Origin: a virus
Taxonomy: Duplodnaviria; Heunggongvirae; Uroviricota; Caudoviricetes
Length of the DNA stretch: 64,000 nucleotides
Strand: one strand, 5' to 3'
Virus record (IMG/VR): IMGVR_UViG_2795385649_000011
Shown here: positions 1 through 64,000 of the stretch, piece by piece
How positions within the stretch are numbered: position 1 is the stretch's first letter
How the letters are laid out: every line of letters starts with the position of its first letter
Notes under the pieces: generated by a model
Databases searched by the model: none
Told to the model about the DNA's origin: nothing
What the model saw: the letters and a program-made list of their open reading frames with translations, nothing else
Program-made: the position numbers and the translations under genes

Positions 1-1044
1 CTAGCGCCAGGCGCGCGAGAACTTCAGGAACGCGTCGTTTTCCATCGGTGCTCCGATGGTCACCCGGACGCCATCGGTTCCAAAGGGGCGCACAATGATT
101 CGGGCCTCGGCGGAGGCTTGCGCGAATTCGGTGGAGCGCTCGCCCAGCGGCAACCACACGAAGTTCGCCTGCGACGGCGGCACCTGATAGCCGGCTTCCC
201 GCAGCGCACTGGTCACCCGGGCGCGTTCGGTGACAACGTCATTGGTGCGCGCGAGCAGCTCTTCGGCGGCGCCGAGGGAAGCCACCGCGGCAGCTTGCGC
301 CAGGCTCGACGCGCTGAACGGTACGTACACCTTGCCCAGTGTGGTGATCACATCGGGATCGCCGACCGCGTAGCCGACTCGCAGCCCCGCCAGGCCGTAT
401 GCCTTTGAGAAGGTGCGTAAGACAACGACATTGGGGTGCTCACGCACCAGTGCGAGGCTGTCGGTGAAGTCCTCGCGTACGTACTCGACGTAGGCCTCGT
501 CGATCGCGATCAGGATATGCGGCGGCACCGACTCGACGAACCGCCGCAGTTCGGCGGGCCGCACCACGGTGCCGGTCGGGTTGTTGGGGTTGCAGACGAA
601 GATCAGCCGGGTGACGTCGGTTACGGCGGCCGCCATGGCGGCGAGGTCATAGGTGTGGTCGACCAGCGGTACCTGCACCGGAGTCGCCCCCGCGACCCGC
701 ACCACCAACGGATAGGTCTCAAAGGACCGCCAGCCGAACAGCACCTCGTCGCCCACCGTTGCGGTGATCTGGACCAGCTGCTGGCATAGGCTCACCGACC
801 CGCACCCCACCGCGATGTGCTCGGGCGGCATGTCGACGTGCTTGGCCAGGTGCGAGCGCAGCTCGGCGTAGCCATTATCGGGGTACCGATTGATCAGCGA
901 CCCCGCCTCGGCGAGGGCGGCCCGCACGCTCGGCAGCGGCTCCTGCACGGTCTCATTACTGGCGAGCTTGATGGCGCCGGGGACGTTTCGGCCCGGTGTG
1001 TAGGCCGGTAGTTCGGTCAGTTCGGGGCGAAGTCGTGCGGGCAC
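1..1044 (-). CDS. Class I/II pyridoxal-phosphate aminotransferase (histidinol-phosphate / aromatic aminotransferase family), host gene
   Basis: 347 aa ORF with an aminotransferase fold signature (LASNE, NPNNPTG, SKAYGLAGLRVGY, the lysine is the PLP site). Full length from M at 1044 to the stop at 1-3. Confidence 0.8.
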   Translation of the reverse strand: MPARLRPELTELPAYTPGRNVPGAIKLASNETVQEPLPSVRAALAEAGSLINRYPDNGYAELRSHLAKHVDMPPEHIAVGCGSVSLCQQLVQITATVGDEVLFGWRSFETYPLVVRVAGATPVQVPLVDHTYDLAAMAAAVTDVTRLIFVCNPNNPTGTVVRPAELRRFVESVPPHILIAIDEAYVEYVREDFTDSLALVREHPNVVVLRTFSKAYGLAGLRVGYAVGDPDVITTLGKVYVPFSASSLAQAAAVASLGAAEELLARTNDVVTERARVTSALREAGYQVPPSQANFVWLPLGERSTEFAQASAEARIIVRPFGTDGVRVTIGAPMENDAFLKFSRAWR

Positions 1045-1180
1045 GTGACCAGACTATCGGGGCACGTGGGGCCCGATGACGACCAACGGCTTTGCCTTTG
1101 GGGCGCGCGGCCCTGTACTCTGTGCCCTCGGCGGTTCGGGATCCATTTTTATGGGTCCGGAGTCCCGCTCAGGAAGTTCA

Positions 1181-1269
1181 GGAGGCGTGCCAGAGCGGCC
1201 GAATGGGACTCACTGCTAATGAGTTGTCCCCTTTACGGGGGACCGGAGGTTCAAATCCTCTCGCCTCCG
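1181..1269 (+). tRNA. tRNA-Ser (anticodon GCT), type II with long variable arm
   Basis: Acceptor GGAGGCG/CGCCTCC, D-arm AGCGGCCGAA, anticodon stem ACTCA/TGAGT with loop CTGCTAA, long variable arm, T-arm GGAGGTTCAAATCCTCT. Folded by hand. Confidence 0.85.
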
Positions 1270-1317
1270 CGTCGGTCTGCAGGCCAAACCTGTTGACCTG
1301 CAACAATTGAATAGTAA

Positions 1318-1390
1318 GCGCCCGTAGCTCAACGGATAGAGCATCTGACTACGGATCAGAAGGTTAGGGGTTCGAATCCCTTCGGGCGCA
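1318..1390 (+). tRNA. tRNA-Arg (anticodon ACG)
   Basis: Acceptor GCGCCCG/CGGGCGC, D-arm GCTCAACGGATAGAGC, anticodon stem TCTGA/TCAGA with loop CTACGGA, T-arm AGGGGTTCGAATCCCTT, discriminator A. Confidence 0.85.
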
Positions 1391-1664
1391 CATCCGGTCC
1401 ATCGGGGCCACTGCCGTCAGGCCGACCAGTCAACAGCCGCATTGGGGACACCCCCAGTGCGGCTGCATACTTTTCAACCTCAGCCAGGTCGATGGGGTAC
1501 TCGCCTGAGAGCCGCCGCGACATGCTCGCGGTGTTCGTCTCCAGCATCTTGGCGAACTTGGCCTGAGAGATGCGCTTCTCCCCGAGCAGCCCCCGGATTC
1601 GGCGGGCCACCGTCTGGGACAGGGTCTCGTTCGGAACCGAATACAACGTACTCATAGCGCTCAT
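1356..1664 (-). CDS. XRE-family helix-turn-helix transcriptional repressor (phage cI-like); the C-terminal 35 nt overlap the tRNA-Arg 3' end
   Basis: 102 aa; HTH segment ISQAKFAKMLETNTASMSRRLSG; divergent from a Cro-like gene. The C-terminal codons run into the tRNA, as expected across an att core. Confidence 0.6.
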   Translation of the reverse strand: MSAMSTLYSVPNETLSQTVARRIRGLLGEKRISQAKFAKMLETNTASMSRRLSGEYPIDLAEVEKYAAALGVSPMRLLTGRPDGSGPDGPDVRPKGFEPLTF

Positions 1665-1718
1665 GATAACCGTCTAGCGGTCGTGGTGAAAGTTAAAGCT
1701 AACTAAACGACCGGAAAA

Positions 1719-1808
1719 GTAACTCACACCTCACTTAAACCGGCGCGCCGTATCTCCAAACGGTAGCGCCGTTACTTGCTGTGAGTTATCGTTACGCTGT
1801 GAGTAACG
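1719..1808. promoter_or_regulatory. Divergent repressor/cro control region with three copies of a TGTGAGTTAC-like operator half-site
   Basis: GTAACTCACACC (1719-1730, inverted), CTGTGAGTTATC (1779-1790), CTGTGAGTAACG (1797-1808). Locally AT-rich, lying between the divergent genes. Confidence 0.5.
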
Positions 1809-1825
1809 TTCTGACGTTGGACGAA

Positions 1826-2035
1826 ATGGTTGGTGCGACCATCCGAGCCGAGCTCGCCCGCCGCCGCTTCACCGCCACTGACGCCGCCGTTCCCCTCCGG
1901 CGCACCCGGCAGTACGTAAGTCGCCGACTCACAGGGGAATTGAGCTTCACCCTCGCCGACCTCGACGGCATCGCCCGGTTTCTGGGCATCTCCCTCACCT
2001 CTCTTCTGCCCGACTCCGCCTCCAAGGCCGCATGA
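1826..2035 (+). CDS. Cro-like small HTH DNA-binding protein
   Basis: ATG at 1826 downstream of the operators; HTH AAVPLRRTRQYVSRRLTG. The ORF track extends to a GTG at 1781, which would lie inside the operators. Confidence 0.5.
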   Translation: MVGATIRAELARRRFTATDAAVPLRRTRQYVSRRLTGELSFTLADLDGIARFLGISLTSLLPDSASKAA

Positions 2036-2913
2036 TGTCCGCCGTCTCCGTGACCGCGATGTCGCCGACTGATGCGCGGGCACTCACCGAGAGCATCCGC
2101 AGCTCCGTCGATCGCGTCTGGGACCTCATAGCTAAGGCATACACCCAGCGGGCATGGGCTGTCCTCGGATACCCGTCCTGGGACGTGTACTGCGAGCGCG
2201 AGTTCGCCTCCACCTGGTTCAAGCTGCCCCGCGAGACCCGCGCCGAGGTAGTGCTGTCCCTCCGCGACTCCGGGCTCTCCACCCGCGCTATCGCGGCGGC
2301 AACCGGGGTCAGCCAGAGCACCGTGCAACGCGAACTCCCTGCACCCCCTACTGAGTCAAATGACTCAGTAGGACCCGTCACCGGCACCAACGGCAAGACC
2401 TACCAGCCGACCCAGCCGGTACGGCCCACGCTGACGGTTGTCCCAGACCTCCCGAATGAGCCCCCGGCGGCTGCCAATGCTGCGCCTCCCCCCGCGCAGG
2501 CGGCCACGGGCGCTCCCACGGTCTCGGAGGTGAGCGCTCCCCCCGCTGCCGCCACCTCCGAGACCGTGGAGAGCTTCGCCAAGTGCGTGTGCGGATCCAC
2601 CATGGCCCTCTACTCCGGGGCGGCAGACGAAGACCGCTTGGCCCTCCAGGACTGGCGCGACGAGCACCAGTCCTGCGTGCTCCCCACACCCGCCGCCCCC
2701 GTCCCGGTTCCCGTGCCCATCCCCCGCCGGAAGCCGATCACAGACTCCTTCGCCGAAGCCACCACGGCCATGACGAAGGCGGTGAAGCGGGTAGAGGCAC
2801 TGGCAGCCGACGACCGCTTCGACAAGAACGCGGACCAAATCGCCATCTACGCAAGCGATCTGATCCGCGCGCGAGACGCGCTGCAACGCGTCATCGAGAA
2901 GTTGCCCTCGTAA
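2032..2913 (+). CDS. Hypothetical protein with HTH segment and a Pro/Ala-rich linker
   Basis: 293 aa; TRAIAAATGVSQSTVQREL; low-complexity PAAP-type central region. Confidence 0.45.
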   Translation: MMSAVSVTAMSPTDARALTESIRSSVDRVWDLIAKAYTQRAWAVLGYPSWDVYCEREFASTWFKLPRETRAEVVLSLRDSGLSTRAIAAATGVSQSTVQRELPAPPTESNDSVGPVTGTNGKTYQPTQPVRPTLTVVPDLPNEPPAAANAAPPPAQAATGAPTVSEVSAPPAAATSETVESFAKCVCGSTMALYSGAADEDRLALQDWRDEHQSCVLPTPAAPVPVPVPIPRRKPITDSFAEATTAMTKAVKRVEALAADDRFDKNADQIAIYASDLIRARDALQRVIEKLPS

Positions 2914-2934
2914 ACCAGCAGAAGGAGCACCTCA

Positions 2935-3795
2935 GTGTCGAATGCTATCCCACTTCGGAGGAACCAAATGGTCACGTCCGATGTCGAGAGGATCGACGGC
3001 AAGCTCGCCGACGAGTACCTCAAGTTCAACGTCCGTAACCGGCCCCTCAGCGAGAAGAAGATTCTCCAGCTAGCCGCCGACATGGAGGCGGGCCGCTGGC
3101 AGTTCAACGGCGAGGCGATCAAGTTCAGCCTGGACGGCTCACTTCTCGACGGGCAGCACCGCCTCCACGCGATCTCCCTGTGCGGCGTGCCCGTGGAAAT
3201 GCTTGTGGTTCGGGGCCTGCCGGCGGAATCGCAGAGCACCATGGACCAGGGCCTCCGGCGGAGCGCATCCGATCAGCTGAACCTCGCCGGTATCAACTCC
3301 ACGAACTCGGATGCTTCCGCTGTCAAGACGTTCATGGTGTGGCAGCGCGGCTGGCTGTACACCGATAAGGCCTCCGGCGCTATCACGACCACGGATGTTG
3401 TGCAGTGGGCCACCGAGCATCCCGAGTTGTTCGAGCTCATCCGCAGGGGTGGCGCCTTCAATCGCGTGAAGGCCCGGCCCGGCCTGGTGCGTGCGGTGTT
3501 CGCAGGCATCGCGTACTGGCATGGGGTTGAGACAACCAGCGTGTTCTTCCAGCGAGTACTCGACGGTGCTGGGCTAGAGGCAGGCTCGCCAATCCTCGCC
3601 CTGCGTAACCGTTTAGACCGCGTGCGCGGCGAGGGCTTCAAGATTTCTGACCGCGAAGCCATCGGCTATTTCATTGTCGCGTTCAACCGCTGGATGACCG
3701 GCAGCCACATCGCGAAGCTCCAGCAGCCCAAGGGTGGGTGGAACGGAACGAACTTCCCCAAGGTTATCGGCACCACACAGCAGGTGCTCGCGTGA
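2935..3795 (+). CDS. ParB-like nuclease domain protein (ParB/Srx fold)
   Basis: LLDGQHRLHA ParB N-terminal signature; AAGGAG 12 nt upstream of the GTG start. Confidence 0.65.
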   Translation: MSNAIPLRRNQMVTSDVERIDGKLADEYLKFNVRNRPLSEKKILQLAADMEAGRWQFNGEAIKFSLDGSLLDGQHRLHAISLCGVPVEMLVVRGLPAESQSTMDQGLRRSASDQLNLAGINSTNSDASAVKTFMVWQRGWLYTDKASGAITTTDVVQWATEHPELFELIRRGGAFNRVKARPGLVRAVFAGIAYWHGVETTSVFFQRVLDGAGLEAGSPILALRNRLDRVRGEGFKISDREAIGYFIVAFNRWMTGSHIAKLQQPKGGWNGTNFPKVIGTTQQVLA

Positions 3796-3919
3796 TGTTC
3801 CGCGAGACCGTGGTGCCCTGGCTCCGGGAGACCCTGGTGCCTGTCCTCTGGGCCCTCGCCTTCGGCGTGTTCTTCGGCTCCGTCCTGATGACGAACGTCC
3901 TCGCCAGCAGGTGATCACC

Positions 3920-4276
3920 ATGGCGCGCATCCTTCAACGCCCTGAGCTGCCAGCGCATCTCACGGATCTCACGGGGGACTACCCCGTATCCGAGGCCGCA
4001 CGCCTGCTGTCCGTAGACCCTGCCATCAACATCGGGCGCGACCAGTTGTTCGAGGCAATGGCTAACGAGGACTGGATCACGCGGGGCCGCGATCAACGCT
4101 GGCACGCATACCCGGAGAGCGTGACCCTCGGGTACATCGCTCTGCGGCCCGGCGGCGAGTACGAAACACCTACCGGTGTGACCAAGGAGCGCCCACAGAT
4201 CATCCACGTCACCGCCGCCGGTATCGGCGAAATGCACTACCGGCTGGGCGGTTCCCAGCAGCTCACCCTCACGTAA
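3920..4276 (+). CDS. Hypothetical protein
   Basis: ORF from ATG 3920, in frame with track ORF 3734..4276; the upstream extension is Arg-rich and looks like a wrong-frame artefact. Confidence 0.4.
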   Translation: MARILQRPELPAHLTDLTGDYPVSEAARLLSVDPAINIGRDQLFEAMANEDWITRGRDQRWHAYPESVTLGYIALRPGGEYETPTGVTKERPQIIHVTAAGIGEMHYRLGGSQQLTLT

Positions 4277-4437
4277 AACCAACCAGCACAGGGAGACAAC
4301 ATGAAGCACCGATGGTTGCGGCGTGTCTTGTTCGGTATCCAACCGGCACCCGAACCGGCGCCGCCAAGCCTGAATCCGATCTGGGACGAACTGTCCGCAA
4401 GGCACGGCACACCAGCCGAGATCTGGAGCGCTGCCGC

Positions 4438-4737
4438 ATGATACGCATAGTCTTGGCGACTTTCGTCGCGTTCGCGGTGGTGGTCTCCTGCGCCGCCCCG
4501 GCGGCTGCCGACCCGGTGAACGATGCCGCGAATGATGTCGGTGGCGCGCTGTGCATCGCGATCAGCGGCGATCCAACTTTCAACGGCATCAACCGCATCG
4601 GGAATGCACTCCACGAGCGAGGGTTCAGCTACCCCGACGCGGGCCGCATTGTCCGGCTGTCCGTGGAGGCTTACTGCCCTTGGCAGCAGCCGCTTCTCGA
4701 CCTCTACGTGAAGTCGGCCCGCTGGAGGACCATATGA
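4438..4737 (+). CDS. Small secreted/membrane protein with signal peptide
   Basis: MIRIVLATFVAFAVVVSCAAPAAA hydrophobic N-terminus with an AXA cleavage motif. Confidence 0.45.
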   Translation: MIRIVLATFVAFAVVVSCAAPAAADPVNDAANDVGGALCIAISGDPTFNGINRIGNALHERGFSYPDAGRIVRLSVEAYCPWQQPLLDLYVKSARWRTI

Positions 4738-5306
4738 GCGAGCTATGGGTTGTTGACGTTGAGACAACCGGATTGGACCGCAACCGGCACCTGCCGGTGG
4801 AGGTCGCGGCGATCCACTTGAAGACGGGCCGCGAAATCCATTTCGTCCCATTCATTTCGGCGGAGGCATTGGGCTACGCGGACCCAGAGTCGATGCGTAT
4901 CAACCGGTACTACGAGCGTGCCCTCTACCGCGATCAGCTCACCGATACCGCGACGCTGAACTGCTACCAGGACTTGTTCGAACTGCTGGACGGGAAGACC
5001 CTCGGCGGTGCTAACCCGCGATTTGACGCGGACATGCTGATAGCCGGTTACGAGCACGTCTGGCGTGCGCAGACCCGGACGAAAGAGCCTTGGCGGTATC
5101 GGCTCTCGGACCTATCTGCCTACACCGCAGGTCTTTTCCAGATCGACCCCGCCGACCCACCCGGCCTTGCGAGGTGCTGCGAGCTGCTGGGTGTCACCAA
5201 CACCGCCGAACACACGGCGCTCGGCGACACGCGGGCCACCCGAGATTGCTTCCGCCGCGCGTACGAGCGCGACAAGAAGGGAATAGGAGCCGATCCCCAT
5301 GCCTGA
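4734..5306 (+). CDS. DnaQ-like 3'-5' exonuclease (DEDDh family)
   Basis: Exo I VDVETTGLD, Exo III HTALGDTRAT; ATG overlaps the upstream stop (ATGA). Confidence 0.7.
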   Translation: MSELWVVDVETTGLDRNRHLPVEVAAIHLKTGREIHFVPFISAEALGYADPESMRINRYYERALYRDQLTDTATLNCYQDLFELLDGKTLGGANPRFDADMLIAGYEHVWRAQTRTKEPWRYRLSDLSAYTAGLFQIDPADPPGLARCCELLGVTNTAEHTALGDTRATRDCFRRAYERDKKGIGADPHA

Positions 5307-5640
5307 TATGTACAAGCTGCTCCGCGACCAGAACGCGCGCACCGAAGCAGCCAAGAAGCCAGAGACCGGCATATACCAGCTGGAGCCCACACCAAAGCCA
5401 CTGGAGCCAGGCAAGTTTGAGAAGTCAGTACTCCTCGCACTCCAAGGCTCCAACGTGTACGCGGGGTCCGTTCCCGTAGAGGAGGTAGAGCGACGGCGGA
5501 AGAAGAACCGCCACGCCCGCCGCGCCCGGCGCGGAAACACTGCGGCCATCGCCCGCCAGTCGCGCCTCAACTACGCACAGAAGCGTCGCCGCCGGTTCGC
5601 ACGAGGCAACGCGTACAACCCTCTGGCGGTCGAATCATGA
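5299..5640 (+). CDS. Hypothetical basic protein
   Basis: 113 aa ORF with Arg/Lys-rich C-terminus. Confidence 0.4.
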   Translation: MPDMYKLLRDQNARTEAAKKPETGIYQLEPTPKPLEPGKFEKSVLLALQGSNVYAGSVPVEEVERRRKKNRHARRARRGNTAAIARQSRLNYAQKRRRRFARGNAYNPLAVES

Positions 5641-5783
5641 GGCAGGGCTGGGCTTCACTGGCAGCCTCTTTCGTGTTCGCGGGCGTCGGCGCAGTGACAG
5701 CGCAGGGCGGATGGCTGGTACCCGCCATCGTCGCGGCGATGCTCTCGCACTACTTCTTCTCGGGGCGGAAGGGTAATCCGTGA
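5637..5783 (+). CDS. Small hydrophobic protein (48 aa)
   Basis: Short ORF filling the gap with ATGA overlap; predicted TM helix ASFVFAGVGAVTAQGGWLVPAIVAA. Confidence 0.3.
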   Translation: MRQGWASLAASFVFAGVGAVTAQGGWLVPAIVAAMLSHYFFSGRKGNP

Positions 5784-6571
5784 GGGCGCAGTGCCGACTC
5801 TGCAAAAGGCCGGTTGTAGGTCATGGCCTCTGTGACACCCACCGGAAACGGCATGTCTACCGCCTGCGGGCTTACGGACGTTTCGACAACGGAAGGCACT
5901 CCGTAGACGAAGCCCGCGAACGGCTTGCACAACTTCAAGCCGCCGGTATCGGGACGCGGCAGATACGGAGCCTCACCGGGCTATCGCGCAGCACCATCAT
6001 GCGATTAGCTGCTGCCGAACGCCGCTGGATCGACCGCCGCACCCACGAACTAATCATGGGCCTCGCTGTACCCGCGTCCGCTGTCGATCTCGCAAGCGCA
6101 TCAGCACTCGTGGATTCGACGGGTTCAGTGCGTCGCCTCCGCGCCCTCGCCCGGATCGGGTACGGCGGCCCGCAGATCACGGCCAGTCTGGGGCTCTCAG
6201 ACCCAACCGCCCTCAGCGGCTTGTACTCCGGAAGAGCCAAGAACGTCACGGCGCAACGTGCGCAAGCGATAGCCGACCTGTTCAACAAGCTGCAAATGAC
6301 CGAAGGCCCGAGCCGTGTCGCCCGCCAGCGAGCAACCCAAAAGGGTTGGCCGCTACCTCTCCAGTGGGACGAAGACACCATCGATGACCCCGCCGTGCAG
6401 CCGATCTACGGCAGCAATTTCAGCACCGCCACAGAGCGGCTGGAAGAACTCCAAGACATGGGCGTCACCGATACCTATCAGCTCGCGCAGAGGCTCGACG
6501 TGAAGCCGGAATCCGTTGAACGGCAGCTGCAACGGATCAAGGCCGCGACGAGGAAGGAAGGCGCAGCGTGA
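5780..6571 (+). CDS. Hypothetical HTH-containing protein with N-terminal Cys/His cluster
   Basis: 263 aa; CRLCKRPVVGHGLCDTH zinc-finger-like; IRSLTGLSRSTIMRL HTH. Confidence 0.45.
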   Translation: MRAQCRLCKRPVVGHGLCDTHRKRHVYRLRAYGRFDNGRHSVDEARERLAQLQAAGIGTRQIRSLTGLSRSTIMRLAAAERRWIDRRTHELIMGLAVPASAVDLASASALVDSTGSVRRLRALARIGYGGPQITASLGLSDPTALSGLYSGRAKNVTAQRAQAIADLFNKLQMTEGPSRVARQRATQKGWPLPLQWDEDTIDDPAVQPIYGSNFSTATERLEELQDMGVTDTYQLAQRLDVKPESVERQLQRIKAATRKEGAA

Positions 6572-6783
6572 CCAAAGCCAAGCCGGTGCCTGGCACCGTC
6601 GAAGCGTTCCCCCGGAAGGACAACGAAGGGTTCGCGTGGAAGTGGACCAGCCCCAAGGGGAATGAACACTTCAACTACGGCCCATACACCACAAAGGCTG
6701 TCGCCGCCGCAGCTGGCAGGAAATTCGCGCGGAACTTCACAGCCAAACCCGCCCACACCGAACCCGAACCGGACGACGTATGA
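6568..6783 (+). CDS. Hypothetical protein
   Basis: 71 aa ORF with 4-nt overlap coupling. Confidence 0.4.
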   Translation: MTKAKPVPGTVEAFPRKDNEGFAWKWTSPKGNEHFNYGPYTTKAVAAAAGRKFARNFTAKPAHTEPEPDDV

Positions 6784-6983
6784 GCGAGCAACCAGAGCGC
6801 CCGCAAGGCGTCTACATCACTAAAGCCAATGGCCGGAAGATCATTTGCGAACTCGCCTATGTCGGGAAAGACGCGGACGGCCTCGATCAATGGGAGTGCG
6901 CCACGCCTCTCGATAGCAACGACGTTCTACACGTAGATGTCTTGCCGGCCAAATCGTCCATCGTCCTCAGGCCGGTTCAGTGA
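6780..6983 (+). CDS. Hypothetical protein
   Basis: 67 aa ORF with overlap coupling. Confidence 0.4.
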   Translation: MSEQPERPQGVYITKANGRKIICELAYVGKDADGLDQWECATPLDSNDVLHVDVLPAKSSIVLRPVQ

Positions 6984-7348
6984 CAGCGCCGTCGATCTGG
7001 GACGAAGAGTTCATCACCAACTGGGATGAACCCCTCACCCGCGCCCACGTCGCCGGGCGCTCGATGGGCTGGTGCGAGTGGTGCGGCAAGGAAAAGGCCA
7101 CTGAGAAACACCACCGCATCAACCGCTCACAGGGCGGCAAATGGCATCCCGCCAACATCATTGACCTCTGCTCCGCCGACCACCGGGAAGTCACCGTTAG
7201 CCCCGAATGGGCGCAATCCGTTGGCCTCTCCATCCCCGGACACCCCCACATACCTCCAGCGGCGGTGCCGGTGCGCAACCGCCCCAACCGCCAGCCGGAC
7301 CTCTGGCTTCACGACAACTACCTACCAGCAGGGAAGAACGCGCGATGA
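6980..7348 (+). CDS. HNH endonuclease
   Basis: CEWCG...KHHRINRSQGG...NIIDLCSADH HNH motif. Confidence 0.65.
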   Translation: MTAPSIWDEEFITNWDEPLTRAHVAGRSMGWCEWCGKEKATEKHHRINRSQGGKWHPANIIDLCSADHREVTVSPEWAQSVGLSIPGHPHIPPAAVPVRNRPNRQPDLWLHDNYLPAGKNAR

Positions 7349-8238
7349 CCGATATCAAGCCGGGTATCTACCGGCCCGGCGAACCGGGATTCATCGCCCC
7401 TGGCTCGCCGGAGCACTCAATGCTCATCAGCCCTTCCAAGGTCGCCGCGATCATGGGCCTCTCCCGGTGGGACTCGCCATACTGCCTGTGGCACAGGATG
7501 AAGGGCCTCGCCGCGCCGGAACCAGAGAAGGACATATTCCGTGTAGGGCACGCGTTCGAGCTCGCCCTCGCCGAACTGTGGCGGTACGACAACCCCGGCT
7601 GGCAGCTGTCACCCGGCGAGGTCCAGTACGTCGGTGACCCGGAGAAGTTCGGTTTCCCGTACCTGGTCACGCTCGACCGACGCGGACGCCGAGGCCGCCG
7701 CCGCCGCGACGTGGAGTTCAAGATCGCGCGCTCATTGGAGGAGTGGGGCGACGACTTCACCGATGAAGCTCCACCAGACTATTTCACGCAAGTTCTTACC
7801 CAGCAGGTGTTTTCGGGGCTGACGAAAGAACCTGCGCACCTCGTCGTCATGGGTCCGCGGTTCCAACACCACACGTACGTCATCCCGTACAACATGGCCG
7901 CAGCCGCCGCGATCATCAAGGCGTGCAAGGAGTTCTGGGACTCACTCGATGAGACGGAGCCGCCACCGCTCGACAACTCGGTCGCCACCTATGAATTTGT
8001 GCGCGAGCAGCACCCCGACATCGCGCGCGGAATCACAGTCCAGATCACCCCCGAAGACGGCACTGACTATCTCACCGCAGTAGCCGAAGCGAAGGAGGCC
8101 ACCAACCGCGAACGCGGAGCCAAGACAAAGATTCTCGACCTCATGGGCGATGCCCAGTACGCGACAGCGGGCGGTGTCCGTGTCGCCCGCAGACAACCAG
8201 GCAGGGGCGGATCGGTGTCCCTGTACGCGGTCCAGTGA
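7345..8238 (+). CDS. RecE-like / YqaJ-family 5'-3' exonuclease (PD-(D/E)XK, phage recombination)
   Basis: ATG 7345 overlapping the upstream stop; YqaJ-like N-terminus (SPSKVAAIMGLSRWDSPYCLW); directly followed by RecT. Confidence 0.6.
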   Translation: MTDIKPGIYRPGEPGFIAPGSPEHSMLISPSKVAAIMGLSRWDSPYCLWHRMKGLAAPEPEKDIFRVGHAFELALAELWRYDNPGWQLSPGEVQYVGDPEKFGFPYLVTLDRRGRRGRRRRDVEFKIARSLEEWGDDFTDEAPPDYFTQVLTQQVFSGLTKEPAHLVVMGPRFQHHTYVIPYNMAAAAAIIKACKEFWDSLDETEPPPLDNSVATYEFVREQHPDIARGITVQITPEDGTDYLTAVAEAKEATNRERGAKTKILDLMGDAQYATAGGVRVARRQPGRGGSVSLYAVQ

Positions 8239-8260
8239 AACAACCAGAAGGAGAGCCAGC

Positions 8261-9355
8261 ATGTCCGAAACCGCCGACATCGTCCAAGTGGAAGCACCGC
8301 CAGTGCCGGAGGTGTTCATGGATGAGCCGACCACACCTGCAATCAAGCGTATGGAGGCCGAAGCCCGAGCACTCCAGACCGCTTACAACATGGCGAAGTC
8401 GCTGTCGAAAACATCGATGGTGCCTCAGCATTTCCAGCAGTCACATATCCCAAGGAATCAACGGGAACCGCTCGGGGACAAGGCTGCACAGGACTTGGCC
8501 GCAGCCATTATGTACGGCGCCGAGCTCGGTATGTCCGCGATGCAGGCGGCGCAGAACGTGTTCACTGTCGACGGCTCGCCCGGTGTCTACAGCAAGACCA
8601 TGGTCGCGCAGGTACGGCGATGGATCGACAACAACGGAACTGGCGGTCCAGACGGCGATGGTGTCTGGGAGGTCGCGGCATCACCGGAGCGCGTCGTGTG
8701 GGCCGGGCGTCGAGATGGTAGGCCCGCCGCATCCGAGTGGACCATCGACCGCGCCACCACCGCAGGTTTCACCAGCAACGACCTCTACAAGAAGCAGCCC
8801 ACTGAGATGCTGCGTGCGAAGGCGCAAGCGGAGGTCTGCCGCATCCTCTTCCAGGACGTGCTCCTCGGTATGAGCCATTCCGTTGAAGAGCTACAACTCT
8901 CGGAGACGGTTTCCGTGCAGCGGGTCACCCGGCCACCTGCGCAACAGAAGGGCCTCGCCGGTCTGCAAGCCGCCATCGAGGAACGCCGGCAGGCAGAGAC
9001 GGCGGAACAGGGGCCAGACCCCACCCAACCGGACACCAACGTTGAGCCCGCCCCTGCCCCCGAGCCGGAGCCAGCCCCAACAGCAACCGACGCGCAAGAG
9101 GCCACCGCGCCGGACGGCGGTGACGACAACACCCCGCCGCCCGGCAGCGGCAAAGCCGACAGCGCCACCATCCAGAAAGTCCGTGACCTGCTCACGGCGG
9201 AGAAGTACCAGCTCCGCACCAAGCAGGGCATGAAGGAAGCACTGGAGTTCGTGTCCCAGTGCGTATCCCAAGAAGTCACGGACATCGACTCGCTGTCCGA
9301 CGACCTGGCCGCCGAAATCATCGCCGTCCTAACCAATACCGAGAAGGAGAAGTAA
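8261..9355 (+). CDS. recT: RecT-family single-strand annealing recombinase
   Basis: RecT core (MYGAELGMSAMQAAQNVFTVDGSPGVYSKTMVAQ), acidic/Pro-rich C-terminal tail, paired with the upstream exonuclease. Confidence 0.65.
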   Translation: MSETADIVQVEAPPVPEVFMDEPTTPAIKRMEAEARALQTAYNMAKSLSKTSMVPQHFQQSHIPRNQREPLGDKAAQDLAAAIMYGAELGMSAMQAAQNVFTVDGSPGVYSKTMVAQVRRWIDNNGTGGPDGDGVWEVAASPERVVWAGRRDGRPAASEWTIDRATTAGFTSNDLYKKQPTEMLRAKAQAEVCRILFQDVLLGMSHSVEELQLSETVSVQRVTRPPAQQKGLAGLQAAIEERRQAETAEQGPDPTQPDTNVEPAPAPEPEPAPTATDAQEATAPDGGDDNTPPPGSGKADSATIQKVRDLLTAEKYQLRTKQGMKEALEFVSQCVSQEVTDIDSLSDDLAAEIIAVLTNTEKEK

Positions 9356-9359
9356 GCAC

Positions 9360-10247
9360 ATGTCCTGGGAATTTGTCACGTTCCTGATCTTCGGCCTCAT
9401 CGCCGTGGCCCTATGTGGCGGCGGCTTCGTCGCCCATCGAATCGACCGGGATGCCGAAGGCCCCTACGTTTCGCTCGTCGCCGGAGGTATTGCCCTCGTA
9501 GTCGCTGTCGTCGTCCTTTTGCTGGGCTGCTTCACTGTCGTCGGAACCCGAAAAGTCGGCATCGAAACCGTGTTCGGAAAGCCCTCCGGGGAAACACTTT
9601 CCAACGGGCTGCACTGGAAGAGGCCTTGGGCAACGGTCGATGAGATGGACGCCGCCGTCCAGATCGACAAGTACGAAGGGGACCACCGGATCAAGGTCAG
9701 ACTCGGTAACTCATCCACCGCCGATGCGGATGTGTCCGTGCGCTGGCAGATCAAACAGGATGCCGCCGATGAGCTGTACGTCCAGTACCGATCATTCGAC
9801 AACGTCCGAACCAACCTCATCACCAGGAACTTGCAGGTCGCGCTCAATGACGTGTTTTCCAAGCTGGACCCACTGGCGACCAAGTGGGCCAACGGCTTAC
9901 CGCTGGAGACATTCGCCAAGGAGACCTCCGAGAAGCTGCGGAAGCTTGTCGGTGAGCAGGTGGACATCCTCGACGTAGCCGTGCCCACCATCGACTACGA
10001 CGACGGCACCGAAGCTCGTATCAATGAGCTGAACGCGGAACGCGCGAACACCGCCAAGGCCGAGCAGGCGAAGAAGACGGCCACCGAACAGGCGGAAGCG
10101 AACCGCATCCTCGCCTCGTCTGTATCCAACGACCCCAACGTGATTGTTCAGAACTGCATCACCAAGGCACTCGATAAAGGCATGTCCCCGTGGGGCTGCT
10201 GGCCCGGTACTAGCGCTCTCGCCACGACCCCCGCCCCAACCAAATAA
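9360..10247 (+). CDS. SPFH / band-7 (prohibitin-HflK/C-like) membrane protein
   Basis: N-terminal TM segment, SPFH core, coiled-coil C-terminus (AKAEQAKKTATEQAEANRILA). Confidence 0.6.
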   Translation: MSWEFVTFLIFGLIAVALCGGGFVAHRIDRDAEGPYVSLVAGGIALVVAVVVLLLGCFTVVGTRKVGIETVFGKPSGETLSNGLHWKRPWATVDEMDAAVQIDKYEGDHRIKVRLGNSSTADADVSVRWQIKQDAADELYVQYRSFDNVRTNLITRNLQVALNDVFSKLDPLATKWANGLPLETFAKETSEKLRKLVGEQVDILDVAVPTIDYDDGTEARINELNAERANTAKAEQAKKTATEQAEANRILASSVSNDPNVIVQNCITKALDKGMSPWGCWPGTSALATTPAPTK

Positions 10248-10274
10248 CACCCAACCCAGAAGGAGAACAGTCCG

Positions 10275-10619
10275 ATGTACGGAAATGAATTACCTCCGGG
10301 GCTACCGCCCCTATCCGAAACATATGCCAGAGCAGCCAAGTTCGATGTCGCCACCGAACTGATGATCACTACAGTCCTCAAGATCGCGGAGAGCGCGGCC
10401 GGGAAAATTGAGGCCCTGGCCGAAGAGGGGAAGCTCCCCAAGCGGGCTGCCTACCTGTTGTCCAACGTCGCTGCTAAGGCACAGGTCGGTGCAGCGTTCG
10501 GTGAGAACACGGCGGAGTTCAGGGAAACCATGGTCCGTTTCATGAATGCCGGATGGGTTCCGCCAGTGAAGGATTCAGAGAAGGGCACGGCGGACGGAAC
10601 GGCGGTGACCCATGGCTGA
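10275..10619 (+). CDS. Hypothetical protein
   Basis: 114 aa ORF. Confidence 0.4.
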   Translation: MYGNELPPGLPPLSETYARAAKFDVATELMITTVLKIAESAAGKIEALAEEGKLPKRAAYLLSNVAAKAQVGAAFGENTAEFRETMVRFMNAGWVPPVKDSEKGTADGTAVTHG

Positions 10620-10986
10620 TCCAGACGAGGACGAGAAGGTTGTTCGCCCGTTCGCCGCGTTCCTTCAGGAACTCAACAAGGGCCGTGTCCATGACGAGTT
10701 GTCCAAGGGTCTCCACGATCTTCTAGCGGCGGTGAAAGCCACCGGCAAGAAGGGCTCCCTCACGCTGACTTTGGTTGTGTCGCAGGAGAAGAAGACGCCG
10801 ATGCTGATCATTGACGACGATGTGACGCCCAAGCTCCCGAAGCCGGACCGGACGCGCTCACTGTGGTTCGTGGACAAAGACGGCAACCCCACCCGATCGG
10901 ACCCGAACCAACTCGATTTCAACTCCATCCAAGCCGTACCCACCCCGGTACCCGCCGAGGACAACACCAGAAAGGAAGCCCAGTAA
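10612..10986 (+). CDS. Hypothetical protein
   Basis: 124 aa ORF. Confidence 0.4.
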   Translation: MADPDEDEKVVRPFAAFLQELNKGRVHDELSKGLHDLLAAVKATGKKGSLTLTLVVSQEKKTPMLIIDDDVTPKLPKPDRTRSLWFVDKDGNPTRSDPNQLDFNSIQAVPTPVPAEDNTRKEAQ

Positions 10987-11841
10987 ATGGCATCATTCAC
11001 CGACACCAGTTCCCGTACGGAGGTCGATGCGGCAGCCGATATTGCCCGGCTGGCCGCTGACCGCGTGGACGCCGTATCTCCTGATACAGCGGACGTTTTC
11101 ACGTACACGGTCCGAAATGACGAGACCCAGCAGTTTCATTCGCTGGAGAAGTACCTGCCGAATCCGCGCCGCCAGCGCGGGACTACTGCGGTTCTCGATG
11201 CGGATAGCTTGAACCTGCTTCTGGGTAAGGTCCAGCAGCTTGACGCGCTCGGGTTCGCCGACCGCGCAAGCAACCGGGTGACCGCGATCCTCAATTACGA
11301 GGGTTGGGGTGATCACCGGATAGCGCTGCATTTGAAGCATTCCCGTGAGTGGCAGCACTGGTCCCAGCTCGACGGTGAGTTCCTGCCTCAGGCTAGGTTC
11401 GCTGACCACCTCCAGGATGGGCTCTCCGAGATCTACAACCCCCCGGCGGCCGACCTGGTGGAGATCGTTCGGAAGTTTCAGGCCAAGCGGTCCCTCTCGT
11501 TCAAGTCGGCTCGGGATATCGCCAATGGCGAGGTTCAGTTCGAGTACGTCGAGGAGACCTCGGATGCGGGCGGCGGAACCGCCGGGACTATCGAGATCCC
11601 GCAGGTACTCACGCTGAGGCTCCCGATCTACGAGCGCGGCGCGCGTTACGAGCTGTTGGCGAACTTCATGTACCGACTCGGGCCGCAAGGCGTCGCGTTC
11701 GGATACAAGCTCGACCGGGCACAGGAAGTCGTTGATGCGGCGTTCGACGCAGAGGTCGAGAAGATCACCGACAGTTTGCCCGTCGCGTATGGCCCCGCAC
11801 CTGAGCCGGTTCAGCCGTTCAGCAACGAGTACAGCCGGTAG
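10987..11841 (+). CDS. Hypothetical protein (284 aa)
   Basis: Long ORF with ordinary codon usage. Confidence 0.45.
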   Translation: MASFTDTSSRTEVDAAADIARLAADRVDAVSPDTADVFTYTVRNDETQQFHSLEKYLPNPRRQRGTTAVLDADSLNLLLGKVQQLDALGFADRASNRVTAILNYEGWGDHRIALHLKHSREWQHWSQLDGEFLPQARFADHLQDGLSEIYNPPAADLVEIVRKFQAKRSLSFKSARDIANGEVQFEYVEETSDAGGGTAGTIEIPQVLTLRLPIYERGARYELLANFMYRLGPQGVAFGYKLDRAQEVVDAAFDAEVEKITDSLPVAYGPAPEPVQPFSNEYSR

Positions 11842-11843
11842 AC

Positions 11844-12056
11844 GTGTCCGCTACCGAACACCATGAGGAAGCCCTGCGTCTCTACGAAGAGGCGCAGGGC
11901 CTCCCCAAGGCACAGTCAGCTCCGCTCATCGCGGAGGCACAGCTCAACGCTTCCCTCGCCGTGTTCGAGCTGCTAGCTGAATCCGCATACATCGCCGGGC
12001 CGCCCGTAGAGGCAAAAGCCCCATTCATCGGCGACCCCACCTGGAGGACCGAATGA
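11844..12056 (+). CDS. Hypothetical protein
   Basis: 70 aa ORF. Confidence 0.35.
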   Translation: MSATEHHEEALRLYEEAQGLPKAQSAPLIAEAQLNASLAVFELLAESAYIAGPPVEAKAPFIGDPTWRTE

Positions 12057-12430
12057 GCCGCGCACGCAAGCAACGGTTCCCGCTCGCTGCCGTACTGACC
12101 GTCGCCGCCGGGCTACCCGAAGGCGCGCTATGCAAGGTCAGCGAAGTGCAAGCGCTCCTCGGGTTCATGACCGGCGGACCGATCACCATCAACCAGGTCC
12201 CGAGGGCTAAGGACTTCTGCCAGAAGTTTCTACTCGACCAGCACCGGTTCCTGGACTCGCTGGCCCCCGAGTCCGCCGAAGTGGAGAAGGTCCGACGCTG
12301 GGGCACTAAGTGTGAGAAGCGCTGGGGCAAGGAAGTGTTGGTGGAGGCTTGCCCCGGGGACGCCTACCAACATCGCGCCAGCGTCGATGAAATCCAGCAT
12401 CTCTGGGGCAGCCGGAAGGCGGCCTCCTGA
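12053..12430 (+). CDS. Hypothetical protein with LGFMTGGP motif (paralog of 31527..31916)
   Basis: LGFMTGGPITINQVPRA resembles LNFMTGDNLFTHQLPRA in the product of 31527..31916. Confidence 0.45.
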   Translation: MSRARKQRFPLAAVLTVAAGLPEGALCKVSEVQALLGFMTGGPITINQVPRAKDFCQKFLLDQHRFLDSLAPESAEVEKVRRWGTKCEKRWGKEVLVEACPGDAYQHRASVDEIQHLWGSRKAAS

Positions 12431-12738
12431 TGACTGAGTTCGCAGACCTGTTCCCCGGCGCCACCCGCAACGTCGCCAACTACCGGGGCGACATCGCCGC
12501 ACACATCCTGGCCGACACCCACCCATTCGGCCCCGACCTACACGGCGCCTACTACGCGCCCGTCTCGGCGGTGTACGACCCGGCCACCGACCAGACCAAG
12601 GCCACGTTCCGTCCGATTCCCCGCCGGCAGCCCACGACCCGGAGACGGGAGCAGCAGTCACCGTTTGGGCTGAACCGACGCCAGCGCCGACTACTAGGAG
12701 ATACCAAGCATGGCAAGCAATCTCGCAGAACTTCTTGA
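12430..12738 (+). CDS. Hypothetical protein
   Basis: 102 aa ORF. Confidence 0.35.
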   Translation: MTEFADLFPGATRNVANYRGDIAAHILADTHPFGPDLHGAYYAPVSAVYDPATDQTKATFRPIPRRQPTTRRREQQSPFGLNRRQRRLLGDTKHGKQSRRTS

Positions 12739-13069
12739 GGTGGGAGCCCGGTACGCGGCGAAAGCTGTCCGCCGCGCCGCAGACACCATCGAGAACGCGG
12801 AGGGCCAGCAACTGCTCGCGTGGATAACGGGTCTGCGCGCCACCGTCACCCCTGCCGATGAACCGGGAGCCGGGCAGACGGCGGAGCAGCGGCCAACGGT
12901 GGGTGCGGTCATCAAGGTGACCTGCGAGCTGTGCCCTCGCAGCATGGACCAGCTGACCGCCCCGGAAACGCTTTGGGTGTGCCAGGCGTGCGCCATGGGT
13001 CATCTGCACTGGGATGGCGTCTCCCGCCACGTGACGCGCACGTACCGGGTGCTGGGGATGTACCCGTGA
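12710..13069 (+). CDS. Hypothetical protein with C-terminal Cys cluster
   Basis: 119 aa; CELCPRSMDQLTAPETLWVCQACAMGHLHW. Confidence 0.4.
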   Translation: MASNLAELLEVGARYAAKAVRRAADTIENAEGQQLLAWITGLRATVTPADEPGAGQTAEQRPTVGAVIKVTCELCPRSMDQLTAPETLWVCQACAMGHLHWDGVSRHVTRTYRVLGMYP

Positions 13070-13254
13070 AGGTCCAGCTGATACGCGGACAAATCACCAC
13101 CACCGATGGTGTGACCCGCAAGTTCCAGATCGCACCGCTCGGCTGGATGCAGTGGGGCACCACCGACAAGCAGCTCGGCGAGACCGTGGACCTACTGGAA
13201 GCGCTGACGCAGGCCGCCGCCGATCACATCGCCGGGTACGGGGAACAGCCATGA
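13066..13254 (+). CDS. Hypothetical small protein
   Basis: GTG overlapping the upstream stop; 62 aa. Confidence 0.35.
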   Translation: MKVQLIRGQITTTDGVTRKFQIAPLGWMQWGTTDKQLGETVDLLEALTQAAADHIAGYGEQP

Positions 13255-13538
13255 ACCCCGAGCCGGAAGCGCGGAAATGGGTCGCCGAGTGCCAGGACTG
13301 CCCCACCACCAAGGACGAGGACTACGGCCATGAAGTGAAAGCCACGTGGGAGTTCCCCGCCTGCCGAGACGGTCTCAAGCAAGCCGAGCGGTTCGCGGTC
13401 CGCCACCGCGCTCTACGCGGGCACAACGTCCACCTGATGAACCGCGTGACCATGACATTCAACCTCTACGACAACCCCGGCCTCCAGTACCTCCTAGGCC
13501 TCGGTGACGCCGGAGACAACATCGGACTCCGGCGATGA
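13251..13538 (+). CDS. Hypothetical protein
   Basis: ATG 13251; 95 aa. Confidence 0.4.
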   Translation: MNPEPEARKWVAECQDCPTTKDEDYGHEVKATWEFPACRDGLKQAERFAVRHRALRGHNVHLMNRVTMTFNLYDNPGLQYLLGLGDAGDNIGLRR

Positions 13539-13732
13539 GCAGCAGCCGCCCATTCCGTGCGGAGTTCGGGGGCTGGTGCGAATACGGAGACGACCCGATC
13601 CGCCCTGGCGATGAAGTCCGCTACGACGACGACACCCTCGTACACACCAACTGCCCAAACCCAGTAACCCCCACCGACATACGGGACATATGCCCCAACT
13701 GCTGGTGCCAGCACGCAGGAGAATGCGCATGA
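13535..13732 (+). CDS. Hypothetical small Cys-rich protein
   Basis: 65 aa; CPNCWCQHAGEC. Confidence 0.35.
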   Translation: MSSSRPFRAEFGGWCEYGDDPIRPGDEVRYDDDTLVHTNCPNPVTPTDIRDICPNCWCQHAGECA

Positions 13733-14184
13733 CGACACTGAAAGTGAAACTCGTTCTGGAAGCGGTGATCTGCGACCACTGCGACACCTACTTCGGTGTG
13801 CCGCTGTGGCTCAGCGGGCACCCGTTCCACTGCCCGCTCGGGCACCGGAACGAAGGCCGCGAGTTCGAGACGGAGCCGGATACGCCGAACGTCGCACCAC
13901 CAGAGGGAATCTGGGAAGTGTTGACCGGCGCCGCCGCTGAGGAACTGGAACTGGGCGGTGATGCCGGAAGCGTGGTCGCATGCATTCGAGAGATGTTGGC
14001 CGAGGAAGGGCATGTGGTCGTTCAGGTCCCACGGGTTGCACACAAAGGGCCACGCGATACCGACGCCTCGATGTACGCGGCAGCCGCCGGGCGACTGGAG
14101 CGCGGCTACGGCATAGGTGGCAGCAACCTGACGCGCGCGGTTGCGACGCTGCTCAGCTCTGTGGCCGAGGCGGCAGCCCGGTGA
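13729..14184 (+). CDS. Hypothetical protein with N-terminal zinc-ribbon-like motif
   Basis: CDHCDTYF...HPFHCPLGH. Confidence 0.4.
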   Translation: MTTLKVKLVLEAVICDHCDTYFGVPLWLSGHPFHCPLGHRNEGREFETEPDTPNVAPPEGIWEVLTGAAAEELELGGDAGSVVACIREMLAEEGHVVVQVPRVAHKGPRDTDASMYAAAAGRLERGYGIGGSNLTRAVATLLSSVAEAAAR

Positions 14185-14510
14185 GCGCCAACAACTGGAC
14201 TACCTGCTACGCCTGCCAGACCCGGCGCGCCGATGCTGATGACGAACGCATTGCCGAGCAGCGGAAGCTCATCGAAGACGCGTACGGACAGGTGTCACAG
14301 GAGGAATACGACAGCCTTCGCGGCCGCGTAGAGGCTGCAATCGCAGAGATCAAAGCGGCTCCGCTGGGCCGCACGTTCCGTGAGGACTACGAGATATATG
14401 GGGCTGAAACCGGTGTCGTGACAGTTAGTTACGGAGGTAGCTGCACCGTATGCGGCTACGGGACATCGTTCGAGGATCAGCATCCCATTCCGGTGAAGGC
14501 GGGTAAGTGA
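14181..14510 (+). CDS. Hypothetical protein
   Basis: GTG 14181; Cys pairs CYACQ...CTVCGYG. Confidence 0.35.
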   Translation: MSANNWTTCYACQTRRADADDERIAEQRKLIEDAYGQVSQEEYDSLRGRVEAAIAEIKAAPLGRTFREDYEIYGAETGVVTVSYGGSCTVCGYGTSFEDQHPIPVKAGK

Positions 14511-15475
14511 TGGGTGACAAGACAGGCATAGAGTGGGCCGACTCGACCTGGAACCCAATTACGGGTTGCGACAAGGTATCTCCAGGTTGTGACCACTGCT
14601 ATGCGGAGACGTTTGCCGAGCGCTGGCGAGGGACCGAGGGGCATTACTTCGAGCACGGGTTCGATGTTCAGTTGCGCCCCGACAAGCTCGCGTTGCCGCT
14701 GCGCTGGACCAAGCCGCGCAAGGTGTTCGTCAACTCGATGTCAGATCTGTTCCACGAAAAGGTGTCTGACGAGTACATAGCTCGCGTGTTCTCTGTCATG
14801 GCGTGCGCCGAGCGGCACACATTTCAACTCCTGACCAAGCGGCATGGGCGCATGCGGTCGCTGCTGAACTCAGAAGCATTCCGCGAGTTGGTATTCAAGT
14901 GCCAAGCGCTGGAGTTACCGGGCGATGTGATGGGCGACTACTGGCCGCTGCCCAACGTCTGGTTGGGAGTGAGCGCCGAGGACCAGAAGCGCGCCGACCT
15001 CCGCATCCCAGCACTGCTCGACACCCCCGCCGCCGTCCGGTTCATCAGTGCTGAGCCACTGCTCGGACCGATCGACCTCTCCCGGTTCGTGGAGGACGAT
15101 GGCGAGAAGTTCGACCTTCCGCCACTGAGTTGGGTGATCGTGGGCGGCGAATCCGGCCCCGGCGCAAGGCCGATGCACCCCGACTGGGCGCGATCGTTGC
15201 GCGACCAGTGCGTCGCGGCCGGTGTGCCATTCCTGTTCAAACAGTGGGGCGAGTGGGCACCCAACCAACATCCCCCGCTCCGTGCATGCGTCTGTGACTG
15301 GTACGACGGACGGGAGGCTGACATCTGCCGAAATGATCCTTGCCGCAAGCTGTCCAAGCCGCCGTATGTAGATGATCCACGAGCACAGATGCAACGTGTC
15401 GGCAAGAAGCGCGCCGGGCGTGAGCTGGACGGGCGCACGTGGGACCAGTACCCCGAGAAGGCGGTAGCCCAATGA
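14507..15475 (+). CDS. Phage Gp37/Gp68-family protein
   Basis: 322 aa with the characteristic N-terminus KTGIEWADSTWNPITGCDKVSPGCDHCYAE and conserved GESGPGARPMHPDW. Confidence 0.6.
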   Translation: MMGDKTGIEWADSTWNPITGCDKVSPGCDHCYAETFAERWRGTEGHYFEHGFDVQLRPDKLALPLRWTKPRKVFVNSMSDLFHEKVSDEYIARVFSVMACAERHTFQLLTKRHGRMRSLLNSEAFRELVFKCQALELPGDVMGDYWPLPNVWLGVSAEDQKRADLRIPALLDTPAAVRFISAEPLLGPIDLSRFVEDDGEKFDLPPLSWVIVGGESGPGARPMHPDWARSLRDQCVAAGVPFLFKQWGEWAPNQHPPLRACVCDWYDGREADICRNDPCRKLSKPPYVDDPRAQMQRVGKKRAGRELDGRTWDQYPEKAVAQ

Positions 15476-16113
15476 CGACCGTCTGGTTCGTTTCGGACCT
15501 GCATATCGGGCACGCGCTCGTCGCTGTGATCCGGGCGGAGCGGGCCGGTATCGCCCTGCCGGCCAATCCTGCGGATCGGCAGCTTGTGGCTATCGAGTGG
15601 CATGACCGGACTTTGGCGGAGAAGTGGGATGCCGTCGTTCACCCCGGGGACCAGGTATGGGACTTGGGGGACAACAGCTCTGGGACGAACGCCGCCCAGA
15701 TGAAGTCCCTTGCTTGGCTGTACCGGAGGCCGGGGGAGAAGCACCTAGTGCCCGGCAATCACGACCGATGCCACCCGATGTACCGCGACTCCCACAAATG
15801 GCAGCGCGACTACCTCCAGGTATTCCAGTCGGTGCAGCCGTTCGCGCGGCGCCGTATCGGGGGCCGAACGGTGCTCATGTCGCACCTGCCCTACCAGGGG
15901 GACCACACCACTGCCGAGCGCTACAACCAGTACCGGCTCCGTGATGAAGGCGCGTGGCTTCTCCACGGCCATACCCACAGCACCGCAAGCTATCTGCCTT
16001 ACGTGCATCAGCGCCAGCTTCATGTCGGTGTGGACGCCTGGAACATGGCGCCGGTAGGGCTCGACACCCTCGCAGAAGGCATCGAGTTCCTTGAACGGGG
16101 TGGCGCGTCGTGA
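15472..16113 (+). CDS. Metallophosphoesterase (calcineurin-like phosphatase)
   Basis: VSDLHIGH, GDQVWDLGDN, GNHD, GHTH motifs. Confidence 0.65.
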   Translation: MTTVWFVSDLHIGHALVAVIRAERAGIALPANPADRQLVAIEWHDRTLAEKWDAVVHPGDQVWDLGDNSSGTNAAQMKSLAWLYRRPGEKHLVPGNHDRCHPMYRDSHKWQRDYLQVFQSVQPFARRRIGGRTVLMSHLPYQGDHTTAERYNQYRLRDEGAWLLHGHTHSTASYLPYVHQRQLHVGVDAWNMAPVGLDTLAEGIEFLERGGAS

Positions 16114-16595
16114 ACGCCGCCGATGTGCTCGCCGCGCTGCGTAAACACCACCGCGACGCCGCTCTGGTACCCGAAGTGGTGATACACGACGACCATCCAA
16201 CCTGGGCTGAGCTACCCGATGGGCACGGCCAGCCCTACACGCGTCGGATAGACGCGCTGATGTTCGACAGCCTGGAGCGCACCGCGATTGAGATCAAGGT
16301 CTCCAAGGCCGACGCAGCAAGGGAGACCTGGGAGAAGGTCCAACCGTGGCGCCGGGTGTGCCACCGGTTCGTGTACGTCGTGCCCGCCGAACTCATCGAG
16401 CATCCGCCCGTTTACGGCTGCGGCCTGTGGTGGATTCACGAACCGACCGCTATATACCCGCTCGGGCGCGTCGAAGTGAAGCGCAAAGTCTCGATCAACA
16501 AGACACCAGAACCATTGCCACAGCACGTAGTACAGGCCCTCGCATACCGGGCTGCGGGCATGGCGATCATCAAGAGAGCGGAGAACACACCATGA
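16110..16595 (+). CDS. PD-(D/E)XK nuclease-like protein (MmcB-like)
   Basis: D...EIKVSK core motif. Confidence 0.4.
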   Translation: MNAADVLAALRKHHRDAALVPEVVIHDDHPTWAELPDGHGQPYTRRIDALMFDSLERTAIEIKVSKADAARETWEKVQPWRRVCHRFVYVVPAELIEHPPVYGCGLWWIHEPTAIYPLGRVEVKRKVSINKTPEPLPQHVVQALAYRAAGMAIIKRAENTP

Positions 16596-17014
16596 CCGAC
16601 ACCCCTCCAACGCCTAGAAGGCTGGATGGTCGCGTGACCGTATCCGAGGGCGAGCTAGCCAACTTGGTTCGGCTGCTGCGCGAGACAGTGGATGACTCAT
16701 GGCTAGCTGTCAACTTCAAGCCGGACTACGGCGCTGGCCAGACGAAGAAGATCGATACGAAAGCGGCTCAAGCTCTTGCGATCGCGCTCCTGCAGCGGAT
16801 CAATTCCACGCGCCTTGGGTACGCCGAGGGGACCGTCGCTACCCATGGGGATGGGCGGCTCGCCCGCCGCTACTACTCGGACGCTGAGCAGCGGTTGACA
16901 TGGCTCGTGGTTCAGCCGCCGAGCGACAAGCAGGTGGAAGTCGAAAGTGGGCCTGAGCTGCCGGGGCTCGGGTGGCACGTCCGCGACGACAAGCCGTGGC
17001 AGGTAGTCCAGTGA
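16592..17014 (+). CDS. Hypothetical protein
   Basis: ATG 16592; 140 aa. Confidence 0.4.
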   Translation: MTDTPPTPRRLDGRVTVSEGELANLVRLLRETVDDSWLAVNFKPDYGAGQTKKIDTKAAQALAIALLQRINSTRLGYAEGTVATHGDGRLARRYYSDAEQRLTWLVVQPPSDKQVEVESGPELPGLGWHVRDDKPWQVVQ

Positions 17015-17307
17015 CCGTCTACATAGATGACATGTGCAGACCCGCCAGAGTCGGCCGCCTCCAAGCCAACTGGTCGCACCTGATGGCAGACACAGACAAG
17101 GAGCTGCACGCCTTCGCGGCCCGGCTTGGGTTGCGGCGCTCGTGGTTCCAACACGAGGGCAAAGTGACCGCGCACTACGACGTAACCGAATCCAAACGCC
17201 AGGAAGCTATCAAGCTCGGCGCCACTCAAATCGGCTACATGAGTAGGGAATCCATGGATCTCCTACGGCGAAGGCGGCAGCGCCGAGACGCGGGAGGTGA
17301 ACTGTGA
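17011..17307 (+). CDS. DUF4031-family protein
   Basis: VYIDD...SHLMADTDKELHAFAARLGL...HYD pattern. Confidence 0.5.
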   Translation: MTVYIDDMCRPARVGRLQANWSHLMADTDKELHAFAARLGLRRSWFQHEGKVTAHYDVTESKRQEAIKLGATQIGYMSRESMDLLRRRRQRRDAGGEL

Positions 17308-18011
17308 CCGCCTACACGTTCAACGTAGAGCCGCCCAAGCACGGCGCGCGAGTCGAGCTCGACGCGCAGGAGCGGGGATGCCTGCCGGCCACACCGAACC
17401 TGGAGCGCGCGAGCCTCCAGAACGCAGTGCTGTTCGGCGGCCCTGCGGTCAAGCGCTGCCTGGAAAAGGCGCCAATTGTCGGTGACCACAAGCACGTATT
17501 TGTGGACACGAAGGTCTCGCTGCTACTGCCGGGCTTCATCCCGGCGATACCGGGCTGGCACACCGATGGCGTCCCACGTCTCCACACCGTAACGGAGCAG
17601 GTTGGATCACCGTTCAACGCTGGCCCGCCGTCCATGGAGGCTCAATGCGCCCAAGAGGCGAAGGGTTACCGGCCCCGCTTCCACACGATCCATGTCGGAA
17701 ACCACTGCCCAACAAGGTTCATGCGCAAACCGTGGGCCGTTGACCTGGAACATGGCGAGGACTCGGGCCTGTATCGCGAACTGTCACAAAAGGTTGAGAG
17801 CGCGCCATATTCCGAGCGAGGCGCGTATCTGGATTCTCCGCTGGAGCAGTGGCTTTCGTGGAATTGGTGGAACGTTCACACCGCGACGACTGCGGATTGG
17901 CGTGGGTGGCGGCTCCTCATCCGGGTGACGGAATCAGACCAGCCCCCGTTGGATTCGGGATTCATCCGGTCTCAGACACAGGTGTACGTCCCCACGGAGT
18001 TCGGCTGGTGA
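17304..18011 (+). CDS. Hypothetical protein (235 aa)
   Basis: ORF with HxD-like GWHTDG segment; function unknown. Confidence 0.4.
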   Translation: MTAYTFNVEPPKHGARVELDAQERGCLPATPNLERASLQNAVLFGGPAVKRCLEKAPIVGDHKHVFVDTKVSLLLPGFIPAIPGWHTDGVPRLHTVTEQVGSPFNAGPPSMEAQCAQEAKGYRPRFHTIHVGNHCPTRFMRKPWAVDLEHGEDSGLYRELSQKVESAPYSERGAYLDSPLEQWLSWNWWNVHTATTADWRGWRLLIRVTESDQPPLDSGFIRSQTQVYVPTEFGW

Positions 18012-18039
18012 ACAACGACAAGATGGAAGGGGAGCGGTA

Positions 18040-18978
18040 GTGCCTCGCGAGTACGGGCGTATGTGGTTCTCGATGTGGACCGATGAGGACTTCTGCGCGC
18101 AGGAGGTGTTCGACAAGCTCCTGTTCTGTGTGCTGATCGCGCAACCGGCCATGAACTACGCCGGGGTGCAGCCGATCAGCATGCGGCGCTGGCGGAAGGC
18201 CCTCCGCCACGGCGGACGCATCCCCCCGGAGACGGCCGTGGAGGAGGCCCTGGCGCGGCTGGAACGCAGCCGGTACGTGTTCACCGACGAGGACACCGGG
18301 GAAACCTTGGTGCGGTCGTTCATGCGCCGAGACGAGGTTGGCAAGCAGCCCAACGTGATGCTGTCCGCGCTCCGCTCGGCGGCCCACGTGGAGTCACCGA
18401 AACTCGCCTACGTCCTCGCCGAAGAGCTGGAGCGGGTACCTCTGCCGTCGATCGCGGGTGAAAGCCCGAAAGCGGTGAAGCTCCGCGACAACTTGAAGCG
18501 GGCACACGCGGAAGCGTTGGCGCACTTGGGAACCCTTACCCGAGGGTTATCGGAACCCTTTCCTGAACCCTTTACAGAAGGCTTTGGTGAAGGGTTTCCG
18601 GAAGGGTTTCCGCCACCTGGGGAAATGGAACCCTTCCCGAAACCCTTTGGAGAAGGGTTCGCCTCAGGGTCGGGTCAGGGTGAGGGTCAGGGTGTTATCT
18701 CACCTTCCGTAGGTACCTGGGTTGGGGAGCGCTCCGCGCCGCCCCCCGATTACTGCCCCAAGCACCCCGGCGGCACCGACGAACCGTGCCGCGCATGCCA
18801 GCGGCACCGCGAACGCCGCGAGGCCTGGGACGCCGAACGCCCCGCCCGCGAGAAAGCCGAACGCCGCGCCCGCATCGCCGCCTGCACTGACTGCGACGGG
18901 CGCGGCTGGATCGACACCGACGACAACAGCCTCCGCCGCTGCCAATGCAACCCCGAAGCACCCAAGGAGTCCGCATGA
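18040..18978 (+). CDS. Putative replication initiator / replisome organizer with internal iteron-like repeats and C-terminal Cys4 zinc ribbon
   Basis: 312 aa. Central repeat EPFPEPFTEGFGEGFPEGFPPPGEMEPFPKPFGEGF is encoded by direct and inverted GGAACCCTT DNA repeats; C-terminal CxxC...CxxC...CxC. Confidence 0.45.
   Translation: MPREYGRMWFSMWTDEDFCAQEVFDKLLFCVLIAQPAMNYAGVQPISMRRWRKALRHGGRIPPETAVEEALARLERSRYVFTDEDTGETLVRSFMRRDEVGKQPNVMLSALRSAAHVESPKLAYVLAEELERVPLPSIAGESPKAVKLRDNLKRAHAEALAHLGTLTRGLSEPFPEPFTEGFGEGFPEGFPPPGEMEPFPKPFGEGFASGSGQGEGQGVISPSVGTWVGERSAPPPDYCPKHPGGTDEPCRACQRHRERREAWDAERPAREKAERRARIAACTDCDGRGWIDTDDNSLRRCQCNPEAPKESA
18541..18665. repeat. Cluster of direct and inverted GGAACCCTT / AAGGGTTTCC repeats inside the initiator-like gene (candidate origin iterons)
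   Basis: At least 4 direct GAACCCTT(T) and 3 inverted (A)AGGGTT(T)C copies within 125 bp. Confidence 0.45.
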
Positions 18979-19619
18979 CGAGCTACCCCACGAACATGAC
19001 CCTGCGCCCGATCACCGCCTGGCCGCACCAGCTCACCGAGGAACGGCGCCGTTCCAACTTCTCCGCGCAGTGGAGCGAAACCCTCAACCTGCTCGACCGG
19101 GAACTCTGGCACCTCGGGAACGGCCAGCGGAACGCGCCAGCCGTCCTCCAGATCGCGATGCGTGAGCAAGACTTCCGCGTGGACGGGATGCCCCGCGCCA
19201 CAGCCAAACCCGAGCACCCCGGCGTCATCCTGAACGTCGAATCCCGCACAGGGCCACTGTCGTTCCCCTGCGACACCTTCACCAACTGGCAGGACAACCT
19301 CCGCGCCATCGCCCTCGCGCTCGAAGCGCTCCGCAAGGTGGACCGTTACGGCGTCACCCAAACCGGGCAGCAGTACGCCGGGTGGAAGCAACTCCCTTCC
19401 GCAGGAGCTCCAGCCCCCGGAGGCCAATCCGCCGATGACGCTGAACTCCACCTCCGGCTTGCCGCTGGCGACAAAAATTCGCCGCTCGACAAGGTCTACC
19501 GAGCCGCACGAGCTAGAGCCCACCCGGACCGCAACAGCGGGGATCGCTCCGCGTGGGACTCCGTTGAGGCCGCCGCTGCCGTGCTCCGCGCCTTCGGGCG
19601 CCTCCAGGACCAGCGGTGA
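18975..19619 (+). CDS. J-domain (DnaJ-like) protein
   Basis: C-terminal YRAARARAHPDRNSGD carries the HPD tripeptide of J domains; overlaps the initiator gene end. Confidence 0.5.
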   Translation: MTSYPTNMTLRPITAWPHQLTEERRRSNFSAQWSETLNLLDRELWHLGNGQRNAPAVLQIAMREQDFRVDGMPRATAKPEHPGVILNVESRTGPLSFPCDTFTNWQDNLRAIALALEALRKVDRYGVTQTGQQYAGWKQLPSAGAPAPGGQSADDAELHLRLAAGDKNSPLDKVYRAARARAHPDRNSGDRSAWDSVEAAAAVLRAFGRLQDQR

Positions 19620-19792
19620 ACGTCCGCGACGAGGTCTGCGCCGGCAGCGGCAAGGTCCCGCTCACCCGACCGCGCGAAGGCCGCGCCTACTGCCCCACCT
19701 GCCAGCGCTCGTACCGCATCCGCCGCGACGGCGTGATGCCACTCCACCAGAAGCAACGACCCAACCAACCAGCAGCCAAGGAGAACCGATGA
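19616..19792 (+). CDS. Small zinc-ribbon protein (58 aa)
   Basis: GTGA overlap; CAGSG...CPTCQRS. Confidence 0.35.
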   Translation: MNVRDEVCAGSGKVPLTRPREGRAYCPTCQRSYRIRRDGVMPLHQKQRPNQPAAKENR

Positions 19793-20403
19793 GCACCACC
19801 ACAGGACCGAACAACCACCGATGGCTGCGGAAGTGGCTCCGGCTGGAACCCCACCAGCCCATCGGCGCCGAAGGCGAACCCACGTACCTGCTGCGCTGGT
19901 ACGTGATCCCGAGGAACCGCTGGCTGAACGTCTACCTCCACAAGTTCCTACGCGACGACGAAGACCGCGCCCTACACGATCACCCGTGGTGGTTCGTTTC
20001 TATCGTCCTGCGGGGCAGCTACACCGAAATGACACCCACCGGTGAACGCCGCCGCCGCGCCGGTTCCGTCGCGTTCCGCCCGGCCAAGTGGAGGCACCGG
20101 GTCATCCTCGACAAGACCCTCCAGGAAGTCGGCGAGCTCGAAGCGGACGGGCAGAGGCCACCGCGCGTGCGCCTATGGAACACCGGGCGCACCCCCTGCT
20201 GGACCCTGATCATCACCGGGCGCCGGAGACGCCTATGGGGATTCTGGTGCCGTCGAACGGTTGACACATGGTCAGCGGAAACCTACGACGATCTGGACAG
20301 GATCGTCGCCTCCACTGACGGTCAGGTCGAGGTCGAACGCTTCATCCCGTGGGATGAGTTCGGGGCCGCCGGTTGCGGTGAACCGGTCAGGAGCGACCGA
20401 TGA
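19789..20403 (+). CDS. Hypothetical protein
   Basis: ATG 19789 in frame with track ORF 19435..20403; upstream extension Arg/Pro-rich. Confidence 0.4.
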   Translation: MSTTTGPNNHRWLRKWLRLEPHQPIGAEGEPTYLLRWYVIPRNRWLNVYLHKFLRDDEDRALHDHPWWFVSIVLRGSYTEMTPTGERRRRAGSVAFRPAKWRHRVILDKTLQEVGELEADGQRPPRVRLWNTGRTPCWTLIITGRRRRLWGFWCRRTVDTWSAETYDDLDRIVASTDGQVEVERFIPWDEFGAAGCGEPVRSDR

Positions 20404-20633
20404 CCCAGCCGACCCACGAAGGCGCCAGCGCCACGCCGGAGGCCATACAAACCGCCTTCCAGGAAGGGATCGACCTCGGGTTGCGACTGGCGCGCTTGTG
20501 CCTCTCCGATGCGGCCGACTACGAGGAGACCGCCGAGGACGGCGGCCCGGTCATCGCCGACCGGATGCGCAAGTACGTGACCGTCCTCTCCTCGATGCCC
20601 ATAACCTATCCGCCGTACGCCGGGGCGCAATGA
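20400..20633 (+). CDS. Hypothetical protein
   Basis: 77 aa ORF. Confidence 0.35.
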   Translation: MTQPTHEGASATPEAIQTAFQEGIDLGLRLARLCLSDAADYEETAEDGGPVIADRMRKYVTVLSSMPITYPPYAGAQ

Positions 20634-21040
20634 TGGTGGAACGGTTGTCGGAGGCTCGGATTCAGGCGCTCATTGCCTCAGAGCTACCAGATCTGAACGG
20701 GCAGTTCCAAGGCCATCGAACCGGATGCCAGTGCGCCGCACACTATGACGGACCATGCCCGAACGCCGCCGTCTACGTGATTGAGGCCCACGCGACCGAT
20801 GAATGCAAGGACGACGGCGTCAACGAGTTCGGCAACTGGGTGATCTTCATGTGCCATGAATGCGCTACCCAGATGGTCATCAAGATCTGCATGGACGTAG
20901 CTTCACGCGGCCTCCACGCGATTCTCTCCGGCCGAGGTGAATCCCTGCGCTGCGAAACATGTGAAGCGCCGATAAGGAACCACCGGGACATCTTGCGTTC
21001 GGTACGCCCGTACGAGGAGGTGTTCCCCGATGGGGCGTGA
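20630..21040 (+). CDS. Hypothetical Cys/His-rich protein
   Basis: GCQCAAHYDGPCPN...CHECA...CETC. Confidence 0.4.
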   Translation: MMVERLSEARIQALIASELPDLNGQFQGHRTGCQCAAHYDGPCPNAAVYVIEAHATDECKDDGVNEFGNWVIFMCHECATQMVIKICMDVASRGLHAILSGRGESLRCETCEAPIRNHRDILRSVRPYEEVFPDGA

Positions 21041-21263
21041 CTGGACACCAGAACAACTAGAACGCTGGCGGATACGGAAATCCTTGAAGGGTGAGCGCCC
21101 GCCGTGGCCTGAGCTGCCCCCACTACCCGGTGTCATTCCGACGCCACGTTGGTGGGTATGGCGGCCCGGCCAGCTGAAACCCATGGCCGCGTTCGATTCC
21201 CAGCCTGACGCACTCGGCTGCGTCTACGACATCCTAGCGATAGAGAGCAGGAGAAAGACGTGA
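21030..21263 (+). CDS. Hypothetical protein
   Basis: 77 aa ORF. Confidence 0.35.
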   Translation: MGRDWTPEQLERWRIRKSLKGERPPWPELPPLPGVIPTPRWWVWRPGQLKPMAAFDSQPDALGCVYDILAIESRRKT

Positions 21264-22162
21264 CCGCAATGGTATTGGTCGCACTCATCGCCTTGGCGCT
21301 GGTCGTGTTGTGCAACGTTGCATGGCTCCTCGTCTGGAGCCGGAGGCGCGACCATTCTGGCCCGAGCCGGGTTCAGGTGGCTGGCGACAACTCCACACAG
21401 ATATCCGGCACCAACATCACCATCACTGCCGTGAACGGCTCCCTTGCCGCCCACACCATCGACGGCGCCGTCACGATCGGTCAAGGGCAGGCTTCGACAT
21501 CTCCGCTCCGGGCTGGAATCACGCGGGATGGCCGGTGCTGGGAACAGGCACCCGCATGTGCGTGTGGTTCAGAAGCGTGCCGTGGGCATCCGTCAACGAT
21601 TCAGCCTGCCCTCGTTACCAATTTGTACGCCAAGAGTCTCCAGGAGGCTCTCGCCCGAGGCCCGAACGGGCTCGCCAAATCTGACACGATTCGCCCCCAA
21701 ACACCATGGGAACGGCAGCTCGCGGAACAGCAGGAAGGCGCCCCGCACTTGGATGACCGCCCCGAACTGGCGGCCATCCTCGCTGGCCTGTACCGAGTCC
21801 AAAGTATCGCGGCCACTTTGAAGATGGGACCAGCCGTCCAGCACGTAGGTGAGCTTCCTGCTGGACTGACCTTGAAAGACAAGAACACCTTGTTCTACGA
21901 CGAGACTGGGCGGTGCGGATACCTCTGGACCGGTACACGTTTCGTTATCGAGGGTGCCGAGGCCATCCCGGAGCAACCAGCACCACCCGAGTTCCTACTC
22001 GGCTACGCCAGCCCAATCCCGGTACGTGAGTTCAAAGCCACTTGCAGCTGCCCTCGCTGTGGCTGGGTGGATGCCCACTACCTCCACACCATAGACCTGC
22101 CCGAAGGCGCCGCCATCGGCCGCGAATGCACCAACTGCAAAATGCAGTGGGGTGAGAAATGA
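21260..22162 (+). CDS. Membrane-anchored hypothetical protein
   Basis: N-terminal TM helix MVLVALIALALVVLCNVAWLLVW; C-terminal Cys pairs. Confidence 0.45.
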   Translation: MTAMVLVALIALALVVLCNVAWLLVWSRRRDHSGPSRVQVAGDNSTQISGTNITITAVNGSLAAHTIDGAVTIGQGQASTSPLRAGITRDGRCWEQAPACACGSEACRGHPSTIQPALVTNLYAKSLQEALARGPNGLAKSDTIRPQTPWERQLAEQQEGAPHLDDRPELAAILAGLYRVQSIAATLKMGPAVQHVGELPAGLTLKDKNTLFYDETGRCGYLWTGTRFVIEGAEAIPEQPAPPEFLLGYASPIPVREFKATCSCPRCGWVDAHYLHTIDLPEGAAIGRECTNCKMQWGEK

Positions 22163-22599
22163 TCGCCCACACCCCGGATTCAATCTGGCTGGAACGCAAC
22201 GGGAAACGGTGGCCTATATCTTTCAACCTCTTCTATCAGAAGGATGAACTACCGACTCTCGTCCTGATCGACACCCTCCACCCCGGAGATCGGATAGAGC
22301 TACCAGGCATCACCACAGAGAGGCCCGCTTGGGTCGATGTTGGAGTTTGGCCCCCTGGTGCTCGTGAGGGTGACAGCGGATGGTTCATAAGAAAGACGCG
22401 TCCATATCGAATCCCGATGGTGTTCAACTCGTTTGACACCTGCCCCGCCTGCGCGACGGAAACAGTCCACCTCATCGAGGTGCCCGAACTCGAAAGATTC
22501 TGCGACACCGGCTGGGGCTGGGGCGGATACCCGGTGCGCCGGTATCTCCTTCGCACCTGCATCACCTGTGCTAATTCATGGGAACAGGAGGCCACGTGA
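22159..22599 (+). CDS. Hypothetical protein with C-terminal zinc ribbon
   Basis: CPACATE...CITCANS. Confidence 0.4.
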   Translation: MIAHTPDSIWLERNGKRWPISFNLFYQKDELPTLVLIDTLHPGDRIELPGITTERPAWVDVGVWPPGAREGDSGWFIRKTRPYRIPMVFNSFDTCPACATETVHLIEVPELERFCDTGWGWGGYPVRRYLLRTCITCANSWEQEAT

Positions 22600-22820
22600 G
22601 CCTTTCAGTCGATCTCACGGTAAACGGGCTACTAGTCGGTCACGTGGAAGTCAATTGCGTTGAGTGGAGCGATTACACGGACACCCGAGGCTACGAATAC
22701 TCCGTGACTAGCAGCGACCGAGCGGAACCGGCATCGGGGAGGGTCGATCACTACCACCGCGACGGGGCGCTCGCGCTCGTGCATAAGGTGCTCGCCGACT
22801 ACCTCGGGGTGAGTAAATGA
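22596..22820 (+). CDS. Hypothetical protein
   Basis: GTGA overlap start; 74 aa. Confidence 0.35.
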   Translation: MSLSVDLTVNGLLVGHVEVNCVEWSDYTDTRGYEYSVTSSDRAEPASGRVDHYHRDGALALVHKVLADYLGVSK

Positions 22821-23197
22821 GCCCACAACGTATCCAGCGGAAACGAGTCAAGGGCTGGCGCAAACCAGAGGGCGCCATCTGCGTCACCCGGCCCGGACGC
22901 TGGGGCAACCCGTTCAAGGTCATATCCGCCGGAACAGAGCCCGGCCTATTCAGCCGACGCCGCGAACGGGTCTGGACCGTCGAGGGTCCCGGAACGTTTT
23001 TCCAGGGCACCGGGACACGTGAATGGGCAGCCGCCTACGCGGTGCGGCTTTACCGTCGCTGGCTTCTCGGCTCGATGAAGCGCGTAGAGGACCTAGTCCC
23101 GCTGCTACGCGGACACGACCTGTGCTGCTACTGCCCGCTCGACCAACCCTGCCATGCCGATGTCCTCCTTGAACTTGCGAACGGAGACCCCGAGTGA
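22817..23197 (+). CDS. DUF4326-family protein
   Basis: RPGRWGNPF and CYCPLDQPCHADVLLELAN motifs. Confidence 0.5.
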   Translation: MSPQRIQRKRVKGWRKPEGAICVTRPGRWGNPFKVISAGTEPGLFSRRRERVWTVEGPGTFFQGTGTREWAAAYAVRLYRRWLLGSMKRVEDLVPLLRGHDLCCYCPLDQPCHADVLLELANGDPE

Positions 23198-24195
23198 CAC
23201 AACGCGACCCGTACCGCTGCGCTTTCGAGGCCCGCTGCACCCGCCGCGAACTCCTCGATGACGAGCATGTCGGCGCGCAAATCGCAGACGGCGTGGTCTG
23301 CGACGGGTGCCTCACAAAACTCCGCTACGCGGTGAAAGGCATGCCCGCCGACTGGGAACGGCTCCACCACGGGATGGGGGAGAGGTTCATCGCCGGAGGC
23401 GCCAAGGTATCCGGCACCCACGAACACGCCCTCGTCATCAACGAGCACCGCGAAGCCCTCCAGGCCCACATCGTTGACCTCGCCGACCGCGCCGCCGAGA
23501 TGGTCGAAACCGCGATGAACATCAACGGCCGGCAGCGGCACGGCCGGAGAGGATTCCCCGCCCACGACAAGGCGACCGTCGTGCACGCCGTGAAAATCCT
23601 GGAGCCCAATCTCGATGTGCTGCTGGCCCAAAAAGAGCAGGACATGCTCGTGTGGGGCCGAATACCTGACGGCGATGAAGGCTGGCACCCCCAGAACGGA
23701 CAACCACGGGAACTCCAATCCTTCGACGGCGTGGACATCGCGACGCAGATCGTTCACGCATCCAGGCTCGTCTACCAGGAACTTGGCCGCGCCGCGCTCC
23801 GGCACTCAGACCCTATGCCGTGCCCGGCGGTCAATCACAAAGGCGAGCAATGCGGCGCCTACACCGTTGGCCGCTGGGACGGCACCGCCGAATACGACTG
23901 CACCACATGCGGTGCCCGCTGGCCTGAGCGCGAGTACCAGTGGCTCCAAGGACTAGTAATTGACCTGATCAAAGAACAAGAGGAGACAGACTTGTTGAAA
24001 TTCCTTCTCGCCGAGGCATATTCGAGGCTTGATGAGATATCTGCCCTCGTCAAGAAGGCAGAGAGCGACCCGGCTGTCGATCTGCCCGGCGCGGGCCGCG
24101 TCGTCGCGGAAAGCATCCAGAGTGTCCTCAACAACGGCCTAATCCCACACCAAACCCCGAAGGAACGCCAAACAGTGAAAGGCCCCAAGAAGTGA
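23194..24195 (+). CDS. Hypothetical protein (333 aa)
   Basis: Long ORF with overlap coupling and several Cys pairs. Confidence 0.45.
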   Translation: MTQRDPYRCAFEARCTRRELLDDEHVGAQIADGVVCDGCLTKLRYAVKGMPADWERLHHGMGERFIAGGAKVSGTHEHALVINEHREALQAHIVDLADRAAEMVETAMNINGRQRHGRRGFPAHDKATVVHAVKILEPNLDVLLAQKEQDMLVWGRIPDGDEGWHPQNGQPRELQSFDGVDIATQIVHASRLVYQELGRAALRHSDPMPCPAVNHKGEQCGAYTVGRWDGTAEYDCTTCGARWPEREYQWLQGLVIDLIKEQEETDLLKFLLAEAYSRLDEISALVKKAESDPAVDLPGAGRVVAESIQSVLNNGLIPHQTPKERQTVKGPKK

Positions 24196-24389
24196 GCATC
24201 GAAAGCCTCAGCTTCCATGACCCGGAGACGGGACGCTGGGTGACAGCAAAACTCAAGAGTGCCAAGATGATTGAAGGCGTGTTGGAGCTCAACTTCGGAA
24301 TGCCCTACGACATCGAGGGGCAAGCTGTACCGGCCACTCCAGCACTGGAATCCGCGCTCGTTGAGCCGAAGGTGGCGGAATCCCGTTGA
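24192..24389 (+). CDS. Hypothetical small protein
   Basis: 65 aa ORF. Confidence 0.35.
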   Translation: MSIESLSFHDPETGRWVTAKLKSAKMIEGVLELNFGMPYDIEGQAVPATPALESALVEPKVAESR

Positions 24390-24808
24390 CCAACCCGAAC
24401 GTCCACCGGTACCGGGGGGACTCACCGGTAGAGCTGACCCGGCGCGTCGCCCTCTCGTATCGGCGCCTCGCCGAACAACTCACTGAGGTGCTCGCCGAGC
24501 ATCTACCACCCGACCACCGCGCGCTTGAGGCGGTCGCCGACCTCGACCGCTACTGGCAGGACGACAGCCAAGGCAACCAGCTGTGGGTGGTGCCTCAGCT
24601 TGCCCCGCCCGCCGAGGACGACCTACTTACCACGTCCGAAGTGGCCGCTCACGCCTATGTCTCACCCGCCGCCGTGCGTATGTGGAACAGCCGCGCCAAG
24701 CAAGGCCTCGACGGTGTCCGAGCCATCGACACCCCAGACGGCCCCCGCTTCCGGTGGGGAGACGTACTCGAATACAAAAAGCGCCGCCGCGCAAGGAGAT
24801 CCCGTTGA
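24386..24808 (+). CDS. Excisionase / MerR-like HTH DNA-binding protein
   Basis: LLTTSEVAAHAYVSPAAVRMWNSR HTH_17-like segment. Confidence 0.45.
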   Translation: MTNPNVHRYRGDSPVELTRRVALSYRRLAEQLTEVLAEHLPPDHRALEAVADLDRYWQDDSQGNQLWVVPQLAPPAEDDLLTTSEVAAHAYVSPAAVRMWNSRAKQGLDGVRAIDTPDGPRFRWGDVLEYKKRRRARRSR

Positions 24809-25646
24809 ACACCCGCAACCCAGAGCAAGACGTGATCGACGCTATCGGCGATCTGGTTGATGAGCAGCTGTCCGGCTACAGCCAGCGAAGCGGATACGAC
24901 TACAACGTCAACCAGGACAAGTGCGCGGTGTGCGGCCGCGAATGGCACGGCCTCGCATTGGGCGGCTGCCCCGGACCATACGGAACACCCGAGCAGAAGA
25001 CGGCCTACCGGAACACGGGCAACCCGTCCTACGGTCAGCGCCGAAACCAACAGGGGATCGGGATGTACCAGACATCAGCGCCCACGATGTTCCAAGTTGA
25101 CGTGGTTCCCGATGTTGACGTGGTCCCACCGGAACCAGCGTGGGGCAGCACTACACGTCGGGCGATCCGCACCATCCGGGTGGGTGGCCGCCCCACACCC
25201 CAGAGGCAACCTGGACCAAGGGTGACCCCACGCCAGGTTGGGAGCATGTCAACCGTGGTCCCGACAAGCCCTGGATGGGCTTCCAGGAGCAGATCACGGG
25301 TATCGAACGAACACCTGACGGACGCATCCCCGAGTACGTCATGACCAACCCCGAGACCGGCGAGGTGGTCAGATTCGACAGCGGACCCATCGAACGGGGC
25401 AATCAGCAGGTGTTCCTAGACGCAAAGCACAACTACACGCCCCTGATCAAGAGTCCAGATGCGCCGTGGACTGAGAACATCCAGAACGAGCTCGTCAGAG
25501 AGGCTCAGCGACAGATACGCGTCCTGCCCCCTGAGACTGGCCTTGAGTGGCACGTCGCTAACCCACAGAGCGCAGCGATAATTCGGAATCTGCTAGAGGG
25601 CCGCGGTCTCGACGTTGACGTGATCTACACCCCGGAGAAGCCATGA
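24805..25646 (+). pseudogene. Two-frame (frameshifted) gene for a putative toxin-like protein; the frameshift lies inside an 18-bp tandem repeat
   Basis: Frame-1 segment 24805-25115 (no ATG; TTG overlapping the upstream TGA) and frame-3 segment 25119-25646 both look protein-like. One missing T in the second copy of GTTGACGTGGT(T)CCC joins them into a single ~280 aa reading frame. Confidence 0.4.
25096..25131. repeat. Tandem 18-bp duplication (GTTGACGTGGTTCCCGAT / GTTGACGTGGTCCCACCG) encoding VDVVPD VDVVP
   Basis: Two adjacent near-identical copies; the second lacks one T relative to the first. Confidence 0.6.
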
Positions 25647-26392
25647 CCGTAGAATTCGATGCTGTGAACGGGCCAACCAACGCGTCTCCCGTCTGGGCGA
25701 GAGAGTCGTTCGTGAACGCGTTCTGGGTCGCGACCGGCGAATCACCCGAATGGATCGCGGCGCGCACCGATGCGCTGCTGACGCAGCTAGGAACGGATCT
25801 GGGAATCGCGCAGTGGGACATCCCGAAGGGGCACCACTGGGAGACTTGGGCTGGGCCCAGCGAGGCATTGGCCGACATCGTTCGGAGCTGCCCGGTGCGC
25901 GAAGCACTCCCTGACGGCGCCAGCGGCGATGCTCTCCCCAGGGAGGGGTACTCGATCGTCCTGAAGGGCGTCGGTCCTGCCATCACTGCCAAGGTCTTCA
26001 TCGGTGCGGGGTCTATCGGTCTCGGCGGGAGACTGCCGGCGCACAACCTCCACATCGACCTGACCGAGACCGCGCCGGGCGGCGTCTCTAGCGAGGTTGG
26101 CGACAAGGTGTGCGCCGCTGTGGCTTCAACCTGGCAGCCCGCCACTTTCACCCTCACTGATCTTGCGGCAATGCGCCTTGCTCGGCGCAACAATTGGAAG
26201 ATCGGTGCCGGATACCGCACCTGGATCAGCAAGGAAGTCGGCGAGATTGACCATCTCGTTGACCTTCTCACAAAGACCGAGCTGGCCGGGGGCACCCTGA
26301 TCTCCGCGCCCGACGACTGGCCCGCTACGCGCGTCGTGGAGGCGGTCACCGCGACCCTCCGCGAGAACGGCCTAGACGAAGTACCTCACTGA
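25643..26392 (+). CDS. Hypothetical protein, candidate immunity protein to the upstream toxin-like gene
   Basis: 249 aa ORF, ATGA-coupled to the toxin-like gene and last gene before the non-coding RNA block. The immunity role is inferred from position only. Confidence 0.45.
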   Translation: MTVEFDAVNGPTNASPVWARESFVNAFWVATGESPEWIAARTDALLTQLGTDLGIAQWDIPKGHHWETWAGPSEALADIVRSCPVREALPDGASGDALPREGYSIVLKGVGPAITAKVFIGAGSIGLGGRLPAHNLHIDLTETAPGGVSSEVGDKVCAAVASTWQPATFTLTDLAAMRLARRNNWKIGAGYRTWISKEVGEIDHLVDLLTKTELAGGTLISAPDDWPATRVVEAVTATLRENGLDEVPH

Positions 26393-26550
26393 GCTGGCAC
26401 CGATATTCGGTAGCCAGGTCGAGGGCCTCGACGGCATACTTTCCCCGGTACGGGAGTCACCTTCCAGCGAATCAACATTTCCTCAAAAAATATGCCCTGA
26501 ACAGGCATTACTGAGGTATAGTTCTTGGCGTAGTCAACAAAAACATGGAT

Positions 26551-26722
26551 GGCGTGAGCAGGACGCGAGTCGGTTATCTGAAAATCATCAGATCGCGGGT
26601 TCGAATCCCGCCGGGCTGCTTGAAAGAGCTTCGGGCTTTCATCGGGCGGAACGTGGCAGAGCGGCCGAATGCATTGATCCAAGATCAACGCCGGTAAGCA
26701 CCTCACACGCCCACGCCATCCC
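26551..26722 (+). ncRNA. YrlA-like Y RNA copy 1 (Ro60-binding stem plus an enlarged tRNA-like module containing a type-II tRNA-like D-arm)
   Basis: 5' GGCGTGAGCAGGACGCGAGTCGGTTATC pairs with 3' CCGGTAAGCACCTCACACGCCCACGCC. Internal T-arm GCGGGTTCGAATCCCGC and D-arm-like GTGGCAGAGCGGCCGAATGC, which matches tRNA-Ser at 1181. Confidence 0.5.
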
Positions 26723-26739
26723 GGATACAACTTCACATT

Positions 26740-26878
26740 GATGATGCGAGCAGGACGCAGGTCGGTTACCACTTCTAATGGAGAGGTCGCGGGTTCGAGT
26801 CCCGTCAGCCGCGAAAGTGGTTGTAGCTCAGTCGGTAGAGCGCTTACCCCCGGTCAGCACACACACGCCCGCATCATC
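26740..26878 (+). ncRNA. YrlA-like Y RNA copy 2 (best-formed copy)
   Basis: Terminal stem GATGATGCG/CGCATCATC plus GAGCAGGACGCAGGTCGGTTACC vs CCGGTCAGCACACACACGCCCG; T-arm GCGGGTTCGAGTCCCGT; 7-bp acceptor-like stem CAGCCGC/GTGGTTG closed by GAAA; D-arm TAGCTCAGTCGGTAGAGCG. Confidence 0.6.
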
Positions 26879-26896
26879 CCCAAGGCTTCGTAGTAG

Positions 26897-27044
26897 ATGG
26901 TGTGAGCAGGACGCAGGATCGGTTATCGCATCTGGAGCGGGTGGTCGCTGGTTCAAATCCAGCTGCGGGCGCGTAGTGCGTCCGTATAGCTCAGCTTGGT
27001 AGAGCACCTAAAACACCGGTCAGCAATCACACGCCCGCACCACC
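26897..27044 (+). ncRNA. YrlA-like Y RNA copy 3
   Basis: GATGGTGTGAGCAGGACGCAGGATCGGTTATC vs CCGGTCAGCAATCACACGCCCGCACCACC; T-arm GCTGGTTCAAATCCAGC; acceptor-like stem CGGGCGC/GCGTCCG closed by GTAGT; D-arm TAGCTCAGCTTGGTAGAGCA. Confidence 0.55.
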
Positions 27045-27076
27045 TACGCGAATCATCAATAACTCCATAGCTTTTC

Positions 27077-27202
27077 GATGTGAGCAGGACGCTCGGTCGG
27101 TTATCACTCAATTGGTAATGCAGGTTCGACCCCTGTCGCTCGCGCCTCGGTGCGGGTGTAAAAGCGAAATCCCGGTCAGCACATACACGCCCACATCACC
27201 CC
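27077..27202 (+). ncRNA. YrlA-like Y RNA copy 4 (degenerate tRNA-like module)
   Basis: GATGTGAGCAGGACGCTCGGTCGGTTATC vs CCGGTCAGCACATACACGCCCACATCACC; T-arm GCAGGTTCGACCCCTGT; GC-rich stem CGCTCGCGC/GTGCGGGTG closed by CTCG; no clear D-arm. Confidence 0.45.
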
Positions 27203-27216
27203 GAACCCCCTTTTGG

Positions 27217-27294
27217 CGCGAGCAGGACGACGGTCGGTTACCCCAACCTCGAAACTGGATGAACCCCGGCGGTCACTCACACGCCCGCGCCACC
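27217..27294 (+). ncRNA. Minimal Y RNA-like hairpin copy 5 (Ro-binding stem only, no tRNA-like module)
   Basis: GGCGCGAGCAGGACGACGGTCGGTTACC pairs with CCGGCGGTCACTCACACGCCCGCGCC across a 23-nt loop; it ends 22 nt before the rsr start. Confidence 0.45.
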
Positions 27295-27315
27295 TAACCC
27301 AGCAAGGAGCTCACG

Positions 27316-29016
27316 GTGGACGTTCTATCCTCGATCAGCACGCGGCGCACCCCTCAGGCCCAGAAGGCGGACCCGCGCCAGGTCAAGAACGCCGCCGGGG
27401 GCTACACCTTCCAGGCCGACGACTGGACCCGGCTCCACCGATTCCTGACCCTCGGCACGACCGGCGGCACCTACTACACCTCCGCCGAGGACCTCACCCG
27501 CGACGCCGCCGATGTCGTGATCCGGCTCGCCGCAACCGATCCCGTCACCCTCGTGCAGAAGATCGTTGAGGTCTCCGAGGCCGGACGCGCCCCCAAGCAG
27601 AACCCGGCCCTGTTCGCGCTCGCTATCGCTTCGGCCTCCGAGAACGTGGAAGGCCGCCGTGCCGCCGCCGCCGCACTGCCCCGAGTCGCGCGCACCGCCA
27701 CCCACCTGTACCTGTTCACCAAGTACATGGAGCAGTTCCGGGGCTGGGGACCGGCGATGAAGCGCGCCGTCTCCAGCTGGTACCTGGACAAGCCCGTGGA
27801 CCGGCTCGCCTACCAGCTGGTCAAGTACCGGCAGCGTGACGGCTGGACCCACCGCGACATGCTCCGGCTCAGCGGCCCCGCCACCAGCGACCCCGCACGC
27901 CGCATGGCGTTCAACTGGGCTGTCGGCAAGGGGCTCAACGACTACAACTGGAAGCAGCCGCTCCTCACTCCGGAGCAGCTCAAGGCCGGAGAGCGCAACC
28001 CCGCTCTACCGAAGCTGCCCAATGTGGAACTGGCTGACGGGCACCCGCTTGCCATCATCGCGGACTACGAAGCCGCGCAGCGTGCCACCACCGTCAACGA
28101 GTGGCTGGCGATCATCCGCCGGGGCAACGGCCTACCGTGGGAGGCGTTCCCCGACAAGGCCCTCACCGAGCCTGCGATCTGGGAGGCGCTGATCGAGCAC
28201 GGCCTCCCGCAGACCGCCCTCATGCGGCAGCTGCCCCGCCTAACCCGCCTCGGCGTGCTGAACGGTCAGCTCGGCAGCCGGGTCTCCGCGCAGCTCCAGG
28301 ACACAGACCGGCTACGAAAGGGCCGCGTCCACCCGATCAATGTCCTTGTCGCACAGCGCACCTATGCCTCTGGGCGTTCTGCGCGCGGTGAGTCCACCTG
28401 GACTCCGAACCGCCGCATCGTTGACGCGCTCGACGCCGCGTTCTACAACGCCTACGGCGCCGTCGAGCCCTCGGGTAAGCGGACCCTGCTGGCACTGGAC
28501 ATCTCCGGCTCCATGAGCGCCGCGATCTCCGGTATGCCGCTGACGTGCCGCGAGGCCGCCGCCGCGCTCGCACTGGTGACCGCCAACGTGGAGCCCAACC
28601 ACGACATCATCGGGTTCACCGCCGGGGCCGGTGGGAGCTTCCGCTCATCAGGGATCACGGAGTTGGACATCACGCCGCGCCGCCGCCTCGATGACGTGTG
28701 CCGATACACCGCAGGCCTCCCTATGGGCGCTACCGACTGCGCGCTCCCCATGATCTGGGCGAAGGCGCAGCTTCGCCCCTACGACGCCATCGTGATCCTC
28801 ACCGACAACGAGACCTGGTACGGGGGTATCCACCCGCACCAGGCTCTCACCGAGTACCGGAACAAGCTCAGCCTGGACACCAGCCTGATGGTGGTCGCGA
28901 TGACCGGCGGTCGGCAGACCATCGCAGATCCTTCGGACCCGCGCCAGCTCGACGTGTCCGGGTTCGATAGCGCTGTACCGCAGCTCATCTCGGACTTCGC
29001 CCGAGGTGACCTGTAA
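27316..29016 (+). CDS. rsr: Ro60 ortholog Rsr: TROVE-domain RNA-binding protein with C-terminal vWA (MIDAS) domain
   Basis: 566 aa; N-terminal TROVE-like region; C-terminal vWA with MIDAS motif LLALDISGSMS...T...TD; AAGGAG RBS before the GTG start. Directly downstream of the five Y RNA-like genes. Confidence 0.7.
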   Translation: MDVLSSISTRRTPQAQKADPRQVKNAAGGYTFQADDWTRLHRFLTLGTTGGTYYTSAEDLTRDAADVVIRLAATDPVTLVQKIVEVSEAGRAPKQNPALFALAIASASENVEGRRAAAAALPRVARTATHLYLFTKYMEQFRGWGPAMKRAVSSWYLDKPVDRLAYQLVKYRQRDGWTHRDMLRLSGPATSDPARRMAFNWAVGKGLNDYNWKQPLLTPEQLKAGERNPALPKLPNVELADGHPLAIIADYEAAQRATTVNEWLAIIRRGNGLPWEAFPDKALTEPAIWEALIEHGLPQTALMRQLPRLTRLGVLNGQLGSRVSAQLQDTDRLRKGRVHPINVLVAQRTYASGRSARGESTWTPNRRIVDALDAAFYNAYGAVEPSGKRTLLALDISGSMSAAISGMPLTCREAAAALALVTANVEPNHDIIGFTAGAGGSFRSSGITELDITPRRRLDDVCRYTAGLPMGATDCALPMIWAKAQLRPYDAIVILTDNETWYGGIHPHQALTEYRNKLSLDTSLMVVAMTGGRQTIADPSDPRQLDVSGFDSAVPQLISDFARGDL

Positions 29017-29018
29017 CG

Positions 29019-29453
29019 ATGGGCAGGGTCGGCGGCCCCGCGCCGCGCCCCTGCGCGTCGTGCCCCTACCGGGAGGACGTACCCAGCGGCGTGTGGCATG
29101 CCACCGAGTATCAGAAACTCATCGCCTACGACGGCCCCACCTCGGAGCAGCCGCCCGGCCTGTTCCTGTGCCACCAGACGGACGCCGCCGACGCAGCGGC
29201 CCGGCTTTGTGCGGGCTGGGTCGGCTGCCACGGCGGCGAGGAACTACTTGCGATACGCATCGGCGCGGCCACGGGCGCGCTGTCTCCCGAAGACGTACAG
29301 GCCGCATTCGAATATGTGAGCCCTGTCCCGCTGTTCGAGTCAGGCCGTGACGCAGCAGAGCACGGCATCTTCGAGATCGAAGACCCCGGAGAGGAAGCCA
29401 TCACCGCGATCGAGAAGATATCCCGCCGCCGCGTGGACATCAGGGGACGTTGA
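29019..29453 (+). CDS. Hypothetical Cys-rich protein downstream of rsr
   Basis: 144 aa; CASCPYREDVPSG...CHQTDAADAAARLCAGWVGCHGG. Confidence 0.4.
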   Translation: MGRVGGPAPRPCASCPYREDVPSGVWHATEYQKLIAYDGPTSEQPPGLFLCHQTDAADAAARLCAGWVGCHGGEELLAIRIGAATGALSPEDVQAAFEYVSPVPLFESGRDAAEHGIFEIEDPGEEAITAIEKISRRRVDIRGR

Positions 29454-29671
29454 TGGACCCGAGGGCACAGCAAGCCCGCGAGCACCACCGGCTGGCCGGG
29501 GAAGAGCGCGACTCCGCCAGCCAGCACCGAAGCCAGCGCGACCGGCTCGTACGGGAACTCTGGACGAACGAGCGCGAGAAGTGGACCCACGCCACTCTCG
29601 CCACCGCCGTGAAGTGCAGCCCCCAACTCATCCAGAAAATCATCGACGGTAGAACGGCCACCTCCCGATGA
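29450..29671 (+). CDS. Hypothetical small protein
   Basis: 73 aa ORF with overlap coupling. Confidence 0.35.
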   Translation: MMDPRAQQAREHHRLAGEERDSASQHRSQRDRLVRELWTNEREKWTHATLATAVKCSPQLIQKIIDGRTATSR

Positions 29672-29838
29672 GTAGCGGCCCTTTCCATATCGTGAACCGG
29701 CTCAACGGGAAGCACGTTGGCCCGTTCACGACTGAAACGGACTGCGCGCTAGCGAAAACCATTGCTACACCGGACTGGACAACGGGAATTGTCATGGACA
29801 AGAAGCAATTCAAGAAGCACTTGGAGCGTGGACTGTGA
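29668..29838 (+). CDS. Hypothetical small protein (56 aa)
   Basis: ATG 29668, stop 29836-38 overlapping the next GTG start. Confidence 0.3.
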   Translation: MSSGPFHIVNRLNGKHVGPFTTETDCALAKTIATPDWTTGIVMDKKQFKKHLERGL

Positions 29839-30692
29839 GTACAGAAGCACGCCACGGCACGGAGCGGCACCGCGCTATCGCGGACGAGAACACGATTCTT
29901 CGTGGGCAGGTCGGCTCCGGCCTGCATGGTGTCACGACCGGCGCCGACGACCGCGACGAAATGGGCATCTGCATCGAACCTCCCGAGGCCGTAATCGGTT
30001 TGGAGAAGTTCGAGCAGTACATGTACCGCACCCAACCGGACGGCGCCCGCTCCGGCCCCGGCGACCTCGATCTGTGTGTCTACAGCCTGCGGAAGTGGAC
30101 ACGGCTGGCCGCCAATGGCAATCCCTCAGTGCTGCTGATGCTTTGGATACCCGACAATGAGCTGACGGTGAAAAGCCAACTCGGCGCCGAACTTCAGGCA
30201 GCCTCGGAGATGTTCGTCACCACGCAGGCTGGACAGAAGTTCTTGAGCTACTTGAACTCTCAGCGTGAAGGACTCGAAGGTACCCATCACCGGCACACCA
30301 ACCGGCCCGAACTCATCGAACAGTACGGTTTCGACACCAAGTACGCGTATCACGCCCTGCGCCTCGGCATGCAGGGTATCCAGCTCGTCACGGAGAGGAA
30401 GCTGCACCTGCCGATGGTCAAGGCCCATCGTGATGCGCTGCTCCGCGTTCGGCGCGGCGAGACCTCGCTCCCCGAGGTGAAGAGCTGGCTCGCGGATCTG
30501 ACCTGGAGTCTGGAGCACTTCATCTCGACCGAGCCTCTGCCGGATACCCCGGACTGGGTTCGGATCAACACGTGGTTGGTTGATATGTACCAGCGGCACT
30601 GGCGTACTCGCGGTACCAGGTCCGAAGCCCGACTCTCCGGCGCGATCCGAAACGCACACAACATCGCCGTCAGTCGAAGTAGATGGCGATGA
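29835..30692 (+). CDS. Pol-beta-superfamily nucleotidyltransferase with helical C-terminal domain
   Basis: N-terminal NTase motif GQVGSGLHGVTTGADDRDEMGI (GS...[DE]x[DE]); 285 aa. Confidence 0.55.
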   Translation: MSTEARHGTERHRAIADENTILRGQVGSGLHGVTTGADDRDEMGICIEPPEAVIGLEKFEQYMYRTQPDGARSGPGDLDLCVYSLRKWTRLAANGNPSVLLMLWIPDNELTVKSQLGAELQAASEMFVTTQAGQKFLSYLNSQREGLEGTHHRHTNRPELIEQYGFDTKYAYHALRLGMQGIQLVTERKLHLPMVKAHRDALLRVRRGETSLPEVKSWLADLTWSLEHFISTEPLPDTPDWVRINTWLVDMYQRHWRTRGTRSEARLSGAIRNAHNIAVSRSRWR

Positions 30693-31156
30693 CGGAATCG
30701 AGTGCATTCCGAGACAAGCTCGTAGCTCGGGCTCGTGAACTTGAATGTTTCCCAGACCCCGAGCAACGCACCGATGCTGAGCTGGCCGATGCCATAGGGG
30801 CGGAGGAGGCAGGCGCTAGATGGCTAAAGCGGTACGAGTCACTACCAACCGAGGCCGCGAAAAGGTCTGCTGTCAAACGGCTTAATGCCGCGCTGGAGGC
30901 CTCAAGGGCTGGAACGCTGGAGAACCCCATGTCTGACCCTGCTATCAAAGCCACGCAACGGGCATGGGTGGAAGAAGACGGCGGTCCCGCGTACTACCGG
31001 ACGATGACCGACGCAATGAACGCCACTGCCCGTGAGGCTTTGAAACCGATACGGGACTGGTCGGCCAATTGGTCTATCGAGCTCCTGCGTCGTGACCTTG
31101 GTCAAGCGTGGAGCGAGCTCGCACCTCTGATCTTCACAAGCGAGGAGCTGGCGTGA
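30683..31156 (+). CDS. Hypothetical protein
   Basis: 157 aa ORF. Confidence 0.4.
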   Translation: MAMTESSAFRDKLVARARELECFPDPEQRTDAELADAIGAEEAGARWLKRYESLPTEAAKRSAVKRLNAALEASRAGTLENPMSDPAIKATQRAWVEEDGGPAYYRTMTDAMNATAREALKPIRDWSANWSIELLRRDLGQAWSELAPLIFTSEELA

Positions 31157-31503
31157 TGAGGACCCAGAGACCGTTGAATGCCGACGAGCATTCGGAACTG
31201 GATGCCTTGAACGCGGCAGTGCAGGCAGCGATAGACGCGCGCCGCGAATGGCTGGACGGGAAGATGCGTGAAACATCGAAACTTCAAGTCGGAGATGACA
31301 TCTACGATGCGCAAACCGGCGAGAAACTTGGTGTCGTATCCGGGCTGTACCGCTACCACGCTGGGCGTGATGATCTCTACGATACGGACGTCGAGTGCGA
31401 CTACCAGTATGAAACTCGCCCCGGATGTTTCGACAACACTTCCCGACAGGTTGGCCGAATGTTTGGCACACGCGAAGCGCCGCCGCGCACGCGAAATCGC
31501 TAG
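31156..31503 (+). CDS. Hypothetical protein
   Basis: ATG 31156 overlapping the upstream TGA. Confidence 0.4.
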   Translation: MRTQRPLNADEHSELDALNAAVQAAIDARREWLDGKMRETSKLQVGDDIYDAQTGEKLGVVSGLYRYHAGRDDLYDTDVECDYQYETRPGCFDNTSRQVGRMFGTREAPPRTRNR

Positions 31504-31526
31504 TTGCCCAATCGACATTGGAGTAA

Positions 31527-31916
31527 ATGATGACCACACCCACCTCACGCATGTTCGGCCTCGGAGCCATCTTGACCGTCACCACCGACCGGATGCTCGC
31601 GCGCGATATCGGCGACATCTACGAACTCCTCAACTTCATGACCGGCGACAACCTGTTCACCCATCAGTTGCCTCGTGCCGCAGGCGAATGCAAACCAGCG
31701 CTGCTGGAACAGCATCCGCAGCTCGCCGACATCGCCGTACCCGATCTCCCGGACGCCAACGCGTATATGGCGTACCTCGCCGGTCTGGAGGACACCTATG
31801 ACGCGGAGCTGGCCGTGACGCCTCTGCCCGACGACGACCACACCCACATCGACCCGTTATCCGAGTTGGCCGACATGATGCCTGACAAGCCGATGATCGT
31901 TGTGGTCGAATCATGA
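31527..31916 (+). CDS. Hypothetical protein with LNFMTGDN motif (paralog of 12053..12430)
   Basis: Shared FMTG...(Q)LPRA motif with the 12053 gene product. Confidence 0.45.
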   Translation: MMTTPTSRMFGLGAILTVTTDRMLARDIGDIYELLNFMTGDNLFTHQLPRAAGECKPALLEQHPQLADIAVPDLPDANAYMAYLAGLEDTYDAELAVTPLPDDDHTHIDPLSELADMMPDKPMIVVVES

Positions 31917-32344
31917 GTGACACAGAGCCCCTGGAATATTTCGACTCTTGGGTCAACGGCGCTGAGGATGCTCTGAACGCGGGAAACCTGAAACTCGCTC
32001 TGGCGCAAATCGTCGCGGCGATGAGGTCGATGTCTACCGCTGTTGCCGCCGCAAAGACGGAGGTAGTTGATATTCCTCGCCGCGACCCGGTGAGACGCAT
32101 GGTCACACGCATCATCGACACGTTGAGGGACATACGGGTTGCGACGAACCAGCCGGTCCACGGCTTCATCTACGTGTGCCCGGAGGACGCGAAAACACTT
32201 CACGTCCTCTTCAACGGTGAGTCCGTCCCGCCCTACAACCCCAAGTCGGGGGACAAGGCAACCCTGTTTGGTGAGATGGCCCTGGTGGATGACGATCTCA
32301 CGCCGGGCGCCATCTATATCGGGGTGAAGGTCCAAGGTGTCTGA
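31913..32344 (+). CDS. Hypothetical protein
   Basis: 143 aa ORF. Confidence 0.4.
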   Translation: MSDTEPLEYFDSWVNGAEDALNAGNLKLALAQIVAAMRSMSTAVAAAKTEVVDIPRRDPVRRMVTRIIDTLRDIRVATNQPVHGFIYVCPEDAKTLHVLFNGESVPPYNPKSGDKATLFGEMALVDDDLTPGAIYIGVKVQGV

Positions 32345-32666
32345 CCGCCGTCCTGCGAAAAGCGAAGCACAGCAGCTCATGTCGGAAGTCTTGAGCGAGC
32401 ACCGGATTGCGTACCTTGATCAATTCATCTGCACGGGATGCAAAGAGTCATTCGGGAACGTAGGAGAAGCGACCGCACACCAGTCCGCTGAGATAGACAA
32501 AGCCTTCGGGGGAATCACGCGTGTATGGGGTGCGCAGATGATCGGCGATGACGAGGTGACCATCGGCAGTGAGGGGACTGCCCGTTATTGCGCGCGACAG
32601 CACCCTATGTCGTGGAAGGTCATGTCGCATTGGGCGTCGAGCTGGACCGAGGTGCCGGGCGAATGA
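32337..32666 (+). CDS. Hypothetical protein
   Basis: GTG 32337; 109 aa. Confidence 0.35.
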   Translation: MSDRRPAKSEAQQLMSEVLSEHRIAYLDQFICTGCKESFGNVGEATAHQSAEIDKAFGGITRVWGAQMIGDDEVTIGSEGTARYCARQHPMSWKVMSHWASSWTEVPGE

Positions 32667-32968
32667 TCCGGGAGTTGGGTATCCGCCGCTGGGTTGCTTG
32701 GCGTCTGGTACAGCTGGCTCACCGCATCGCGGACACGACAGTCACCGAGCGCATCGTCATTGTGGCGCCGGACGGTGGCCCCGTCGTTGAGTGGGAGATC
32801 GAGGGCGACGCGTACGGCGGCGGGGTCTCCAGCCAGCACGGCCTCACCTATTTCACGCCCGGCTACACCGCGCTGCACATCTTCGACGGCGTACCTACAG
32901 ACGCGGATAACCATCTCGTGATGACGGCGTGGAATCGCCTGCGCGAGTGGGAAGACCAGCGCGGATGA
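32663..32968 (+). CDS. Hypothetical protein
   Basis: ATG 32663 in frame with track ORF 32588..32968. Confidence 0.4.
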   Translation: MIRELGIRRWVAWRLVQLAHRIADTTVTERIVIVAPDGGPVVEWEIEGDAYGGGVSSQHGLTYFTPGYTALHIFDGVPTDADNHLVMTAWNRLREWEDQRG

Positions 32969-33087
32969 GTATTGACGTTCCGGAACAATGCCCAAAGTGC
33001 GGCTACCGAGGAAGACCTTGCGAACTGGGCTGCGGAGGCAATGACTGCCCGATGCTGGCGGCACGGCGAGAGCGCGAGCGGGCGTGA
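32965..33087 (+). CDS. Small zinc-ribbon protein (40 aa)
   Basis: CPKCGYRGRPCELGCGGNDCP. Confidence 0.3.
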   Translation: MSIDVPEQCPKCGYRGRPCELGCGGNDCPMLAARRERERA

Positions 33088-33509
33088 CGGCGATGCCTGA
33101 CCGCCTGCCGGCGCGGATCGAGGCCGCGCCGCGTGAGGCATCGGCCCGGCGTGTGCCGGGAGCGTTGGACTGCTGGTGGCGGTTGGGCCCGAACATCCGT
33201 GACCAGAGGACGGCGCGGGCACGGGGAGTGCTGTCCGTCGATGAGCACGGCACTTACCTGACGGTGGTGCTCGCGTCATCCCGTGTGGATGTGTGGCCCT
33301 CTGACTACATGCTGGGCTGGGATGAGCACCGCTCGGGCACCGAGGCGGCCCCCGTCTTCGAGCAGGTACCGCGCTACCTGGACTTACTGATCGACCGGCC
33401 CCCGCTCATGCCTATCTCGATGGAATGGCAACAGATCACCCGGCGGGGGTTCAGGGAACACCCCGGCGACATCATGGGCGACTGGCGATACGACAACCCA
33501 TGGGACTAG
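33084..33509 (+). CDS. Hypothetical protein
   Basis: 141 aa ORF. Confidence 0.4.
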   Translation: MTAMPDRLPARIEAAPREASARRVPGALDCWWRLGPNIRDQRTARARGVLSVDEHGTYLTVVLASSRVDVWPSDYMLGWDEHRSGTEAAPVFEQVPRYLDLLIDRPPLMPISMEWQQITRRGFREHPGDIMGDWRYDNPWD

Positions 33510-34039
33510 CTGGTCCTGCGGCTCTCTCTCGCGACTTCCCTCCAAAAGTGCACTGCTGCTGACGGATCAGGGACATTCAGCGGGTAGAGCTTGGATTCGG
33601 ATGACAGTAGGGATGATTGGCCGGGTAGGTGCTGGTGCGGCAGGATGGGGCTCCACCGGTAGCCGATTCGGTACTGCCACTTCCACAGAGCCGGACGGTG
33701 GGCGACCTGCTCTTCTATGTCGGCAGCGTTCGGCAATCCGAGGCCACCTAAGACCGTTTCCGCGCCTGGCATCCACGCAATCTGAAGTGCTTTCTTGTAT
33801 TTCTCGGCAGCGGCCTTCACAGCCGCGTGCGCTTCACTCTGGCGGTCGCGGGTCACCTCGATGTACCACGCGTTCTGGTACGACACGTAATACTCGGAGA
33901 GGGCGTAGATAGGGCTGTACTGCGCGCGCCGCTTCCTCGCCCAGAACAGCATGTCGTCAATCTTCGTGCGCACGTCCTTGACGATGAGAAATTCCTCGTA
34001 GGCGTCCAGGGCGTCCACCACACTCTCAGAGAGTTTCAT
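33506..34039 (-). CDS. Reverse-strand gene in an otherwise plus-strand block, function unknown; possible lysogeny-expressed accessory gene
   Basis: 178 aa from M at 34039 (MKLSESVVDALDAYEEFLIVKD...). The 341-aa track ORF's upstream extension is Arg-rich and looks wrong-frame. Local GC appears lower than the flanks. Confidence 0.5.
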   Translation of the reverse strand: MKLSESVVDALDAYEEFLIVKDVRTKIDDMLFWARKRRAQYSPIYALSEYYVSYQNAWYIEVTRDRQSEAHAAVKAAAEKYKKALQIAWMPGAETVLGGLGLPNAADIEEQVAHRPALWKWQYRIGYRWSPILPHQHLPGQSSLLSSESKLYPLNVPDPSAAVHFWREVARESRRTS

Positions 34040-34090
34040 GCCGCTCACGATAGGTGGGTTGTGTCGGTGGCGGCGGGTAGAACGTGGTCT

Positions 34091-34513
34091 ATGGCAGTCG
34101 GCACGGTGTTGGCGCGGGTGATCGCGGGTATCCCGCACCTGTTGAGCCGTACCCATGACCCGAGCTTCATCCGGGACCCTGAGGCTTTCGTTGAAGTGCG
34201 GACGCCGGAGGAGGTGGCCGGGCGAATAGCGTCCGTGCTCCCAGATCTCCTCGCGGCCGAGGGAATCCTCCTGGTGGAGATACCGAATGTCGGACCGGAC
34301 GGGTACGGCGGCTGGGCGGTGCGGGTCCCGTTGAGTGAGCAGCCCTGGGCGGATGGTGAGGTCTGCCTCGACAAGGCGGGGCGCATCGCGTTGGCCGGCA
34401 TCCCGCGACCACTCCGAGGGGCCGACGTTCCAGCGGTCGCGGCGGCGCTGCTGGCGGTGCACACCTGCCGGGCTAAGGTTCTGGCACCGAAGGATCGAGG
34501 GGAGCCAGCGTGA
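34091..34513 (+). CDS. Hypothetical Ala-rich protein
   Basis: ATG 34091 in frame with track ORF 33827..34513; the upstream part overlaps the minus-strand gene. Confidence 0.4.
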   Translation: MAVGTVLARVIAGIPHLLSRTHDPSFIRDPEAFVEVRTPEEVAGRIASVLPDLLAAEGILLVEIPNVGPDGYGGWAVRVPLSEQPWADGEVCLDKAGRIALAGIPRPLRGADVPAVAAALLAVHTCRAKVLAPKDRGEPA

Positions 34514-34698
34514 CGACCATGTACGCAGCAATCGCCGTGTTCTGGGAGAAAGACTCGGACATCATCCATCACTACGAGGTGGAGTCGATCTGGCTGGACG
34601 AAGACGACGCCAAGCAGCGATGCCGCGACCTATCGGCGTTGGATCGATACGCCGGGTGCGCGTTCAACGTGCAGGGCGCACCCGTAGAACCGAAGTAG
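34510..34698 (+). CDS. Hypothetical small acidic protein
   Basis: 62 aa. Confidence 0.35.
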   Translation: MTTMYAAIAVFWEKDSDIIHHYEVESIWLDEDDAKQRCRDLSALDRYAGCAFNVQGAPVEPK

Positions 34699-34705
34699 GG
34701 CCTTC

Positions 34706-35317
34706 ATGGACGACAAGGCAACCGTAGTGACGGCGGTCGTGCTGCCGGTCGTGACCCTCCTGTCTGGATGGGCATTGGCGGCCTGGAGGGGTTCGCGGCA
34801 TCGCACCTGGGAGGCTCTATCCAAAGACCTTGAGCTGGCGGACAAGTTGTCCGCTGTCGGGCTCGCCGCGCACGCCTTGTGGCTGCGCCAGTCGGTGGCG
34901 GTTCGGCTCAAAGGGCGGGCGATGGCTGATAGCCGTCCGCGTTCCGACCTGCTGAACGGGTTCATAGGCTGCTTCTTCATCGCAGCTGGCGTGGGCGCCT
35001 TCTGGTTTGTCGGCATGATGGCCCGCCAACGCGACACGGTCGGGGTGATTATCGGGATAGCCATGGTGATAGTCATGGTGGGCAGCGGCTGGGCGCTCGC
35101 TTACTTCTCATTTAAGAAGGACTATCGAGTACCTGGGTTGTCCGATTTCTTCCTACAGGGCAATACCGAAGCAGTCATGGGGCTGCGCGGCCAGTTGAAA
35201 CGCCTTCACGCGGCGTCCGCCGAGCTGCCGGACGCAATACCTGAGCCCGAGGCGACGCCCCAACCCGAGGCTGAGCCGGGACCTGCTCCCGCTTCGCAGG
35301 AGCAAGGCAGCCGATAG
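34706..35317 (+). CDS. Integral membrane protein (about 4 TM segments)
   Basis: Hydrophobic segments VVTAVVLPVVTLLSGWALAAW, FIGCFFIAAGVGAFWFVGMMA and VIIGIAMVIVMVGSGWALAYF; Pro/Glu-rich tail. Confidence 0.5.
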   Translation: MDDKATVVTAVVLPVVTLLSGWALAAWRGSRHRTWEALSKDLELADKLSAVGLAAHALWLRQSVAVRLKGRAMADSRPRSDLLNGFIGCFFIAAGVGAFWFVGMMARQRDTVGVIIGIAMVIVMVGSGWALAYFSFKKDYRVPGLSDFFLQGNTEAVMGLRGQLKRLHAASAELPDAIPEPEATPQPEAEPGPAPASQEQGSR

Positions 35318-35424
35318 CCAGGCGGGAACTCTTCGGGATTTCCGAAAAGTTGCCCTCCGCCTCCGTGGGTTGTTGGACGTAACGTGTTATACAGGTGTGG
35401 TGGGCAGAGCTATGCCCAGAGTTC

Positions 35425-35460
35425 AGGCCTCCGTGAGTCTTCCGGGGGCCTTTTCTCGTT
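35425..35460 (+). terminator. Rho-independent terminator candidate
   Basis: AGGCCTCCG-tgagtcttc-CGGGGGCCT stem (9 bp, one G-U) followed by TTTTCTCGTTTCT. Confidence 0.5.
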
Positions 35461-35798
35461 TCTGACCCTTTCCGCCCCGCGCGCCTCGTTGAGCCGGTAT
35501 GTGCTTGCCCGGTAAGCGCGCGGCCCGTTGCCGCGACAGCTGTTGCGCCGGGCTATTGCAGGCCGATCCCGTCATTACCGTCTTGCTGGGGCGGAGGATT
35601 GGCCGGACACCCAGGAAGCCTCGTAGGGGTGGAGGGCGCGCTGCGCGTCGCGCGGGGCGGGAAGTCATTGAGCTGGTGCGCCGGGCCGGGCTATCCGCCC
35701 TCGCGTGGAACACGTCTGGCAGCTACGCGTCACGACGACGGGCGACAACTACCGCCCGGCGCACCTCAAAATAGTTGCAGCACAAGGGAATTAAGCTA

Positions 35799-36188
35799 AT
35801 GCCAAATCCGGCAAGCCCGCCGTGGCTACGCGGGGTGTTCGAGCTAGCAGCCGAGCATCACACCTGGATACCGAAGGAGCACACCATGCCAGGACGTTTG
35901 GAGATCCGGTTCAACGACCGGATCGAGTACGCGCAGGACGTGGAGAACTTCTCCCTCGTGGAAGGGCCGGACGGCGCGCTGTCGATCGCGGCCACCCGCG
36001 CGAACGCCAGCGGAGAGCTGACCGTCCTCACCACCGAAACCAACCCGCTACTCACCGACCCAGCGGTAGACGGCCCCGAGGGCGACGAACCCGAAGGTAA
36101 CGGCGACCCCGAGGTACTGGAGACCGTCCACGACGGCTCCGCTTACGAGACCACCGCCGACAACGGCAAGGGCAACAAAGCCAAGTGA
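35799..36188 (+). CDS. Hypothetical acidic protein
   Basis: ATG for MPNPAS in frame with track ORF 35775..36188. Confidence 0.4.
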   Translation: MPNPASPPWLRGVFELAAEHHTWIPKEHTMPGRLEIRFNDRIEYAQDVENFSLVEGPDGALSIAATRANASGELTVLTTETNPLLTDPAVDGPEGDEPEGNGDPEVLETVHDGSAYETTADNGKGNKAK

Positions 36189-36685
36189 CCGGTCCGGGTC
36201 TCGCTGTCCCGCAGTCGTTCACGGTCATGTACGACACGTGGGCGGGCGTCGCAGACCGCAACACCGACCTGGATAACGAGCCCGACATCCGCCCCATCAC
36301 GGCCACGGTCCTGTTCCGGTACCGGCTCCCGCAGGGCTGGGCGTTCCGGGCCGCGAACTACGACCCCCGCCCAACGGACTTCGCCCTCGACACGTTTGAG
36401 GGGCGCCTCGATGAAGGCCGCCTCCGCCACCCCAACGGCACTCTCGGGATGAAGCTGTTCGCCAACACCGCGCTCCTCGCGTGGCCGGCAGACCTCTTCA
36501 TCGACATCAGCTTCTCGAACGTGGTGTTCAACCGGGGGGACCGTACCTGGCGGAACTTCGCGATCATCGCGCCCGTGACCGCCGGTACCGAGGTGAATCT
36601 GACCACGGTGCAGCGCTACCCGTTCCTCACCCAGACCCAGTACGAGCAGTGGTTCCAGAACAACCCGGCGCCGAACCCGGTCTGA
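36185..36685 (+). CDS. Hypothetical protein
   Basis: 166 aa ORF. Confidence 0.4.
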   Translation: MTGPGLAVPQSFTVMYDTWAGVADRNTDLDNEPDIRPITATVLFRYRLPQGWAFRAANYDPRPTDFALDTFEGRLDEGRLRHPNGTLGMKLFANTALLAWPADLFIDISFSNVVFNRGDRTWRNFAIIAPVTAGTEVNLTTVQRYPFLTQTQYEQWFQNNPAPNPV

Positions 36686-36756
36686 CCCTCACTCGCCGAC
36701 TCTGGCTCCCCAGCGACGAAACCCAGCCCACACCCAGCAGCACAGGAGAACCCAGC

Positions 36757-37095
36757 ATGAGTCACGCCACCCCAAGCAGCCGTGCAGACATCGACCAACG
36801 CTTCAACTACCACCTTTCCGGCGAGGACCGGGTGGTCACGCTCGACTACGTCCGGGGGCAATGCGCCCACATCGCCCACTGCCTTGATGAGGTGCTGCCG
36901 CCCGGTCGAGAGAAGTCCCTCGCGTTGACGAAGCTGGAGGAGGCCCTGATGTGGTCCAACGCCTCCATCGCGAAGACCGCCCCCCAGCCGGTTGGCACAG
37001 TCAGATCCGGGGTCATCGGCTTCATCCCTGCCACCGAGGCTGAACTGATTGATGATTCGGGCTCGATCAACACTGCAGCAGGGCCATCCGCATGA
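36757..37095 (+). CDS. Hypothetical protein
   Basis: ATG 36757 in frame with track ORF 36481..37095. Confidence 0.4.
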   Translation: MSHATPSSRADIDQRFNYHLSGEDRVVTLDYVRGQCAHIAHCLDEVLPPGREKSLALTKLEEALMWSNASIAKTAPQPVGTVRSGVIGFIPATEAELIDDSGSINTAAGPSA

Positions 37096-37478
37096 CCGCC
37101 CCAACCGGCGTCATAACCATCGACGCACCCGATCCCAAGGCTGCGCGATACGCCGTACTCGAGTTGGTCGCTGCCGAGCTCCGTCACCAGCGCCGGGTGA
37201 TCTACCTTGCCCAGCGCCACGAGGAAGCGCTATCCGCGATGCGGTCCCTCATCGAGGATGGACACCTCGCCCAGCCTGAAATCGAGTCCACCCGTACCAG
37301 CGTCGGCGATATGCGCGTGCACCACGTGTGGGGAGGCACCGCCCACTTCATGTCGGCGCGTACCGGCGGCTACTACCGGGGCAACGCGGACGCGTTCGTG
37401 GTGGCCGGCAGTGAGGACATCCCCGTCGAGGTGCTGCCGCGCGTCATAGGGCGTGTGTACGTGGCGGCGTCAGCGTGA
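37092..37478 (+). CDS. Hypothetical protein
   Basis: 128 aa ORF. Confidence 0.4.
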   Translation: MTAPTGVITIDAPDPKAARYAVLELVAAELRHQRRVIYLAQRHEEALSAMRSLIEDGHLAQPEIESTRTSVGDMRVHHVWGGTAHFMSARTGGYYRGNADAFVVAGSEDIPVEVLPRVIGRVYVAASA

Positions 37479-37900
37479 GCGCCGCGCGACAGCTGCGGAC
37501 CTTGTTCCCGCAGCCACCCGACACCGACGCGGATGTGCTGCGGTGGCTGGCGCGGGAATCGTTCGAGCGGACCGCCGCCGCCGAAGGCCTCCAAATAGTC
37601 GAGTACCGGGCGAGCACCGTTCCGCCGGAGGCCATTCCCCGGGCAGCTGAGGACCATTTGGACCTGCCGATCGAGGCGTACACGTGGCATGAGTTCGTCG
37701 CGTACGCGGAACGCCCCGAAGCCGCGGACTCGGATCCAGTGTGCGGATACTGCCCCCACCCGCCGCACAAGGCGAACGGCTGCACCGAGGCCGCCACACC
37801 GTGGCTCGCGGCACCGGTGGATGGTGAACCGGCCCCGCAGTGCCCGTGCGCCGTGGACAGCGACCCGGCACCCACCGAGCAGCCCTCGGTGAACGCATGA
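37475..37900 (+). CDS. Hypothetical protein with C-terminal Cys motif
   Basis: 141 aa; CGYCPHPPHKANGC. Confidence 0.4.
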   Translation: MSAARQLRTLFPQPPDTDADVLRWLARESFERTAAAEGLQIVEYRASTVPPEAIPRAAEDHLDLPIEAYTWHEFVAYAERPEAADSDPVCGYCPHPPHKANGCTEAATPWLAAPVDGEPAPQCPCAVDSDPAPTEQPSVNA

Positions 37901-38229
37901 CCACGATCCCGGCACCGGCACGCCCGCTCAAACCGGAATACGAAGAGGAACACCTCCCGGACCAGGCCCACGACTGGGACACCAGCGCCTACATCGACAT
38001 CAGCGGCGTCCACGGCGGCTACAAGTGCCGGACGTGCGGCGATGTCCGCTGCATGCGCTGCCACGAGACGGACCCGCTGGACTGCCTCCGGGTCGCGGCG
38101 CGGGAACGGAACAACGAACGCCGCCGGACGTACCTCGCCGCCTTCACGAAGTGGCAAGCGCAGATGGAGTACTACCGGGAGCACGTCCAGCCGAACCTCC
38201 CTGGCACCCCGCGTGGCTGGGGAAGCTGA
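37897..38229 (+). CDS. Hypothetical zinc-finger protein
   Basis: YKCRTCGDVRCMRCHETDPLDC. Confidence 0.4.
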   Translation: MTTIPAPARPLKPEYEEEHLPDQAHDWDTSAYIDISGVHGGYKCRTCGDVRCMRCHETDPLDCLRVAARERNNERRRTYLAAFTKWQAQMEYYREHVQPNLPGTPRGWGS

Positions 38230-38471
38230 TGACGCACCTGGCACCCCACCAGGGACTCGTGGGTGTAGTTATCGGCGGTGTCGTCCATGTCGAGAAACAT
38301 TCAGGGGTCTATGGGTTCGGCGGACTTACACCTGACTTAGAACCACTCGACCGCCCGGACCCGCTCACCCGCGCCCACACGCTCATCGCAGATACCCATT
38401 GGACGGTGCGCTACCTCACCGCGCCACGGTGGAAGCGACCGTTCCTGCGCCTGCTCCGGTGGTTGCGCTGA
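38229..38471 (+). CDS. Hypothetical protein
   Basis: ATG 38229 in frame with track ORF 38025..38471. Confidence 0.35.
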   Translation: MTHLAPHQGLVGVVIGGVVHVEKHSGVYGFGGLTPDLEPLDRPDPLTRAHTLIADTHWTVRYLTAPRWKRPFLRLLRWLR

Positions 38472-38695
38472 TGGCAGACAACGTCATCCAACTCGGCGAG
38501 CACCGCACCCCACCGACCACCAACCACCAGTGCGTCAAATGCGGTAGCGAATGGTTCCGCCTGGACGGCACCCTGGCCGGACCGGGCGCACCCGCCCACG
38601 GCGCCGTGGTGCTGGCAGCCGACGATCGCATGCGCATCACCGGTTACTGCGGTACACCCCGCTGCCTGGAGTGCGGCCACCTGGTGGCGGTCTAG
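38471..38695 (+). CDS. Small zinc-ribbon protein
   Basis: CVKCGSEWF...CGTPRCLECGH. Confidence 0.4.
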   Translation: MADNVIQLGEHRTPPTTNHQCVKCGSEWFRLDGTLAGPGAPAHGAVVLAADDRMRITGYCGTPRCLECGHLVAV

Positions 38696-39423
38696 TGCTG
38701 TTCGTGGTGGTTGGTCCGCCGGCAGCAGGCAAGTCCACATGGGTGCGGGACAACTCGCGGCCCGGTGACATCACCATCGACTACGACGCCCTCGCCTGCA
38801 CCCTCACCCCACAAGACGACAGCCCCCACCGCCACGACCACCCCGACCACGTGAAGGCAGTCACCAAGGCGGCCCGACAGGCAGCCATCGACACCGCCCT
38901 CACCCTCGTCGGTGAGCACGACGTGTTCCTGATCCACTCCACCCCGAGCACCGCGATGCTCACGAAGTACCGCTCGTACGGCGCTGAGGTCATCACCATC
39001 GACCCCGGCCAAGACACCGTCATGGAACGCGCACGCGCCGAACGGCCATGGCAGCTACAGGGCGCCATCAAACGCTGGTACGAGGAACACCCCACCACCG
39101 GCAGCACCCCCGCCCAGCATGTGCCCGGCCTCGACGCACAAGGACGCCCACGCGGCCGCCACTACCAAGAACTCAAGGCCACCTTCCGTAAGGAGTGCGA
39201 GGAGCGCGGCGACGTGTGCTGGCTGGACCAGCGCCCCATCGACTACAGCCTCAAAGCACCCCACCCGGACAGTTTCTCCGTGGACCACGCCATCCCGGTA
39301 TCCGAGGCCCCCGAGCTCGCGCTGGACCCCAGGAACTTCCGACCCAGCCACCTGAACTGCAACATCCGCCGAGGCGACGCCGAACCCAACATCGCCATCG
39401 GCCAACCGTCCGAAACCTGGTAA
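38695..39423 (+). CDS. P-loop NTPase / kinase-like domain fused to a C-terminal HNH endonuclease
   Basis: Walker A VVVGPPAAGKST at the N-terminus; C-terminal SVDHAIPVSE...HLNCNIRRGD HNH motif. Confidence 0.5.
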   Translation: MLFVVVGPPAAGKSTWVRDNSRPGDITIDYDALACTLTPQDDSPHRHDHPDHVKAVTKAARQAAIDTALTLVGEHDVFLIHSTPSTAMLTKYRSYGAEVITIDPGQDTVMERARAERPWQLQGAIKRWYEEHPTTGSTPAQHVPGLDAQGRPRGRHYQELKATFRKECEERGDVCWLDQRPIDYSLKAPHPDSFSVDHAIPVSEAPELALDPRNFRPSHLNCNIRRGDAEPNIAIGQPSETW

Positions 39424-39828
39424 CCCGCCAGCTAACAACGCCCCACACCCAGCTAACACCCGGACACCGTTGGCTAACACCCCTCCCAACCTCGGGGAAC
39501 GAGGCGAGTTAGCCAACCGCGCCAACACCGCTGCGGGCCCACCCCACCACCATCGCTGTACGAGCACACACCCGAACGACCCCGACCCAGAGACGAACCC
39601 CTCGTCACCAGGCCCCAACGGACCACACGGCCACCGCAGATACCCGGGGGCGGGGTGAAAAGTTGCCCGCCGAACCCAAGGTCCCTCGGACCGGCAAGGG
39701 TTCCGCCCCCCCTCGAAAAATGTTGCCAAGAAGTTAGCCAGCAGCTACCAGCTAGGAGCGCGCCCGCATGACTGACCCCACAGTTAACACCGCAGGTACC
39801 GCAGTTAATTCGGCTGCGCGGCTTACCC
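39424..39828. repeat. Non-coding region with at least 7 copies of an (A/G)GCTAACA motif in both orientations (candidate parS-like or terminase/cos recognition sites)
   Basis: AGCTAACA at 39430 and 39451, GGCTAACA at 39472, inverted GTTAGCCA at 39508 and 39733, AGCTACCA at 39743, AGTTAACA at 39782. Confidence 0.5.
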
Positions 39829-40464
39829 GTGTCCCAGCTAAAAACCTTCAAGGGCAACCCGCGTAGAGGTTCGGTCCCGGATATCGCGGCCTCGCTTACC
39901 GCCAATGGCCAGTACCGGCCCATCGTGGTGAACCGTGGGACGCACACCGGGCGCCCCAACGAGGTGTTGGCCGGTAACCACACCTTGCTCGCGGCGCGGG
40001 AACTCGGCTGGGCAGATATCGACTGCTGGCTGGTGGACGTGGATGAGCAGCAGGCCAAGGCGATTGTCGTTGCTGACAACAAGATCCCAGCCTTGGGTGG
40101 GTACGACAACGAGGCGTTGCTGGAAATCCTGGAGTCCCTGGACACCCTGGATGGCACCGGTTACGTGCAAGACGATCTCGATGACCTGGCGGCGGCCCTG
40201 GAGGAGCTGGAACCGGTGCCGGAGGACGAGTTGGCCGGAAACCAGGGCACCGCAACGTCCCTGGAGGACTTGAAGACCAACTATGACCAGTCCGACCAGC
40301 GGATGGTCGTGATGACGTTCGTCGGCGACGAGTACCTGTGGGTGGTCGAGACGTTGCAGCGGGTGGCGGACGCTCACGCACTGGAGAGCAACGCATCCGT
40401 GTTGGTGCACCTGCTCAAGCAGGAAGAGACCGCGCTGGACGCAGCGCCAGCGGTCGCGGAGTGA
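39829..40464 (+). CDS. ParB-like N-terminal domain protein
   Basis: GQYRPIVVNRGT...VLAGNHTLLAARELG ParB/Srx motif; acidic C-terminus. Confidence 0.6.
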   Translation: MSQLKTFKGNPRRGSVPDIAASLTANGQYRPIVVNRGTHTGRPNEVLAGNHTLLAARELGWADIDCWLVDVDEQQAKAIVVADNKIPALGGYDNEALLEILESLDTLDGTGYVQDDLDDLAAALEELEPVPEDELAGNQGTATSLEDLKTNYDQSDQRMVVMTFVGDEYLWVVETLQRVADAHALESNASVLVHLLKQEETALDAAPAVAE

Positions 40465-41297
40465 CACCGGTGGAGCGGCTGAGTTTACGGCGGGTGGTGA
40501 GCCCGGAGGAGGCGACAACCCTCGTCGGTACGCGGGTCGGGGAGCACGAGCCGACCCACAGCGAGCCATTCATCGCTACAGACGCCGATACCGGTGAGAC
40601 CGTGATGGCGGTGCTGCCGGTGGAGGCGCCGGATCTGCGGCGGGCCTGCCTGTCATTGAAGTACACGGATCTGCGGCGTGCGTCGGGCGCGAAGAACCTG
40701 TCGGCCAACTTCGGGTACCAGCCCCGGCGGCCAAGCTACAGCCGCGACGCGTGCCGGGCGTCCGGTGTCGCCAAGGAGTTCCCGGCAGCCGAGGCAGCGC
40801 TGGATGCGTGGGCCGGGGCGCTGGCGAGGATGCTCCGCCAAATTGACGCGAAAATCGAGGCCCGCGACCGGGAAACCATGCTCCAGGTCGGATCTACCTG
40901 GAAGCTGGGCGATTCCGAGCTCTGGACTTCGGGTGTCATCAACCGGAGCTCGACGCTGCCCTACCACCGCGACGGGTTCAACTTCCCAACCTGGAGCGCG
41001 ATGCCAGTGTTCCGGCGCGGCATGAACGGTGGGCACCTGCACATCCCCGAGTACGGGGTGGTGCTGCCGTGCCGAGACAGCACCGCGGTCTTCTTCCCGG
41101 GTCATCAGCTGGTGCATGGGGTCACCCCGATGCAGCTCCGTAAGCCGGACGGATACCGGCTGAGCGTCGTCTATTACGCCCTCAAGGGCATGAAATCGTG
41201 CTTGGAGGGTGCATTGGAGACTGAATACGCCCAAAAGGCGCGCACCGCTCGGGAGCAGAATCAGGCGCGGCTCATCGCTGAGCGGAGGCAGCCCTAG
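40461..41297 (+). CDS. 2OG-Fe(II) dioxygenase, candidate TET/JBP-family nucleic-acid base hydroxylase
   Basis: GTG overlapping the upstream TGA; HxD (LPYHRDGF), distal His (LVHGVTP) about 55 aa later, then Arg (LRKPDGYR), which is the DSBH 2OG-oxygenase spacing. Confidence 0.45.
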   Translation: MTPVERLSLRRVVSPEEATTLVGTRVGEHEPTHSEPFIATDADTGETVMAVLPVEAPDLRRACLSLKYTDLRRASGAKNLSANFGYQPRRPSYSRDACRASGVAKEFPAAEAALDAWAGALARMLRQIDAKIEARDRETMLQVGSTWKLGDSELWTSGVINRSSTLPYHRDGFNFPTWSAMPVFRRGMNGGHLHIPEYGVVLPCRDSTAVFFPGHQLVHGVTPMQLRKPDGYRLSVVYYALKGMKSCLEGALETEYAQKARTAREQNQARLIAERRQP

Positions 41298-42154
41298 TGA
41301 GGCGCGCCCCGGCCCGCGAGTACCAGATCGTGATCCCCTCCTACCAGCGCGCCGAAGGGCTGGAGCGGAAGACGCTCGCCTGGCTGAACGCGACCGGAGT
41401 GGACCCGGCCCGGATCACGGTGTTCCTCCACGACAACGATCCGCAGCTGGAGGCCTACCAGGAGGTGGCCGGCAGGACGGGTGTCCGCCTCAACGCCACC
41501 CCGATGCGCGGTATCACGGCACAGCGGACCTACATACCCACCCAGTTCGCGCCTGGTACCCCGATTGTGTGCCTGGACGACGACGTGACGGGCCTGGTGG
41601 AGGCAGTGGACTCGAAAACCCTTCGCCCCGTGGCTGATGTGGATTCACTGTTCCGGCGGATGTTCACCGAGACCGCTGGGCGGGACCTGTACGTGTGGGG
41701 TCTGTCGCCGGTCGTCAATGCCTTCTACATGTCGCCGGGCCGCGTCAGCGAAGGCCTCCGATTTCTGATCTTCACCGTGATCGGGTTCTTCAACCGGCCC
41801 GGCCATCCCGTCCACGAGTTCACCGTCCCGTACAAGGACGAGCACGAAACGAGCCTGCGCGCATGGTGGTACGACGGTGGCACAGTCCGGCACGACGGAA
41901 TTGCCGCCCAAGCGAACTACTACACGGACCCTGGCGGCTGCCAGGCGCCCGGTGAGTTCCAAAGAACCCCCGCCAAGGTCGCTTTCAGCGTCGAGGAGCT
42001 GGAGAAGCAGTGGCCGGGCCTGGTGCGCAGGAACACCCGCAAGAAGGACACCGGCTACATCGAGATCACCCTCGCCCCGAAGAAGCGGCACGCCGGGCAC
42101 CCCCCGACCACGCCGCCACCCGGCGTCCGCTCCGCGAAGGCCGGGGGCCGGTGA
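41297..42154 (+). CDS. GT-A-fold glycosyltransferase-like protein (candidate TET/JBP-associated base glycosyltransferase)
   Basis: N-terminal YQIVIPSYQRAEGL Rossmann-like start and DxD-like CLDDDV; translationally coupled to the dioxygenase. Confidence 0.4.
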   Translation: MRRAPAREYQIVIPSYQRAEGLERKTLAWLNATGVDPARITVFLHDNDPQLEAYQEVAGRTGVRLNATPMRGITAQRTYIPTQFAPGTPIVCLDDDVTGLVEAVDSKTLRPVADVDSLFRRMFTETAGRDLYVWGLSPVVNAFYMSPGRVSEGLRFLIFTVIGFFNRPGHPVHEFTVPYKDEHETSLRAWWYDGGTVRHDGIAAQANYYTDPGGCQAPGEFQRTPAKVAFSVEELEKQWPGLVRRNTRKKDTGYIEITLAPKKRHAGHPPTTPPPGVRSAKAGGR

Positions 42155-42585
42155 CGGACCGGATCACCCGGGCCAAGCGCGACGCGCAAGTGCTCCAGCT
42201 GTTCATCGCTGGTGTCCCGTACCGGCAGATCGGTGAGCGGCACAACATCACTCACACCGCCGTCGAGAAGATCGTTCAGCGGGAGATGGCCAAGGCGGCG
42301 AAACGCCGTGATTACTTAGCGGATCAGGCGTTGGCGATGCACGTGGAGCGCTCGGAGGCGCTGTTTCGGGCCCATTTCGGCAACGCGCTGAACGGCGACG
42401 TGAAAGCAGCCGAGTTCTGCCGGAGGCTCCTCGCACAGCAGACCCGGCTCTACGGGCTGGACGCCGCGACGCCAGGGATGAACGAGCCGCCGAACCTGCC
42501 CGACCCGGACGACGAGGGCGACGACGGCGACGAAGCCCCGGTGAGCGACCTTGACGACTGGCGTCGTAAGCGCACCAACGCTTAA
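42151..42585 (+). CDS. Terminase small subunit (HTH, sigma-70 region-4-like)
   Basis: LQLFIAGVPYRQIGERHNITHTAVEKIV HTH; acidic tail; directly upstream of TerL. Confidence 0.6.
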   Translation: MTDRITRAKRDAQVLQLFIAGVPYRQIGERHNITHTAVEKIVQREMAKAAKRRDYLADQALAMHVERSEALFRAHFGNALNGDVKAAEFCRRLLAQQTRLYGLDAATPGMNEPPNLPDPDDEGDDGDEAPVSDLDDWRRKRTNA

Positions 42586-44149
42586 GGGGTACACCAAACC
42601 CCGCCTGTACACGCCGCCCCTCACCGCGCACTGCGACCCCAGCCGCCCGGATGCCTGCGAGTGCGGCTGTGGTCTGAACCCGGATACCTCCTGGGGATTC
42701 GAGTGCATCGGTTTTCTGGAGAATTTCCTCGGCTGGACGCTCCTGCCGTACCAAAAGTGGCTGTATATCCACGCTTTGGAGAAAGGCGCGGACGGTACAG
42801 GGTTCCGGCTCCGCACAGTCGTCATCCTCATCGCGCGGCAGAACGGGAAGACCCAGTGGCTTAAGGGGCTTGGCCTCTGGCGGCTGTACCTGGACAGCAA
42901 GGGCATATCGACTGCCGGGTGCCCGGCCGCCAAGACGGTGGTCATCGCGGCACAAGGGCTGGAGTACGCGGAGGGCACGCTCTCCGCCGTCGTGGATGAC
43001 GTGAAGGAATCCTCGAAGCTCCGGCTGGAGTTTGTCCGGCACCGTACCGCCAACGGCAAGCACGCGATGTTCCTAACCGGGAAACGGTCCTGGCGGGCTG
43101 TCGCCCAGAACCGAAAAGCGGGACGCTCCTTCTCAATTGACCTCGCAATGCTCGATGAGCTTCGTGAGCACACCAATTGGGAGACCTGGGACGCGGTTGT
43201 CCCCACCACCACCGCCCGTAAGTACAGCCAAGCCGTTACCGCCAGTAACGCCGGGGACAAGAAATCCATCGTGCTGCGGTCGGTCCGGGACGGCTGCTTG
43301 CAGGCGATAATCGCCGGTAAGACCGAGGAGACCCAGCTCGGGTTGTTCGAGTGGTCCGCGCCGGATGAATCTGACCCGTACGACCGTTCCGTCTGGCCGA
43401 TGGCGAACCCGGCGATGGGCTGGCTTGACGGGCACGACGAAGCGTCCGTCGCGGGGAAGCTCGAAGCGAAACGCGCTGACATCGCCGGGTTTAAGACTGA
43501 ACACCTATGCCAGTGGGTTGATTCGCTAGCCCCCGGCATCATCCCCGCCGAAGACTGGCAAGCCACCTTGGATGAGCTGTCGCGGCGAGCTGAGGGGGCG
43601 CCTGTGTGGGCTGCCGTTGATGTGAATTGGCAACGATCACGCGGCTACGTCGCAATCGCCGCCCGCCGAGCCGACGACCTACTCCACGTGGAAGTTGTTG
43701 CAGCGGAGCGCGGTACCGACTGGATCATTCCGTGGTTCAAGGCACGCCCCGGAAAGTTCCAGACCGTCGCCGTGCAGGCGCGCGGCGCTCCGGCCTCAGG
43801 GTTCATCGAGGACATGGTCGAGGCCGGTATCCCGGTCCTGGAATGGGGCGGCGGCGACCTCACCAAGGGCTGCGGCGACTTCTACGACCAGGTAGTACAG
43901 CGAATTGTCCGCCACCGCTCGCAACCCGCCCTAGATACAGCTGCCGTCGCGACAGTCGCCAAAAAGCTCGGTGACGCATGGGTTTTCGACCGGCAAGGCA
44001 GTCCCATCGACGCAAGCCCCCTCGTCGCCTGCGCGGCGGCTGCATGGGCTGAATCAGTCCGGCTCGCCGGACCCGAAAAGGTGCCTGACGTGCACGAATG
44101 GCCTTCCGAGGAGGAAATCATGGAGTGGCAGAAAGAAGACCTCTACTGA
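42551..44149 (+). CDS. Terminase large subunit
   Basis: 532 aa; ATPase P-loop-like ILIARQNGKTQ followed by a nuclease domain; start codon uncertain (TTG in track). Confidence 0.75.
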   Translation: MTTGVVSAPTLKGYTKPRLYTPPLTAHCDPSRPDACECGCGLNPDTSWGFECIGFLENFLGWTLLPYQKWLYIHALEKGADGTGFRLRTVVILIARQNGKTQWLKGLGLWRLYLDSKGISTAGCPAAKTVVIAAQGLEYAEGTLSAVVDDVKESSKLRLEFVRHRTANGKHAMFLTGKRSWRAVAQNRKAGRSFSIDLAMLDELREHTNWETWDAVVPTTTARKYSQAVTASNAGDKKSIVLRSVRDGCLQAIIAGKTEETQLGLFEWSAPDESDPYDRSVWPMANPAMGWLDGHDEASVAGKLEAKRADIAGFKTEHLCQWVDSLAPGIIPAEDWQATLDELSRRAEGAPVWAAVDVNWQRSRGYVAIAARRADDLLHVEVVAAERGTDWIIPWFKARPGKFQTVAVQARGAPASGFIEDMVEAGIPVLEWGGGDLTKGCGDFYDQVVQRIVRHRSQPALDTAAVATVAKKLGDAWVFDRQGSPIDASPLVACAAAAWAESVRLAGPEKVPDVHEWPSEEEIMEWQKEDLY

Positions 44150-44319
44150 TGCGCCCCCTCATTTCGGCCGGGTTCGAGCTGGCCGGGGTCGCGGTGCTAG
44201 TCGCCGGGGGCTGGGTGTTGGCGCCGTGGATCGGTCTCGTAATGGGCGGTCTCGCACTGATTCTCATCGGGCTTGCTATCGACCCGCCCAACCGCGCACC
44301 GAAGGCCGATGGCCAGTGA
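44149..44319 (+). CDS. Small membrane protein
   Basis: ATG 44149 overlapping the TerL stop; two TM helices. Confidence 0.4.
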   Translation: MRPLISAGFELAGVAVLVAGGWVLAPWIGLVMGGLALILIGLAIDPPNRAPKADGQ

Positions 44320-45602
44320 GCTTCCTGTCGCGCGCGTTCAGTGCACCTGAGGCGCGAGTCCTCAGCGGCTCATCCTTCGTTCCGACACCCGCCGAAGACG
44401 ACGCGATGTACCCGTGGGGGAGCAACAGCTACAGCGTCACCCCGCGCGGAGCCCGCGAAACGCAGGTCGCGGCGTTCACCGCCTGCGTCACGCTACTCGC
44501 CGACACCATCGCCTCACTCAGCCTCACCGCATACCAGCTGCAAGGCGGCATCCCAGTACCCGTCGATCCGCAGCCAAAGCTCATCACCAACCCCTATCCA
44601 GAAACCACCCTGTTCGACTGGATCTGGATGACGATGGAAGCACTCGCGGTCACCGGTAACGGATTTGGTTACATCACGGCACGCAACCCGGACGACACCC
44701 CCAAAGCGATCATGCCCGTCCACCCCGACTTTATGACGGTGAACGTCGCCGCCAAGAACGGCTGGATGGAACCGACCTACCTGGTAGATGGGACGAAAGT
44801 TCCCGCCGCCGATGTGGTTCACATCAAGCGGTACCCGGTAGCGGGCGCCGCGCTCGGGTTGTCTCCGGTACAGCGGGCCGCTGCCGCAGTCGGAATCGCC
44901 TTGGCCGCTGAGCGATACGGCCTCAACTACTTCAAGGACTCCGCGAACCCGTCCTCAGTGCTGGAAACCGACCAGACGTTGGATACGGACCAGACCAAGG
45001 GCGTGATGCAGCGCTGGATTGCCTCCCACTCGGGGCGTCGCCGCCCTGCCATCCTGACCGGCGGGTTGAAGTGGAAGCCAATCGCTATCAGCCCCAACGA
45101 ATCCCAGTTCCTTGAAACCCGCCGCTACCAGCGCGGCGAGATCGCGATGCTATTCCGCATCCCGCCTCACATGATTGGCGACACCGAGAAATCCACCAGC
45201 TGGGGCACCGGCATTGAGCAACAGACCCTCGGCTTCGTGAAGTTCACGCTGCGTGCCTGGCTGACCTGCATCGAGCAGTCCCTTTCGCTGCTCCTCCCGA
45301 AGGGGCAGTACGTCAAGTTCACCCTGGACGACCTGCTGCGCGGCGACATGAAGTCCCGGTTCGAGGCGTACAAGATCGGCCGCGAGATTGGCATCTACAG
45401 CGTGGACGAGATGCGCGCCAAGGAAGACATGGGACCGGTGGAGAACGGCAACATCCGGCTCCAGCCCATGAACTACGCGCCCCTCGGGTATGTCCCGCCA
45501 GCGGACAGCGCCCCTGCCGGCCAACCCGAACAGACCCCCGAAGAAGACCCTGCCGCCGAACCCGACGAGGTCGAAGGCGACCCAGGACAGGAGGACCAAT
45601 GA
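44316..45602 (+). CDS. Portal protein (HK97-family type)
   Basis: GTG 44316 in frame with track ORF 43971..45602; 428 aa; lies between TerL and the prohead protease; acidic C-terminus. Confidence 0.7.
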   Translation: MSFLSRAFSAPEARVLSGSSFVPTPAEDDAMYPWGSNSYSVTPRGARETQVAAFTACVTLLADTIASLSLTAYQLQGGIPVPVDPQPKLITNPYPETTLFDWIWMTMEALAVTGNGFGYITARNPDDTPKAIMPVHPDFMTVNVAAKNGWMEPTYLVDGTKVPAADVVHIKRYPVAGAALGLSPVQRAAAAVGIALAAERYGLNYFKDSANPSSVLETDQTLDTDQTKGVMQRWIASHSGRRRPAILTGGLKWKPIAISPNESQFLETRRYQRGEIAMLFRIPPHMIGDTEKSTSWGTGIEQQTLGFVKFTLRAWLTCIEQSLSLLLPKGQYVKFTLDDLLRGDMKSRFEAYKIGREIGIYSVDEMRAKEDMGPVENGNIRLQPMNYAPLGYVPPADSAPAGQPEQTPEEDPAAEPDEVEGDPGQEDQ

Positions 45603-46507
45603 AGCCCAAGGTAACTCGTGCCGACCGGGAGAACCGTAAGGATGTGTGGGAGCACCGCTCCATCCCGATGTTCGATCTCCGCTCCGATTCGGGCGGGGGC
45701 GGTCTCCGGTTGACCGGCTACGCGTCCACGTTCGAGCCGTACGAGATGTACGGAGGCCCCGCCAACGGAGGCTGGATCGAACAGATAGACAGGGGCGCGT
45801 TCAACGCCACCCTCCGGGAGGACCCGGACGTACACCTGCTCATTAACCACGAGGGAATGCCGCTGGCGCGCACCAAGTCGGGGACTCTCCAGCTCGGCGT
45901 GGACCGTATTGGCCTGCTGACAGATTCGCTGCTCGACCCGCTGGACCCTGACGTGCAGCGACTCGCACCCAAGATGCGCCGCAAGGACATGGATGAGATG
46001 TCGTTTGCGTTCCGCGTCAAGAACCAGGTGTGGAAGTCCACCCCCGAGTTCCCCGACGACGAGTACGCCTACCGGTGCATCACCGAGGTATCTCTGCACA
46101 AGGGAGACGTGTCGGTCGTGAACTTCGGCGCCAACCCGAGCACCTCGGCGGAGTTGAAGTCCGTGGATGAAGCCTTGGCGATGCTCGCGGAATGCGACCC
46201 CCGCCAGCTCGCGGAAGCGCGCTCCGATCAAGACATCCTGCGCCGCGCCCGCGCCGCGCTCGAAAAGCTCGGTGGACCAGTCCGTATCGGTGGCCCGGTC
46301 GGAATGGCAGCCGACGACCTCAGACGTTCTGCTGCCGCTTCAGATGTTGCGGCGGAAGCGAACCGACGCCTCGCCGAGACTCGGCAACACGCCGACCCCG
46401 CTCCGAAGGGCATGTCGCTGCGTGAAGCCCTCACCCGCCAGGGCTTCGCGAGCGAGGACGGAAAGAGCCTCACCCTCGATGAAGCACTTGCCCAGAGCAG
46501 CAAGTAA
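45599..46507 (+). CDS. HK97-family prohead (capsid maturation) protease
   Basis: Prohead-protease region FDLRSDSGGGGLRLTGYASTFEPYEMY...INHEGMPLARTKSGTLQL with conserved H and S. Confidence 0.7.
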   Translation: MKPKVTRADRENRKDVWEHRSIPMFDLRSDSGGGGLRLTGYASTFEPYEMYGGPANGGWIEQIDRGAFNATLREDPDVHLLINHEGMPLARTKSGTLQLGVDRIGLLTDSLLDPLDPDVQRLAPKMRRKDMDEMSFAFRVKNQVWKSTPEFPDDEYAYRCITEVSLHKGDVSVVNFGANPSTSAELKSVDEALAMLAECDPRQLAEARSDQDILRRARAALEKLGGPVRIGGPVGMAADDLRRSAAASDVAAEANRRLAETRQHADPAPKGMSLREALTRQGFASEDGKSLTLDEALAQSSK

Positions 46508-46561
46508 CCCCCGCGTGTAGCGGTAAACCGCTGCACCGCTCCAGATTCCACCCGCCCACAA

Positions 46562-46590
46562 CCACATCAAAGGCCTCCCAGCTCGGGGGG
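46562..46590 (+). terminator. Rho-independent terminator between protease and capsid genes
   Basis: AGGCCTCCC-agctc-GGGGGGCCT hairpin followed by TTTTTT. Confidence 0.6.
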
Positions 46591-46718
46591 CCTTTTTTCG
46601 TGCGCGGGTCGAACAGCCGCCACCCGCTCGGTGGCCGCTGGTGCCCAGCTCGGGCCGCCAATCCATATCCGAACCACCCCAACCAATTTGGGGACAATCC
46701 GAAAGGAGGGACGCTCCC

Positions 46719-48092
46719 ATGGAGGAACGTCTCAAGCGGCTCATCGCGCTGCGTGCAAAGGCAGGCGACGAGCTGGAGAAGCTGATGGCTGAGCGATCCG
46801 CCATCACCGACCTCGTCAAGGAAGAGGCCCGCGAAGACCTCACCACCGAGGAAGACACCGAGTTCCGGGTCAAGAGCGCGGAAATCGCCAAGAAGCAGAC
46901 CGAGTGCGAGGGCCTGGACGAGCGAATCAAGGAGCTGTCCGAGGAAATCGAGCGCTCCGGCCGCCTCAACGAGAACGCGACGAAGGTCCGCAAGGCCATC
47001 TCTCGCGTGGAGTCCGTGAAGGAAGCCGCCGCCTACGAGAAGGGCAATGGCCGCTCGTACTTCAAGGATCTGCTCCGCCGGTCCCTGAACATGGACCAGG
47101 ACGGCCAGGCCACCGAACGGCTCCGGCGCCACGCCGTTGACGTTCAGGGCCAGGAGTACCGCGACCTGGACCGCGTGGACGGCAACGGCGGGTACTTCGT
47201 GCCGCCCATCCACCTGGTGAGCCAGTACATCGAACTCGCCCGCGCCGGGCGTGCTTTCGCCAACCTGGTTCAGCAGCAGCCGCTCCCGGCTGGCACCGAC
47301 AGCATCAACATCCCCAAGGTGACGCGGGGAACGCTCGTCGGGATGCAGACGGCCGACAACGCCGCCGTGGCCGAGCAGGATCTCCAGGACAGCTCCATCC
47401 GGGCGGACGTGAAGACTGCCGCCGGTTCGCAGGATGTCGCTATCCAGCTGCTTGACCAGTCGCCCATCAACTTTGACGAGGTCGTGTTCCAGGACCTCAT
47501 CGCCGACTACGGCACCAAGGTTGACCTCCAGGTGTTGGCCGGCAGCAATGCGGCCGGTCAGGTCAAGGGTGTCCACAACACCCCTGGCATCCAGTCCATC
47601 GCGATCACCGCTCTGACGCTCCAGTCGTTCTACGCGGCTATCGCGGATGGCATTCAGCGGGTGCACAGCTCCCGCTACCTGCCCCCGACGCACATCGTGA
47701 TGCACCCGCGTCGCTGGGGTTGGCTGACCGGTCAGCTGGACGGTGATCTGCGCCCGCTGGTTCTGCCTGCCGGTCGCAGCCTGAACAACGTCGCCACCCT
47801 GGACGCGGTCGCGTCGCAGCAGGTTGTCGGCGAACTGCAGGGCCTCCCCGTGGTGACCGATCCCAACATCGGCACTGCCTACGGCACCGGTACCAACGAG
47901 GACCTGGTGTACGTGGTTCGGGCGAACGACCTGCTGCTGTTCGAGTCGGGTATCCGTACTCGCGTCCTCAACGAGGTCGGCGGCAAGAATCTCACGGTGA
48001 CTCTCCAGGTGTACGGCTACCTGGCCTTCACCGCTGAGCGCTACGCGCAGTCCGTGGTCGAGATCTCGGGTCTGACCGCCCCGACGTTCTGA
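46719..48092 (+). CDS. Major capsid protein (HK97 fold) with N-terminal coiled-coil scaffold (delta) domain
   Basis: ATG 46719 after GGAGGG RBS; N-terminal 120 aa coiled coil; 457 aa. Confidence 0.75.
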   Translation: MEERLKRLIALRAKAGDELEKLMAERSAITDLVKEEAREDLTTEEDTEFRVKSAEIAKKQTECEGLDERIKELSEEIERSGRLNENATKVRKAISRVESVKEAAAYEKGNGRSYFKDLLRRSLNMDQDGQATERLRRHAVDVQGQEYRDLDRVDGNGGYFVPPIHLVSQYIELARAGRAFANLVQQQPLPAGTDSINIPKVTRGTLVGMQTADNAAVAEQDLQDSSIRADVKTAAGSQDVAIQLLDQSPINFDEVVFQDLIADYGTKVDLQVLAGSNAAGQVKGVHNTPGIQSIAITALTLQSFYAAIADGIQRVHSSRYLPPTHIVMHPRRWGWLTGQLDGDLRPLVLPAGRSLNNVATLDAVASQQVVGELQGLPVVTDPNIGTAYGTGTNEDLVYVVRANDLLLFESGIRTRVLNEVGGKNLTVTLQVYGYLAFTAERYAQSVVEISGLTAPTF

Positions 48093-48171
48093 CCGTTCCC
48101 TGGCCCTCGCCCTGCTGGGTGACCCCCGGCAGGGCGGGGCCGCCAGGCCAACCGATCTGAGGAGAAACCTG

Positions 48172-48480
48172 ATGGCCAAGAACGAGAAGCGAGACTTCGC
48201 CAAGGACACCATCGCCGCGCTCAAGGCACGCCGTGCGCTGCTGGTATCGGTCGGGGAAGACACCGCCTCGGTGGACGAGAAGATCGCCGAATGGGCTGAC
48301 GCCTCAAGCGACAAGGACCCCGCGCCCGAGCTCGAAAAGAAGACTGAGCCGACAGCACCCGAGAAGACAGTCCCGCCCACTCCTGCCACCGCCTCCGCGC
48401 CCAAGCCTGAGAAGGCCGCCCCCGCCAAGGCAGCGGCACCGGCCAAGCCCGGCAACAACACCGGAGACGCGGGCGCCTAA
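48172..48480 (+). CDS. Hypothetical head protein, Lys/Ala/Pro-rich
   Basis: 102 aa directly after the capsid gene. Confidence 0.4.
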   Translation: MAKNEKRDFAKDTIAALKARRALLVSVGEDTASVDEKIAEWADASSDKDPAPELEKKTEPTAPEKTVPPTPATASAPKPEKAAPAKAAAPAKPGNNTGDAGA

Positions 48481-49038
48481 ATGGCCGGGAACCTTGTCGA
48501 ACTCGCCGACCTCAACAAGTTCAACGACGGCGACCCGGAGTTCTTTCTCCGCTGCGCCGAGGCCGGTGTTCGCAAGTACTGCGGATGGCACATCGCGCCA
48601 TCCGAGCGGGTGGTCGATCTCCGCTGCGCCGTAGGCCAAATGGGCGTCATCATGCTGCCCTCCCTTCACGTCACCGACGTGGAAAAGGTCATCGTGGAGG
48701 ACCGGGAGCTCGAAACAACTGAATACGAGTGGGACGCGGCGGGGTTCATCAACCGGAACACGGTGACGTGGCCCCGCCGCTACTACTGGCCGGTGTACGG
48801 GTACCCGGCCAACCGGCCCGCACAGGTCACATTCACCCACGGGTATGAGGACGTACCCATGGACGTGAAGGCCGTGATCCTGGAGTTGGCCGCCAAGGCA
48901 ATCGAATTGCCCGCGTCGGCGGCGAGCGAGGTCAAGGGCGGACCTTTCCAAATCAAGTTCGGCGCCGGGATTGGACTCGCGCTCACCAGCCACCAAGTAG
49001 ACCGGCTGGCTGGGTATCGGATTCAGGTCGTCGGATGA
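48481..49038 (+). CDS. Head-tail connector / adaptor protein (putative)
   Basis: Assigned from position in the conserved head-tail gene order; 185 aa. Confidence 0.45.
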   Translation: MAGNLVELADLNKFNDGDPEFFLRCAEAGVRKYCGWHIAPSERVVDLRCAVGQMGVIMLPSLHVTDVEKVIVEDRELETTEYEWDAAGFINRNTVTWPRRYYWPVYGYPANRPAQVTFTHGYEDVPMDVKAVILELAAKAIELPASAASEVKGGPFQIKFGAGIGLALTSHQVDRLAGYRIQVVG

Positions 49039-49400
49039 TCTTCCCTGAACCCCACAGCATCCCGTACTACGCATTCACCCCGGCGGTACCGGCAGCCGTC
49101 GATAGCCACGGCAACGCGGTCGGCGAGGTATCCGAGGACCCGGTCATGCGGAAAGCAATCGCGTTCTACCGGAAGTACTCCCAAGAGCCGATCTCCGCCG
49201 ACACCGTGGCGCGGTACGTCTCAGAGGTGACGATGCTCGTGCGAAAGCCTGAGCAGTACTTCAACCAGGACGAAGTAGATATCGCGGGCCGCCGGTTCGA
49301 GGTCGTCGGGCCGGGCGTAGATGGTGACTGGCGAAATGGGCCATGGGCCAAGTACAACAAGCTGTTTGGCGGGGAGATCCAGCTCAGGCGGGTTGGCTGA
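49035..49400 (+). CDS. Head-tail joining protein (putative)
   Basis: Assigned from position; 121 aa. Confidence 0.4.
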   Translation: MIFPEPHSIPYYAFTPAVPAAVDSHGNAVGEVSEDPVMRKAIAFYRKYSQEPISADTVARYVSEVTMLVRKPEQYFNQDEVDIAGRRFEVVGPGVDGDWRNGPWAKYNKLFGGEIQLRRVG

Positions 49401-49401
49401 C

Positions 49402-49647
49402 ATGGCGAAGATCATCTACAACATGCGCGGCTACCGGCGCATCCGGCACCTCCACGCGGAATACGTGAAGAAGAAGGCCGAGGAGCTGGCCGACGCGTGC
49501 GGTCCCGGATACAAGGTCACGATGCAAAAGCGCTCGAACACGCAGCGCCCGAGGGCATTCGTGGAGCCGGAAACAGCAGAAGCCCGCGCTGACGATGCCA
49601 AGAACTCCACCCTGATGAAGGCCGTAAACCAGATAAGGGGCAAGTAA
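49402..49647 (+). CDS. Hypothetical structural protein
   Basis: ATG 49402 in frame with track ORF 49321..49647. Confidence 0.4.
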   Translation: MAKIIYNMRGYRRIRHLHAEYVKKKAEELADACGPGYKVTMQKRSNTQRPRAFVEPETAEARADDAKNSTLMKAVNQIRGK

Positions 49648-50085
49648 GTGGGCCTGTACCCACCGATGCTTCACCCCGACTTGGAAAAGGTCGCAGGCAT
49701 CTACCTCAGTGGCCGCGCGGAAGTCACCGTAGCGGTGGGGACCAAGTTGCCGCCGACGCCCCCGAACCGCACGAAGCCAGCACCTTTCCTGCGCACTGAG
49801 TTTGGCGGTGGGGGACAGATCAACCCGCTGGAGTTTCGACTCCACACGATCCTGCACAGCTACAACGCTGACGAAGACGCCGCCGCCGACACCTCCATCA
49901 CGGCAACGGCCCTACTCGGAGCTGCCTCTGGCGAGACGGTAAATGGCTGGTTCATCAGTCACGCGGTCGCCGACGTACTCACGCACCGAACCCCCGATCC
50001 TGACGTACCGAACATGGCGCGTTACCGGTCCCAAGCGACCTGGATCGTCACCGGCAAGCCCCTCGGCTCGCCGATCACCCCCTAA
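49648..50085 (+). CDS. Tail completion / terminator protein (putative)
   Basis: Assigned from position upstream of the major tail protein. Confidence 0.4.
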   Translation: MGLYPPMLHPDLEKVAGIYLSGRAEVTVAVGTKLPPTPPNRTKPAPFLRTEFGGGGQINPLEFRLHTILHSYNADEDAAADTSITATALLGAASGETVNGWFISHAVADVLTHRTPDPDVPNMARYRSQATWIVTGKPLGSPITP

Positions 50086-50163
50086 CTCACCGCCCTCGCG
50101 CGGGAGAAAACGAGGCCGTCCCAACCGGGGCGGCCTTTCGCATATCACGAGAGGAAAGCCCGC

Positions 50164-50745
50164 ATGGCTCTCAACAATGTGCTGGAGCTGGCCGCCCCGT
50201 CTCCGCGAGTTACCGGCGGCATCCTGCGCGCTGCGGTTGGAACCACCTTGCCCACCACGGCAATCGGTGCGCCTGACGCAGCGTTCAAGAACCTCGGACA
50301 TGTTGGCGTGGACGGTGTTGAGCGCACCGAGGACCGCTCCAACAAGGAAGAGAACAACTGGGGCGGCGACCTGGTCGCCGTGCTCCAGGAGAAGTACGGC
50401 CTGGAGTTGAAGTTCAAGCTGCTCCAGGTGATGAACGCTGACGTGCAGAAGGCTGTGCACGGAAGCGGCAACGTCACCGTGACCCCGGCCAGCACCACGA
50501 GTGGTGCTGAGATCGCGGCGAAGCTGAACTCGAAGCTCCTCGACACCGGAGCGTGGCTGATCGAAGGGTTCTACAACCTGATCTCGATGCGGCTGGTCAT
50601 CCCGATCGGTCGTATCACCTCGGTTGGCCCGCTCAAGTGGGTCCACTCCGAGCTGGCCGCTTACGAGTGCACGCTCAAGCCGTTCCCCGACACTGACGGG
50701 AACCACGGCTACCAGTACTGGAACGACGGCGTGGTGACCATTTGA
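50164..50745 (+). CDS. Major tail protein
   Basis: 193 aa immediately upstream of the G/GT chaperone pair. Confidence 0.6.
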   Translation: MALNNVLELAAPSPRVTGGILRAAVGTTLPTTAIGAPDAAFKNLGHVGVDGVERTEDRSNKEENNWGGDLVAVLQEKYGLELKFKLLQVMNADVQKAVHGSGNVTVTPASTTSGAEIAAKLNSKLLDTGAWLIEGFYNLISMRLVIPIGRITSVGPLKWVHSELAAYECTLKPFPDTDGNHGYQYWNDGVVTI

Positions 50746-51134
50746 GCACCGCACGCAAGGCGCCCGCCAAGAAGGCAGCGCCGCGCAAGGCCGCCGCTAC
50801 GGCCGCAGGTGAGGACGCCCCCGCTCCGGCGGGGGCTGTCCCGCCGAAGCCGAAGACGGTCTCGCCGTACCCGGATGGGACGCCGCTGTACGAATACACC
50901 AGCGCCGCAGGGGTTGTGATCCTCTTCCCGAAGATCACAGCTATCGCACCGCCGGACAACGTGTTCTGGTGGGAGCTCTACAACGCCGCGCCCCGTTTCC
51001 AACCTTTCATCTGGATGGATCACGCCGACGTGCCGAAATCCATCCAGCGGAACGTCGTTGAACTGCCGCCGGAGGAGTTCCGCGTGTTCCTTGATGGTTG
51101 GTTCGCCGAGGCGAATCTCTCAGCGGAAAAATAG
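50742..51134 (+). CDS. Tail assembly chaperone (G-like)
   Basis: Position plus a downstream -1 frame extension. Confidence 0.6.
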   Translation: MSTARKAPAKKAAPRKAAATAAGEDAPAPAGAVPPKPKTVSPYPDGTPLYEYTSAAGVVILFPKITAIAPPDNVFWWELYNAAPRFQPFIWMDHADVPKSIQRNVVELPPEEFRVFLDGWFAEANLSAEK

Positions 51135-51550
51135 GTGCGCTGACCCGTGTGTTCGGTGATCACTGGCACGCGGTTCAGCGCGACCTTCTAGCCCTGGGAT
51201 TCCGCGCCAAGGACATCGGAACAGACCTCTCGCTGGATGAGTTCGCCTCGATAGTTCTTGCGCCCCCGGCGAATAGCTCTGTGTTTCTGGCAGTCGGCGG
51301 GTGGACGAAGGAAGCCCACCTCATCGCTACCCAGATGGAGCAGAACGAAGGGCTCATCGAAGTCCAGCGTCGGATGCCCCGCCCCGGCGTACCCGAAGAG
51401 CCGCCCGTACAGAAGCAAAACCCAAGGCGCATCGATTCGTTCGACGCGATGACCTTGGAGGAGTTCGAGCGGCTACGCGCCGAGAACTACGCCCGCACAC
51501 CCCCGACCCAAGGCCGAGTGATCGGCCCGGAAAAGAGAGGAGACCCGTGA
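50742..51550 (+). CDS. Tail assembly chaperone G-T fusion produced by programmed -1 ribosomal frameshift near 51125-51131
   Basis: Zero-frame ...GCG GAA AAA TAG; a -1 slip of tRNA-Lys on the A5 run gives ...AEK IGALTRVF... through to 51550, overlapping the tape-measure start. Confidence 0.55.
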
Positions 51551-54500
51551 CCGAAACCATCGAACTGGCCCGCGTCCTGGTCTCACTCTGGCCGGAGGCC
51601 TCTCATCTGGACGAGGGCGTGGAGAAGATCGCCGACAAGGCCGAAAAGCGTTTCGGCCGCTCGGGCAAGGTCATGGGGCAGCAGCTCGCATCCGGTCTCG
51701 ATGAGGGCACCAAGCGAGCCGAGTCCGGCCTCAAAAAGGTGGAGGCGGCCTCCAAAAAGGTACAGGTTGCGCGGAAGGCCGAAGCCGACGCTGCGGGGCG
51801 CCTTGTCGTAGCCGAGACCCGGCTGGAGGACGTACGCAAGAAGTCCAGCGCCTCTGCCGGCCAACGCAAGGCCGCCGAAGAAGCGGTCGAACGCGCCCGC
51901 CGCGCGCAGGTGCTCGCGGCCGACAATCTGACGCGCGCGCTCAGGGACCAACGTCGGGCCCAACAGGACAACACGGCCGGACACCGCGAATCCGCCGCCG
52001 CAGTGAATGTGTTGGGCGGTGCGCTAGGCAGAGCGGGCTCTGCCGCTGATCGCCTTGGCGCGGGGGGCAACGTACTTGGGGCGATGCTGGGCAGGCTGAG
52101 CAGTGGTGCGACAGGCCTCGGCGCGGCGCTGGGAACCGCAGAGACAGGGGCAGTGGCTCTCGGCGCGGCGGCGGGCGCCGTCGCGGGCGCTGGGCTCGCT
52201 GCGTTGGGCGCCGGGGCTGCCGCCGCCATGAAGCAGCTGTACGACCTCGGCGAGTCGTACGACGAGGTGTTCGACAGGCTGCGCCTCAAGACCGGTGAGA
52301 CTGGCCCGGCGTTGGAAGGCCTCAAGCAGGCCACGATGGACATCGCGAGCCAAGTACCCCTTACCACTGGGGAAATCGGCTCGATGACCGCTCAAGTCAA
52401 CAAGGCGCTTGGGCAAACCGGTGACGGTCTCGTTGAGGTCACCACGAATATCGCCAACCTATCGCGCATCGCCGAAGAACCCATCGACGTACGTCAGCTG
52501 GGCAAGGTTTTCAAGGCGTACTCGCTCAAGGACGCGAAAGAGCAAGTAGCTGCTCTCAATTCATTCAAGAACGCTTCTCAGTCCACACAGATACCCGTCA
52601 ACGAACTCATTGGGCTGGCTGCAAAGGGCGGCCCGGCCATGCGGCAACTCGGGATGGACCTTGGCAAGGCCACGGCCATGATGGGCGTCTTCGAGGAAGC
52701 CGGGATGGAGCCGGAGAAGATCATCGCTCCGCTCACCAAGGGCCTCGGCACCCTCGCCAAGAAGGGGCAGAGCGGACCCGAGGCGTTGCGCACTCTGACC
52801 AACGAGATTCAGCGGCTCATCGACGTAGGCGATGAGGCAGGAGCAATCAACCTCGGTAACAAGCTATTTGGCGGCCGAGGTGGGTTGCAGTTCGTGGATG
52901 CAATCCGGCGTGGAGTCTTCGATGTCAAGAAGCTCGATGAGGCGCTGTCGCATACCGGCACCACGATCCAGGAAGACGTGGACGCCACCGATGACTTCGC
53001 GCAGCAGTGGCAGATCCTCAAGAACAAGGCCGCTGGCGCTTTGCAGCCCCTCTCCAGCGAGGTTTTCGACTTCACGAACGAAGCCCTTGGGGGTCTAGGC
53101 GATTGGGTGAGCGAGCACCAATCCGACATCGTGAAGTTCTTCTCGCTCATCGCCGAGGGCGCGGTAGACGCCGGGCGGCACGTCATCATCTTCGCTGCCG
53201 ACATGATGACAGCGGTCGGCGACATCATAGCCGCCGCAGGCGACGTGGCCGGCACATGGATGCAGCTGCGCGGCGTCTGGGACCAGGTCCTCGGAAACGA
53301 CGACAAGGCACAGCAGAATTTCAAACGCGCGCAAGACTTCTTTGCCTGGCAGTCGGGACCGGACAGCCTGTTCGAGAAGGCAAAGAAGTGGAAGGACGCC
53401 GCCAACAGCGGTGCTGACGAGCTGAACAAAAAGCTCGATGAGGCCGGTAACCAGACCGCCGAAGCACTCAAGTTCACCGAAAAGCTCGGCAAGGCAAAGG
53501 TATCCCTCGGTGACGACAAGACGACCGTCTACATCGACTCGAACGCCCCTGAGGTCACCGAGAAACTCGCCAAGATCGGCCTCCAGGTCAAGGAGCTGCC
53601 TGACGGCAAGTTCGAGGTGAACGCCAACACCGAAGAGGGCCAGAAGACCCTCGACGCGTGGCGGCAGAAGCAAGGCGGCAAGAAGCTCGAAGTCCCCGTC
53701 ACCGTGGATACCAAGCAGGCACAGGAGGATTGGGACAACTTCAAGAAGAACATCACAGCACCCGCCCCCGCCTCCTCACCACCGCCGGGCGACTGGAGCA
53801 CCCTGATGTTGCCGCCGCCTGCCGCCCCCCGAGCCAGGGGCGGCATCTACGACGTGTGGGATTCGGTTGCGTCGTTCGCGGGCGGAAAGCTACCCCGCAC
53901 CGCGATGTTCCAGCCACCAGTCGCTGGCGCCGGGCTGGTGCAGTGGGCCGAACCATCCACAGGCGGTGAGGCATTCATACCCATAAGGGGCGGGAAGCGC
54001 TCCATCGACATCTGGGCCAAGACCGGCCAGATGCTCGGCGTGTTCGACCAGGGCGGCTTCAACAACGTCTCCCAGGATGAGCTCAACCGGATGGGTGGCG
54101 GCACGGTAAACCTGTCCATCCTGCGGGCTCTGCGCGAATCAAACCCGAGCGCGGTACTCACCAGCGCCAAGACCGATCACGGCGTAGACGGCGGCTACCA
54201 CCCCAAGGGCATGGCCATCGACGTTGATCCGTCCCGCCGGAACCTGGATGCGCTCTGGTCTATGCGTGACCAGCTCGCACAGATCATCTTCGATGACCCG
54301 CAGAAGGTTTGGTACAACGTCAACGGCGAACACGCCGAAGGCCAAGCTGCACGCCGCATCTACGGCGAATCCACGATGAAGCAGCACGGGGACCACATCC
54401 ATGTGGCCGCCCTGCACGAGATCGGCAGCTATGGGCAGATGCCGGGTGGGGGGCGGCAACAGCAGCAGTCCGTGGGCCTCGGTCAGCTGACTCCGGAATC

Positions 54501-55731
54501 CAGCCCAGATGACGTTGCCTCGGCGATCCTCGGGGAGGCAACACGTCGCGGGTACAGCCAAGACGAGGCAGTCGCGGTGCTGTCCACCGCGATGCAAGAG
54601 TCCGGCCTGAACCCGAAAGCCTCTGGTGGGGGCGGAGCATGGCACGGCGTGTTCCAGCAGGACACCTCCTACGTCGGCCGCGACGACCCCAACAAGAACA
54701 TCGGGGAGTTCTTCAACCGCCTTGATGAAAAGCGCAGTAGCGGAGGCTCATCCAAGGACATCTGGAAGGACATCTTTTGGCTCCAGCAGGCGCCCGGTGC
54801 AGCCTCAGCCGAGGCGGCCTACTCCGGTGGCCGGCAGGCATACAAGACGGAGATCCAGTCCAAGAGTGGCGCTGCGTCTGCCGCGTACAGCCGTCTTGGA
54901 GGTGGTGGCGGTGGAGTCAGCGGCTACGGCTACCAGCGGATGCCCGCCACTCCCGGTTATGACGACGACGGCACCGCGGGCTACTACCGGCCAGATGCGA
55001 AGCAGGTCCGGGAAGCGCAGGAGCGTGTCACCGACGCCGATCAGAGGGTGAAAGACGCTGATCTGCGCGTCAAGGAAGCCGAAGCCAAGCAGCGGGAACT
55101 CACAGCGGCTGCAACTGATCTGGAAGTCATGCAGGCCCAGAACGCGGTCGATAAGGCCAAGAACGACGCCGCAAAGGCACGTCGCGAAGCAGGGGATGCC
55201 CGTGACGACCTCGGCGAAGCACAGCGAGGCAAGTTCACTGCCAACAAGGGAAGTAAGGGGAGTGGACCCGATGGACAGAGCTTCGCGAAGGACATGCTCT
55301 CCGGCGCCATGGACGCCCTCGGTTTCGACGGCGAGATATTCAGCAACCCAATGGATTGGGGCATCTGGAAGCTCTTCACCGGAGGCGCGAACTACCTCGG
55401 CAGCCTGGCGAAGAACGCCTTCGGCGGCCCGCAGCGGGGCAATTTCCCAGGCCTCGCCGGAGGCCCACTCGGCAGCGAAGACGGCGGCCTCAGCGGCATG
55501 AACTTCGGCGACGGCGGAGGCATCTCGTCAGCAGGCGACACCATCGCGTCAGTGCTCCCGCAGGTAAGCGACTTCTTGCCCAACAGCCAGACACAGGCAC
55601 CGCCGAGCGTCGATCAGTCCATCAACATCACCGGGAACGTGGGAATGGACCCCGCTGCACTGAAATCCGAGATACACACCGAGCAGAACGCACGCTCCCG
55701 CACCTACGCGTCAGGACTGCCGCGACCGTGA
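51547..55731 (+). CDS. Tape measure protein with embedded M23-peptidase-like and Rpf/transglycosylase-like motifs
   Basis: GTG 51547 in frame with the 1476-aa track ORF; coiled-coil-rich; HPKGMAIDVD...HGDHIHVAALH (M23-like) and STAMQESGLNP...WHGVFQQ (Rpf-like). Confidence 0.75.
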   Translation: MTETIELARVLVSLWPEASHLDEGVEKIADKAEKRFGRSGKVMGQQLASGLDEGTKRAESGLKKVEAASKKVQVARKAEADAAGRLVVAETRLEDVRKKSSASAGQRKAAEEAVERARRAQVLAADNLTRALRDQRRAQQDNTAGHRESAAAVNVLGGALGRAGSAADRLGAGGNVLGAMLGRLSSGATGLGAALGTAETGAVALGAAAGAVAGAGLAALGAGAAAAMKQLYDLGESYDEVFDRLRLKTGETGPALEGLKQATMDIASQVPLTTGEIGSMTAQVNKALGQTGDGLVEVTTNIANLSRIAEEPIDVRQLGKVFKAYSLKDAKEQVAALNSFKNASQSTQIPVNELIGLAAKGGPAMRQLGMDLGKATAMMGVFEEAGMEPEKIIAPLTKGLGTLAKKGQSGPEALRTLTNEIQRLIDVGDEAGAINLGNKLFGGRGGLQFVDAIRRGVFDVKKLDEALSHTGTTIQEDVDATDDFAQQWQILKNKAAGALQPLSSEVFDFTNEALGGLGDWVSEHQSDIVKFFSLIAEGAVDAGRHVIIFAADMMTAVGDIIAAAGDVAGTWMQLRGVWDQVLGNDDKAQQNFKRAQDFFAWQSGPDSLFEKAKKWKDAANSGADELNKKLDEAGNQTAEALKFTEKLGKAKVSLGDDKTTVYIDSNAPEVTEKLAKIGLQVKELPDGKFEVNANTEEGQKTLDAWRQKQGGKKLEVPVTVDTKQAQEDWDNFKKNITAPAPASSPPPGDWSTLMLPPPAAPRARGGIYDVWDSVASFAGGKLPRTAMFQPPVAGAGLVQWAEPSTGGEAFIPIRGGKRSIDIWAKTGQMLGVFDQGGFNNVSQDELNRMGGGTVNLSILRALRESNPSAVLTSAKTDHGVDGGYHPKGMAIDVDPSRRNLDALWSMRDQLAQIIFDDPQKVWYNVNGEHAEGQAARRIYGESTMKQHGDHIHVAALHEIGSYGQMPGGGRQQQQSVGLGQLTPESSPDDVASAILGEATRRGYSQDEAVAVLSTAMQESGLNPKASGGGGAWHGVFQQDTSYVGRDDPNKNIGEFFNRLDEKRSSGGSSKDIWKDIFWLQQAPGAASAEAAYSGGRQAYKTEIQSKSGAASAAYSRLGGGGGGVSGYGYQRMPATPGYDDDGTAGYYRPDAKQVREAQERVTDADQRVKDADLRVKEAEAKQRELTAAATDLEVMQAQNAVDKAKNDAAKARREAGDARDDLGEAQRGKFTANKGSKGSGPDGQSFAKDMLSGAMDALGFDGEIFSNPMDWGIWKLFTGGANYLGSLAKNAFGGPQRGNFPGLAGGPLGSEDGGLSGMNFGDGGGISSAGDTIASVLPQVSDFLPNSQTQAPPSVDQSINITGNVGMDPAALKSEIHTEQNARSRTYASGLPRP

Positions 55732-56741
55732 GGTTCATCCGGCAGGCAGAGATGGCGGCCTACGACGTATGGGAGAAGCTGCCACCCCGCTTGCAGGGGT
55801 TGGAGACCCGCGTCATCTACATCACCCCGGACGGGTACCGCTACGACCTGCACGGCGGTGTCCTCGCTGGCCGGCAGGGCGTACACCTCGCCGAGGAGAT
55901 CGAGGGCGAGCACCACTGGCCTTTCGAGCTGCTACTCAGCGAGGGCGCCTACGAGCTCGGAACCACGGTCGAGCGCGTCAACATCCTCAAGCGAGAGATC
56001 AACCTCGGGGTGAAGATCGGCGGGAAGGGCATCCCGTTCAACGAGTACCAGTACCGGATGGCCGAATCACGCTGGTGGGCAGGCCAAGACGAAGAACGCG
56101 ACGGGTGGCTCGGTATCTACACCCGGTTCTCCGGCTGGCGCTGGATCAGGGTCCGACCCGCTAAAACCGTAACCGGCTCGGTCAAGCGTGACCCCGTAGC
56201 ATTCGGCAACAACTTCGCTACCTGGAACCTGACATGGCTCGCCCAGAAGCCGTACTACAGCAAGCCCTCGCTGTGGTCTACATGGCAGAACACCCCGGCC
56301 AACGCCGCCCAATATGACGGCAAGGGTGAGGGCACCGTAGCCCTCGCCAACCGGGGCGAGTTGAAGTCCTTCACACAGTTCATCATTCCGCCCGGCAAGG
56401 CATGGGTGGAGGACGGCGACACCGGACGCATGGTGGAGCTCCCACTCATCACACCGCAAGACGGCTACGTGCTCGTGGATACCGACCCCACCCAGCGCAC
56501 GCTCACAGCATCAAATGACCCGGTAGACAACATCTTCTACAAGATCGCCCGCCAGTCCAAGATCCTCGACTTCTTCCTGCACGACCTCGCGGCCAGCGGC
56601 GAACCGGTGTGGAAGCGGTTCGACAAGCGGTTCATGGCGGCCATCGCCCCAAAGACCGTCGCGCACATCCGCGTCAAGCATTCCGACCCCAACGCCAAGA
56701 TCACTGTCCTGCTGCCACAACGCTATAAGAGGTCACGCTAG
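55728..56741 (+). CDS. Minor tail protein (distal tail protein-like)
   Basis: First gene after the tape measure; start GTG 55728 or ATG 55752. Confidence 0.55.
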   Translation: MRFIRQAEMAAYDVWEKLPPRLQGLETRVIYITPDGYRYDLHGGVLAGRQGVHLAEEIEGEHHWPFELLLSEGAYELGTTVERVNILKREINLGVKIGGKGIPFNEYQYRMAESRWWAGQDEERDGWLGIYTRFSGWRWIRVRPAKTVTGSVKRDPVAFGNNFATWNLTWLAQKPYYSKPSLWSTWQNTPANAAQYDGKGEGTVALANRGELKSFTQFIIPPGKAWVEDGDTGRMVELPLITPQDGYVLVDTDPTQRTLTASNDPVDNIFYKIARQSKILDFFLHDLAASGEPVWKRFDKRFMAAIAPKTVAHIRVKHSDPNAKITVLLPQRYKRSR

Positions 56742-58562
56742 ATGAGCAGCCTCCTCGACGGCGTCGATACCGGACTGGTAACGGCGCCGCTGGAGTTCAC
56801 CCGCTGGATGAACGACCAGTTCAAACGGGTCATCGCTGAGAAGGAGAAGCCAGACCCCAGCGACCCCATGTCGCAGTTCCGGTACGTAAAGGGCCGCCGC
56901 GACATCATCGAGGCCTCCGCCCGGCAGCGCCCGATGCTCCGCCTGTTCGACAAGAACATGAAGCCGGTCGCCCAGATCGCGGGCGAGCGGATGGCCTCAG
57001 TGGAGGAGATGTGGTCCGACTCCGGCCAAGCCAATGTTGTTCTCCGGTACGAGAACTGGCTGACCGACTTCATCCTCCACCAGACGAAGATCCACGAAGA
57101 CCTCCACCTGGTCGTGGACCCCAACCCGACAGCGCCAACATGGCGAACCCGATGGGGCGGGAAGATCACCGGGATCAACGCCAAGCGCGACAGCTCCGGC
57201 ATTCACACGCTTGAGCTGGAGGCCATCAGCAACCGGCAGCACGCGAAAAACCTTCTGTTCGCAGCGAATCCGATCTTCCCACCCGAGGTCCAGCTGCCCA
57301 AGATGTGGGTGCTTCCGGGCAACACCCGCACCATCCTCTCCGCCTCCATGTTCATCAACCTGGCGCGACTGTTCTTCCCGCTGCTGTCGATCCCGACCAA
57401 CATCTTCAACCCGTTCTCATGGCTCAACGGCGGACTCACCGGACTGGATCCGCTGTCGTGGCCGCTGCAAGTCGCGTTCGTCAACCCGCTGCTTGACCAA
57501 TCCAGACTCTCCGTCATCGGCTCCGCGTGGACCGACTGGCACTCCGCAATGGACGACATGCTCAAGGACGCGGGCTGCGGATTCCGTGCCTACACATGGC
57601 TGGAAGAGGACGAAGACTCCCCGCACACCGAACTCGTGGACATCGCCCGGGGAACCGTCGCCGAGGACTTCGTAGACCAGGCCACCCGCCCCCACCGGAA
57701 CTGCATCGTCTTCGCCATCGAGGACAAGTCCGGCGTCACCGGCCCGACAGGCACCGCCGTAGACGGCGTCATCAACCTCATCGGCGCCACGTTGGACGAC
57801 ATGATCACGGAGACGCTGATCAACCTGGACGAGAACCAGGACGGCGAGACAGATCCTCTGTTCCGCAAGCTCTTTGGCGTCGCACCGGAGAAGCCAAAGA
57901 CCATCTGGTACGACGGCCAATTCAGCGGGATCATCGAGTCCGAGCGAAGACAGCACAAGGGGCCGGTCAAGACGATCATGACGGGCTCGCGGTCGCCTGC
58001 GATCGTCAACCAAGCCCAGACGTTTGCTATCCGATATGCGCTATCGCAACTAGCCCAGACCATCGCGTTCTACGGCCAAGCTCAAGGCACAGAAGGCTTG
58101 GACAACCTGTACCAAGGCCAGCTGGACAATACGTTGCTGGCGTGGATGCGGTTCACCGATCCAACTCGAGCTTTATGGGCCGGTGACATGGCCTGGCAGG
58201 AGCATTTCGAGAAGGGCGGCGGCACCGCCTACACCCTCTCCGGTGTCGTGACGCTCCGCGTAGGCCACTACAAAACCCGTGCCTGGCAAGGCTTCACGGT
58301 CAAGGTGGTCAATGGACGACCCCACGCCATCGACGTAGACGTTGGGCTCGGTGACCGGGCCGGGTTCGAGCAGCACGGAATCATCTTCACGGACCAGATC
58401 ACCGCGATAAAGCGGACATGGTCCCGCCAAGACCCGGTAACTGTGTCCCTCGCGATCGGCGACGACAACGACAAAGAAGACCCCGCAGCGCGGGGTCTTC
58501 GTGCGTTGCAGGCCGTTTGGACAACCCTGTCCCACTTCCTCGGCGAAGGGACCATCTTTTGA
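56742..58562 (+). CDS. Minor tail protein (tail-associated, Tal-like)
   Basis: 606 aa following the Dit-like gene. Confidence 0.55.
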   Translation: MSSLLDGVDTGLVTAPLEFTRWMNDQFKRVIAEKEKPDPSDPMSQFRYVKGRRDIIEASARQRPMLRLFDKNMKPVAQIAGERMASVEEMWSDSGQANVVLRYENWLTDFILHQTKIHEDLHLVVDPNPTAPTWRTRWGGKITGINAKRDSSGIHTLELEAISNRQHAKNLLFAANPIFPPEVQLPKMWVLPGNTRTILSASMFINLARLFFPLLSIPTNIFNPFSWLNGGLTGLDPLSWPLQVAFVNPLLDQSRLSVIGSAWTDWHSAMDDMLKDAGCGFRAYTWLEEDEDSPHTELVDIARGTVAEDFVDQATRPHRNCIVFAIEDKSGVTGPTGTAVDGVINLIGATLDDMITETLINLDENQDGETDPLFRKLFGVAPEKPKTIWYDGQFSGIIESERRQHKGPVKTIMTGSRSPAIVNQAQTFAIRYALSQLAQTIAFYGQAQGTEGLDNLYQGQLDNTLLAWMRFTDPTRALWAGDMAWQEHFEKGGGTAYTLSGVVTLRVGHYKTRAWQGFTVKVVNGRPHAIDVDVGLGDRAGFEQHGIIFTDQITAIKRTWSRQDPVTVSLAIGDDNDKEDPAARGLRALQAVWTTLSHFLGEGTIF

Positions 58563-59146
58563 CCGATCAGCACACCCTCCAAATGTCCGCCCGCGACCAA
58601 GCTGTCTGCGCGGAAGCCGACGAATGCGAGGCATGGGATATCCCGGCGGACATACAGATTGGTCTCGACGCCGGGCTCGACTTGGAGAAGGCGCAGCGAG
58701 TCGCGGCGATGCGCGATATTCAGCGCGCCTACCTGGAGCTGTTGGAGGTCATGGAGTACCCGGTCGATCAGAACGGCCGGACTCACGACCTGAACATTCT
58801 CATGGCCGGCAGCGACGACCAGGTGACCCAGTCCACGCCGATGGCTATCGCGTGGACCGCTGCCCTGTACGGCTTCCGGCGTTCCGCTGATCCGCTCATC
58901 AAAAAGCGCCGGTTCACCAATCTGGAGGGCGTCTACCCGAACGCCTGCACCTGGGTGGACGTGAAGGCGCCCGATGACGCCGAACGCGACCTCCAGCCAG
59001 GCGATTACAGCGCAGACCGGCTCCGGCCGCCGGACGTGCGCGGCCTCGCGGCCCGCCGCGACGGAGAAGGCCCAATGGTGATGTCCCAGTGGCACACAAA
59101 GGCCGAGGTCCGCTACACCGACGAACCCCGACCCGAGGAGAGCTGA
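58559..59146 (+). CDS. Minor tail protein
   Basis: TTG overlapping the upstream TGA; 195 aa. Confidence 0.45.
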   Translation: MTDQHTLQMSARDQAVCAEADECEAWDIPADIQIGLDAGLDLEKAQRVAAMRDIQRAYLELLEVMEYPVDQNGRTHDLNILMAGSDDQVTQSTPMAIAWTAALYGFRRSADPLIKKRRFTNLEGVYPNACTWVDVKAPDDAERDLQPGDYSADRLRPPDVRGLAARRDGEGPMVMSQWHTKAEVRYTDEPRPEES

Positions 59147-60552
59147 TGTCAGCACCCGTGATTCAGCCGCTTGGCCTGATGCAGTACCTCAAGTCGCTCA
59201 CCACCACGACGCACATCTATGCCGTGGTCGGGGACGGGGAAACCCCGGACGGGCATGTCGCGACGATGGAGATTGCGGGCGACCAAGCAACACTGGTCAT
59301 CCCGGCGCTCGTCGGACCGCAAGGCCCTGCCGGTGAGCACGCTTTCGCCTTGCGGCTGCAGGTTTCCACCATTGACGACCCCGAAGACCTGCCCACCAAC
59401 CTGACGAACACCGATGACGACATCGGCAAGTACTGGGTCATCAACCAGTACGACGTTGTCAACGAGGTCCAAACCGTCACCGTTACCGGCGGCCCAACGT
59501 CATTCATCCTGAACTACGACGGGCTACCCACGGCTTCTATCGCGGGAGGCGCTACCTCCGCCGCTGTGCAAGCCGCTCTTGAAGCGCTCGCCAACATCGC
59601 GCCCGGCGATGTCGCTGTGGCCGGTGTCGCGGGCGGACCCTACGCGGTGACCTTCACCGGCACGAAGGCTGGACTCAACCAGCCGCCCATCACCGGTGCC
59701 GCGACCGGCGGCACCTCCCCAGCGGTGAATGTGGTCACCAACCAGCAGGGCGGCACCAACCTCATCGGCTCCCGCGCCTATGTGTGGTTCGGGGATCACT
59801 ACCGCGTCATCATGATGGGCACCGAAGGCCCGCCGGGGCCGGTCCCGCTCATCACCTGGGGTGTAGAGCTTCTGGACCCGGACGGCGGCGTCGAGTCCTA
59901 CATGTCGCAGTCGGGCAGCCCCTACGCTCCATCGGTCATCGCGCACCTGGCAGTACCGCGCGGCCCGCAGGGTTCCGCCGGCAATCTGTCGCAGTCCCCG
60001 GATGTGGACATGTCCACCCCGCCTTCGCATCTCCAGGTGCTCGCGTTCGACGCGAACATTCTGCCCGGCGGCAAGTGGCGACCGATGTCCATCGGCGCGA
60101 TCATCCCCCGGCCCTACACGGTGCCCGAGGCGGCGTTCACGAACTACCAGGGCATCTCCACCCGCGCTCCCATCGGATCGTTCGCGGTACCGGCCCAGCC
60201 GTTCCCGTGGAAGCCAATCGTGTTTGGGCACATCAAGGCCACCGGCCTGGAGCTGGACTCCGATCCGCTGATCATCGGCTGCGAGATCAGGCTCGGCCAC
60301 CCCACCTCCGGCCAGCTGATTGCCCGCGGATTCGGAAACACGGCCTCCTGGGCGCACATGATGCCCCACGCCTCCAGCACTGCCGATCCAACCATCGCGA
60401 TCACCCCGGACAACTCGTACGCGCTGGTCCCCGCGAACCACACTGGGGTACAAGGCACTCTGTACGTCAACCTGTACAACGACGGCCTCGCTGGGGCGTA
60501 CCAGTTCAACAAGGCGAACGCCCAGCTGTACGTCCAGGTGACGCCGGTCTAA
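59146..60552 (+). CDS. Tail fibre protein with collagen-like Gly-X-Y segments
   Basis: VGPQGPAGEH, EGPPGPVP and RGPQGSAGN collagen-like triplets. Confidence 0.55.
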   Translation: MSAPVIQPLGLMQYLKSLTTTTHIYAVVGDGETPDGHVATMEIAGDQATLVIPALVGPQGPAGEHAFALRLQVSTIDDPEDLPTNLTNTDDDIGKYWVINQYDVVNEVQTVTVTGGPTSFILNYDGLPTASIAGGATSAAVQAALEALANIAPGDVAVAGVAGGPYAVTFTGTKAGLNQPPITGAATGGTSPAVNVVTNQQGGTNLIGSRAYVWFGDHYRVIMMGTEGPPGPVPLITWGVELLDPDGGVESYMSQSGSPYAPSVIAHLAVPRGPQGSAGNLSQSPDVDMSTPPSHLQVLAFDANILPGGKWRPMSIGAIIPRPYTVPEAAFTNYQGISTRAPIGSFAVPAQPFPWKPIVFGHIKATGLELDSDPLIIGCEIRLGHPTSGQLIARGFGNTASWAHMMPHASSTADPTIAITPDNSYALVPANHTGVQGTLYVNLYNDGLAGAYQFNKANAQLYVQVTPV

Positions 60553-63089
60553 TGCCCCGCGCGGTCGATCTAGTCCCACAGGGATTCAAGGCCGACTACG
60601 ACCCCACCAATCAGCTTGCGCAGGACCCAGCGTCAGTGTTGGGCAAGAACGTCAAGGATGTCGGCAAGGCCATCGCGCAGCTCAACGAGAAGGTCCAGGC
60701 CGAACTCAAACGGCTCATCGACACCCTCCTCGGCATCGCGGCCAACCCGATACCGGAGATCGTGGGCTGGCTGGAGGACTTCCAGAACTCCCTCTCGAAC
60801 GTGCTGTCGTGGATCAAGCCGGGCCTCCTGCCGCTGATTCCGCTGTCACAGATCGGGGAGTGGTTCCCGAACCTCATCCTCAACGGCGGGTTCGATGACG
60901 CGAAAACCCTTCAAGACAACCCCGATTGGTCCTGGGACGGCACGGTAGGACGCTCCGGGCCGCTCGGCTCAGTGAAGGCCGTCGTCTCCGGCGTCATGAA
61001 GATCCTGCACTCCAACGACATCCCGGTAGTCGCGGGGCAGAAGATGACGCTGGAGTCGTGGGCGCAGTGGTCCAGCTTCTCCGCGCCAGCCGGAACCAAC
61101 CCGATACGGCTCATCGCCTCGCACTACCTGAACGGCGCCCCGGTGATGTCCGGCGGACAACCCGTCCGAACCGTCATAGCCTCGTTCCAGCCGTCCACCG
61201 CCGACTCAACTACTTGGGAACACCTCACCGGCTCCTTCCCGGTACCAGCAGGTGTGGACGCCATCAGGGTCAGCCTCCAGGTAACAGCAGACGCCACAGC
61301 CGGTCTCGTCTGGTTCGATGACGCGAACGCCATCAAGGTCGGCAAGCTACCGCTGGACTACGTGCAAGACCTCGTCGGGCAACTCCAGCAGTTCACCGAC
61401 GACATCGGTGAGGCATTCACCCAGCTTGCCGAAAAGGTTGGCCTCGACCGCTTCAAGGAGTTCTTCGACACCGTCGCCGGACAGGTCAACGCCGAAATCG
61501 GCGACGTCCAAAACCGCCTCACGGCCATCACCGCCGACGGCAAGATCGATGCCGCAGAGATCCTGGGCTTGCTCGGCCTGGGCAACATTCCACTCCTCCC
61601 GCAGACCAAGGTCACGGACCTACCCGACCTCAACGCCCAGCTGAACCAGATACGGGACATCTTCGCAGGGCTTGTCGTCACACCTATCAACTCGACCATC
61701 CAGGCCGTCAAGGACTGGTTCGGGCTGAGTAACAACAAGACTCAGAAGCTCACCAGCGGCGGAACACTGAACGCAGGCGACGTCGTAGGCAATTTCGACA
61801 TGAGCCGGGTCAACGATCTGGTCAGCAACCTCGGCAACATGCTTACCGGGGTCAAGACGGGCGCCGACGGAACAACCACCGGCACAACGGGAACCATCGC
61901 CGATCAGATCAACCAGGCCAAGGACTCCCTACTGTCCCTCCTCGGCCTGTCGCAGGACGCGCTCAAAAGCGCTATCGCGGCCCAGACCACGTTGCAGGAA
62001 CAGGAGACCGAGCAGAACACCGGTGGCGGCAACAGCTACAGCTTCGTGTTCTCCGGCGCTGACGGCTCCGCCCTGAATTCGACTGATTGGACCACCGGGC
62101 CGACCGCTGGCGACATCACCATCCGCGGGGACTCCGGTTATGCGGGGGTCAAGAACGGCAACCCTGACGGGTACTTCTTCGCCAGCCCCAACTACACCTA
62201 CGCCACCGACGGCCAATCAGCCTCTTTTGTGCTGGGCGACACCCAGAACGGCAACTACTACTCGGGCGTCTACATCCGATGCGACTCGGGCCGCACACAG
62301 GGCGCCTATTGCCTCGCCAAAGAGGGCGAGATCCGTATCGGCAAGTTCACCCGCTCAGGTAGCAGCTGGTCGTTCAACACGCCGCTGACACTGCAAACCG
62401 GGCTCTCAGCGGTCAAGCAGGGCGCGCGCATCGAGATCCGCTGCTCAGGCACCAACTACTTCGTGCGCGTCAACGGCCGCCAAATCCTCTCCGCCACCGA
62501 CGCGGGCAACACGATCAACATCGGTGCCGCGTACCGGTATTCGATGTTCAGCGTGCAGCGGGCAAGCCCGTTTTTCACCTACGACTCCTACCGCATCGCC
62601 GCGTTCGCGATGTCCGACTACACCTCAGCGGGAGCGGGATTCTCGATGTCGAATTCATGGAGCATCAGACGCGACAGCACCGCCGACGTCACCTATGGCC
62701 CCTATTCTTCCGGGGCGTTCCCGTCGGGGTTCTTCACATTCAACGACTACACCACCGACGTCACTCTCGACGACTTAGGAACGGCACGTATCGAGATCGC
62801 CACCACCGGCTTGTACCGCATCAGCACGACGTACCGATCGGTCACCGCCAAGGGCACGTCTGTGCCCTATTGGGTGGTGTACAAGAACGGCACCCGCATC
62901 ACCGGGGCCATTCCCTCAGGTTGCCCTTTCGAGATCCCGCTGGTGGCGGGAGATGTGGTGCAGCCGGGATTTATCGCGGTCGACTACGACGTACGGTCCA
63001 ACGGCTCGACCGGCTCGGAAACCGTTGTGTCACGAAGCATCACAGCCCTGTCCGGCATCGCCACATTCGATGGCCGCCGTATCGCATAA
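60552..63089 (+). CDS. Large minor tail protein, probable receptor-binding / tail spike
   Basis: ATG 60552 (TAATG overlap) in frame with the 1101-aa track ORF, whose first 256 codons overlap the previous gene in another frame. 845 aa, Gly/Thr/Ser-rich. Confidence 0.6.
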   Translation: MPRAVDLVPQGFKADYDPTNQLAQDPASVLGKNVKDVGKAIAQLNEKVQAELKRLIDTLLGIAANPIPEIVGWLEDFQNSLSNVLSWIKPGLLPLIPLSQIGEWFPNLILNGGFDDAKTLQDNPDWSWDGTVGRSGPLGSVKAVVSGVMKILHSNDIPVVAGQKMTLESWAQWSSFSAPAGTNPIRLIASHYLNGAPVMSGGQPVRTVIASFQPSTADSTTWEHLTGSFPVPAGVDAIRVSLQVTADATAGLVWFDDANAIKVGKLPLDYVQDLVGQLQQFTDDIGEAFTQLAEKVGLDRFKEFFDTVAGQVNAEIGDVQNRLTAITADGKIDAAEILGLLGLGNIPLLPQTKVTDLPDLNAQLNQIRDIFAGLVVTPINSTIQAVKDWFGLSNNKTQKLTSGGTLNAGDVVGNFDMSRVNDLVSNLGNMLTGVKTGADGTTTGTTGTIADQINQAKDSLLSLLGLSQDALKSAIAAQTTLQEQETEQNTGGGNSYSFVFSGADGSALNSTDWTTGPTAGDITIRGDSGYAGVKNGNPDGYFFASPNYTYATDGQSASFVLGDTQNGNYYSGVYIRCDSGRTQGAYCLAKEGEIRIGKFTRSGSSWSFNTPLTLQTGLSAVKQGARIEIRCSGTNYFVRVNGRQILSATDAGNTINIGAAYRYSMFSVQRASPFFTYDSYRIAAFAMSDYTSAGAGFSMSNSWSIRRDSTADVTYGPYSSGAFPSGFFTFNDYTTDVTLDDLGTARIEIATTGLYRISTTYRSVTAKGTSVPYWVVYKNGTRITGAIPSGCPFEIPLVAGDVVQPGFIAVDYDVRSNGSTGSETVVSRSITALSGIATFDGRRIA

Positions 63090-63111
63090 CGACCCGAGAG
63101 AGGCATCAGCG

Positions 63112-63273
63112 ATGACCACGTTCACCATGCCCGAACTACCCGGCATCACCTTCACCGCCGAGCGCGGCGGCCTGGACCCAGACGGGAAGCTCAACCCGTC
63201 CTGGATTCAGATCACCGGCACCAACGACGCAGACGGTCAGATGGTCTCCTGCATCGGATTCGCCGGTCCGTAG
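63112..63273 (+). CDS. Small hypothetical tail-region protein
   Basis: ATG 63112 in frame with track ORF 62953..63273; 53 aa. Confidence 0.35.
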   Translation: MTTFTMPELPGITFTAERGGLDPDGKLNPSWIQITGTNDADGQMVSCIGFAGP

Positions 63274-64000
63274 ATGAGTTGGACCACCAACCCGCAACCG
63301 GAAACTACGGAGCCGCAGCTGGGTTGGTGGAAAGAACCCCCACCGTCTGAACCACCAGAGGCGGTCACGGGCTGGTTCTGGATACCAGATCGGACCGTGG
63401 CCCTGCACGCTGAGGGCACCATGGCCGCCGAGGTCGCACAGGTGTACACCGTCGGTGCCGACATGGCGGGTGCAGGCACGCTCGCCGCCGCGGTATCCCA
63501 GATATACGACCGGGCAGCGGAATTCAGGGGAGCTGGCGCACTAGCCGCCGATGTCCGGCAGCTGTACCAGCGCGCAGCGGCCATGGCCGGTACCGGCAAC
63601 ATGTCGGTAGATGCGCGAGTCCGCCTGGACCGTCTAGCCCAACTTGCCGGTGCAGGCACACTGTCGGCGCAACTGCTCCAACAGTTCACCCGGCCCGCAG
63701 CCTTTGGCGGCGCGGGCACGCTGGCGGCGCAGGTGGCCCAGGCGTACGCGCTGGGCGCGGCCCTTGCCGGTGCAGGCACACTGGCCGTCCAGGTAGCCCA
63801 GAAGTACCAACTAGGTGCGGCATTCGCCGCAACCGGCAGCCTCCAGTGCGGGGCGGCGTTCCCGGCGATGTCCCCGGTACGCACCGACATCACGGCCACC
63901 GGGTCCTACACCTACAACATCCCGTACTGGTGCCGCTACATCGACTACGCGTACCTGCCCGGTGGAGGCGGCGGTGGCGGCGCCCAATTCTCCTTCACCC
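63274..64000 (+). CDS. Minor tail protein with about 7 tandem GAGTLAA..V.Q.Y..AA repeats, 3'-truncated by the window end
   Basis: Open plus-strand frame from ATG 63274 to the window end, checked by hand translation. Repeats of the form AGAGTLAAAVSQIY.RAAEF / GAGALAADVRQLYQRAAAM; absent from the ORF track because it has no stop. Confidence 0.55.
   Translation, partial: MSWTTNPQPETTEPQLGWWKEPPPSEPPEAVTGWFWIPDRTVALHAEGTMAAEVAQVYTVGADMAGAGTLAAAVSQIYDRAAEFRGAGALAADVRQLYQRAAAMAGTGNMSVDARVRLDRLAQLAGAGTLSAQLLQQFTRPAAFGGAGTLAAQVAQAYALGAALAGAGTLAVQVAQKYQLGAAFAATGSLQCGAAFPAMSPVRTDITATGSYTYNIPYWCRYIDYAYLPGGGGGGGAQFSFT

What the first reader, a model, noticed from the sequence alone, without database searches (positions are those of the whole stretch)
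26551..26722. Y RNA copy 1 carries a D-arm closely matching the tRNA-Ser D-arm at 1181
GGGCGGAACGTGGCAGAGCGGCCGAATGC in copy 1 matches GGAGGCGTGCCAGAGCGGCCGAATGGG of the chromosomal tRNA-Ser (AGAGCGGCCGAATG identical). The other copies carry type-I D-arms (TAGCTCAGTCGGTAGAGCG). This suggests the tRNA-like modules derive from, or mimic, different host tRNAs.
Basis: seen in the sequence. Interest (0 to 1): 0.55.

Follow-up and report, generated by a model that had tools for sequence, protein, structure and literature searches.

The report
Prophage Y RNA with serine-tRNA-type D-arm
The first of five small Y RNA genes in front of a prophage Ro60 gene in Mycobacteroides abscessus has a tRNA-like domain whose D-arm matches serine tRNAs, a previously undescribed flavour of a known RNA family whose function is untested.

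Summary
Copy 1 (26550-26718) and the chromosomal tRNA-Ser(GCU) share an exact 15-mer. They match at 17 of 19 bases over tRNA positions 8-25, and the two differences are a compensatory swap of pair 10-25.

The neighbouring tRNA is not the best model. The copy-1 18-mer GGCAGAGCGGCCGAATGC is exactly the D-arm of tRNA-Ser(UGA) in many Actinomycetota: 73 of the 80 genome hits examined.

tRNA-Leu D-arms are far from it (at most 12 of 19). So this is a serine-type D-arm, not a generic class II one. The likeness stops at the D-arm. Similarity in the acceptor stem is no better than in other Y RNA modules.

Copy 1 is a YrlA-like Y RNA. It has a conserved Ro-binding stem, then a T-arm, a closed acceptor-like hairpin and a D-arm, 598 nt upstream of a TROVE/Ro60 gene in a prophage.

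Serine-type D-arms recur in Y RNA arrays whose Ro proteins are only 51-63% identical to this one. Their T, acceptor and D stems covary. Glu-like and Leu-like D-arms also occur in other arrays.

Only copies 2 and 3 carry the canonical D-arm. Copy 4 has a T-arm only, and copy 5 has neither arm.

Verdict: a new variant of a known kind, of moderate interest. Its function is inferred, not shown.

The parts
26550..26718 (+). Y RNA copy 1, whole unit. Terminal stem is 26550-26556 paired with 26712-26718.
   Evidence: The 5' motif GAGCAGGACG..GUCGGUUA and the 3' motif CCGGU..CACACGCCC are shared by all five units. The terminal 6-7 bp differ between units in a complementary way.
26556..26576 (+). Conserved 5' strand of the presumed Ro60-binding module (GAGCAGGACGCGAGUCGGUUA)
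   Evidence: Repeated at 26748, 26904, 27082 and 27220. Invariant in six homologous prophages.
26577..26592 (+). Hairpin at the variable-arm position (UCUGA-AAAUCA-UCAGA), followed by U and C48
   Evidence: Invariant in homologues. Published YrlA RNAs also have V stem-loops (PMC4201824; bioRxiv 10.1101/312249).
26595..26611 (+). T-arm, GCGGG-UUCGAAU-CCCGC
   Evidence: The stem covaries across serine-type modules.
26612..26653 (+). Closed acceptor-like stem. It is unusually long: about 12 bp with two A.G mismatches, plus a distal hairpin capped by cUUCGg.
   Evidence: All variation among close homologues lies here, including compensatory changes and frame-breaking indels. All 7 pairs tested covary.
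26654..26673 (+). U8 G9, the serine-type D-arm (GCA-GAGCGGCCGAA-UGC, 26656-26672) and A26
26674..26688 (+). Extra hairpin directly after position 26 (UUGAUC-CAA-GAUCAA). Its role is unresolved.
   Evidence: In L010 the loop changes and one pair changes U-A to U.G, which keeps the stem.
26691..26711 (+). Conserved 3' strand of the Y stem (CCGGUAAGCACCUCACACGCC)
26743..26875 (+). Y RNA copy 2, canonical YrlA-type module (T-arm 26789-26805, D-arm 26826-26841)
   Evidence: Rfam YrlA partial match, 34.2 bits, below the gathering score
26899..27041 (+). Y RNA copy 3, canonical YrlA-type module (T-arm 26947-26963, D-arm 26989-27005)
   Evidence: Rfam YrlA full-length match, 37.9 bits, E=1.7e-6, below the gathering score of 69
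27077..27197 (+). Y RNA copy 4: T-arm (27120-27136) and acceptor-like hairpin, no D-arm
27215..27291 (+). Y RNA copy 5: Ro-binding stem only, no tRNA-like module
27316..29016 (+). Ro60 orthologue (TROVE plus vWA_Ro60 domains), 566 aa
   Evidence: Precomputed Pfam PF05731 and PF25045. Named TROVE domain-containing protein [Mycobacteroides].
1181..1270 (+). Chromosomal tRNA-Ser(GCU), the comparison partner named in the finding
   Evidence: ARAGORN; Rfam tRNA 51.6 bits

Best explanation
Copy 1 is one of five tandem, prophage-encoded Y RNAs of the YrlA kind, lying just upstream of a Ro60 (TROVE) gene.

Its two ends pair into the conserved stem that Ro60 is expected to bind. Its middle folds into a circularly permuted tRNA-like domain: a variable-position hairpin, a T-arm, a closed acceptor-like hairpin and a D-arm.

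The difference from described YrlA RNAs is the D-arm. It is the serine-tRNA type: a 3-bp stem with C11-G24, a G13.A22 mismatch and an 11-nt loop GAGCGGCCGAA. It is base-for-base identical to actinobacterial tRNA-Ser(UGA) over positions 6-26.

The bases needed for the tRNA elbow and core are all present: U8-A14, G15-C48, and G18/G19 with the T-loop. So the domain should adopt the L-shape.

Inferred mechanism: Ro60 holds the stem, and the tRNA-like end is presented to tRNA-binding proteins. Candidates are modification enzymes, RNase P, or a still unknown effector. Changing the D-arm flavour changes which face of the elbow and core is offered, so one Ro60 can use an array of differently flavoured adaptors.

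Shown here: sequence identity, covarying helices, genomic context, and recurrence in distant Ro loci. Inferred: Ro binding, the L-shape fold, and any serine-specific partner.
For: Context:
- The TROVE/vWA_Ro60 gene starts 598 nt downstream of copy 1, on the same strand, in a Mycobacteroides prophage.
- An RlaP RNA-repair nucleotidyltransferase lies 0.8 kb further downstream.

Family:
- Copies 2 and 3 match Rfam YrlA at E=2e-5 and 1.7e-6.
- All five units share the same end motifs.

D-arm:
- Exact 15-mer shared with the neighbouring tRNA-Ser(GCU).
- The exact 18-mer occurs in tRNA-Ser in 77 of 80 genome loci, 73 of them with the UGA anticodon.
- Leu D-arms reach at most 12 of 19.
- C11-G24 is a bacterial tRNA-Ser identity element (PMC9976931).

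Structure:
- In 11 class-II-type modules, 95% of cells are paired and 11 of 15 pairs have compensatory changes. None of 500 shuffles reaches this, and slid controls give 31-49% paired.
- In close homologues, all variation and the frame-breaking indels lie in the acceptor-like stem.

Recurrence:
- The same D-arm, with one base different, sits in Y units of arrays whose Ro proteins are 51-63% identical (L234, L239, L240, L252). Their T and acceptor stems are different.
- These arrays pair it with canonical modules.

Against: - There are no expression, Ro-binding or structure-probing data for this RNA.
- The minimum-free-energy fold does not form the T-arm. The tRNA-like fold is 5.8 kcal/mol worse.
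- The Rfam YrlA model gives no match to copy 1 even at E<=10.
- Other serine-type units (L239, L252) have no hairpin at the variable position, so the D-arm is not part of a complete class II mimic.
- The acceptor-like stem lacks the serine determinants G73 and C72, and it is closed.
- Its similarity to tRNA-Ser acceptors is unexceptional: combined edit distance 4 for the window copy, a value that 51 of 159 control modules equal or beat.
- The extra hairpin after position 26 has no counterpart in the solved YrlA structure.
- The published motif GNCGAA is not present as such; here it reads GCAGGA.
Confidence: 0.72

Rival explanations
1. Historical by-product. The module was built from, or later recombined with, a tRNA-Ser gene. 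One route is the dimeric-tRNA origin proposed for YrlA. The serine-type D-arm is then kept only because any sound D-arm supports the fold. It has no serine-specific partner.
For: - Identity to tRNA-Ser(UGA) runs 22 nt without a mismatch.
- The dimeric-tRNA origin model is quoted in bioRxiv 10.1101/312249.
- Other arrays carry Glu-like and Leu-like D-arms, as repeated capture would give.
- Serine-type units in other lineages lack a hairpin at the variable position.
Against: - The D-arm is nearly invariant (16-17 of 17) across arrays whose Ro proteins are only 51-63% identical, while the adjacent stems have diverged and covaried. That points to selection on the sequence, not only the fold.
- Acceptor-stem similarity to tRNA-Ser is not above background, so there is no trace of a whole captured tRNA.
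Confidence: 0.3
2. Generic consensus or chance. The match only reflects the D-loop consensus shared by class II tRNAs.
For: - The core GAG.GGCC.AA also occurs in some tRNA-Tyr. The best Tyr match is 17 of 19.
- The same 15-mer is found in several tRNA-Ser isoacceptors (GCU, UGA, ACU, GGA), so it is not specific to one.
Against: - tRNA-Leu, the largest class II group, reaches only 12 of 19.
- In a reference set not fetched through the serine pattern, tRNA-Ser is still the nearest type, at 3 edits against 5 or more for all other types.
- Pairs 11-24 and 12-23, G9 and G20b are not consensus positions, yet they match.
- Two exact copies in the window against 0.31 expected, even with 2 mismatches allowed.
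Confidence: 0.06
3. Copied specifically from the adjacent chromosomal tRNA-Ser(GCU) at 1181, for example during integration or excision next to the tRNA cluster.
For: - The two lie in the same window, and the prophage abuts the tRNA-Ser/tRNA-Arg pair.
- They share the exact 15-mer.
Against: - The match is 17 of 19, against 19 of 19 for tRNA-Ser(UGA) of other Actinomycetota.
- There is no similarity in the T-arm, variable arm or acceptor.
- Related serine-type modules occur in unrelated phage contigs.
- The unit lies 25 kb inside the prophage.
Confidence: 0.03
4. Not an RNA gene. The region is part of the minus-strand ORF 26386-26772 (128 aa), or is a decayed tRNA gene fragment.
For: An ORF of 128 aa is listed on the minus strand.
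Against: - Homologues differ by 7-nt, 2-nt and 1-nt indels inside the region, which would break any reading frame.
- Base-pair covariation is strong.
- The Ro-stem motifs flank it, as in the four other units.
- ARAGORN and Rfam find no tRNA gene here.
Confidence: 0.02

Closest known systems
YrlA, the bacterial Y RNA with a tRNA-like domain (Rfam RF02553; Chen et al. 2014, PMC4201824; Wang et al. 2018, bioRxiv 10.1101/312249)
   Same: - It is encoded next to and upstream of an Ro60/Rsr gene.
- Its ends form the Ro-binding stem.
- Its internal domain runs in the order V region, T-arm, closed acceptor-like hairpin, D-arm.
- The tertiary-contact bases U8, A14, G15/C48 and G18 G19 are conserved.
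- Such RNAs also occur in mycobacteriophages, and several Y RNAs per locus are known.
   Different: - The D-arm is the serine type, not the 'nearly invariant' UAGCUCA..GGUAGAGC.
- It has G9 instead of A9.
- The acceptor-like stem is about 12 bp plus a distal hairpin, where M. smegmatis YrlA has 7 bp.
- There is an extra hairpin after position 26.
- The Rfam model does not detect it, even at E<=10.
Bacterial tRNA-Ser, especially actinobacterial tRNA-Ser(UGA)
   Same: - Positions 6-26 are identical: CGUGGCAGAGCGGCCGAAUGCA.
- It has the C11-G24 identity pair.
- It has a hairpin where the long variable arm sits.
- It has a standard T-arm.
   Different: - The order is circularly permuted.
- The acceptor end is closed, with no CCA.
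- There is no anticodon loop.
- G73 and C72 are absent.
- tRNA finders do not detect it.
- The similarity does not extend beyond the D-arm.
M. smegmatis YrlB / S. Typhimurium YrlB (Y RNAs with a T-arm only)
   Same: Copy 4 of this array has a T-arm and hairpin but no D-arm, like the published YrlB of M. smegmatis (PMC4201824).
   Different: This applies to copy 4, not to copy 1.
Other tRNA mimics: tmRNA and the tRNA-like 3' ends of plant viruses
   Same: They use T-arm and D-loop contacts to imitate the tRNA elbow. Some imitate one particular amino acid identity.
   Different: Those mimics have an open, aminoacylatable acceptor end. This one is closed and is attached to a Ro-binding stem.

Membership tests
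Bacterial Y RNA / YrlA | Encoded close to an Ro60 (TROVE) gene, usually upstream on the same strand | tested here: met
   Copy 1 ends 598 nt before the TROVE/vWA_Ro60 gene at 27316-29016, on the same strand.
Bacterial Y RNA / YrlA | The 5' and 3' ends pair into a stem that carries the conserved Ro-binding motif (published as GNCGAAN0-1G) | tested here: inconclusive
   The terminal stem is present and complementary in all five units, with different sequences. A motif is strongly conserved, but it reads GAGCAGGACG here and GAGCCGGA in other actinobacterial loci, not GNCGAA.
Bacterial Y RNA / YrlA | Internal tRNA-like domain: T-arm, then a closed acceptor-like hairpin, then a D-arm, supported by pairing | tested here: met
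   95% of cells paired, 11 of 15 pairs compensatory, 0 of 500 shuffles reach this. Variation in close homologues is confined to the acceptor-like stem.
Bacterial Y RNA / YrlA | Nearly invariant D stem-loop UAGCUCA..GGUAGAGC, and a match to the Rfam RF02553 model | tested here: not met
   The copy 1 D-arm is UGGCAGAGCGGCCGAAUGC. There is no YrlA match at E<=10, while copies 2 and 3 match at 34-38 bits, themselves below the gathering score of 69.
Bacterial Y RNA / YrlA | Bound by Ro60/Rsr in cells; modified by TruB and DusA or cleaved by RNase P | not testable with these tools
   This needs immunoprecipitation and biochemistry.
tRNA-Ser (bacterial) | Serine-type D-arm, including C11-G24 | tested here: met
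   19 of 19 identity with tRNA-Ser(UGA) over positions 8-26. C11-G24 is listed as an identity element (PMC9976931).
tRNA-Ser (bacterial) | Long variable arm | tested here: inconclusive
   A 5-bp hairpin lies directly before the T-arm (26577-26592). But canonical YrlA units also have such hairpins, and other serine-type units lack one.
tRNA-Ser (bacterial) | Open acceptor stem with G73, C72, G2-C71 and a CCA end; an anticodon arm with a 7-nt loop | tested here: not met
   The acceptor-like stem is closed by a hairpin. Position 73 is C and position 72 is G. The hairpin after position 26 has a 3-nt loop. ARAGORN and the Rfam tRNA model find nothing here.

The most novel reading that the evidence does not exclude
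The Y RNA arrays of actinobacterial phages and prophages may be panels of tRNA mimics with different isoacceptor flavours: Ser, Ser/Tyr-like, Glu-like, Leu-like and a generic class I type. Each flavour would direct Ro60 to, or act as a decoy for, a different tRNA-recognising host factor. Candidates are a synthetase, a modification enzyme or a tRNA-targeting toxin. Copy 1 would be the serine member of the panel. On this reading the D-arm flavour is functional, not historical.
Probability: 0.25. Interest if true: 0.72.

Novelty: new variant of a known kind. Interest (0 to 1): 0.5.

Why it matters
The published picture of YrlA RNAs stresses that the D and T stems are almost invariant. From that it predicts a single effector that reads the tRNA elbow with some sequence specificity (PMC4201824; bioRxiv 10.1101/312249).

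This array places a serine-type module next to two canonical ones. Serine-, Glu- and Leu-like D-arms recur in distant Ro loci. Either the elbow reader tolerates very different D-arms, or there are several readers.

That gives a direct experimental handle on the unknown partner of bacterial and phage Y RNAs: swap D-arm flavours and see which proteins follow.

There is also a practical point. Current models (Rfam YrlA) miss these units. Genome annotators call pieces of Y RNA arrays as tRNA genes.

Tried and rejected
1. A whole permuted tRNA-Ser. Local alignments made copy 1 look like tRNA-Ser(UGA) in the acceptor strands too: GGAACG against GGAAGCG, and in L223 CGGTCCGCC against CGCTTCCGCC. A control with 159 other Y modules showed that 14 do as well as the best copy-1 variants and 51 do as well as the window copy. 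I dropped the claim.

2. The host's own tRNA-Ser(UGA).
- An anticodon-arm pattern scan of viral contigs returned only unrelated phage tRNAs.
- A conserved neighbour gene, a quinone oxidoreductase, was found next to tRNA-Ser(UGA) in other Mycobacteriales. Its homologue list held no Mycobacteroides entry among the 120 shown.
- The comparison with the full host tRNA set therefore remains undone.

3. Deposited phage genomes. No record among 50,697 holds a copy-1-like unit. Only the shared 5' stem and T-arm of prophiT37-1 matched weakly. Relatives of L239 gave no match, and relatives of L234 matched only canonical units.

4. Thermodynamic folding alone. The minimum-free-energy structure breaks the T-arm. 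Only a constrained fold gives the tRNA-like layout. The structure therefore rests on covariation, not on energy.

5. Promoter scan. It found no sigma-70-type promoter upstream of the array. This is not informative for mycobacterial promoters.

6. Literature. Two reviews on bacterial Y RNAs (PMC10870794, PMC6047535) and the supplements of Chen et al. 2014 are not held. I cannot exclude that D-arm variants are mentioned there.

Full report
**What the window is**

The left end holds a Mycobacteroides abscessus aminotransferase gene (1-1044, minus strand; the exact protein is found on more than 1000 M. abscessus contigs). It is followed by tRNA-Ser(GCU) at 1181-1270 and tRNA-Arg(ACG) at 1318-1391.

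A prophage starts directly after the tRNA-Arg. Its nearest deposited relatives are the M. abscessus prophages prophiT37-1 and prophiGD43A-5, at only 75-82% identity over parts of the sequence.

At 27316-29016 the prophage encodes a 566-aa Ro60 orthologue with TROVE and vWA_Ro60 domains. The identical protein is annotated in Mycobacteroides abscessus, M. chelonae and M. salmoniphilum genomes.

Downstream lie a DUF6283 gene and an RlaP nucleotidyltransferase of the 'RNA repair pathway' family. Comparative work describes TROVE proteins with a tRNA-like RNA partner as RNA-repair platforms in phages, and RlaP as a companion of RNA ligases (PMC7824862).

**The array**

Between 26550 and 27291 there are five tandem units on the plus strand. 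Each begins with a 6-7 nt segment followed by GAGCAGGACG...GUCGGUUA. Each ends with CCGGU...CACACGCCC followed by the complement of the first segment.

The terminal segments differ between units but stay complementary:

| Unit | 5' segment | 3' segment |
|---|---|---|
| 1 | GGCGUG | CACGCC |
| 2 | GAUGCG | CGCAUC |
| 3 | GGUGUG | CGCACC |
| 4 | GAUGUG | CACAUC |
| 5 | GGCGCG | CGCGCC |

Units 2 and 3 match the Rfam YrlA model at 34.2 and 37.9 bits (E=2e-5 and 1.7e-6). Both are below the family's gathering score of 69. Both carry the canonical D-arm.

Unit 4 has a T-arm and a hairpin but no D-arm. Unit 5 is a bare stem.

This is the arrangement published for Ro60 loci. YrlA RNAs have a Ro-binding stem and a permuted tRNA-like domain, and they also occur in mycobacteriophages. 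M. smegmatis has a YrlA and a T-arm-only YrlB (PMC4201824).

**Checking the observation**

The longest exact string shared by copy 1 and the tRNA-Ser(GCU) is 15 nt, CAGAGCGGCCGAATG (26657-26671 and 1191-1205). With up to two mismatches these are still the only two sites in the window. Shuffles give 0.31 on average.

In tRNA numbering the two agree at 17 of 19 positions from U8 to C25. The two differences are G10-C25 in the Y RNA against C10-G25 in the tRNA, a compensatory swap.

**Is it only a class II consensus?**

- I scanned IMG/VR for the 15-mer and ran ARAGORN on the hits. It lies in tRNA-Ser with anticodons GCU (21), UGA (16), ACU (9) and GGA (1), and once in a tRNA called Cys.
- It also occurs by chance in coding DNA, and in the copy-1 homologues of five related prophage contigs.
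- Across 176 distinct tRNAs in those loci, the best ungapped match to the 19-mer of copy 1 was 19 of 19 for tRNA-Ser, 17 of 19 for tRNA-Tyr and 12 of 19 for tRNA-Leu.
- That sample was fetched through the pattern, so it is biased.
- In a second set of 176 tRNAs fetched for other reasons, tRNA-Ser is still the nearest type, at 3 edits. All other types need at least 5.

So the arm is serine-type, with tRNA-Tyr a more distant relative. It is clearly not the leucine type. It includes C11-G24, which a recent compilation lists, together with a large variable region, as core identity elements of bacterial tRNA-Ser (PMC9976931).

**Is the neighbouring tRNA the model?**

No. The 18-mer of copy 1, which includes its own G10-C25 pair, was scanned against one genome per species.

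Of the 80 loci I examined, 73 hold the 18-mer in tRNA-Ser(UGA), 3 in tRNA-Ser(GCU) and 1 in tRNA-Ser(CGA). Of the other three, one is a class II tRNA that ARAGORN called tRNA-Phe, and ARAGORN called no tRNA in the last two.

The organisms are mostly Actinomycetota: Nocardia, Gordonia, Rhodococcus, Corynebacterium, Dietzia, Williamsia and many Pseudonocardiales. The identity with these tRNAs runs for 22 nt, CGUGGCAGAGCGGCCGAAUGCA (positions 6-26).

None of the 120 records is a named Mycobacterium, Mycolicibacterium or Mycobacteroides. The one 'uncultured Mycobacteriaceae' record has a neighbouring protein closest to that of Tomitella.

So I cannot say that the host has a tRNA with this exact arm. 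The truncated list hints that it may not. Attempts to fetch the host tRNA-Ser(UGA) failed.

**Does the likeness go beyond the D-arm?**

Local alignments suggested it does. I therefore compared the acceptor strands of 159 distinct Y modules with the acceptor stems of the tRNA-Ser(UGA) set.

The copy-1 lineage scores a combined edit distance of 3-4. Fourteen modules score 3 or better, and 51 score 4 or better. The acceptor similarity is not significant.

The T-arm GCGGGUUCGAAUCCCGC is a common one. The serine likeness is therefore confined to the D-arm and its immediate flanks.

**Structure**

Six close homologues (93-98% Ro identity) are invariant in the Ro motifs, the variable-position hairpin, the T-arm and the D-arm. 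They differ almost only in the acceptor-like stem.

There the changes keep pairing: G-U to G-C, and A.G to A-U. The indels are 7, 2 and 1 nt long, which rules out a conserved reading frame on either strand.

For a wider test I cut eleven class-II-type modules from different loci to the same register. Each construct held 5 nt, the T-arm, 7 nt on each side of the acceptor-like stem, U8 N9, the D-arm and N26. I then counted pairs. The results:

- 95.2% of cells were paired.
- 11 of 15 pairs had changes on both sides.
- 0 of 500 shuffles reached any of the observed values.
- Controls with slid partners gave 31-49% paired.

The caveat is that I made the constructs with the structure in mind.

Energy alone does not give the fold. 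The unconstrained minimum is -68.4 kcal/mol and breaks the T-arm. The fold with the T- and D-arms enforced is -62.6 kcal/mol.

In that fold the acceptor-like stem is about 12 bp, with two A.G mismatches and a distal hairpin capped by cUUCGg. Two further hairpins flank the module, at 26577-26592 and 26674-26688.

The first hairpin sits where a class II variable arm would. The second sits where the anticodon stem would start, but its loop is only 3 nt. How these two and the Ro stem are arranged around the junction is unresolved.

**Recurrence elsewhere**

An alignment of 20 mycobacterial Ro proteins retrieved 80 loci from IMG/VR and 80 from JGI metagenomes. Some are duplicates. Looking for a T-arm followed within 110 nt by a D-arm-like hairpin gave the following.

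| D-arm type | Sequence | Where |
|---|---|---|
| Canonical | GCUCA..GG.AGAGC | The majority of modules |
| Serine, as in the window | GCAGAGCGGCCGAAUGC | The window's lineage |
| Serine, one or two bases different | GCAGAGCGGCCUAAUGC; L239 reads ..CCUAUUGC | L234, L239, L240, L252=L366 (Ro 51-63% identical); different T and acceptor stems; no variable-position hairpin |
| Ser/Tyr-like | GACGAGUGGCCUAAGUC and variants | 13 loci |
| Like bacterial tRNA-Glu | UC-GUCUAGCGGCCUAGGAC | L241, L237, L261, L359 |
| Like tRNA-Leu | UG-GCGGAAUUGGUAGACGC | L291/L292 |
| Hybrid | GCUCAG(U/C)GGCCUAGAGC | 15 loci; also unit 3 of prophiT37-1 and prophiGD43A-5 |

The Glu-like call is soft. It is 1 edit from a tRNA-Glu in the full reference, but in the less biased reference tRNA-Val (2 edits) is closer than tRNA-Glu (3 edits).

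All these modules sit inside units with the Y end motifs. The spacing between T-arm and D-arm (14-27 nt) is too short for two separate tRNA genes. Arrays usually combine one such module with canonical ones.

**What is known and what is new**

Already published:

- Y RNAs with a tRNA-like domain.
- Their presence in mycobacteriophages.
- Several Y RNAs per locus.
- Long variable regions 'characteristic of class II tRNAs'.
- The idea that YrlA arose from dimeric tRNA transcripts.

The same papers stress that the D and T stems are 'nearly invariant', and they predict an elbow-reading effector. I found no description of serine-, Glu- or Leu-type D-arms in Y RNAs. However, two reviews and the supplements of the 2014 paper were not available.

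The Rfam model does not find copy 1 at all. No deposited phage genome holds a close copy. I therefore rate it a new variant of a known kind.

**How it most likely works**

- Shown: it is a conserved, structured, non-coding unit of a Y RNA array next to Ro60, and its D-arm is identical to serine tRNAs.
- Inferred from the family: Ro60 binds the terminal stem; the module folds into a tRNA-like L through U8-A14, G15-C48 and the D-loop/T-loop contacts; and it is presented to tRNA-binding proteins.
- The neighbourhood (RlaP) and the literature point to RNA repair or RNA quality control during phage infection.
- Open: whether the serine flavour selects a particular partner or is a relic of how the module was assembled. 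The near invariance of the D-arm across arrays with 51-63% Ro identity, against freely covarying neighbouring stems, leans towards selection on the sequence.

The module cannot be a substrate for seryl-tRNA synthetase as it stands. Its acceptor end is closed and lacks G73 and C72.

Noticed in passing
L241:953, L237:1269, L261:1031, L359:1288, L291:1051, L244:1040, L246:992, L249:920 (T-arm start coordinates): Y RNA units in other Ro loci carry D-arms that look like tRNA-Glu (UC-GUCUAGCGGCCUAGGAC), tRNA-Leu (UG-GCGGAAUUGGUAGACGC) or a Ser/Tyr-like class II arm (GACGAGUGGCCUAAGUC). They are usually in the same array as canonical YrlA-type units.
   Followed up: partly
L006:1498-1576 (prophiGD43A-5, MW584167.1 26001-26079): The deposited annotation 'tRNA-Thr (tgt)' covers the 5' stem, V hairpin, T-arm and acceptor 3' strand of a Y RNA unit. 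It is very probably a mis-call of a Y RNA, not a tRNA gene. The V hairpin there, and in window copy 2 (CCACUUCUAAUGG), has an anticodon-loop-like 7-nt loop.
   Followed up: partly
window 27077-27197 and 27215-27291: Copies 4 and 5 of the array are reduced forms. Copy 4 keeps a T-arm and hairpin without a D-arm, like YrlB. Copy 5 is only the Ro-binding stem with a short internal loop.
   Followed up: partly
window 40338-41297 and 41297-42154: Two adjacent prophage genes resemble a TET/JBP-type 2OG-Fe dioxygenase (weak, below the Pfam cut-off) and a TET-associated glycosyltransferase (above the cut-off). This suggests DNA base hypermodification by the phage.
   Followed up: no
window 29019-29453 and 29835-30692: Directly after Ro60 come a DUF6283 gene and, 0.4 kb further on, an RlaP nucleotidyltransferase (RNA repair pathway family). 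No RNA ligase was found among the ten proteins scanned.
   Followed up: partly
window 26492-26508: A perfect 6-bp palindromic hairpin (AUGCCC-UGAAC-AGGCAU) with an A/T run lies about 40 nt upstream of copy 1. It scores as a terminator on the minus strand. It could end leftward transcription or act as an operator for the array.
   Followed up: no
L001:6093-8331 compared with window about 25640: Contigs that carry the identical Ro protein have two extra genes just upstream of the 249-aa gene that precedes the array. One encodes 627-634 aa with a faint Tox-REase-5 hit. The window appears to lack them.
   Followed up: no
L001:19442-19780 (about 9.4 kb downstream of the Ro gene start): A 112-aa gene with an Acb2/Tad1 hairpin domain, a family of phage sponges for cyclic-nucleotide defence signals, lies in the same accessory region as the Ro/Y RNA cassette.
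   Followed up: no
L046 and L084 (viral contigs, around the 15-mer hit): The same serine-type D-arm occurs in an unusual tRNA-like sequence that ARAGORN did not call: GGGCGGGCUGCCAGAGCGGCCGAAUGGGGUCCUAGCUACUACGCC... It may be a suppressor or a non-standard class II tRNA.
   Followed up: no

What the first reader, a model, noticed from the sequence alone, without database searches (positions are those of the whole stretch)
27217..27294. Minimal Y RNA copy that is only the Ro-binding stem-loop
Copy 5 keeps both conserved stem motifs (GGCGCGAGCAGGACGACGGTCGGTTACC pairing with CCGGCGGTCACTCACACGCCCGCGCC) but has only a 23-nt loop between them, with no T-arm, D-arm or acceptor-like stem. It would bind Rsr without carrying a tRNA-like effector module. 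It may act as a decoy or regulator, or as a leader or attenuator element for rsr, given that it ends 22 nt before the start codon and just upstream of the AAGGAG RBS.
Basis: inference. Interest (0 to 1): 0.6.

Follow-up and report, generated by a model that had tools for sequence, protein, structure and literature searches.

The report
Short hairpin Y RNA before rsr
The last of five Y-RNA-like units in front of a prophage Ro60 (rsr) gene is a real, conserved 79-nt hairpin that keeps only the shared Ro-binding stem, and such arm-less units next to rsr are common in Actinobacteria and their phages, so it is an ordinary new member of a known class.

Summary
It carries both stem motifs found in the four upstream YrlA-like units, has a 23-nt apical segment and no T or D arm, and ends 11 nt before AAGGAG and 23 nt before the rsr GTG.

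It is under selection. Orthologues sit at the same place in four diverged (pro)phage lineages, with compensatory stem changes. Of 80 rsr loci scored, mostly actinobacterial chromosomes, 23 have a plain hairpin of 100 nt or less as the unit nearest rsr. A covariance model built only from chromosomal examples finds copy 5 as the best hit in the window (49.9 bits, E 5e-8). The split stem covaries strongly (16 of 18 pairs across 150 units).

It is best read as a hairpin-type Y RNA. [quoted passage not shown] It is probably co-transcribed with the array and rsr, excised, and bound by Rsr.

The attenuator idea has no support: there is no terminator and the RBS is not sequestered. A cis autoregulatory role is not excluded.

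Novelty: new member of a known kind. Interest is low to moderate.

The parts
27214..27292 (+). Copy 5: a 79-nt hairpin-type Y RNA unit that has the Rsr-binding stem module only.
   Evidence: MFE fold. Full-length CM hits of 75.3 bits with R1 and 49.9 bits, E 5e-8, with the independent model R2.
27214..27223 (+). 5' strand of the basal helix: UGGCGCG, a bulged A, then GC. It pairs with 27283-27292.
   Evidence: Basal pairs covary across 15 minimal units and 150 units. The helix is lengthened by covarying pairs in orthologues L001 and L029.
27229..27242 (+). GAC-G-GUCGG helix strand followed by the invariant UUACC. It contains GACGACGG, a one-mismatch match to the published GNCGAAN0-1G motif.
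   Evidence: TCGGTTAYC occurs 5 times in the window against 0.47 expected. Invariant columns in A3. Near-invariant U.G wobble at 27234/27269. Motif definition from PMC4201824.
27243..27265 (+). Apical 23-nt segment, in place of the roughly 60-100 nt tRNA-like module of copies 1-4. It has a weak 4-bp apical helix and an 8-nt loop, UCGAAACU.
   Evidence: This is the most variable part among orthologues.
27266..27292 (+). 3' strand of the stem: CCGGC-GUC, the internal loop ACUCACA, then CGCCCGCGCCA.
   Evidence: YACACGCCCRC occurs 5 times against 0.38 expected. Pairing.
27304..27309 (+). The rsr ribosome-binding site, AAGGAG.
   Evidence: Sequence. Unpaired or only weakly paired in folds.
27316..29016 (+). 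rsr, encoding a Ro60 orthologue with TROVE and vWA_Ro60 domains.
   Evidence: Pfam 6.8e-50 and 3.5e-56. PHROG 850, RNA-binding protein. 67% identical to M. smegmatis Rsr.
26547..27201 (+). Copies 1-4 of the array. Copies 2 and 3 carry T and D arms (YrlA-like), copy 4 carries a T arm only (YrlB-like), and copy 1 is atypical.
   Evidence: CM hits at 26740-26879, 26896-27045 and 27074-27201. Copy 1 was delimited by eye and was not hit by the CM.

Best explanation
Copy 5 is a functional hairpin-type Y RNA gene, the fifth and rsr-proximal unit of a prophage-borne Y RNA array.

Proposed mechanism:
1. It is transcribed by read-through from a promoter upstream, as part of one precursor with copy 4 and probably with rsr. 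This is inferred from the 12-nt and 23-nt spacers, which hold no promoter or terminator.
2. The precursor is processed into a discrete RNA of about 80 nt. This is inferred by analogy with M. smegmatis YrlA/YrlB and D. radiodurans Yrn1/Yrn2, which are cut from polycistronic precursors.
3. Its split stem is bound by the co-encoded Rsr ring. The stem comprises the basal helix, the GC pairs, the internal loop, and the GUCGG/CCGGC helix with its U.G wobble followed by GGUUA. The shared module is shown here. Binding is inferred.
4. Because it has no tRNA-like effector module, the resulting particle would occupy or gate Rsr without tethering whatever partner the tRNA-like units recruit. That would give the phage a second kind of Ro particle. 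This step is inferred.
For: - Both stem motifs are array-specific and far above chance.
- Copy 5 aligns in register with copies 1-4 along both stem strands.
- Orthologues of copy 5 occur at the same position, directly 5' of the rsr RBS, in four sequence types of (pro)phage whose Rsr is 72-99% identical. Substitutions concentrate in the apical segment. Stem changes are compensatory or wobble-preserving: A-U to G-C in the middle helix, G-C to G-U, and C-G versus G-C in the extended basal helix of L001 versus L029.
- In 80 scored rsr loci (mostly actinobacterial chromosomes, plus six phage or prophage loci), the rsr-proximal unit lacks both arm motifs in 38, and 23 of these are plain hairpins of 100 nt or less.
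- Fifteen such hairpins share an 18-bp structure with 10 covarying pairs. 93.7% of cells are paired against 79% in shuffles (0 of 500 reach the observed value) and 35-44% in slid controls.
- The same stem holds across 150 units of all classes, with 95.7% paired and 16 of 18 pairs covarying.
- Model R2, built without the window or any prophage sequence, finds copy 5 as the top hit in 64 kb (49.9 bits, E 5e-8).
- Model R1 also hits M. smegmatis YrlA and YrlB (54.6 and 56.3 bits). Both were shown to be Rsr-bound and processed from one precursor (PMC4201824).
- Published precedents for arm-less Y RNAs are S. Typhimurium YrlB, D. radiodurans Yrn2 and the Thermus phage phiLo single-hairpin Yrl2, which binds phiRo60 in EMSA.
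Against: - There are no expression, end-mapping or binding data for this element or its orthologues.
- The fold-energy z-score is only -1.7.
- There is no Rfam hit.
- GACGACGG departs from GNCGAAN0-1G at one position.
- The 15 sequences of alignment A3 were chosen partly with a duplex-energy filter, and A4 is fitted to the model. Both inflate the pairing percentages, though they inflate compensatory pair-type diversity less.
- The close apposition to the RBS is equally compatible with a cis role.
Confidence: 0.62

Rival explanations
1. Cis-acting autoregulatory leader. The hairpin stays on the rsr mRNA. When Rsr is in excess it binds this Y-RNA mimic 11 nt upstream of the Shine-Dalgarno sequence and either hinders 30S loading or stabilises the mRNA 5' end. 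The logic is that of ribosomal-protein operons that use rRNA mimics.
For: The hairpin carries the full shared stem module. It must lie on the same primary transcript as rsr, because the spacers are too short for a promoter and no terminator is found. Within the (pro)phage group the stem-to-SD distance stays at about 9-13 nt although the spacer sequence differs.
Against: Across 80 loci the distance from the last unit to the start codon is mostly 16-90 nt (median 40), and some genera insert another strong hairpin. That is not what a steric mechanism predicts. In M. smegmatis the equivalent rsr-proximal unit accumulates as a discrete Rsr-bound RNA (PMC4201824). The RBS is not occluded by RNA structure.
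Confidence: 0.17
2. Non-functional remnant. Copy 5 is a decayed duplicate of a T-arm-bearing unit such as copy 4 that has lost its insert. It is tolerated but not used.
For: The apical loop CC-UCGAAACU-GG (UUCGAAC in L029) resembles an eroded T loop and is not conserved among close orthologues. Tandem arrays generate such debris.
Against: The stem is retained with compensatory changes in four lineages whose Rsr is down to 72-76% identical. Analogous plain hairpins recur at the same position in many chromosomal loci of distant genera, including Gordonia, Nocardia, Granulicoccus and Propionibacteriaceae.
Confidence: 0.07
3. Transcription attenuator or terminator that controls read-through from the Y RNA array into rsr.
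For: It is a GC-rich hairpin immediately upstream of a gene.
Against: No U-run follows the stem; the sequence there is CACCUAACCCAGCAAGGAG. The terminator scan finds nothing on the + strand in 26300-29500. No alternative anti-terminator pairing appears in folds. The same stem occurs in the internal units of the array, where termination would abolish the downstream units.
Confidence: 0.03

Closest known systems
Mycobacterium smegmatis YrlB (Chen et al. 2014, PMC4201824)
   Same: It is the rsr-proximal unit downstream of YrlA on the same strand (L118 about 2348-2462, with the rsr GTG at 2501). It has the same stem motif family: GGGCCGGACGUCGAUCGGUUAUC ... CCGGUUGGCACCUCACACGCUCGC. It lacks a D arm. 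It was shown to be Rsr-bound and cut from a precursor shared with YrlA.
   Different: YrlB is about 110 nt and keeps a T arm plus an extra hairpin. In the window that architecture matches copy 4. Copy 5 is an additional, further reduced unit of 79 nt with no arm.
Salmonella Typhimurium YrlB and Deinococcus radiodurans Yrn2
   Same: Both are Rsr-bound Y RNAs without a tRNA-like module. They are described as long hairpins with a small loop, are encoded next to rsr, and are co-transcribed with the tRNA-like Y RNA.
   Different: They come from different lineages and have different stem sequences. No sequence homology was tested or expected. In Salmonella they lie 3' of rsr inside the rsr-yrlBA-rtcBA operon. 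Their loops are described as pyrimidine-rich, which holds only for the 5' half of the copy 5 apex.
Thermus phage phiLo Yrl2 (PMC12135203)
   Same: It is a phage-encoded single-hairpin Y-like RNA upstream of the phage Ro60 gene. It binds phiRo60 1:1 in EMSA.
   Different: The phage and host are unrelated. It was defined by a CGAA motif in a bulge, whereas copy 5 has CGAC. Homology was not tested.
YrlA family (Rfam RF02553)
   Same: The 5'/3' stem module is shared and the gene is linked to rsr. Copies 2 and 3 of the same array hit RF02553 at 34-38 bits.
   Different: Copy 5 lacks the D arm, T arm and acceptor-like stem that define YrlA, and it gives no RF02553 hit.
Metazoan Y RNAs (for example the Y3 stem fragment crystallised with Xenopus Ro60)
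   Same: The ends pair into a bulged helix that is sufficient for Ro binding, and there is no tRNA-like domain. This rests on established knowledge cited in PMC4201824 and PMC12135203.
   Different: They are Pol III genes with an oligo-U/La tail. Their conserved GGUCCGA helix is only loosely similar to the GUCGGUUA found here.

Membership tests
YrlA (Rfam RF02553) | A tRNA-like module made of a T arm, a D arm and an acceptor-like stem. | tested here: not met
   No RF02553 or tRNA hit on 27212-27295 at E<=10. No GTTCRA or TAGCTCA/GGTAGAGC motif. Only 23 nt lie between the stem strands.
YrlA (Rfam RF02553) | Encoded within about 4 kb of rsr on the same strand. | tested here: met
   The unit ends 23 nt upstream of the rsr GTG on the + strand.
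Bacterial Y RNA in general | The 5' and 3' ends pair into a long stem that carries the GNCGAAN0-1G-type motif near the 5' end. | tested here: inconclusive
   The stem is present and covarying. GACGACGG at 27227-27234 matches the motif with one mismatch. The motif is loosely defined, and copies 1-4 and M. smegmatis YrlA/B also deviate by 1-2 positions.
Bacterial Y RNA in general | Bound by Rsr, with accumulation that depends on Rsr. | not testable with these tools
   This needs immunoprecipitation, EMSA and Northern blots in a strain lacking rsr.
Hairpin-type Y RNA (S. Typhimurium and M. smegmatis YrlB, Yrn2, phiLo Yrl2) | A single long hairpin with a small apical loop and no tRNA-like domain. 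| tested here: met
   MFE and centroid folds agree. Consensus structure of 15 homologous minimal units.
Hairpin-type Y RNA (S. Typhimurium and M. smegmatis YrlB, Yrn2, phiLo Yrl2) | Shares the Rsr-binding stem with the co-encoded tRNA-like Y RNA. | tested here: met
   Alignment of copies 1-5. Models R1 and R2 hit copies 2-5 and M. smegmatis YrlA and YrlB.
Hairpin-type Y RNA (S. Typhimurium and M. smegmatis YrlB, Yrn2, phiLo Yrl2) | A pyrimidine-rich apical loop. | tested here: inconclusive
   27238-27250, UUACCCCAACCUC, is 10 of 13 pyrimidines, but the whole 23-nt segment is only 11 of 23.
Hairpin-type Y RNA (S. Typhimurium and M. smegmatis YrlB, Yrn2, phiLo Yrl2) | Processed from a polycistronic precursor together with the other Y RNA(s). 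| not testable with these tools
   Only indirect evidence is available: a 12-nt spacer to copy 4, and no promoter or terminator hits.
Intrinsic attenuator or translational riboswitch-like leader | A terminator hairpin with a U tract, or an alternative structure that sequesters the RBS. | tested here: not met
   No + strand terminator in 26300-29500. The RBS is free in folds of 27200-27360.

The most novel reading that the evidence does not exclude
Plain-hairpin Y units that abut the rsr ribosome-binding site are Y-RNA mimics retained in the rsr 5' UTR. Through them free Rsr would feed back on its own translation or mRNA stability, setting the Rsr:Y RNA ratio. This would be an autoregulatory circuit not yet described for any Ro60 orthologue.
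Probability: 0.15. Interest if true: 0.6.

Novelty: new member of a known kind. Interest (0 to 1): 0.3.

Why it matters
It adds a prophage example, and with the survey a recurrent actinobacterial class, to the hairpin-type Y RNAs. These RNAs escape the Rfam YrlA model and genome annotation.

The survey also shows that one 18-bp split stem is the common denominator of all unit types, which suggests that it is the Rsr handle. Its marks are a near-invariant U.G wobble and an invariant GGUUA.

The covariance model built here (R1, or the independent R2) could annotate second and third Y RNAs that Chen et al. 2014 said 'eluded bioinformatic discovery'.

It does not change how Ro/Y RNPs are understood unless the cis-autoregulation reading proves true.

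Tried and rejected
- The Rfam gathering search finds only two tRNAs in the window. The E-value search gives sub-threshold YrlA hits on copies 2 and 3 and none on copy 5.
- The first genome-contig scan, with the single Rsr protein, found nothing. It was repeated with an alignment.
- The degenerate DNA pattern for minimal units returned 30 loci in viral contigs. Thirteen of them were chance matches without rsr and were discarded.
- My heuristic duplex-based unit finder was noisy, with overlapping and false units. Only its rsr-proximal units of 100 nt or less without a T-arm motif were taken as candidates, and twelve of them plus three hand-delimited units became alignment A3. The locus counts come from CM hits instead.
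- An attenuator or terminator, and RBS sequestration, were considered and rejected.
- Pairing of the apical loop with the SD was considered and rejected: the loop has CCUC, not CUCC.
- An extended GGUU/AACC apical helix was considered and rejected, because those G residues are already used in the covarying CGG/CCG helix.
- The two Ro60/Y RNA reviews (PMC10870794, PMC6542706) and the supplements of Chen et al. 2014 are not held.
- No paper on Ro-like genes in M. abscessus prophages was found.
- Copy 1 is not detected by either CM at E<=10.

Full report
**1. The observation**

The region 26547-27292 (+) holds five tandem units. Each has a 5' strand of the form ...GAGCAGGACGnnnGTCGGTTAYC and a 3' strand of the form CCGGnnnnCAnnCACACGCCCRC.... 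TCGGTTAYC and YACACGCCCRC each occur exactly five times in the 64-kb window. All are on the + strand, they alternate, and all lie inside the array. Expectation is 0.47 and 0.38, and 0 of 100 shuffles reach five.

RNAfold gives one hairpin spanning 27214-27292 at -30.1 kcal/mol, and MFE and centroid agree. The z-score is only -1.7, so thermodynamics alone is not persuasive.

AAGGAG lies at 27304-27309. The GTG at 27316 opens a 566-aa ORF with TROVE and Ro60-vWA domains. Its N-terminus aligns with 16 other mycobacterial and mycobacteriophage Rsr proteins.

Copy 5 has no T-arm or D-arm motif, no Rfam YrlA or tRNA hit even at E<=10, and no ARAGORN call. Copies 2 and 3 give sub-threshold YrlA hits (34-38 bits against a gathering score of 69). 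Copy 4 has a T arm only.

**2. Context**

The neighbourhood is phage-like. It has small overlapping + strand ORFs and PHROG hits. About 77% nucleotide identity links it to the M. abscessus prophages prophiGD43A-5 and prophiT37-1, and Rsr is 93-99% identical in five IMG/VR contigs. DUF6283 and an RlaP-type nucleotidyltransferase follow rsr.

Copy 5 starts 12 nt after copy 4 and ends 23 nt before the rsr start. No sigma-70-like promoter and no + strand terminator is found in 26300-29500. Copy 5 therefore has to be transcribed by read-through from upstream, and rsr most likely lies on the same primary transcript. This is an inference from the sequence.

**3. Orthologues**

A degenerate pattern for a short unit recovered it in (pro)phage contigs in four sequence types. 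Every case where downstream sequence is available lies directly 5' of an AAGGAG/AGGAG site and a [G/A]TGGACG rsr start. Rsr identity to the window ranges from 72% to 99%.

In the alignment of these orthologues:
- The two stem strands are conserved and the apical segment is the most variable part.
- Stem differences preserve pairing. The middle helix changes from A-U to G-C between the window and the M. abscessus type. G-C changes to G-U in L006 and L007.
- The basal helix is lengthened by 5-6 further pairs in L001 (GCGGGU/GCCCGC) and L029 (GGGGGU/GCCCCC), which differ by a C-G to G-C swap.

This pattern argues against a decaying remnant.

**4. Wider survey**

An Rsr alignment retrieved 80 actinobacterial chromosomal rsr loci. 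The M. smegmatis locus was fetched separately. There, the published probe sequences identify YrlA at about L118:2198-2334 and YrlB at about 2348-2462, 38 nt before the rsr GTG. Both have the same stem motif family as the window units.

Fifteen plain short units from prophages, mycobacterial MAGs, Nocardia, Gordonia, Granulicoccus, Propionibacteriaceae and others align into an 18-bp split-stem consensus. Ten pairs show double compensatory changes. 93.7% of cells are paired, against 79% in column shuffles (0 of 500 reach the observed value on any of the five measures) and 35-44% when partners are slid. One caveat applies: twelve of the fifteen sequences came from a finder that uses a duplex-energy filter, and three were delimited by hand.

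A covariance model of this alignment (R1) found 175 units in 88 loci. Almost all are on the rsr strand and upstream of rsr, and they include M. smegmatis YrlA and YrlB. Across the 150 best hits the stem is 95.7% paired and 16 of 18 pairs covary. The C-G, G-C, G-C and U.G wobble pairs next to GGUUA are near-invariant. That alignment is fitted to the model, so the percentages lean high. Copy 5 has all of these invariants.

As an independent test, a second model was built only from 11 chromosomal minimal units, with no window or prophage sequences (R2). It finds copy 5 as the best hit in the window (49.9 bits, E 5e-8, full length). Copies 2-4 are the only other hits.

**5. How common the architecture is**

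The 80 loci scored are 74 of the chromosomal loci, M. smegmatis, two prophage loci and three phages. Scoring used the CM hits.

| rsr-proximal unit | Loci |
|---|---|
| Full T+D unit | 11 |
| T arm only, as in M. smegmatis YrlB | 31 |
| No arm motif | 38 |
| No arm motif and 100 nt or less (subset of the 38) | 23 |

- Some loci repeat the window's tiering of a TD unit, then a T-only unit, then a plain unit (L053, L001, L006, L044).
- Mycobacteriophages Bxz1 and Sparky also carry plain units of 78-82 nt upstream of their Ro gene.
- The gap from the last unit to the start codon has a median of 40 nt and is mostly 16-90 nt.
- Promicromonospora and some Nocardia loci interpose another strong hairpin.

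A plain stem-only unit next to rsr is therefore a recurrent arrangement and not a peculiarity of this window.

**6. Mechanism**

The best-supported reading is that copy 5 is a hairpin-type Y RNA. It would be co-transcribed with the array and probably with rsr, excised, and bound by Rsr through the shared stem. Lacking a tRNA-like effector module, it would form a second kind of Ro particle.

What is shown here:
- the conserved, covarying stem;
- its identity with the stem of RNAs that were experimentally Rsr-bound in M. smegmatis;
- positional conservation.

What is inferred:
- processing;
- Rsr binding;
- the gate- or decoy-like consequence.

The literature supports the analogy. Chen et al. 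[quoted passage not shown] In Salmonella they lie inside the rsr-yrlBA-rtcBA operon. Thermus phage phiLo encodes a single-hairpin Yrl2 upstream of its Ro60 gene, and Yrl2 binds that protein in vitro.

**7. Rivals**

- A cis-acting autoregulatory leader is not excluded. The hairpin is on the rsr transcript and sits 11 nt from the SD. Against it, the spacing is not conserved across loci, RNA structure does not sequester the RBS, and the M. smegmatis counterpart accumulates as a discrete RNA.
- A transcription attenuator is rejected. There is no U tract and no terminator call, and the same stem occurs inside the array.
- A dead remnant is unlikely given the compensatory evolution and the recurrence. 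The apical CC-UCGAAACU-GG (UUCGAAC in L029) may still be a vestige of a lost T loop. It is not conserved in the nearest relatives.

**8. Novelty and verdict**

The element is real and very probably functional, but it belongs to a known kind. It is not a member of YrlA (RF02553), because the defining tRNA-like module was tested and is absent. It fits the hairpin-type Y RNAs exemplified by YrlB, Yrn2 and Yrl2.

What is modestly new is the documentation that such arm-less units are widespread next to actinobacterial and actinophage rsr genes, and that one split stem is common to all unit types.

Interest is 0.3. The most novel reading still open is Rsr autoregulation through a retained Y-mimic leader, with probability about 0.15.

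Noticed in passing
L001:2998-3076 (MW584167.1 26001-26079, prophiGD43A-5): This stretch is annotated as tRNA-Thr(tgt), and ARAGORN also calls it. It is in fact the 5' stem plus T arm of the first YrlA-like unit of that prophage's array (CM hit at L001:3001-3139). It is probably a mis-annotated Y RNA.
   Followed up: partly
window 26547-27201: Four further Y-like units precede copy 5. Five in tandem exceeds the most found in any of the 80 scored rsr loci (at most 4 CM-detected units; the M. abscessus prophage relative L001 shows five by eye). Copy 1 (26547-26721) has a T arm but an atypical second half, and neither covariance model detects it.
   Followed up: partly
window 29019-29453 and 29835-30692: DUF6283 and an RlaP-type (RNA repair pathway, Pol-beta family) nucleotidyltransferase follow rsr on the same strand. 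This is an RNA-repair-style gene neighbourhood inside a prophage-like region.
   Followed up: no
window 26492-26524: This is the only AT-rich stretch of the region (GC 0.48-0.49). It contains a hairpin flanked by an A-run, scored as a minus-strand terminator-like site, and a TATAGT about 25 nt before copy 1. It is a candidate promoter region for the whole array.
   Followed up: no
L055:793-1061 (-) and L058:395-524 (-): In two Promicromonospora loci the stem model also hits units on the opposite strand 1.4-2 kb upstream of rsr. This suggests additional Y-like genes that are not co-oriented with rsr.
   Followed up: no
A4 alignment columns 26/180 and 27-29/177-179 (window 27234-27237 with 27266-27269): Across 150 Y units of all classes, the U.G wobble followed by C-G, G-C and G-C and then the unpaired GGUUA is almost invariant (142-149 of 150). 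This is a candidate core of the Rsr recognition site in the actinobacterial lineage.
   Followed up: partly
L062, L076, L077, L082, L085, L089, L093, L101, L107, L111, L112 (about 110-118 nt units just upstream of rsr): Nocardioides, Cellulomonas and related loci have a different rsr-proximal unit. It has the same stem, but the insert is two or three short GC-rich hairpins (for example CCCUCGGAGGAGGG) rather than tRNA-like arms. This may be another effector module.
   Followed up: no
window 1181-1391: tRNA-Ser(gct) and tRNA-Arg(acg) genes lie near the left end of the window. They may be host genes at a prophage boundary or phage-borne tRNAs.
   Followed up: no

Follow-up and report, generated by a model that had tools for sequence, protein, structure and literature searches.

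Three overlapping genes in a prophage of the Mycobacteroides abscessus complex, encoding a ParB-like protein, a dioxygenase, and a glycosyltransferase, probably make up a module for post-replicative hypermodification of thymine, placed at the start of the late packaging operon (probability about 0.58, judged from homology and gene context). The analysed stretch of 64 kb (hereafter, the window) is part of this prophage, the near-identical viral contigs being 73–75 kb long. The dioxygenase and its ParB-like neighbour match the subclass named "ParB-dependent T-dioxygenase," shown experimentally by O'Toole et al. (PNAS 2026, PMC13229309), and this kind of system has already been described in papers of 2021–2026.

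[quoted passage not shown] By analogy with experiments on homologous pairs, the upstream ParB-like protein would be the cognate activator needed for activity on dsDNA, acting via its N-terminal ParB/Srx domain and small C-terminal domain and not via a DNA-binding HTH. The glycosyltransferase, using a nucleotide-sugar and a DDD metal site, would then glycosylate the new hydroxyl, and the predicted product is a base-J-like 5-(glycosyloxymethyl)uracil. Because the module appears to be co-translated with the terminase genes TerS and TerL, the chemistry is proposed to occur late, shortly before the DNA is packaged, and the modification may protect virion DNA from restriction or other nucleases when the next host is infected.

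Gene order and translational coupling

An earlier, sequence-only reading had grouped four genes into one hypermodification cluster, and all four plus-strand ORFs were recovered in the window: a P-loop–HNH fusion (38695–39423, 242 aa), the ParB-like activator with an N-terminal ParB/Srx nucleotide-binding-type domain (39829–40464, 211 aa), a TET/JBP-family (5mYOX) Fe(II)/2-oxoglutarate DNA dioxygenase (40461–41297, 278 aa), and a TET-associated glycosyltransferase (TAGT) of GT-A fold (41297–42154, 285 aa). They are followed on the same strand by a small terminase-like HTH protein, TerS (42151–42585, 144 aa; HTH_23 and phrog_645 matches), and by the large terminase, TerL (42551–44149, 532 aa; phrog_9, E = 4.5e-68). 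GC3 in the four ORFs of the cluster is 0.77–0.87, the codon-position GC typical of real genes. Stop and start codons overlap at the ParB/dioxygenase junction (GTGA), at the dioxygenase/glycosyltransferase junction (TAGTG), and again at the glycosyltransferase/TerS junction (GTGA). The translational coupling of dioxygenase and glycosyltransferase noticed earlier is therefore real, and it reaches from the ParB-like gene into the terminase genes. Since the TerS start overlaps the glycosyltransferase stop codon, translation of the packaging operon begins with the module. TerS and TerL are its genomic context and not part of the chemistry. TerS is called at 144 aa by gene callers also in near-identical contigs and is 45.6% identical to gp73 of prophage prophiT37-1, which lies directly upstream of the terminase there; TerL is named "terminase large subunit [Mycobacteroides]" in public sources, and portal, S78 protease, and HK97-type capsid genes lie downstream of it.

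The dioxygenase

The catalytic triad on which the TET/JBP assignment was originally based is real. The motifs LPYHRDG (H169, D171), LVHGVTP (H219), and PDGYR (R233) are present, and H169, R170, D171, H219, and R233 are invariant in 58 homologues sharing 46–98% identity; only the spacing needs correction, the second histidine lying 50 residues past H169 and not about 55. The PF12851 (Tet_JBP) profile matches the protein with E = 1e-5 and 25.3 bits, below the gathering score of 34.9, while phrog_6059 matches with E = 1.8e-82, and PF12851 is found in many of the 636 dioxygenase homologues. The predicted structure (AF2 pLDDT 90.1) has the TET/JBP fold, and its 26 best PDB matches in Foldseek all belong to the TET family (NgTET1, CMD1, TET2, and CcTet; E = 1.8e-11 to 2.9e-9). 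Both profile and structure-prediction searches group it there and not with protein or small-molecule hydroxylases. NgTET1, the best match by sequence profile as well as by fold, is also the top Foldseek match reported for ParB-dependent phage enzymes (bioRxiv 10.1101/2025.08.14.668559). In the alignment and the AF2 model, a C-terminal helix (residues 247–275) comes after the invariant C247; a C-terminal extension past the last conserved cysteine was reported to be exclusive to ParB-dependent 5mYOXs. We predict that the enzyme is a ParB-dependent thymine dioxygenase converting T to 5hmU, its subclass being placed by these features and by synteny and not by direct comparison with the tested 5mYOX176/185 sequences.

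The ParB-like partner

In all of 77 diverse loci, the gene immediately before the dioxygenase encodes a ParB homologue, at a median distance of 27 nt. The ParB-like gene is thus an obligate neighbour of this dioxygenase family and belongs to the system, as first supposed, and ParB-dependent dioxygenases have been described (PMC13229309). The protein begins with an N-terminal ParB/Srx domain and a short helical stretch, which an acidic linker (~50 aa) joins to a small C-terminal domain; an HTH DNA-binding domain was sought in it and none was detected. It matches Pfam ParB_N (E = 3.9e-4) and phrog_723 (E = 4e-51), and the matches of a profile built from 14 TET-associated ParBs to the structures of Noc, ParB, and Spo0J are confined to their N-terminal domains (E = 2.5e-8, profile positions ~7–115). 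The same arrangement of NBD, linker, and CTD without HTH was described for 5mYOX-associated ParBs. Box II reads GNHT instead of GERR, so the mode of action of this ParB may differ, or the copy in the window may be impaired.

Impairment has to be considered also for a second reason. Compared with near-identical prophages, most of which encode a 231-aa protein, the window carries a 1-nt insertion that puts the conserved ATG out of frame and removes the first 20 codons, and this 211-aa form is found on 4 public contigs versus 38 for the intact one. As deletions in the ParB N-terminal domain abolish activation in the tested system, the module might be decaying in this prophage, with the dioxygenase left unactivated and no modification made. 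However, the GTG at 39829 restores a 211-aa ORF that keeps all conserved positions from N10 on, the family shows no conservation in the 20 residues lost, the other genes are all intact, and the shortened variant recurs in several assemblies, which makes decay quite unlikely.

The glycosyltransferase

The gene that follows the dioxygenase encodes, in agreement with the sequence-only reading, a TET-associated GT-A glycosyltransferase. The protein exceeds the gathering score of the TAGT profile PF20691 (30.2 bits against 27.5) and matches phrog_25200 with E = 3.5e-32. R77 and D95–D96 are invariant and D94 is nearly so, forming a DDD motif within LDDDV, and the EDY-type motif reads KDEHE. The PDB matches of the predicted structure (AF2 pLDDT 95.3) identify a GT-A fold, and in BFVD its best matches are phage proteins with a TAGT domain (E = 3e-22 to 1e-10, TM 0.64–0.79). 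Phage GT-A enzymes of the TAGT kind add sugars to 5hmC in DNA and are similar to the base-J glucosyltransferase of trypanosomes. The enzyme is therefore predicted, as a member of the TAGT family, to glycosylate the hydroxymethyl group made on DNA by the dioxygenase.

It is very unlikely that the acceptor lies outside DNA, i.e., that the glycosyltransferase acts on virion proteins or cell-envelope components, as is known of some mycobacteriophage glycosyltransferases, while 5hmU or its further oxidation products come from the dioxygenase–ParB pair. GT-A enzymes are versatile, the PDB structures that best match the model are protein and teichoic-acid glycosyltransferases, and the gene adjoins structural and packaging genes; yet the profile above threshold is that of TAGT specifically, and the best viral structural matches are TAGT-domain proteins. 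Also, in 21 of 83 diverse loci that otherwise vary in gene content, a glycosyltransferase homologue is the next gene after the dioxygenase, its start codon overlapping the stop codon before it, and it alternates at this slot with DNA-modifying amino-acid:DNA transferases (AADT). Most of these loci (17 of the 21) have no kinase, as expected if the sugar is put straight onto the hydroxyl.

The modified base

The earlier reading had left the substrate as either thymine or 5mC, and thymine, the JBP-like option, is the better supported. Its statement that the window holds no C5-cytosine methyltransferase stands: the C5-MTase motif PCQxFS is absent in all six frames of the whole 64-kb window, and no DNA_methylase Pfam match was obtained among 44 upstream proteins. 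An AADT (PF18724) takes the place next to the dioxygenase on its downstream side in 24 of 83 related loci, and 21 of these 24 also have a PF18751 P-loop kinase; AADT and P-loop kinase are known 5hmU-processing enzymes (PMC13229309 section 5; PMC8256090). Since the window has no C5-MTase and related loci carry 5hmU-processing enzymes in place of the glycosyltransferase, thymine is, from the sequence, the likely substrate and glycosyl-5hmU the likely product. In our literature search, no paper showing glycosylated 5hmU in phage DNA was found.

In the cytosine pathway, a C5-MTase of the host or of the rest of the prophage would make 5mC, the dioxygenase would convert it to 5hmC, and the glycosyltransferase would yield glycosyl-5hmC, as described by Burke et al. 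(2021) and Pyle et al. (2024). The demonstrated products of phage GT-A DNA glycosyltransferases are all on 5hmC, the tested phage T-dioxygenases oxidise 5mC too in vitro, and the window is shorter than the whole prophage, so that a C5-MTase could be encoded beyond it. Against this, phage TETs of the 5mC type adjoin their MTase, whereas C5-MTase-like motifs occur within 6 kb in only 4 of the 94 loci examined here, in addition to the 64 kb without such a motif or Pfam match and the thymidine-hypermodification enzymes of sister loci. Moreover, ParB-associated clade C1 enzymes produced no 5hmC with co-expressed MTases, whereas 5hmU was formed, both in E. coli and in vitro, when ParB was present. 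Cytosine is thus an unlikely substrate.

The P-loop–HNH gene

The domains proposed for the fusion protein upstream of ParB are present: a P-loop with the Walker A sequence GPPAAGKST (AAA_33/PNK-like; Pfam AAA_33, E = 7.8e-6) and an HNH domain (PF01844, 23.3 bits, above the cut-off of 21.4). Its suggested role as a kinase-like component of the module is not supported. That the fusion works in the pathway, e.g., as a 5hmU DNA kinase or as a modification-dependent nuclease sparing modified phage DNA, could be argued from its place immediately upstream on the same strand, from P-loop kinases being common in thymidine hypermodification clusters, and from the endonucleases that co-occur with 17% of 5mYOX contigs. 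However, the protein has no match to PF18751, the 5hmU DNA kinase family, and has only Walker A in common with its members, among them the kinases of phages Wooper and Cooper. A 406-bp non-coding gap sets the gene off from ParB, and the fusion was found in none of 84 diverse ParB–dioxygenase loci. Its homologues occur only in near-identical prophages and as gp71 of prophiT37-1 (57% identity, full length), a prophage that has no TET or glycosyltransferase gene. An HNH gene adjoining terminase genes is reportedly the usual layout of HK97-like packaging modules. Membership in the pathway is accordingly highly improbable; the fusion probably stands outside the modification module and probably represents a packaging-associated HNH protein of the lineage backbone.

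Comparison with known systems

The closest described system is 5mYOX clade C1 (5mYOX176/ParB176, PMC13229309). Common to both are a ParB-like gene directly upstream of a ~280-aa TET/JBP-fold dioxygenase, a ParB composed of NBD, linker, and CTD without HTH, the dioxygenase extension past the last conserved cysteine, NgTET1 as top structural match, the absence of an adjoining C5-MTase, and a position beside terminase genes, although the tested enzymes were compared by features and not by direct sequence. The partner gene differs: here it is a TAGT glycosyltransferase, whereas the paper stresses kinase, AADT, and GATase partners, with glycosyltransferases in ~32% of the contigs mined (PMC13229309). 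In contrast to the clade C1 metavirome contig, the window belongs to an integrated prophage of a clinical actinobacterium, and its ParB has the GNHT Box II and lacks the first 20 codons.

Similar gene pairs (gp1–gp2) are found in actinobacteriophages, namely Mycobacterium phage Cooper and its cluster B relatives and the Gordonia phages Wooper and MossRose; ParB is 38–40% and the dioxygenase 45–47% identical, and the pair lies in the same order directly upstream of the terminase. Instead of a TAGT glycosyltransferase without a PF18751 kinase, as in the window, the Wooper dioxygenase is followed by an AADT (PF18724), a PF18751 kinase, and a hypothetical protein, and that of Cooper by a kinase only; these phages are also not integrated prophages. 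Older records carry wrong labels, namely "queuine tRNA-ribosyltransferase" for gp2 and "terminase small subunit" for the kinase.

Kinetoplastid base J synthesis (JBP1/JBP2 and JGT) follows the two-step scheme predicted here for polymer DNA, in which a TET/JBP dioxygenase converts T to 5hmU and a GT-A enzyme then O-glycosylates it, and phage GT-A DNA glycosyltransferases structurally resemble JGT. Unlike the JBPs, the dioxygenase in the window is a catalytic domain only, without a J-binding or SWI2/SNF2 domain, and it has a separate ParB-like activator; base J serves transcription control, whereas the likely purpose here is virion DNA protection. The phage C5-MT/TET/GT clusters (Burke et al., 2021, PMC8256090; Pyle et al., 2024) also create a hydroxymethyl handle by TET after replication, and a neighbouring GT-A enzyme (R…DDD…EDY/F) glycosylates it. 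They always have an adjoining C5-methyltransferase and modify GpC cytosines, whereas the window has no such gene and its dioxygenase is of the ParB-linked, thymine-type lineage.

In prophiT37-1, a related prophage, the slot between the P-loop–HNH gene and TerS/TerL is occupied by gp72, a ParB_N–DNA methyltransferase fusion, whose N-terminal ParB domain is 64.5% identical to the ParB of the window over 124 aa. This domain is fused to an N6/N4 methyltransferase in prophiT37-1, whereas in the window it stands as a protein of its own ahead of the dioxygenase and glycosyltransferase; the comparison suggests a ParB domain that can serve one DNA-modifying enzyme in place of another.

A TET/JBP-family dioxygenase in front of the terminase genes

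The three genes that precede the terminase genes almost certainly encode a ParB-like protein (39829-40464, plus strand, 211 aa), its cognate TET/JBP-family DNA dioxygenase (40461-41297, plus strand, 278 aa) and a TAGT glycosyltransferase (GT; 41297-42154, plus strand, 285 aa). A reading made from the sequence only had joined these genes with a P-loop-HNH fusion (38695-39423, plus strand, 242 aa) into one DNA hypermodification cluster; all four open reading frames are present and show coding-type GC3. The HxD...H...R motifs that had been quoted for the 278-aa protein were found in it, and in an alignment of 58 homologues, 46-98% identical to the window dioxygenase, H169, R170, D171, H219 and R233 are invariant. 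The AF2 model (pLDDT 90.1, pTM 0.84) has a beta-rich core at residues 157-239 and suggests a layout of one catalytic domain followed by a C-terminal helix. Judged from the motifs and the model together, the protein carries the Fe(II) HxD...H triad and the 2-oxoglutarate-binding Arg on a double-stranded beta-helix.

Grouping with protein or small-molecule hydroxylases had been named as an outcome that would count against a TET/JBP assignment. Foldseek comparison with the PDB places the protein on the TET side: the top 26 matches are all TET-family (NgTET1, Chlamydomonas CMD1, human TET2 and Coprinopsis CcTet; E 1.8e-11 to 2.9e-9), the first non-TET 2OG oxygenase is found at E 2.8e-8, and most later ones lie at E 1e-7 to 1e-5. 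The dioxygenase family comprises 636 proteins at E<=1e-5, and in a family-profile search of the PDB the closest relative of solved structure was NgTET1 (E 0.017); NgTET1 was also described as the top structural match of ParB-dependent enzymes (bioRxiv 10.1101/2025.08.14.668559). The sole Pfam match of the dioxygenase is Tet_JBP (PF12851; E 1e-5), at 25.3 bits against a gathering score of 34.9, and a 98%-identical homologue is annotated with PF12851, as are many others. The PF12851 model is known to miss many phage 5-methylpyrimidine dioxygenases (5mYOXs) of the TET/JBP family (PMC13229309). NCBIfam gave no usable match for the dioxygenase, the GT or the P-loop-HNH fusion.

In PHROGs, the dioxygenase falls into phrog_6059 (E 1.8e-82), which, like records of cluster B phages, bears the name "queuine tRNA-ribosyltransferase". 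This label was rejected, since Pfam matches Tet_JBP alone and the model folds like a TET enzyme. The gp2 proteins of cluster B phages that carry the same name are TET/JBP dioxygenases, a legacy misannotation persisting in public records and PHROG names.

Thymine as the likely substrate

The absence of a C5-cytosine methyltransferase from the window, stated in the sequence-only reading, was borne out by a motif scan and by Pfam: motif IV (PCQxFS) and the motif IV/VI pair have no occurrence in six frames of the 64-kb window, and no DNA_methylase match was obtained among 44 upstream proteins. This distinguishes the locus from the C5-MT/TET clusters described by Burke et al. (2021), in which a C5-cytosine methyltransferase is adjacent. 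The closest described counterparts are the enzymes of phage 5mYOX clade C1, thymine dioxygenases encoded beside a ParB homologue (O'Toole et al., PNAS 2026, PMC13229309). These enzymes form 5hmU in E. coli DNA solely when the cognate ParB is co-expressed, and in vitro they require ParB on dsDNA (PMC13229309). The window shares three features with this ParB-dependent subclass. First, its ParB gene is adjacent to the dioxygenase gene, with overlapping stop and start codons. Second, a C-terminal extension beyond the last conserved Cys, found in ParB-dependent 5mYOXs alone (PMC13229309), is also present in the window dioxygenase, in which 31 residues follow the invariant C247, with a helix at 247-275 and conserved A251, E253, R261 and E265. 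Third, neither has a neighbouring C5-methyltransferase, and relatives of the window locus are linked to an amino-acid:DNA transferase (AADT, PF18724) and a 5hmU DNA kinase (PF18751). The window dioxygenase is likened to 5mYOX176, 177 and 185 through described features and synteny. Of the two options given in the sequence-only reading, thymine or 5mC made by an enzyme encoded elsewhere, thymine is therefore judged the better supported substrate, and the predicted action of the enzyme is JBP-like. It is not a member of JBP1/JBP2, since the kinetoplastid proteins contain a J-DNA-binding domain (JBP1) or a SWI2/SNF2 domain (JBP2) and the 278-aa protein has neither.

The ParB-like protein

ParBs associated with 5mYOXs have a nucleotide-binding domain at the N-terminus and a further domain at the C-terminus, and lack a DNA-binding domain (PMC13229309). 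When a profile of 14 members of the window ParB family was compared with structures, the N-terminal domains of Noc, ParB and Spo0J were aligned and nothing further; kelch-repeat matches from a single-sequence PDB search were judged spurious, and the profile search was used instead. From its sequence, the C-terminus of the window protein seems to consist of an acidic linker followed by a conserved block with R158, W171 and N188. PADLOC reported a ParB/MTase_II match for the protein. Alignment of the window ParB with 72 homologues shows that dioxygenase-associated ParBs retain Box I (NPR) as well as Box III (DN), whereas their Box II reads GNHT(x)2AA as opposed to GERRxRAA in segregation ParBs. 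Because Box II has GNHT and not GERR, canonical CTP hydrolysis by these proteins appears doubtful, in line with the report that activation is not abolished by mutations of the NTP site (PMC13229309).

The window copy of the gene is unusual. Compared with four near-identical prophages, it has an extra T near 39823, which shifts the conserved ATG (39768) into another reading frame; the window ParB therefore starts at GTG 39829 and has 211 aa rather than 231 aa, with 20 N-terminal residues missing. Among public contigs, 4 carry the exact 211-aa form and 38 the intact one. Since the 20 missing residues are not conserved across the family, the shorter protein may retain function.

The glycosyltransferase

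The GT matches the Pfam TAGT model (PF20691) at 30.2 bits, exceeding the gathering score of 27.5. Among the GT and 45 homologues, R77 is invariant, as are D95-D96 within LDDDV, where D94 is almost always kept too, and a third acidic motif is KDEHE in the window, K(D/E)(D/E)(H/Y)E family-wide and K(E/D)DYE in relatives. R77, LDDDV and KDEHE correspond to the R...DDD...EDY/F motifs of phage GT-A DNA glycosyltransferases. The AF2 model (pLDDT 95.3) matches GT-A folds in the PDB, and the best matches among the viral structures of BFVD are phage glycosyltransferases with TAGT domains (E 3e-22 to 1e-10, TM up to 0.79). The identical protein is listed by NCBI/UniRef as "GREB1-related protein". For phage GT-A enzymes, transfer of sugars to 5hmC that a TET enzyme had formed in DNA has been demonstrated, as has a resemblance to the base-J glucosyltransferase of trypanosomes (Burke et al. 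2021, PMC8256090; Pyle et al. 2024).

Translational coupling had been proposed for the dioxygenase and GT genes. It holds for this junction, where stop and start codons overlap by 1 nt (TAGTG), and the chain extends further than proposed, as the ParB/dioxygenase junction and the junction of GT with the small terminase gene (TerS) each show a stop/start overlap in GTGA. These overlaps indicate that translation of the terminase operon begins with ParB, dioxygenase and GT. A promoter and terminator scan of 38300-42700 revealed nothing exceeding chance.

Gene neighbourhoods of related dioxygenases

The organization of related loci was compared in 94 loci gathered from annotated phages, contigs with close homologues, 80 IMG/VR loci and 5 genome loci, with the window proteins and the neighbouring proteins of Gordonia phage Wooper and Mycobacterium phage Cooper (cluster B) as queries; 84 of these loci form a diverse set. 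A ParB homologue lies directly before the dioxygenase in all 77 diverse loci with enough upstream sequence, 27 nt being the median distance between the two. The gene right after the dioxygenase is variable: among 83 diverse loci it is a GT homologue in 21 (28-62% identity), an AADT (PF18724) in 24, a PF18751 kinase in 3, and another gene or none in 35. The PF18751 kinase accompanies AADT in 21 of 24 loci and GT in 4 of 21, a distribution that fits the chemistry, because the transferase requires a phosphorylated 5hmU leaving group and a GT can take the hydroxyl directly. Near the window, loci with a GT are overrepresented (8 of the 20 closest dioxygenase relatives, compared with 13 of 64 others). 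GT-linked and AADT-linked loci are interspersed among the dioxygenase relatives, which indicates that the tailoring gene has been shuffled. C5-methyltransferase-like motifs were observed in 4 of the 94 loci. In the published survey, contigs retrieved with a ParB-dependent profile contained a glycosyltransferase in ~32% of cases, ParB in ~29%, a terminase in ~21% and a C5-methyltransferase in ~6% (PMC13229309), so the layout of ParB, dioxygenase, GT and terminase falls within the surveyed diversity.

The P-loop-HNH fusion, the fourth member of the proposed cluster, does not share in this synteny. Its N-terminal half has a Walker A motif and AAA_33/PNK-like character, and an HNH domain makes up the C-terminal half; PADLOC gave weak HNH matches only. 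It was considered as a 5hmU kinase and this role was rejected: it has no PF18751 match at E < 0.1, against 199-239 bits for Wooper gp4 and Cooper gp3, and in BLASTP its similarity to these kinases is limited to Walker A. Homologues of the fusion are missing from the related loci (0 of 84 diverse ParB-dioxygenase loci) and occur only in near-identical prophages and as gp71 of the related prophage prophiT37-1 (57% identity over the full length). The gene order in prophiT37-1 is P-loop-HNH, a fusion of a ParB_N domain with an N6/N4 methyltransferase, TerS and the large terminase gene (TerL), and this region contains neither dioxygenase nor GT. Being confined to these prophages, one of which lacks dioxygenase and GT, the fusion is probably part of the lineage backbone beside the packaging genes and lies outside the swappable modification module. 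Of the proposed four-gene cluster, ParB, dioxygenase and GT thus stand, and a pathway role of the fusion is not supported.

The ParB domain of the prophiT37-1 methyltransferase fusion (5031-6593 of that prophage) is 64.5% identical to the window ParB over 124 residues. The slot between HNH and TerS therefore carries either a ParB-methyltransferase fusion or ParB with dioxygenase and GT, and ParB appears to be a common front end for interchangeable DNA-modifying enzymes. This exchange offers a natural comparison for the role of the ParB domain with such enzymes.

The name "terminase small subunit" given to Cooper gp3 and phrog_4581 was rejected as a legacy name for a PF18751 kinase, and it too persists in public records; Cooper gp3 (1806-2387) matches PF18751 at 239 bits and is 51% identical to Wooper gp4 (2512-3057), which is annotated as "5-hmU DNA kinase". 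The real TerS candidate of the window is a 144-aa HTH protein at 42151-42585 on the plus strand, followed by TerL (42551-44149, plus strand).

Proposed pathway and the repeat array upstream of ParB

In the reading that we prefer, ParB, dioxygenase, GT and terminase would be made together from one operon during late lytic growth. The ParB-activated dioxygenase would convert thymine to 5hmU in replicated phage dsDNA, and the GT would then transfer a sugar from a nucleotide-sugar onto the hydroxymethyl group, giving a base-J-like nucleobase in the DNA that is subsequently packaged. The probability of this whole chain is put at roughly 0.6: gene families, folds, catalytic residues, coupling and synteny are results of the analysis, and the substrate base, dependence on ParB, the sugar and the biological role are inferred. 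No report of glycosylated 5hmU in phage DNA was found in the literature, and none of the window's locus was found in surveys of M. abscessus prophages.

The non-coding gap of 406 bp between the P-loop-HNH gene and ParB (39423-39829) contains three GCTAACA heptamers on the plus strand, at 39431, 39452 and 39473, exactly 21 bp apart, a sequence that occurs nowhere else in the 64-kb window. Two inverted GTTAGC copies (39508 and 39733) are located in the same gap. The array is kept in near-identical prophages; neither prophiT37-1 nor the distant ParB-dioxygenase loci contain it. It probably serves for protein binding, and a pac/TerS site, a regulator site or a ParB loading site may be considered as its candidate roles. 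The last of these leads to an alternative view of the system, in which a base-J-like glycosyl-5hmU mark is nucleated site-specifically and not spread randomly. The GCTAACA array, close to the packaging genes, would be the loading site, and ParB lacking an HTH would act with dioxygenase and GT on DNA being fed to the terminase. The ParB domain would then be an interchangeable "loader" of unrelated DNA-modifying enzymes, for which the N6/N4 methyltransferase fusion in prophiT37-1 can be cited. Taken as a whole, we consider this view improbable. If it were true, natural base-J-type DNA would be known for the first time from outside eukaryotes, here in prophages of a clinical pathogen, with possible effects on phage therapy and on restriction barriers in M. 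abscessus.

The kind of system described here has already been defined experimentally between 2021 and 2026, so its novelty is limited. If the preferred pathway of ParB-activated thymine oxidation and glycosylation is correct, then virions of a widespread M. abscessus-complex prophage would contain glycosylated hydroxymethyluracil, a counterpart of trypanosome base J in a bacterial virus. ParB-activated thymine dioxygenases, so far studied only as metavirome genes expressed in E. coli, would gain a cultivable and clinically relevant host in which product, sequence specificity, timing and role are genetically testable. Such modification could alter the passage of phages and prophages through restriction barriers, which is of relevance to M. 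abscessus phage therapy, and could hamper sequencing or cloning of phage DNA.

The prophage carrying the locus

The window (64% G+C) is most of a ~73-75 kb prophage of the M. abscessus complex with tRNA-adjacent integration. Its first gene (1-1044, minus strand) is a host gene for a histidinol-phosphate/aromatic aminotransferase, a protein encoded in exactly this form by at least 1000 contigs of Mycobacteroides abscessus, and it is followed by tRNA-Ser(GCT) at 1181-1270 and tRNA-Arg(ACG) at 1318-1391. The prophage assignment rests on these host genes, on GT and TerL proteins identical at every residue in assemblies of M. abscessus, M. saopaulense, M. chelonae and M. salmoniphilum, and on near-identical IMG/VR viruses of 73-75 kb. 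The attachment site is probably on the side of 1-1391; the 64-kb window yielded no integrase, so the integrase gene probably lies beyond it. After the tRNAs nearly every gene is on the plus strand, the early genes being followed by a packaging and structural block in which portal, S78 protease, HK97-type capsid, tape measure and tail genes lie downstream of TerL. The INPHARED phage collection contains no counterpart of this prophage; the nearest records, prophiT37-1 and prophiGD43A-5, share ~72% nucleotide identity with the window in the terminase region only.

Among the early genes, a DUF5131 protein of 322 aa is encoded at 14507-15475 (E 9e-104), and other products comprise two DUF7736 proteins, DUF6283, DUF2303, DUF4326, a Band_7/SPFH protein and a protein with a Tox-REase-5 domain; no obvious nucleotide-sugar or DNA-modification enzyme is seen among those listed. 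An Rfam scan of the window returned the two tRNAs only, with no Y RNA at gathering score, including beside the Ro60 gene. This gene (27316-29016) encodes a Ro60-like protein of 566 aa with TROVE and Ro60 vWA domains, and an RlaP-family nucleotidyltransferase, assigned to an RNA repair pathway, is encoded at 29835-30692.
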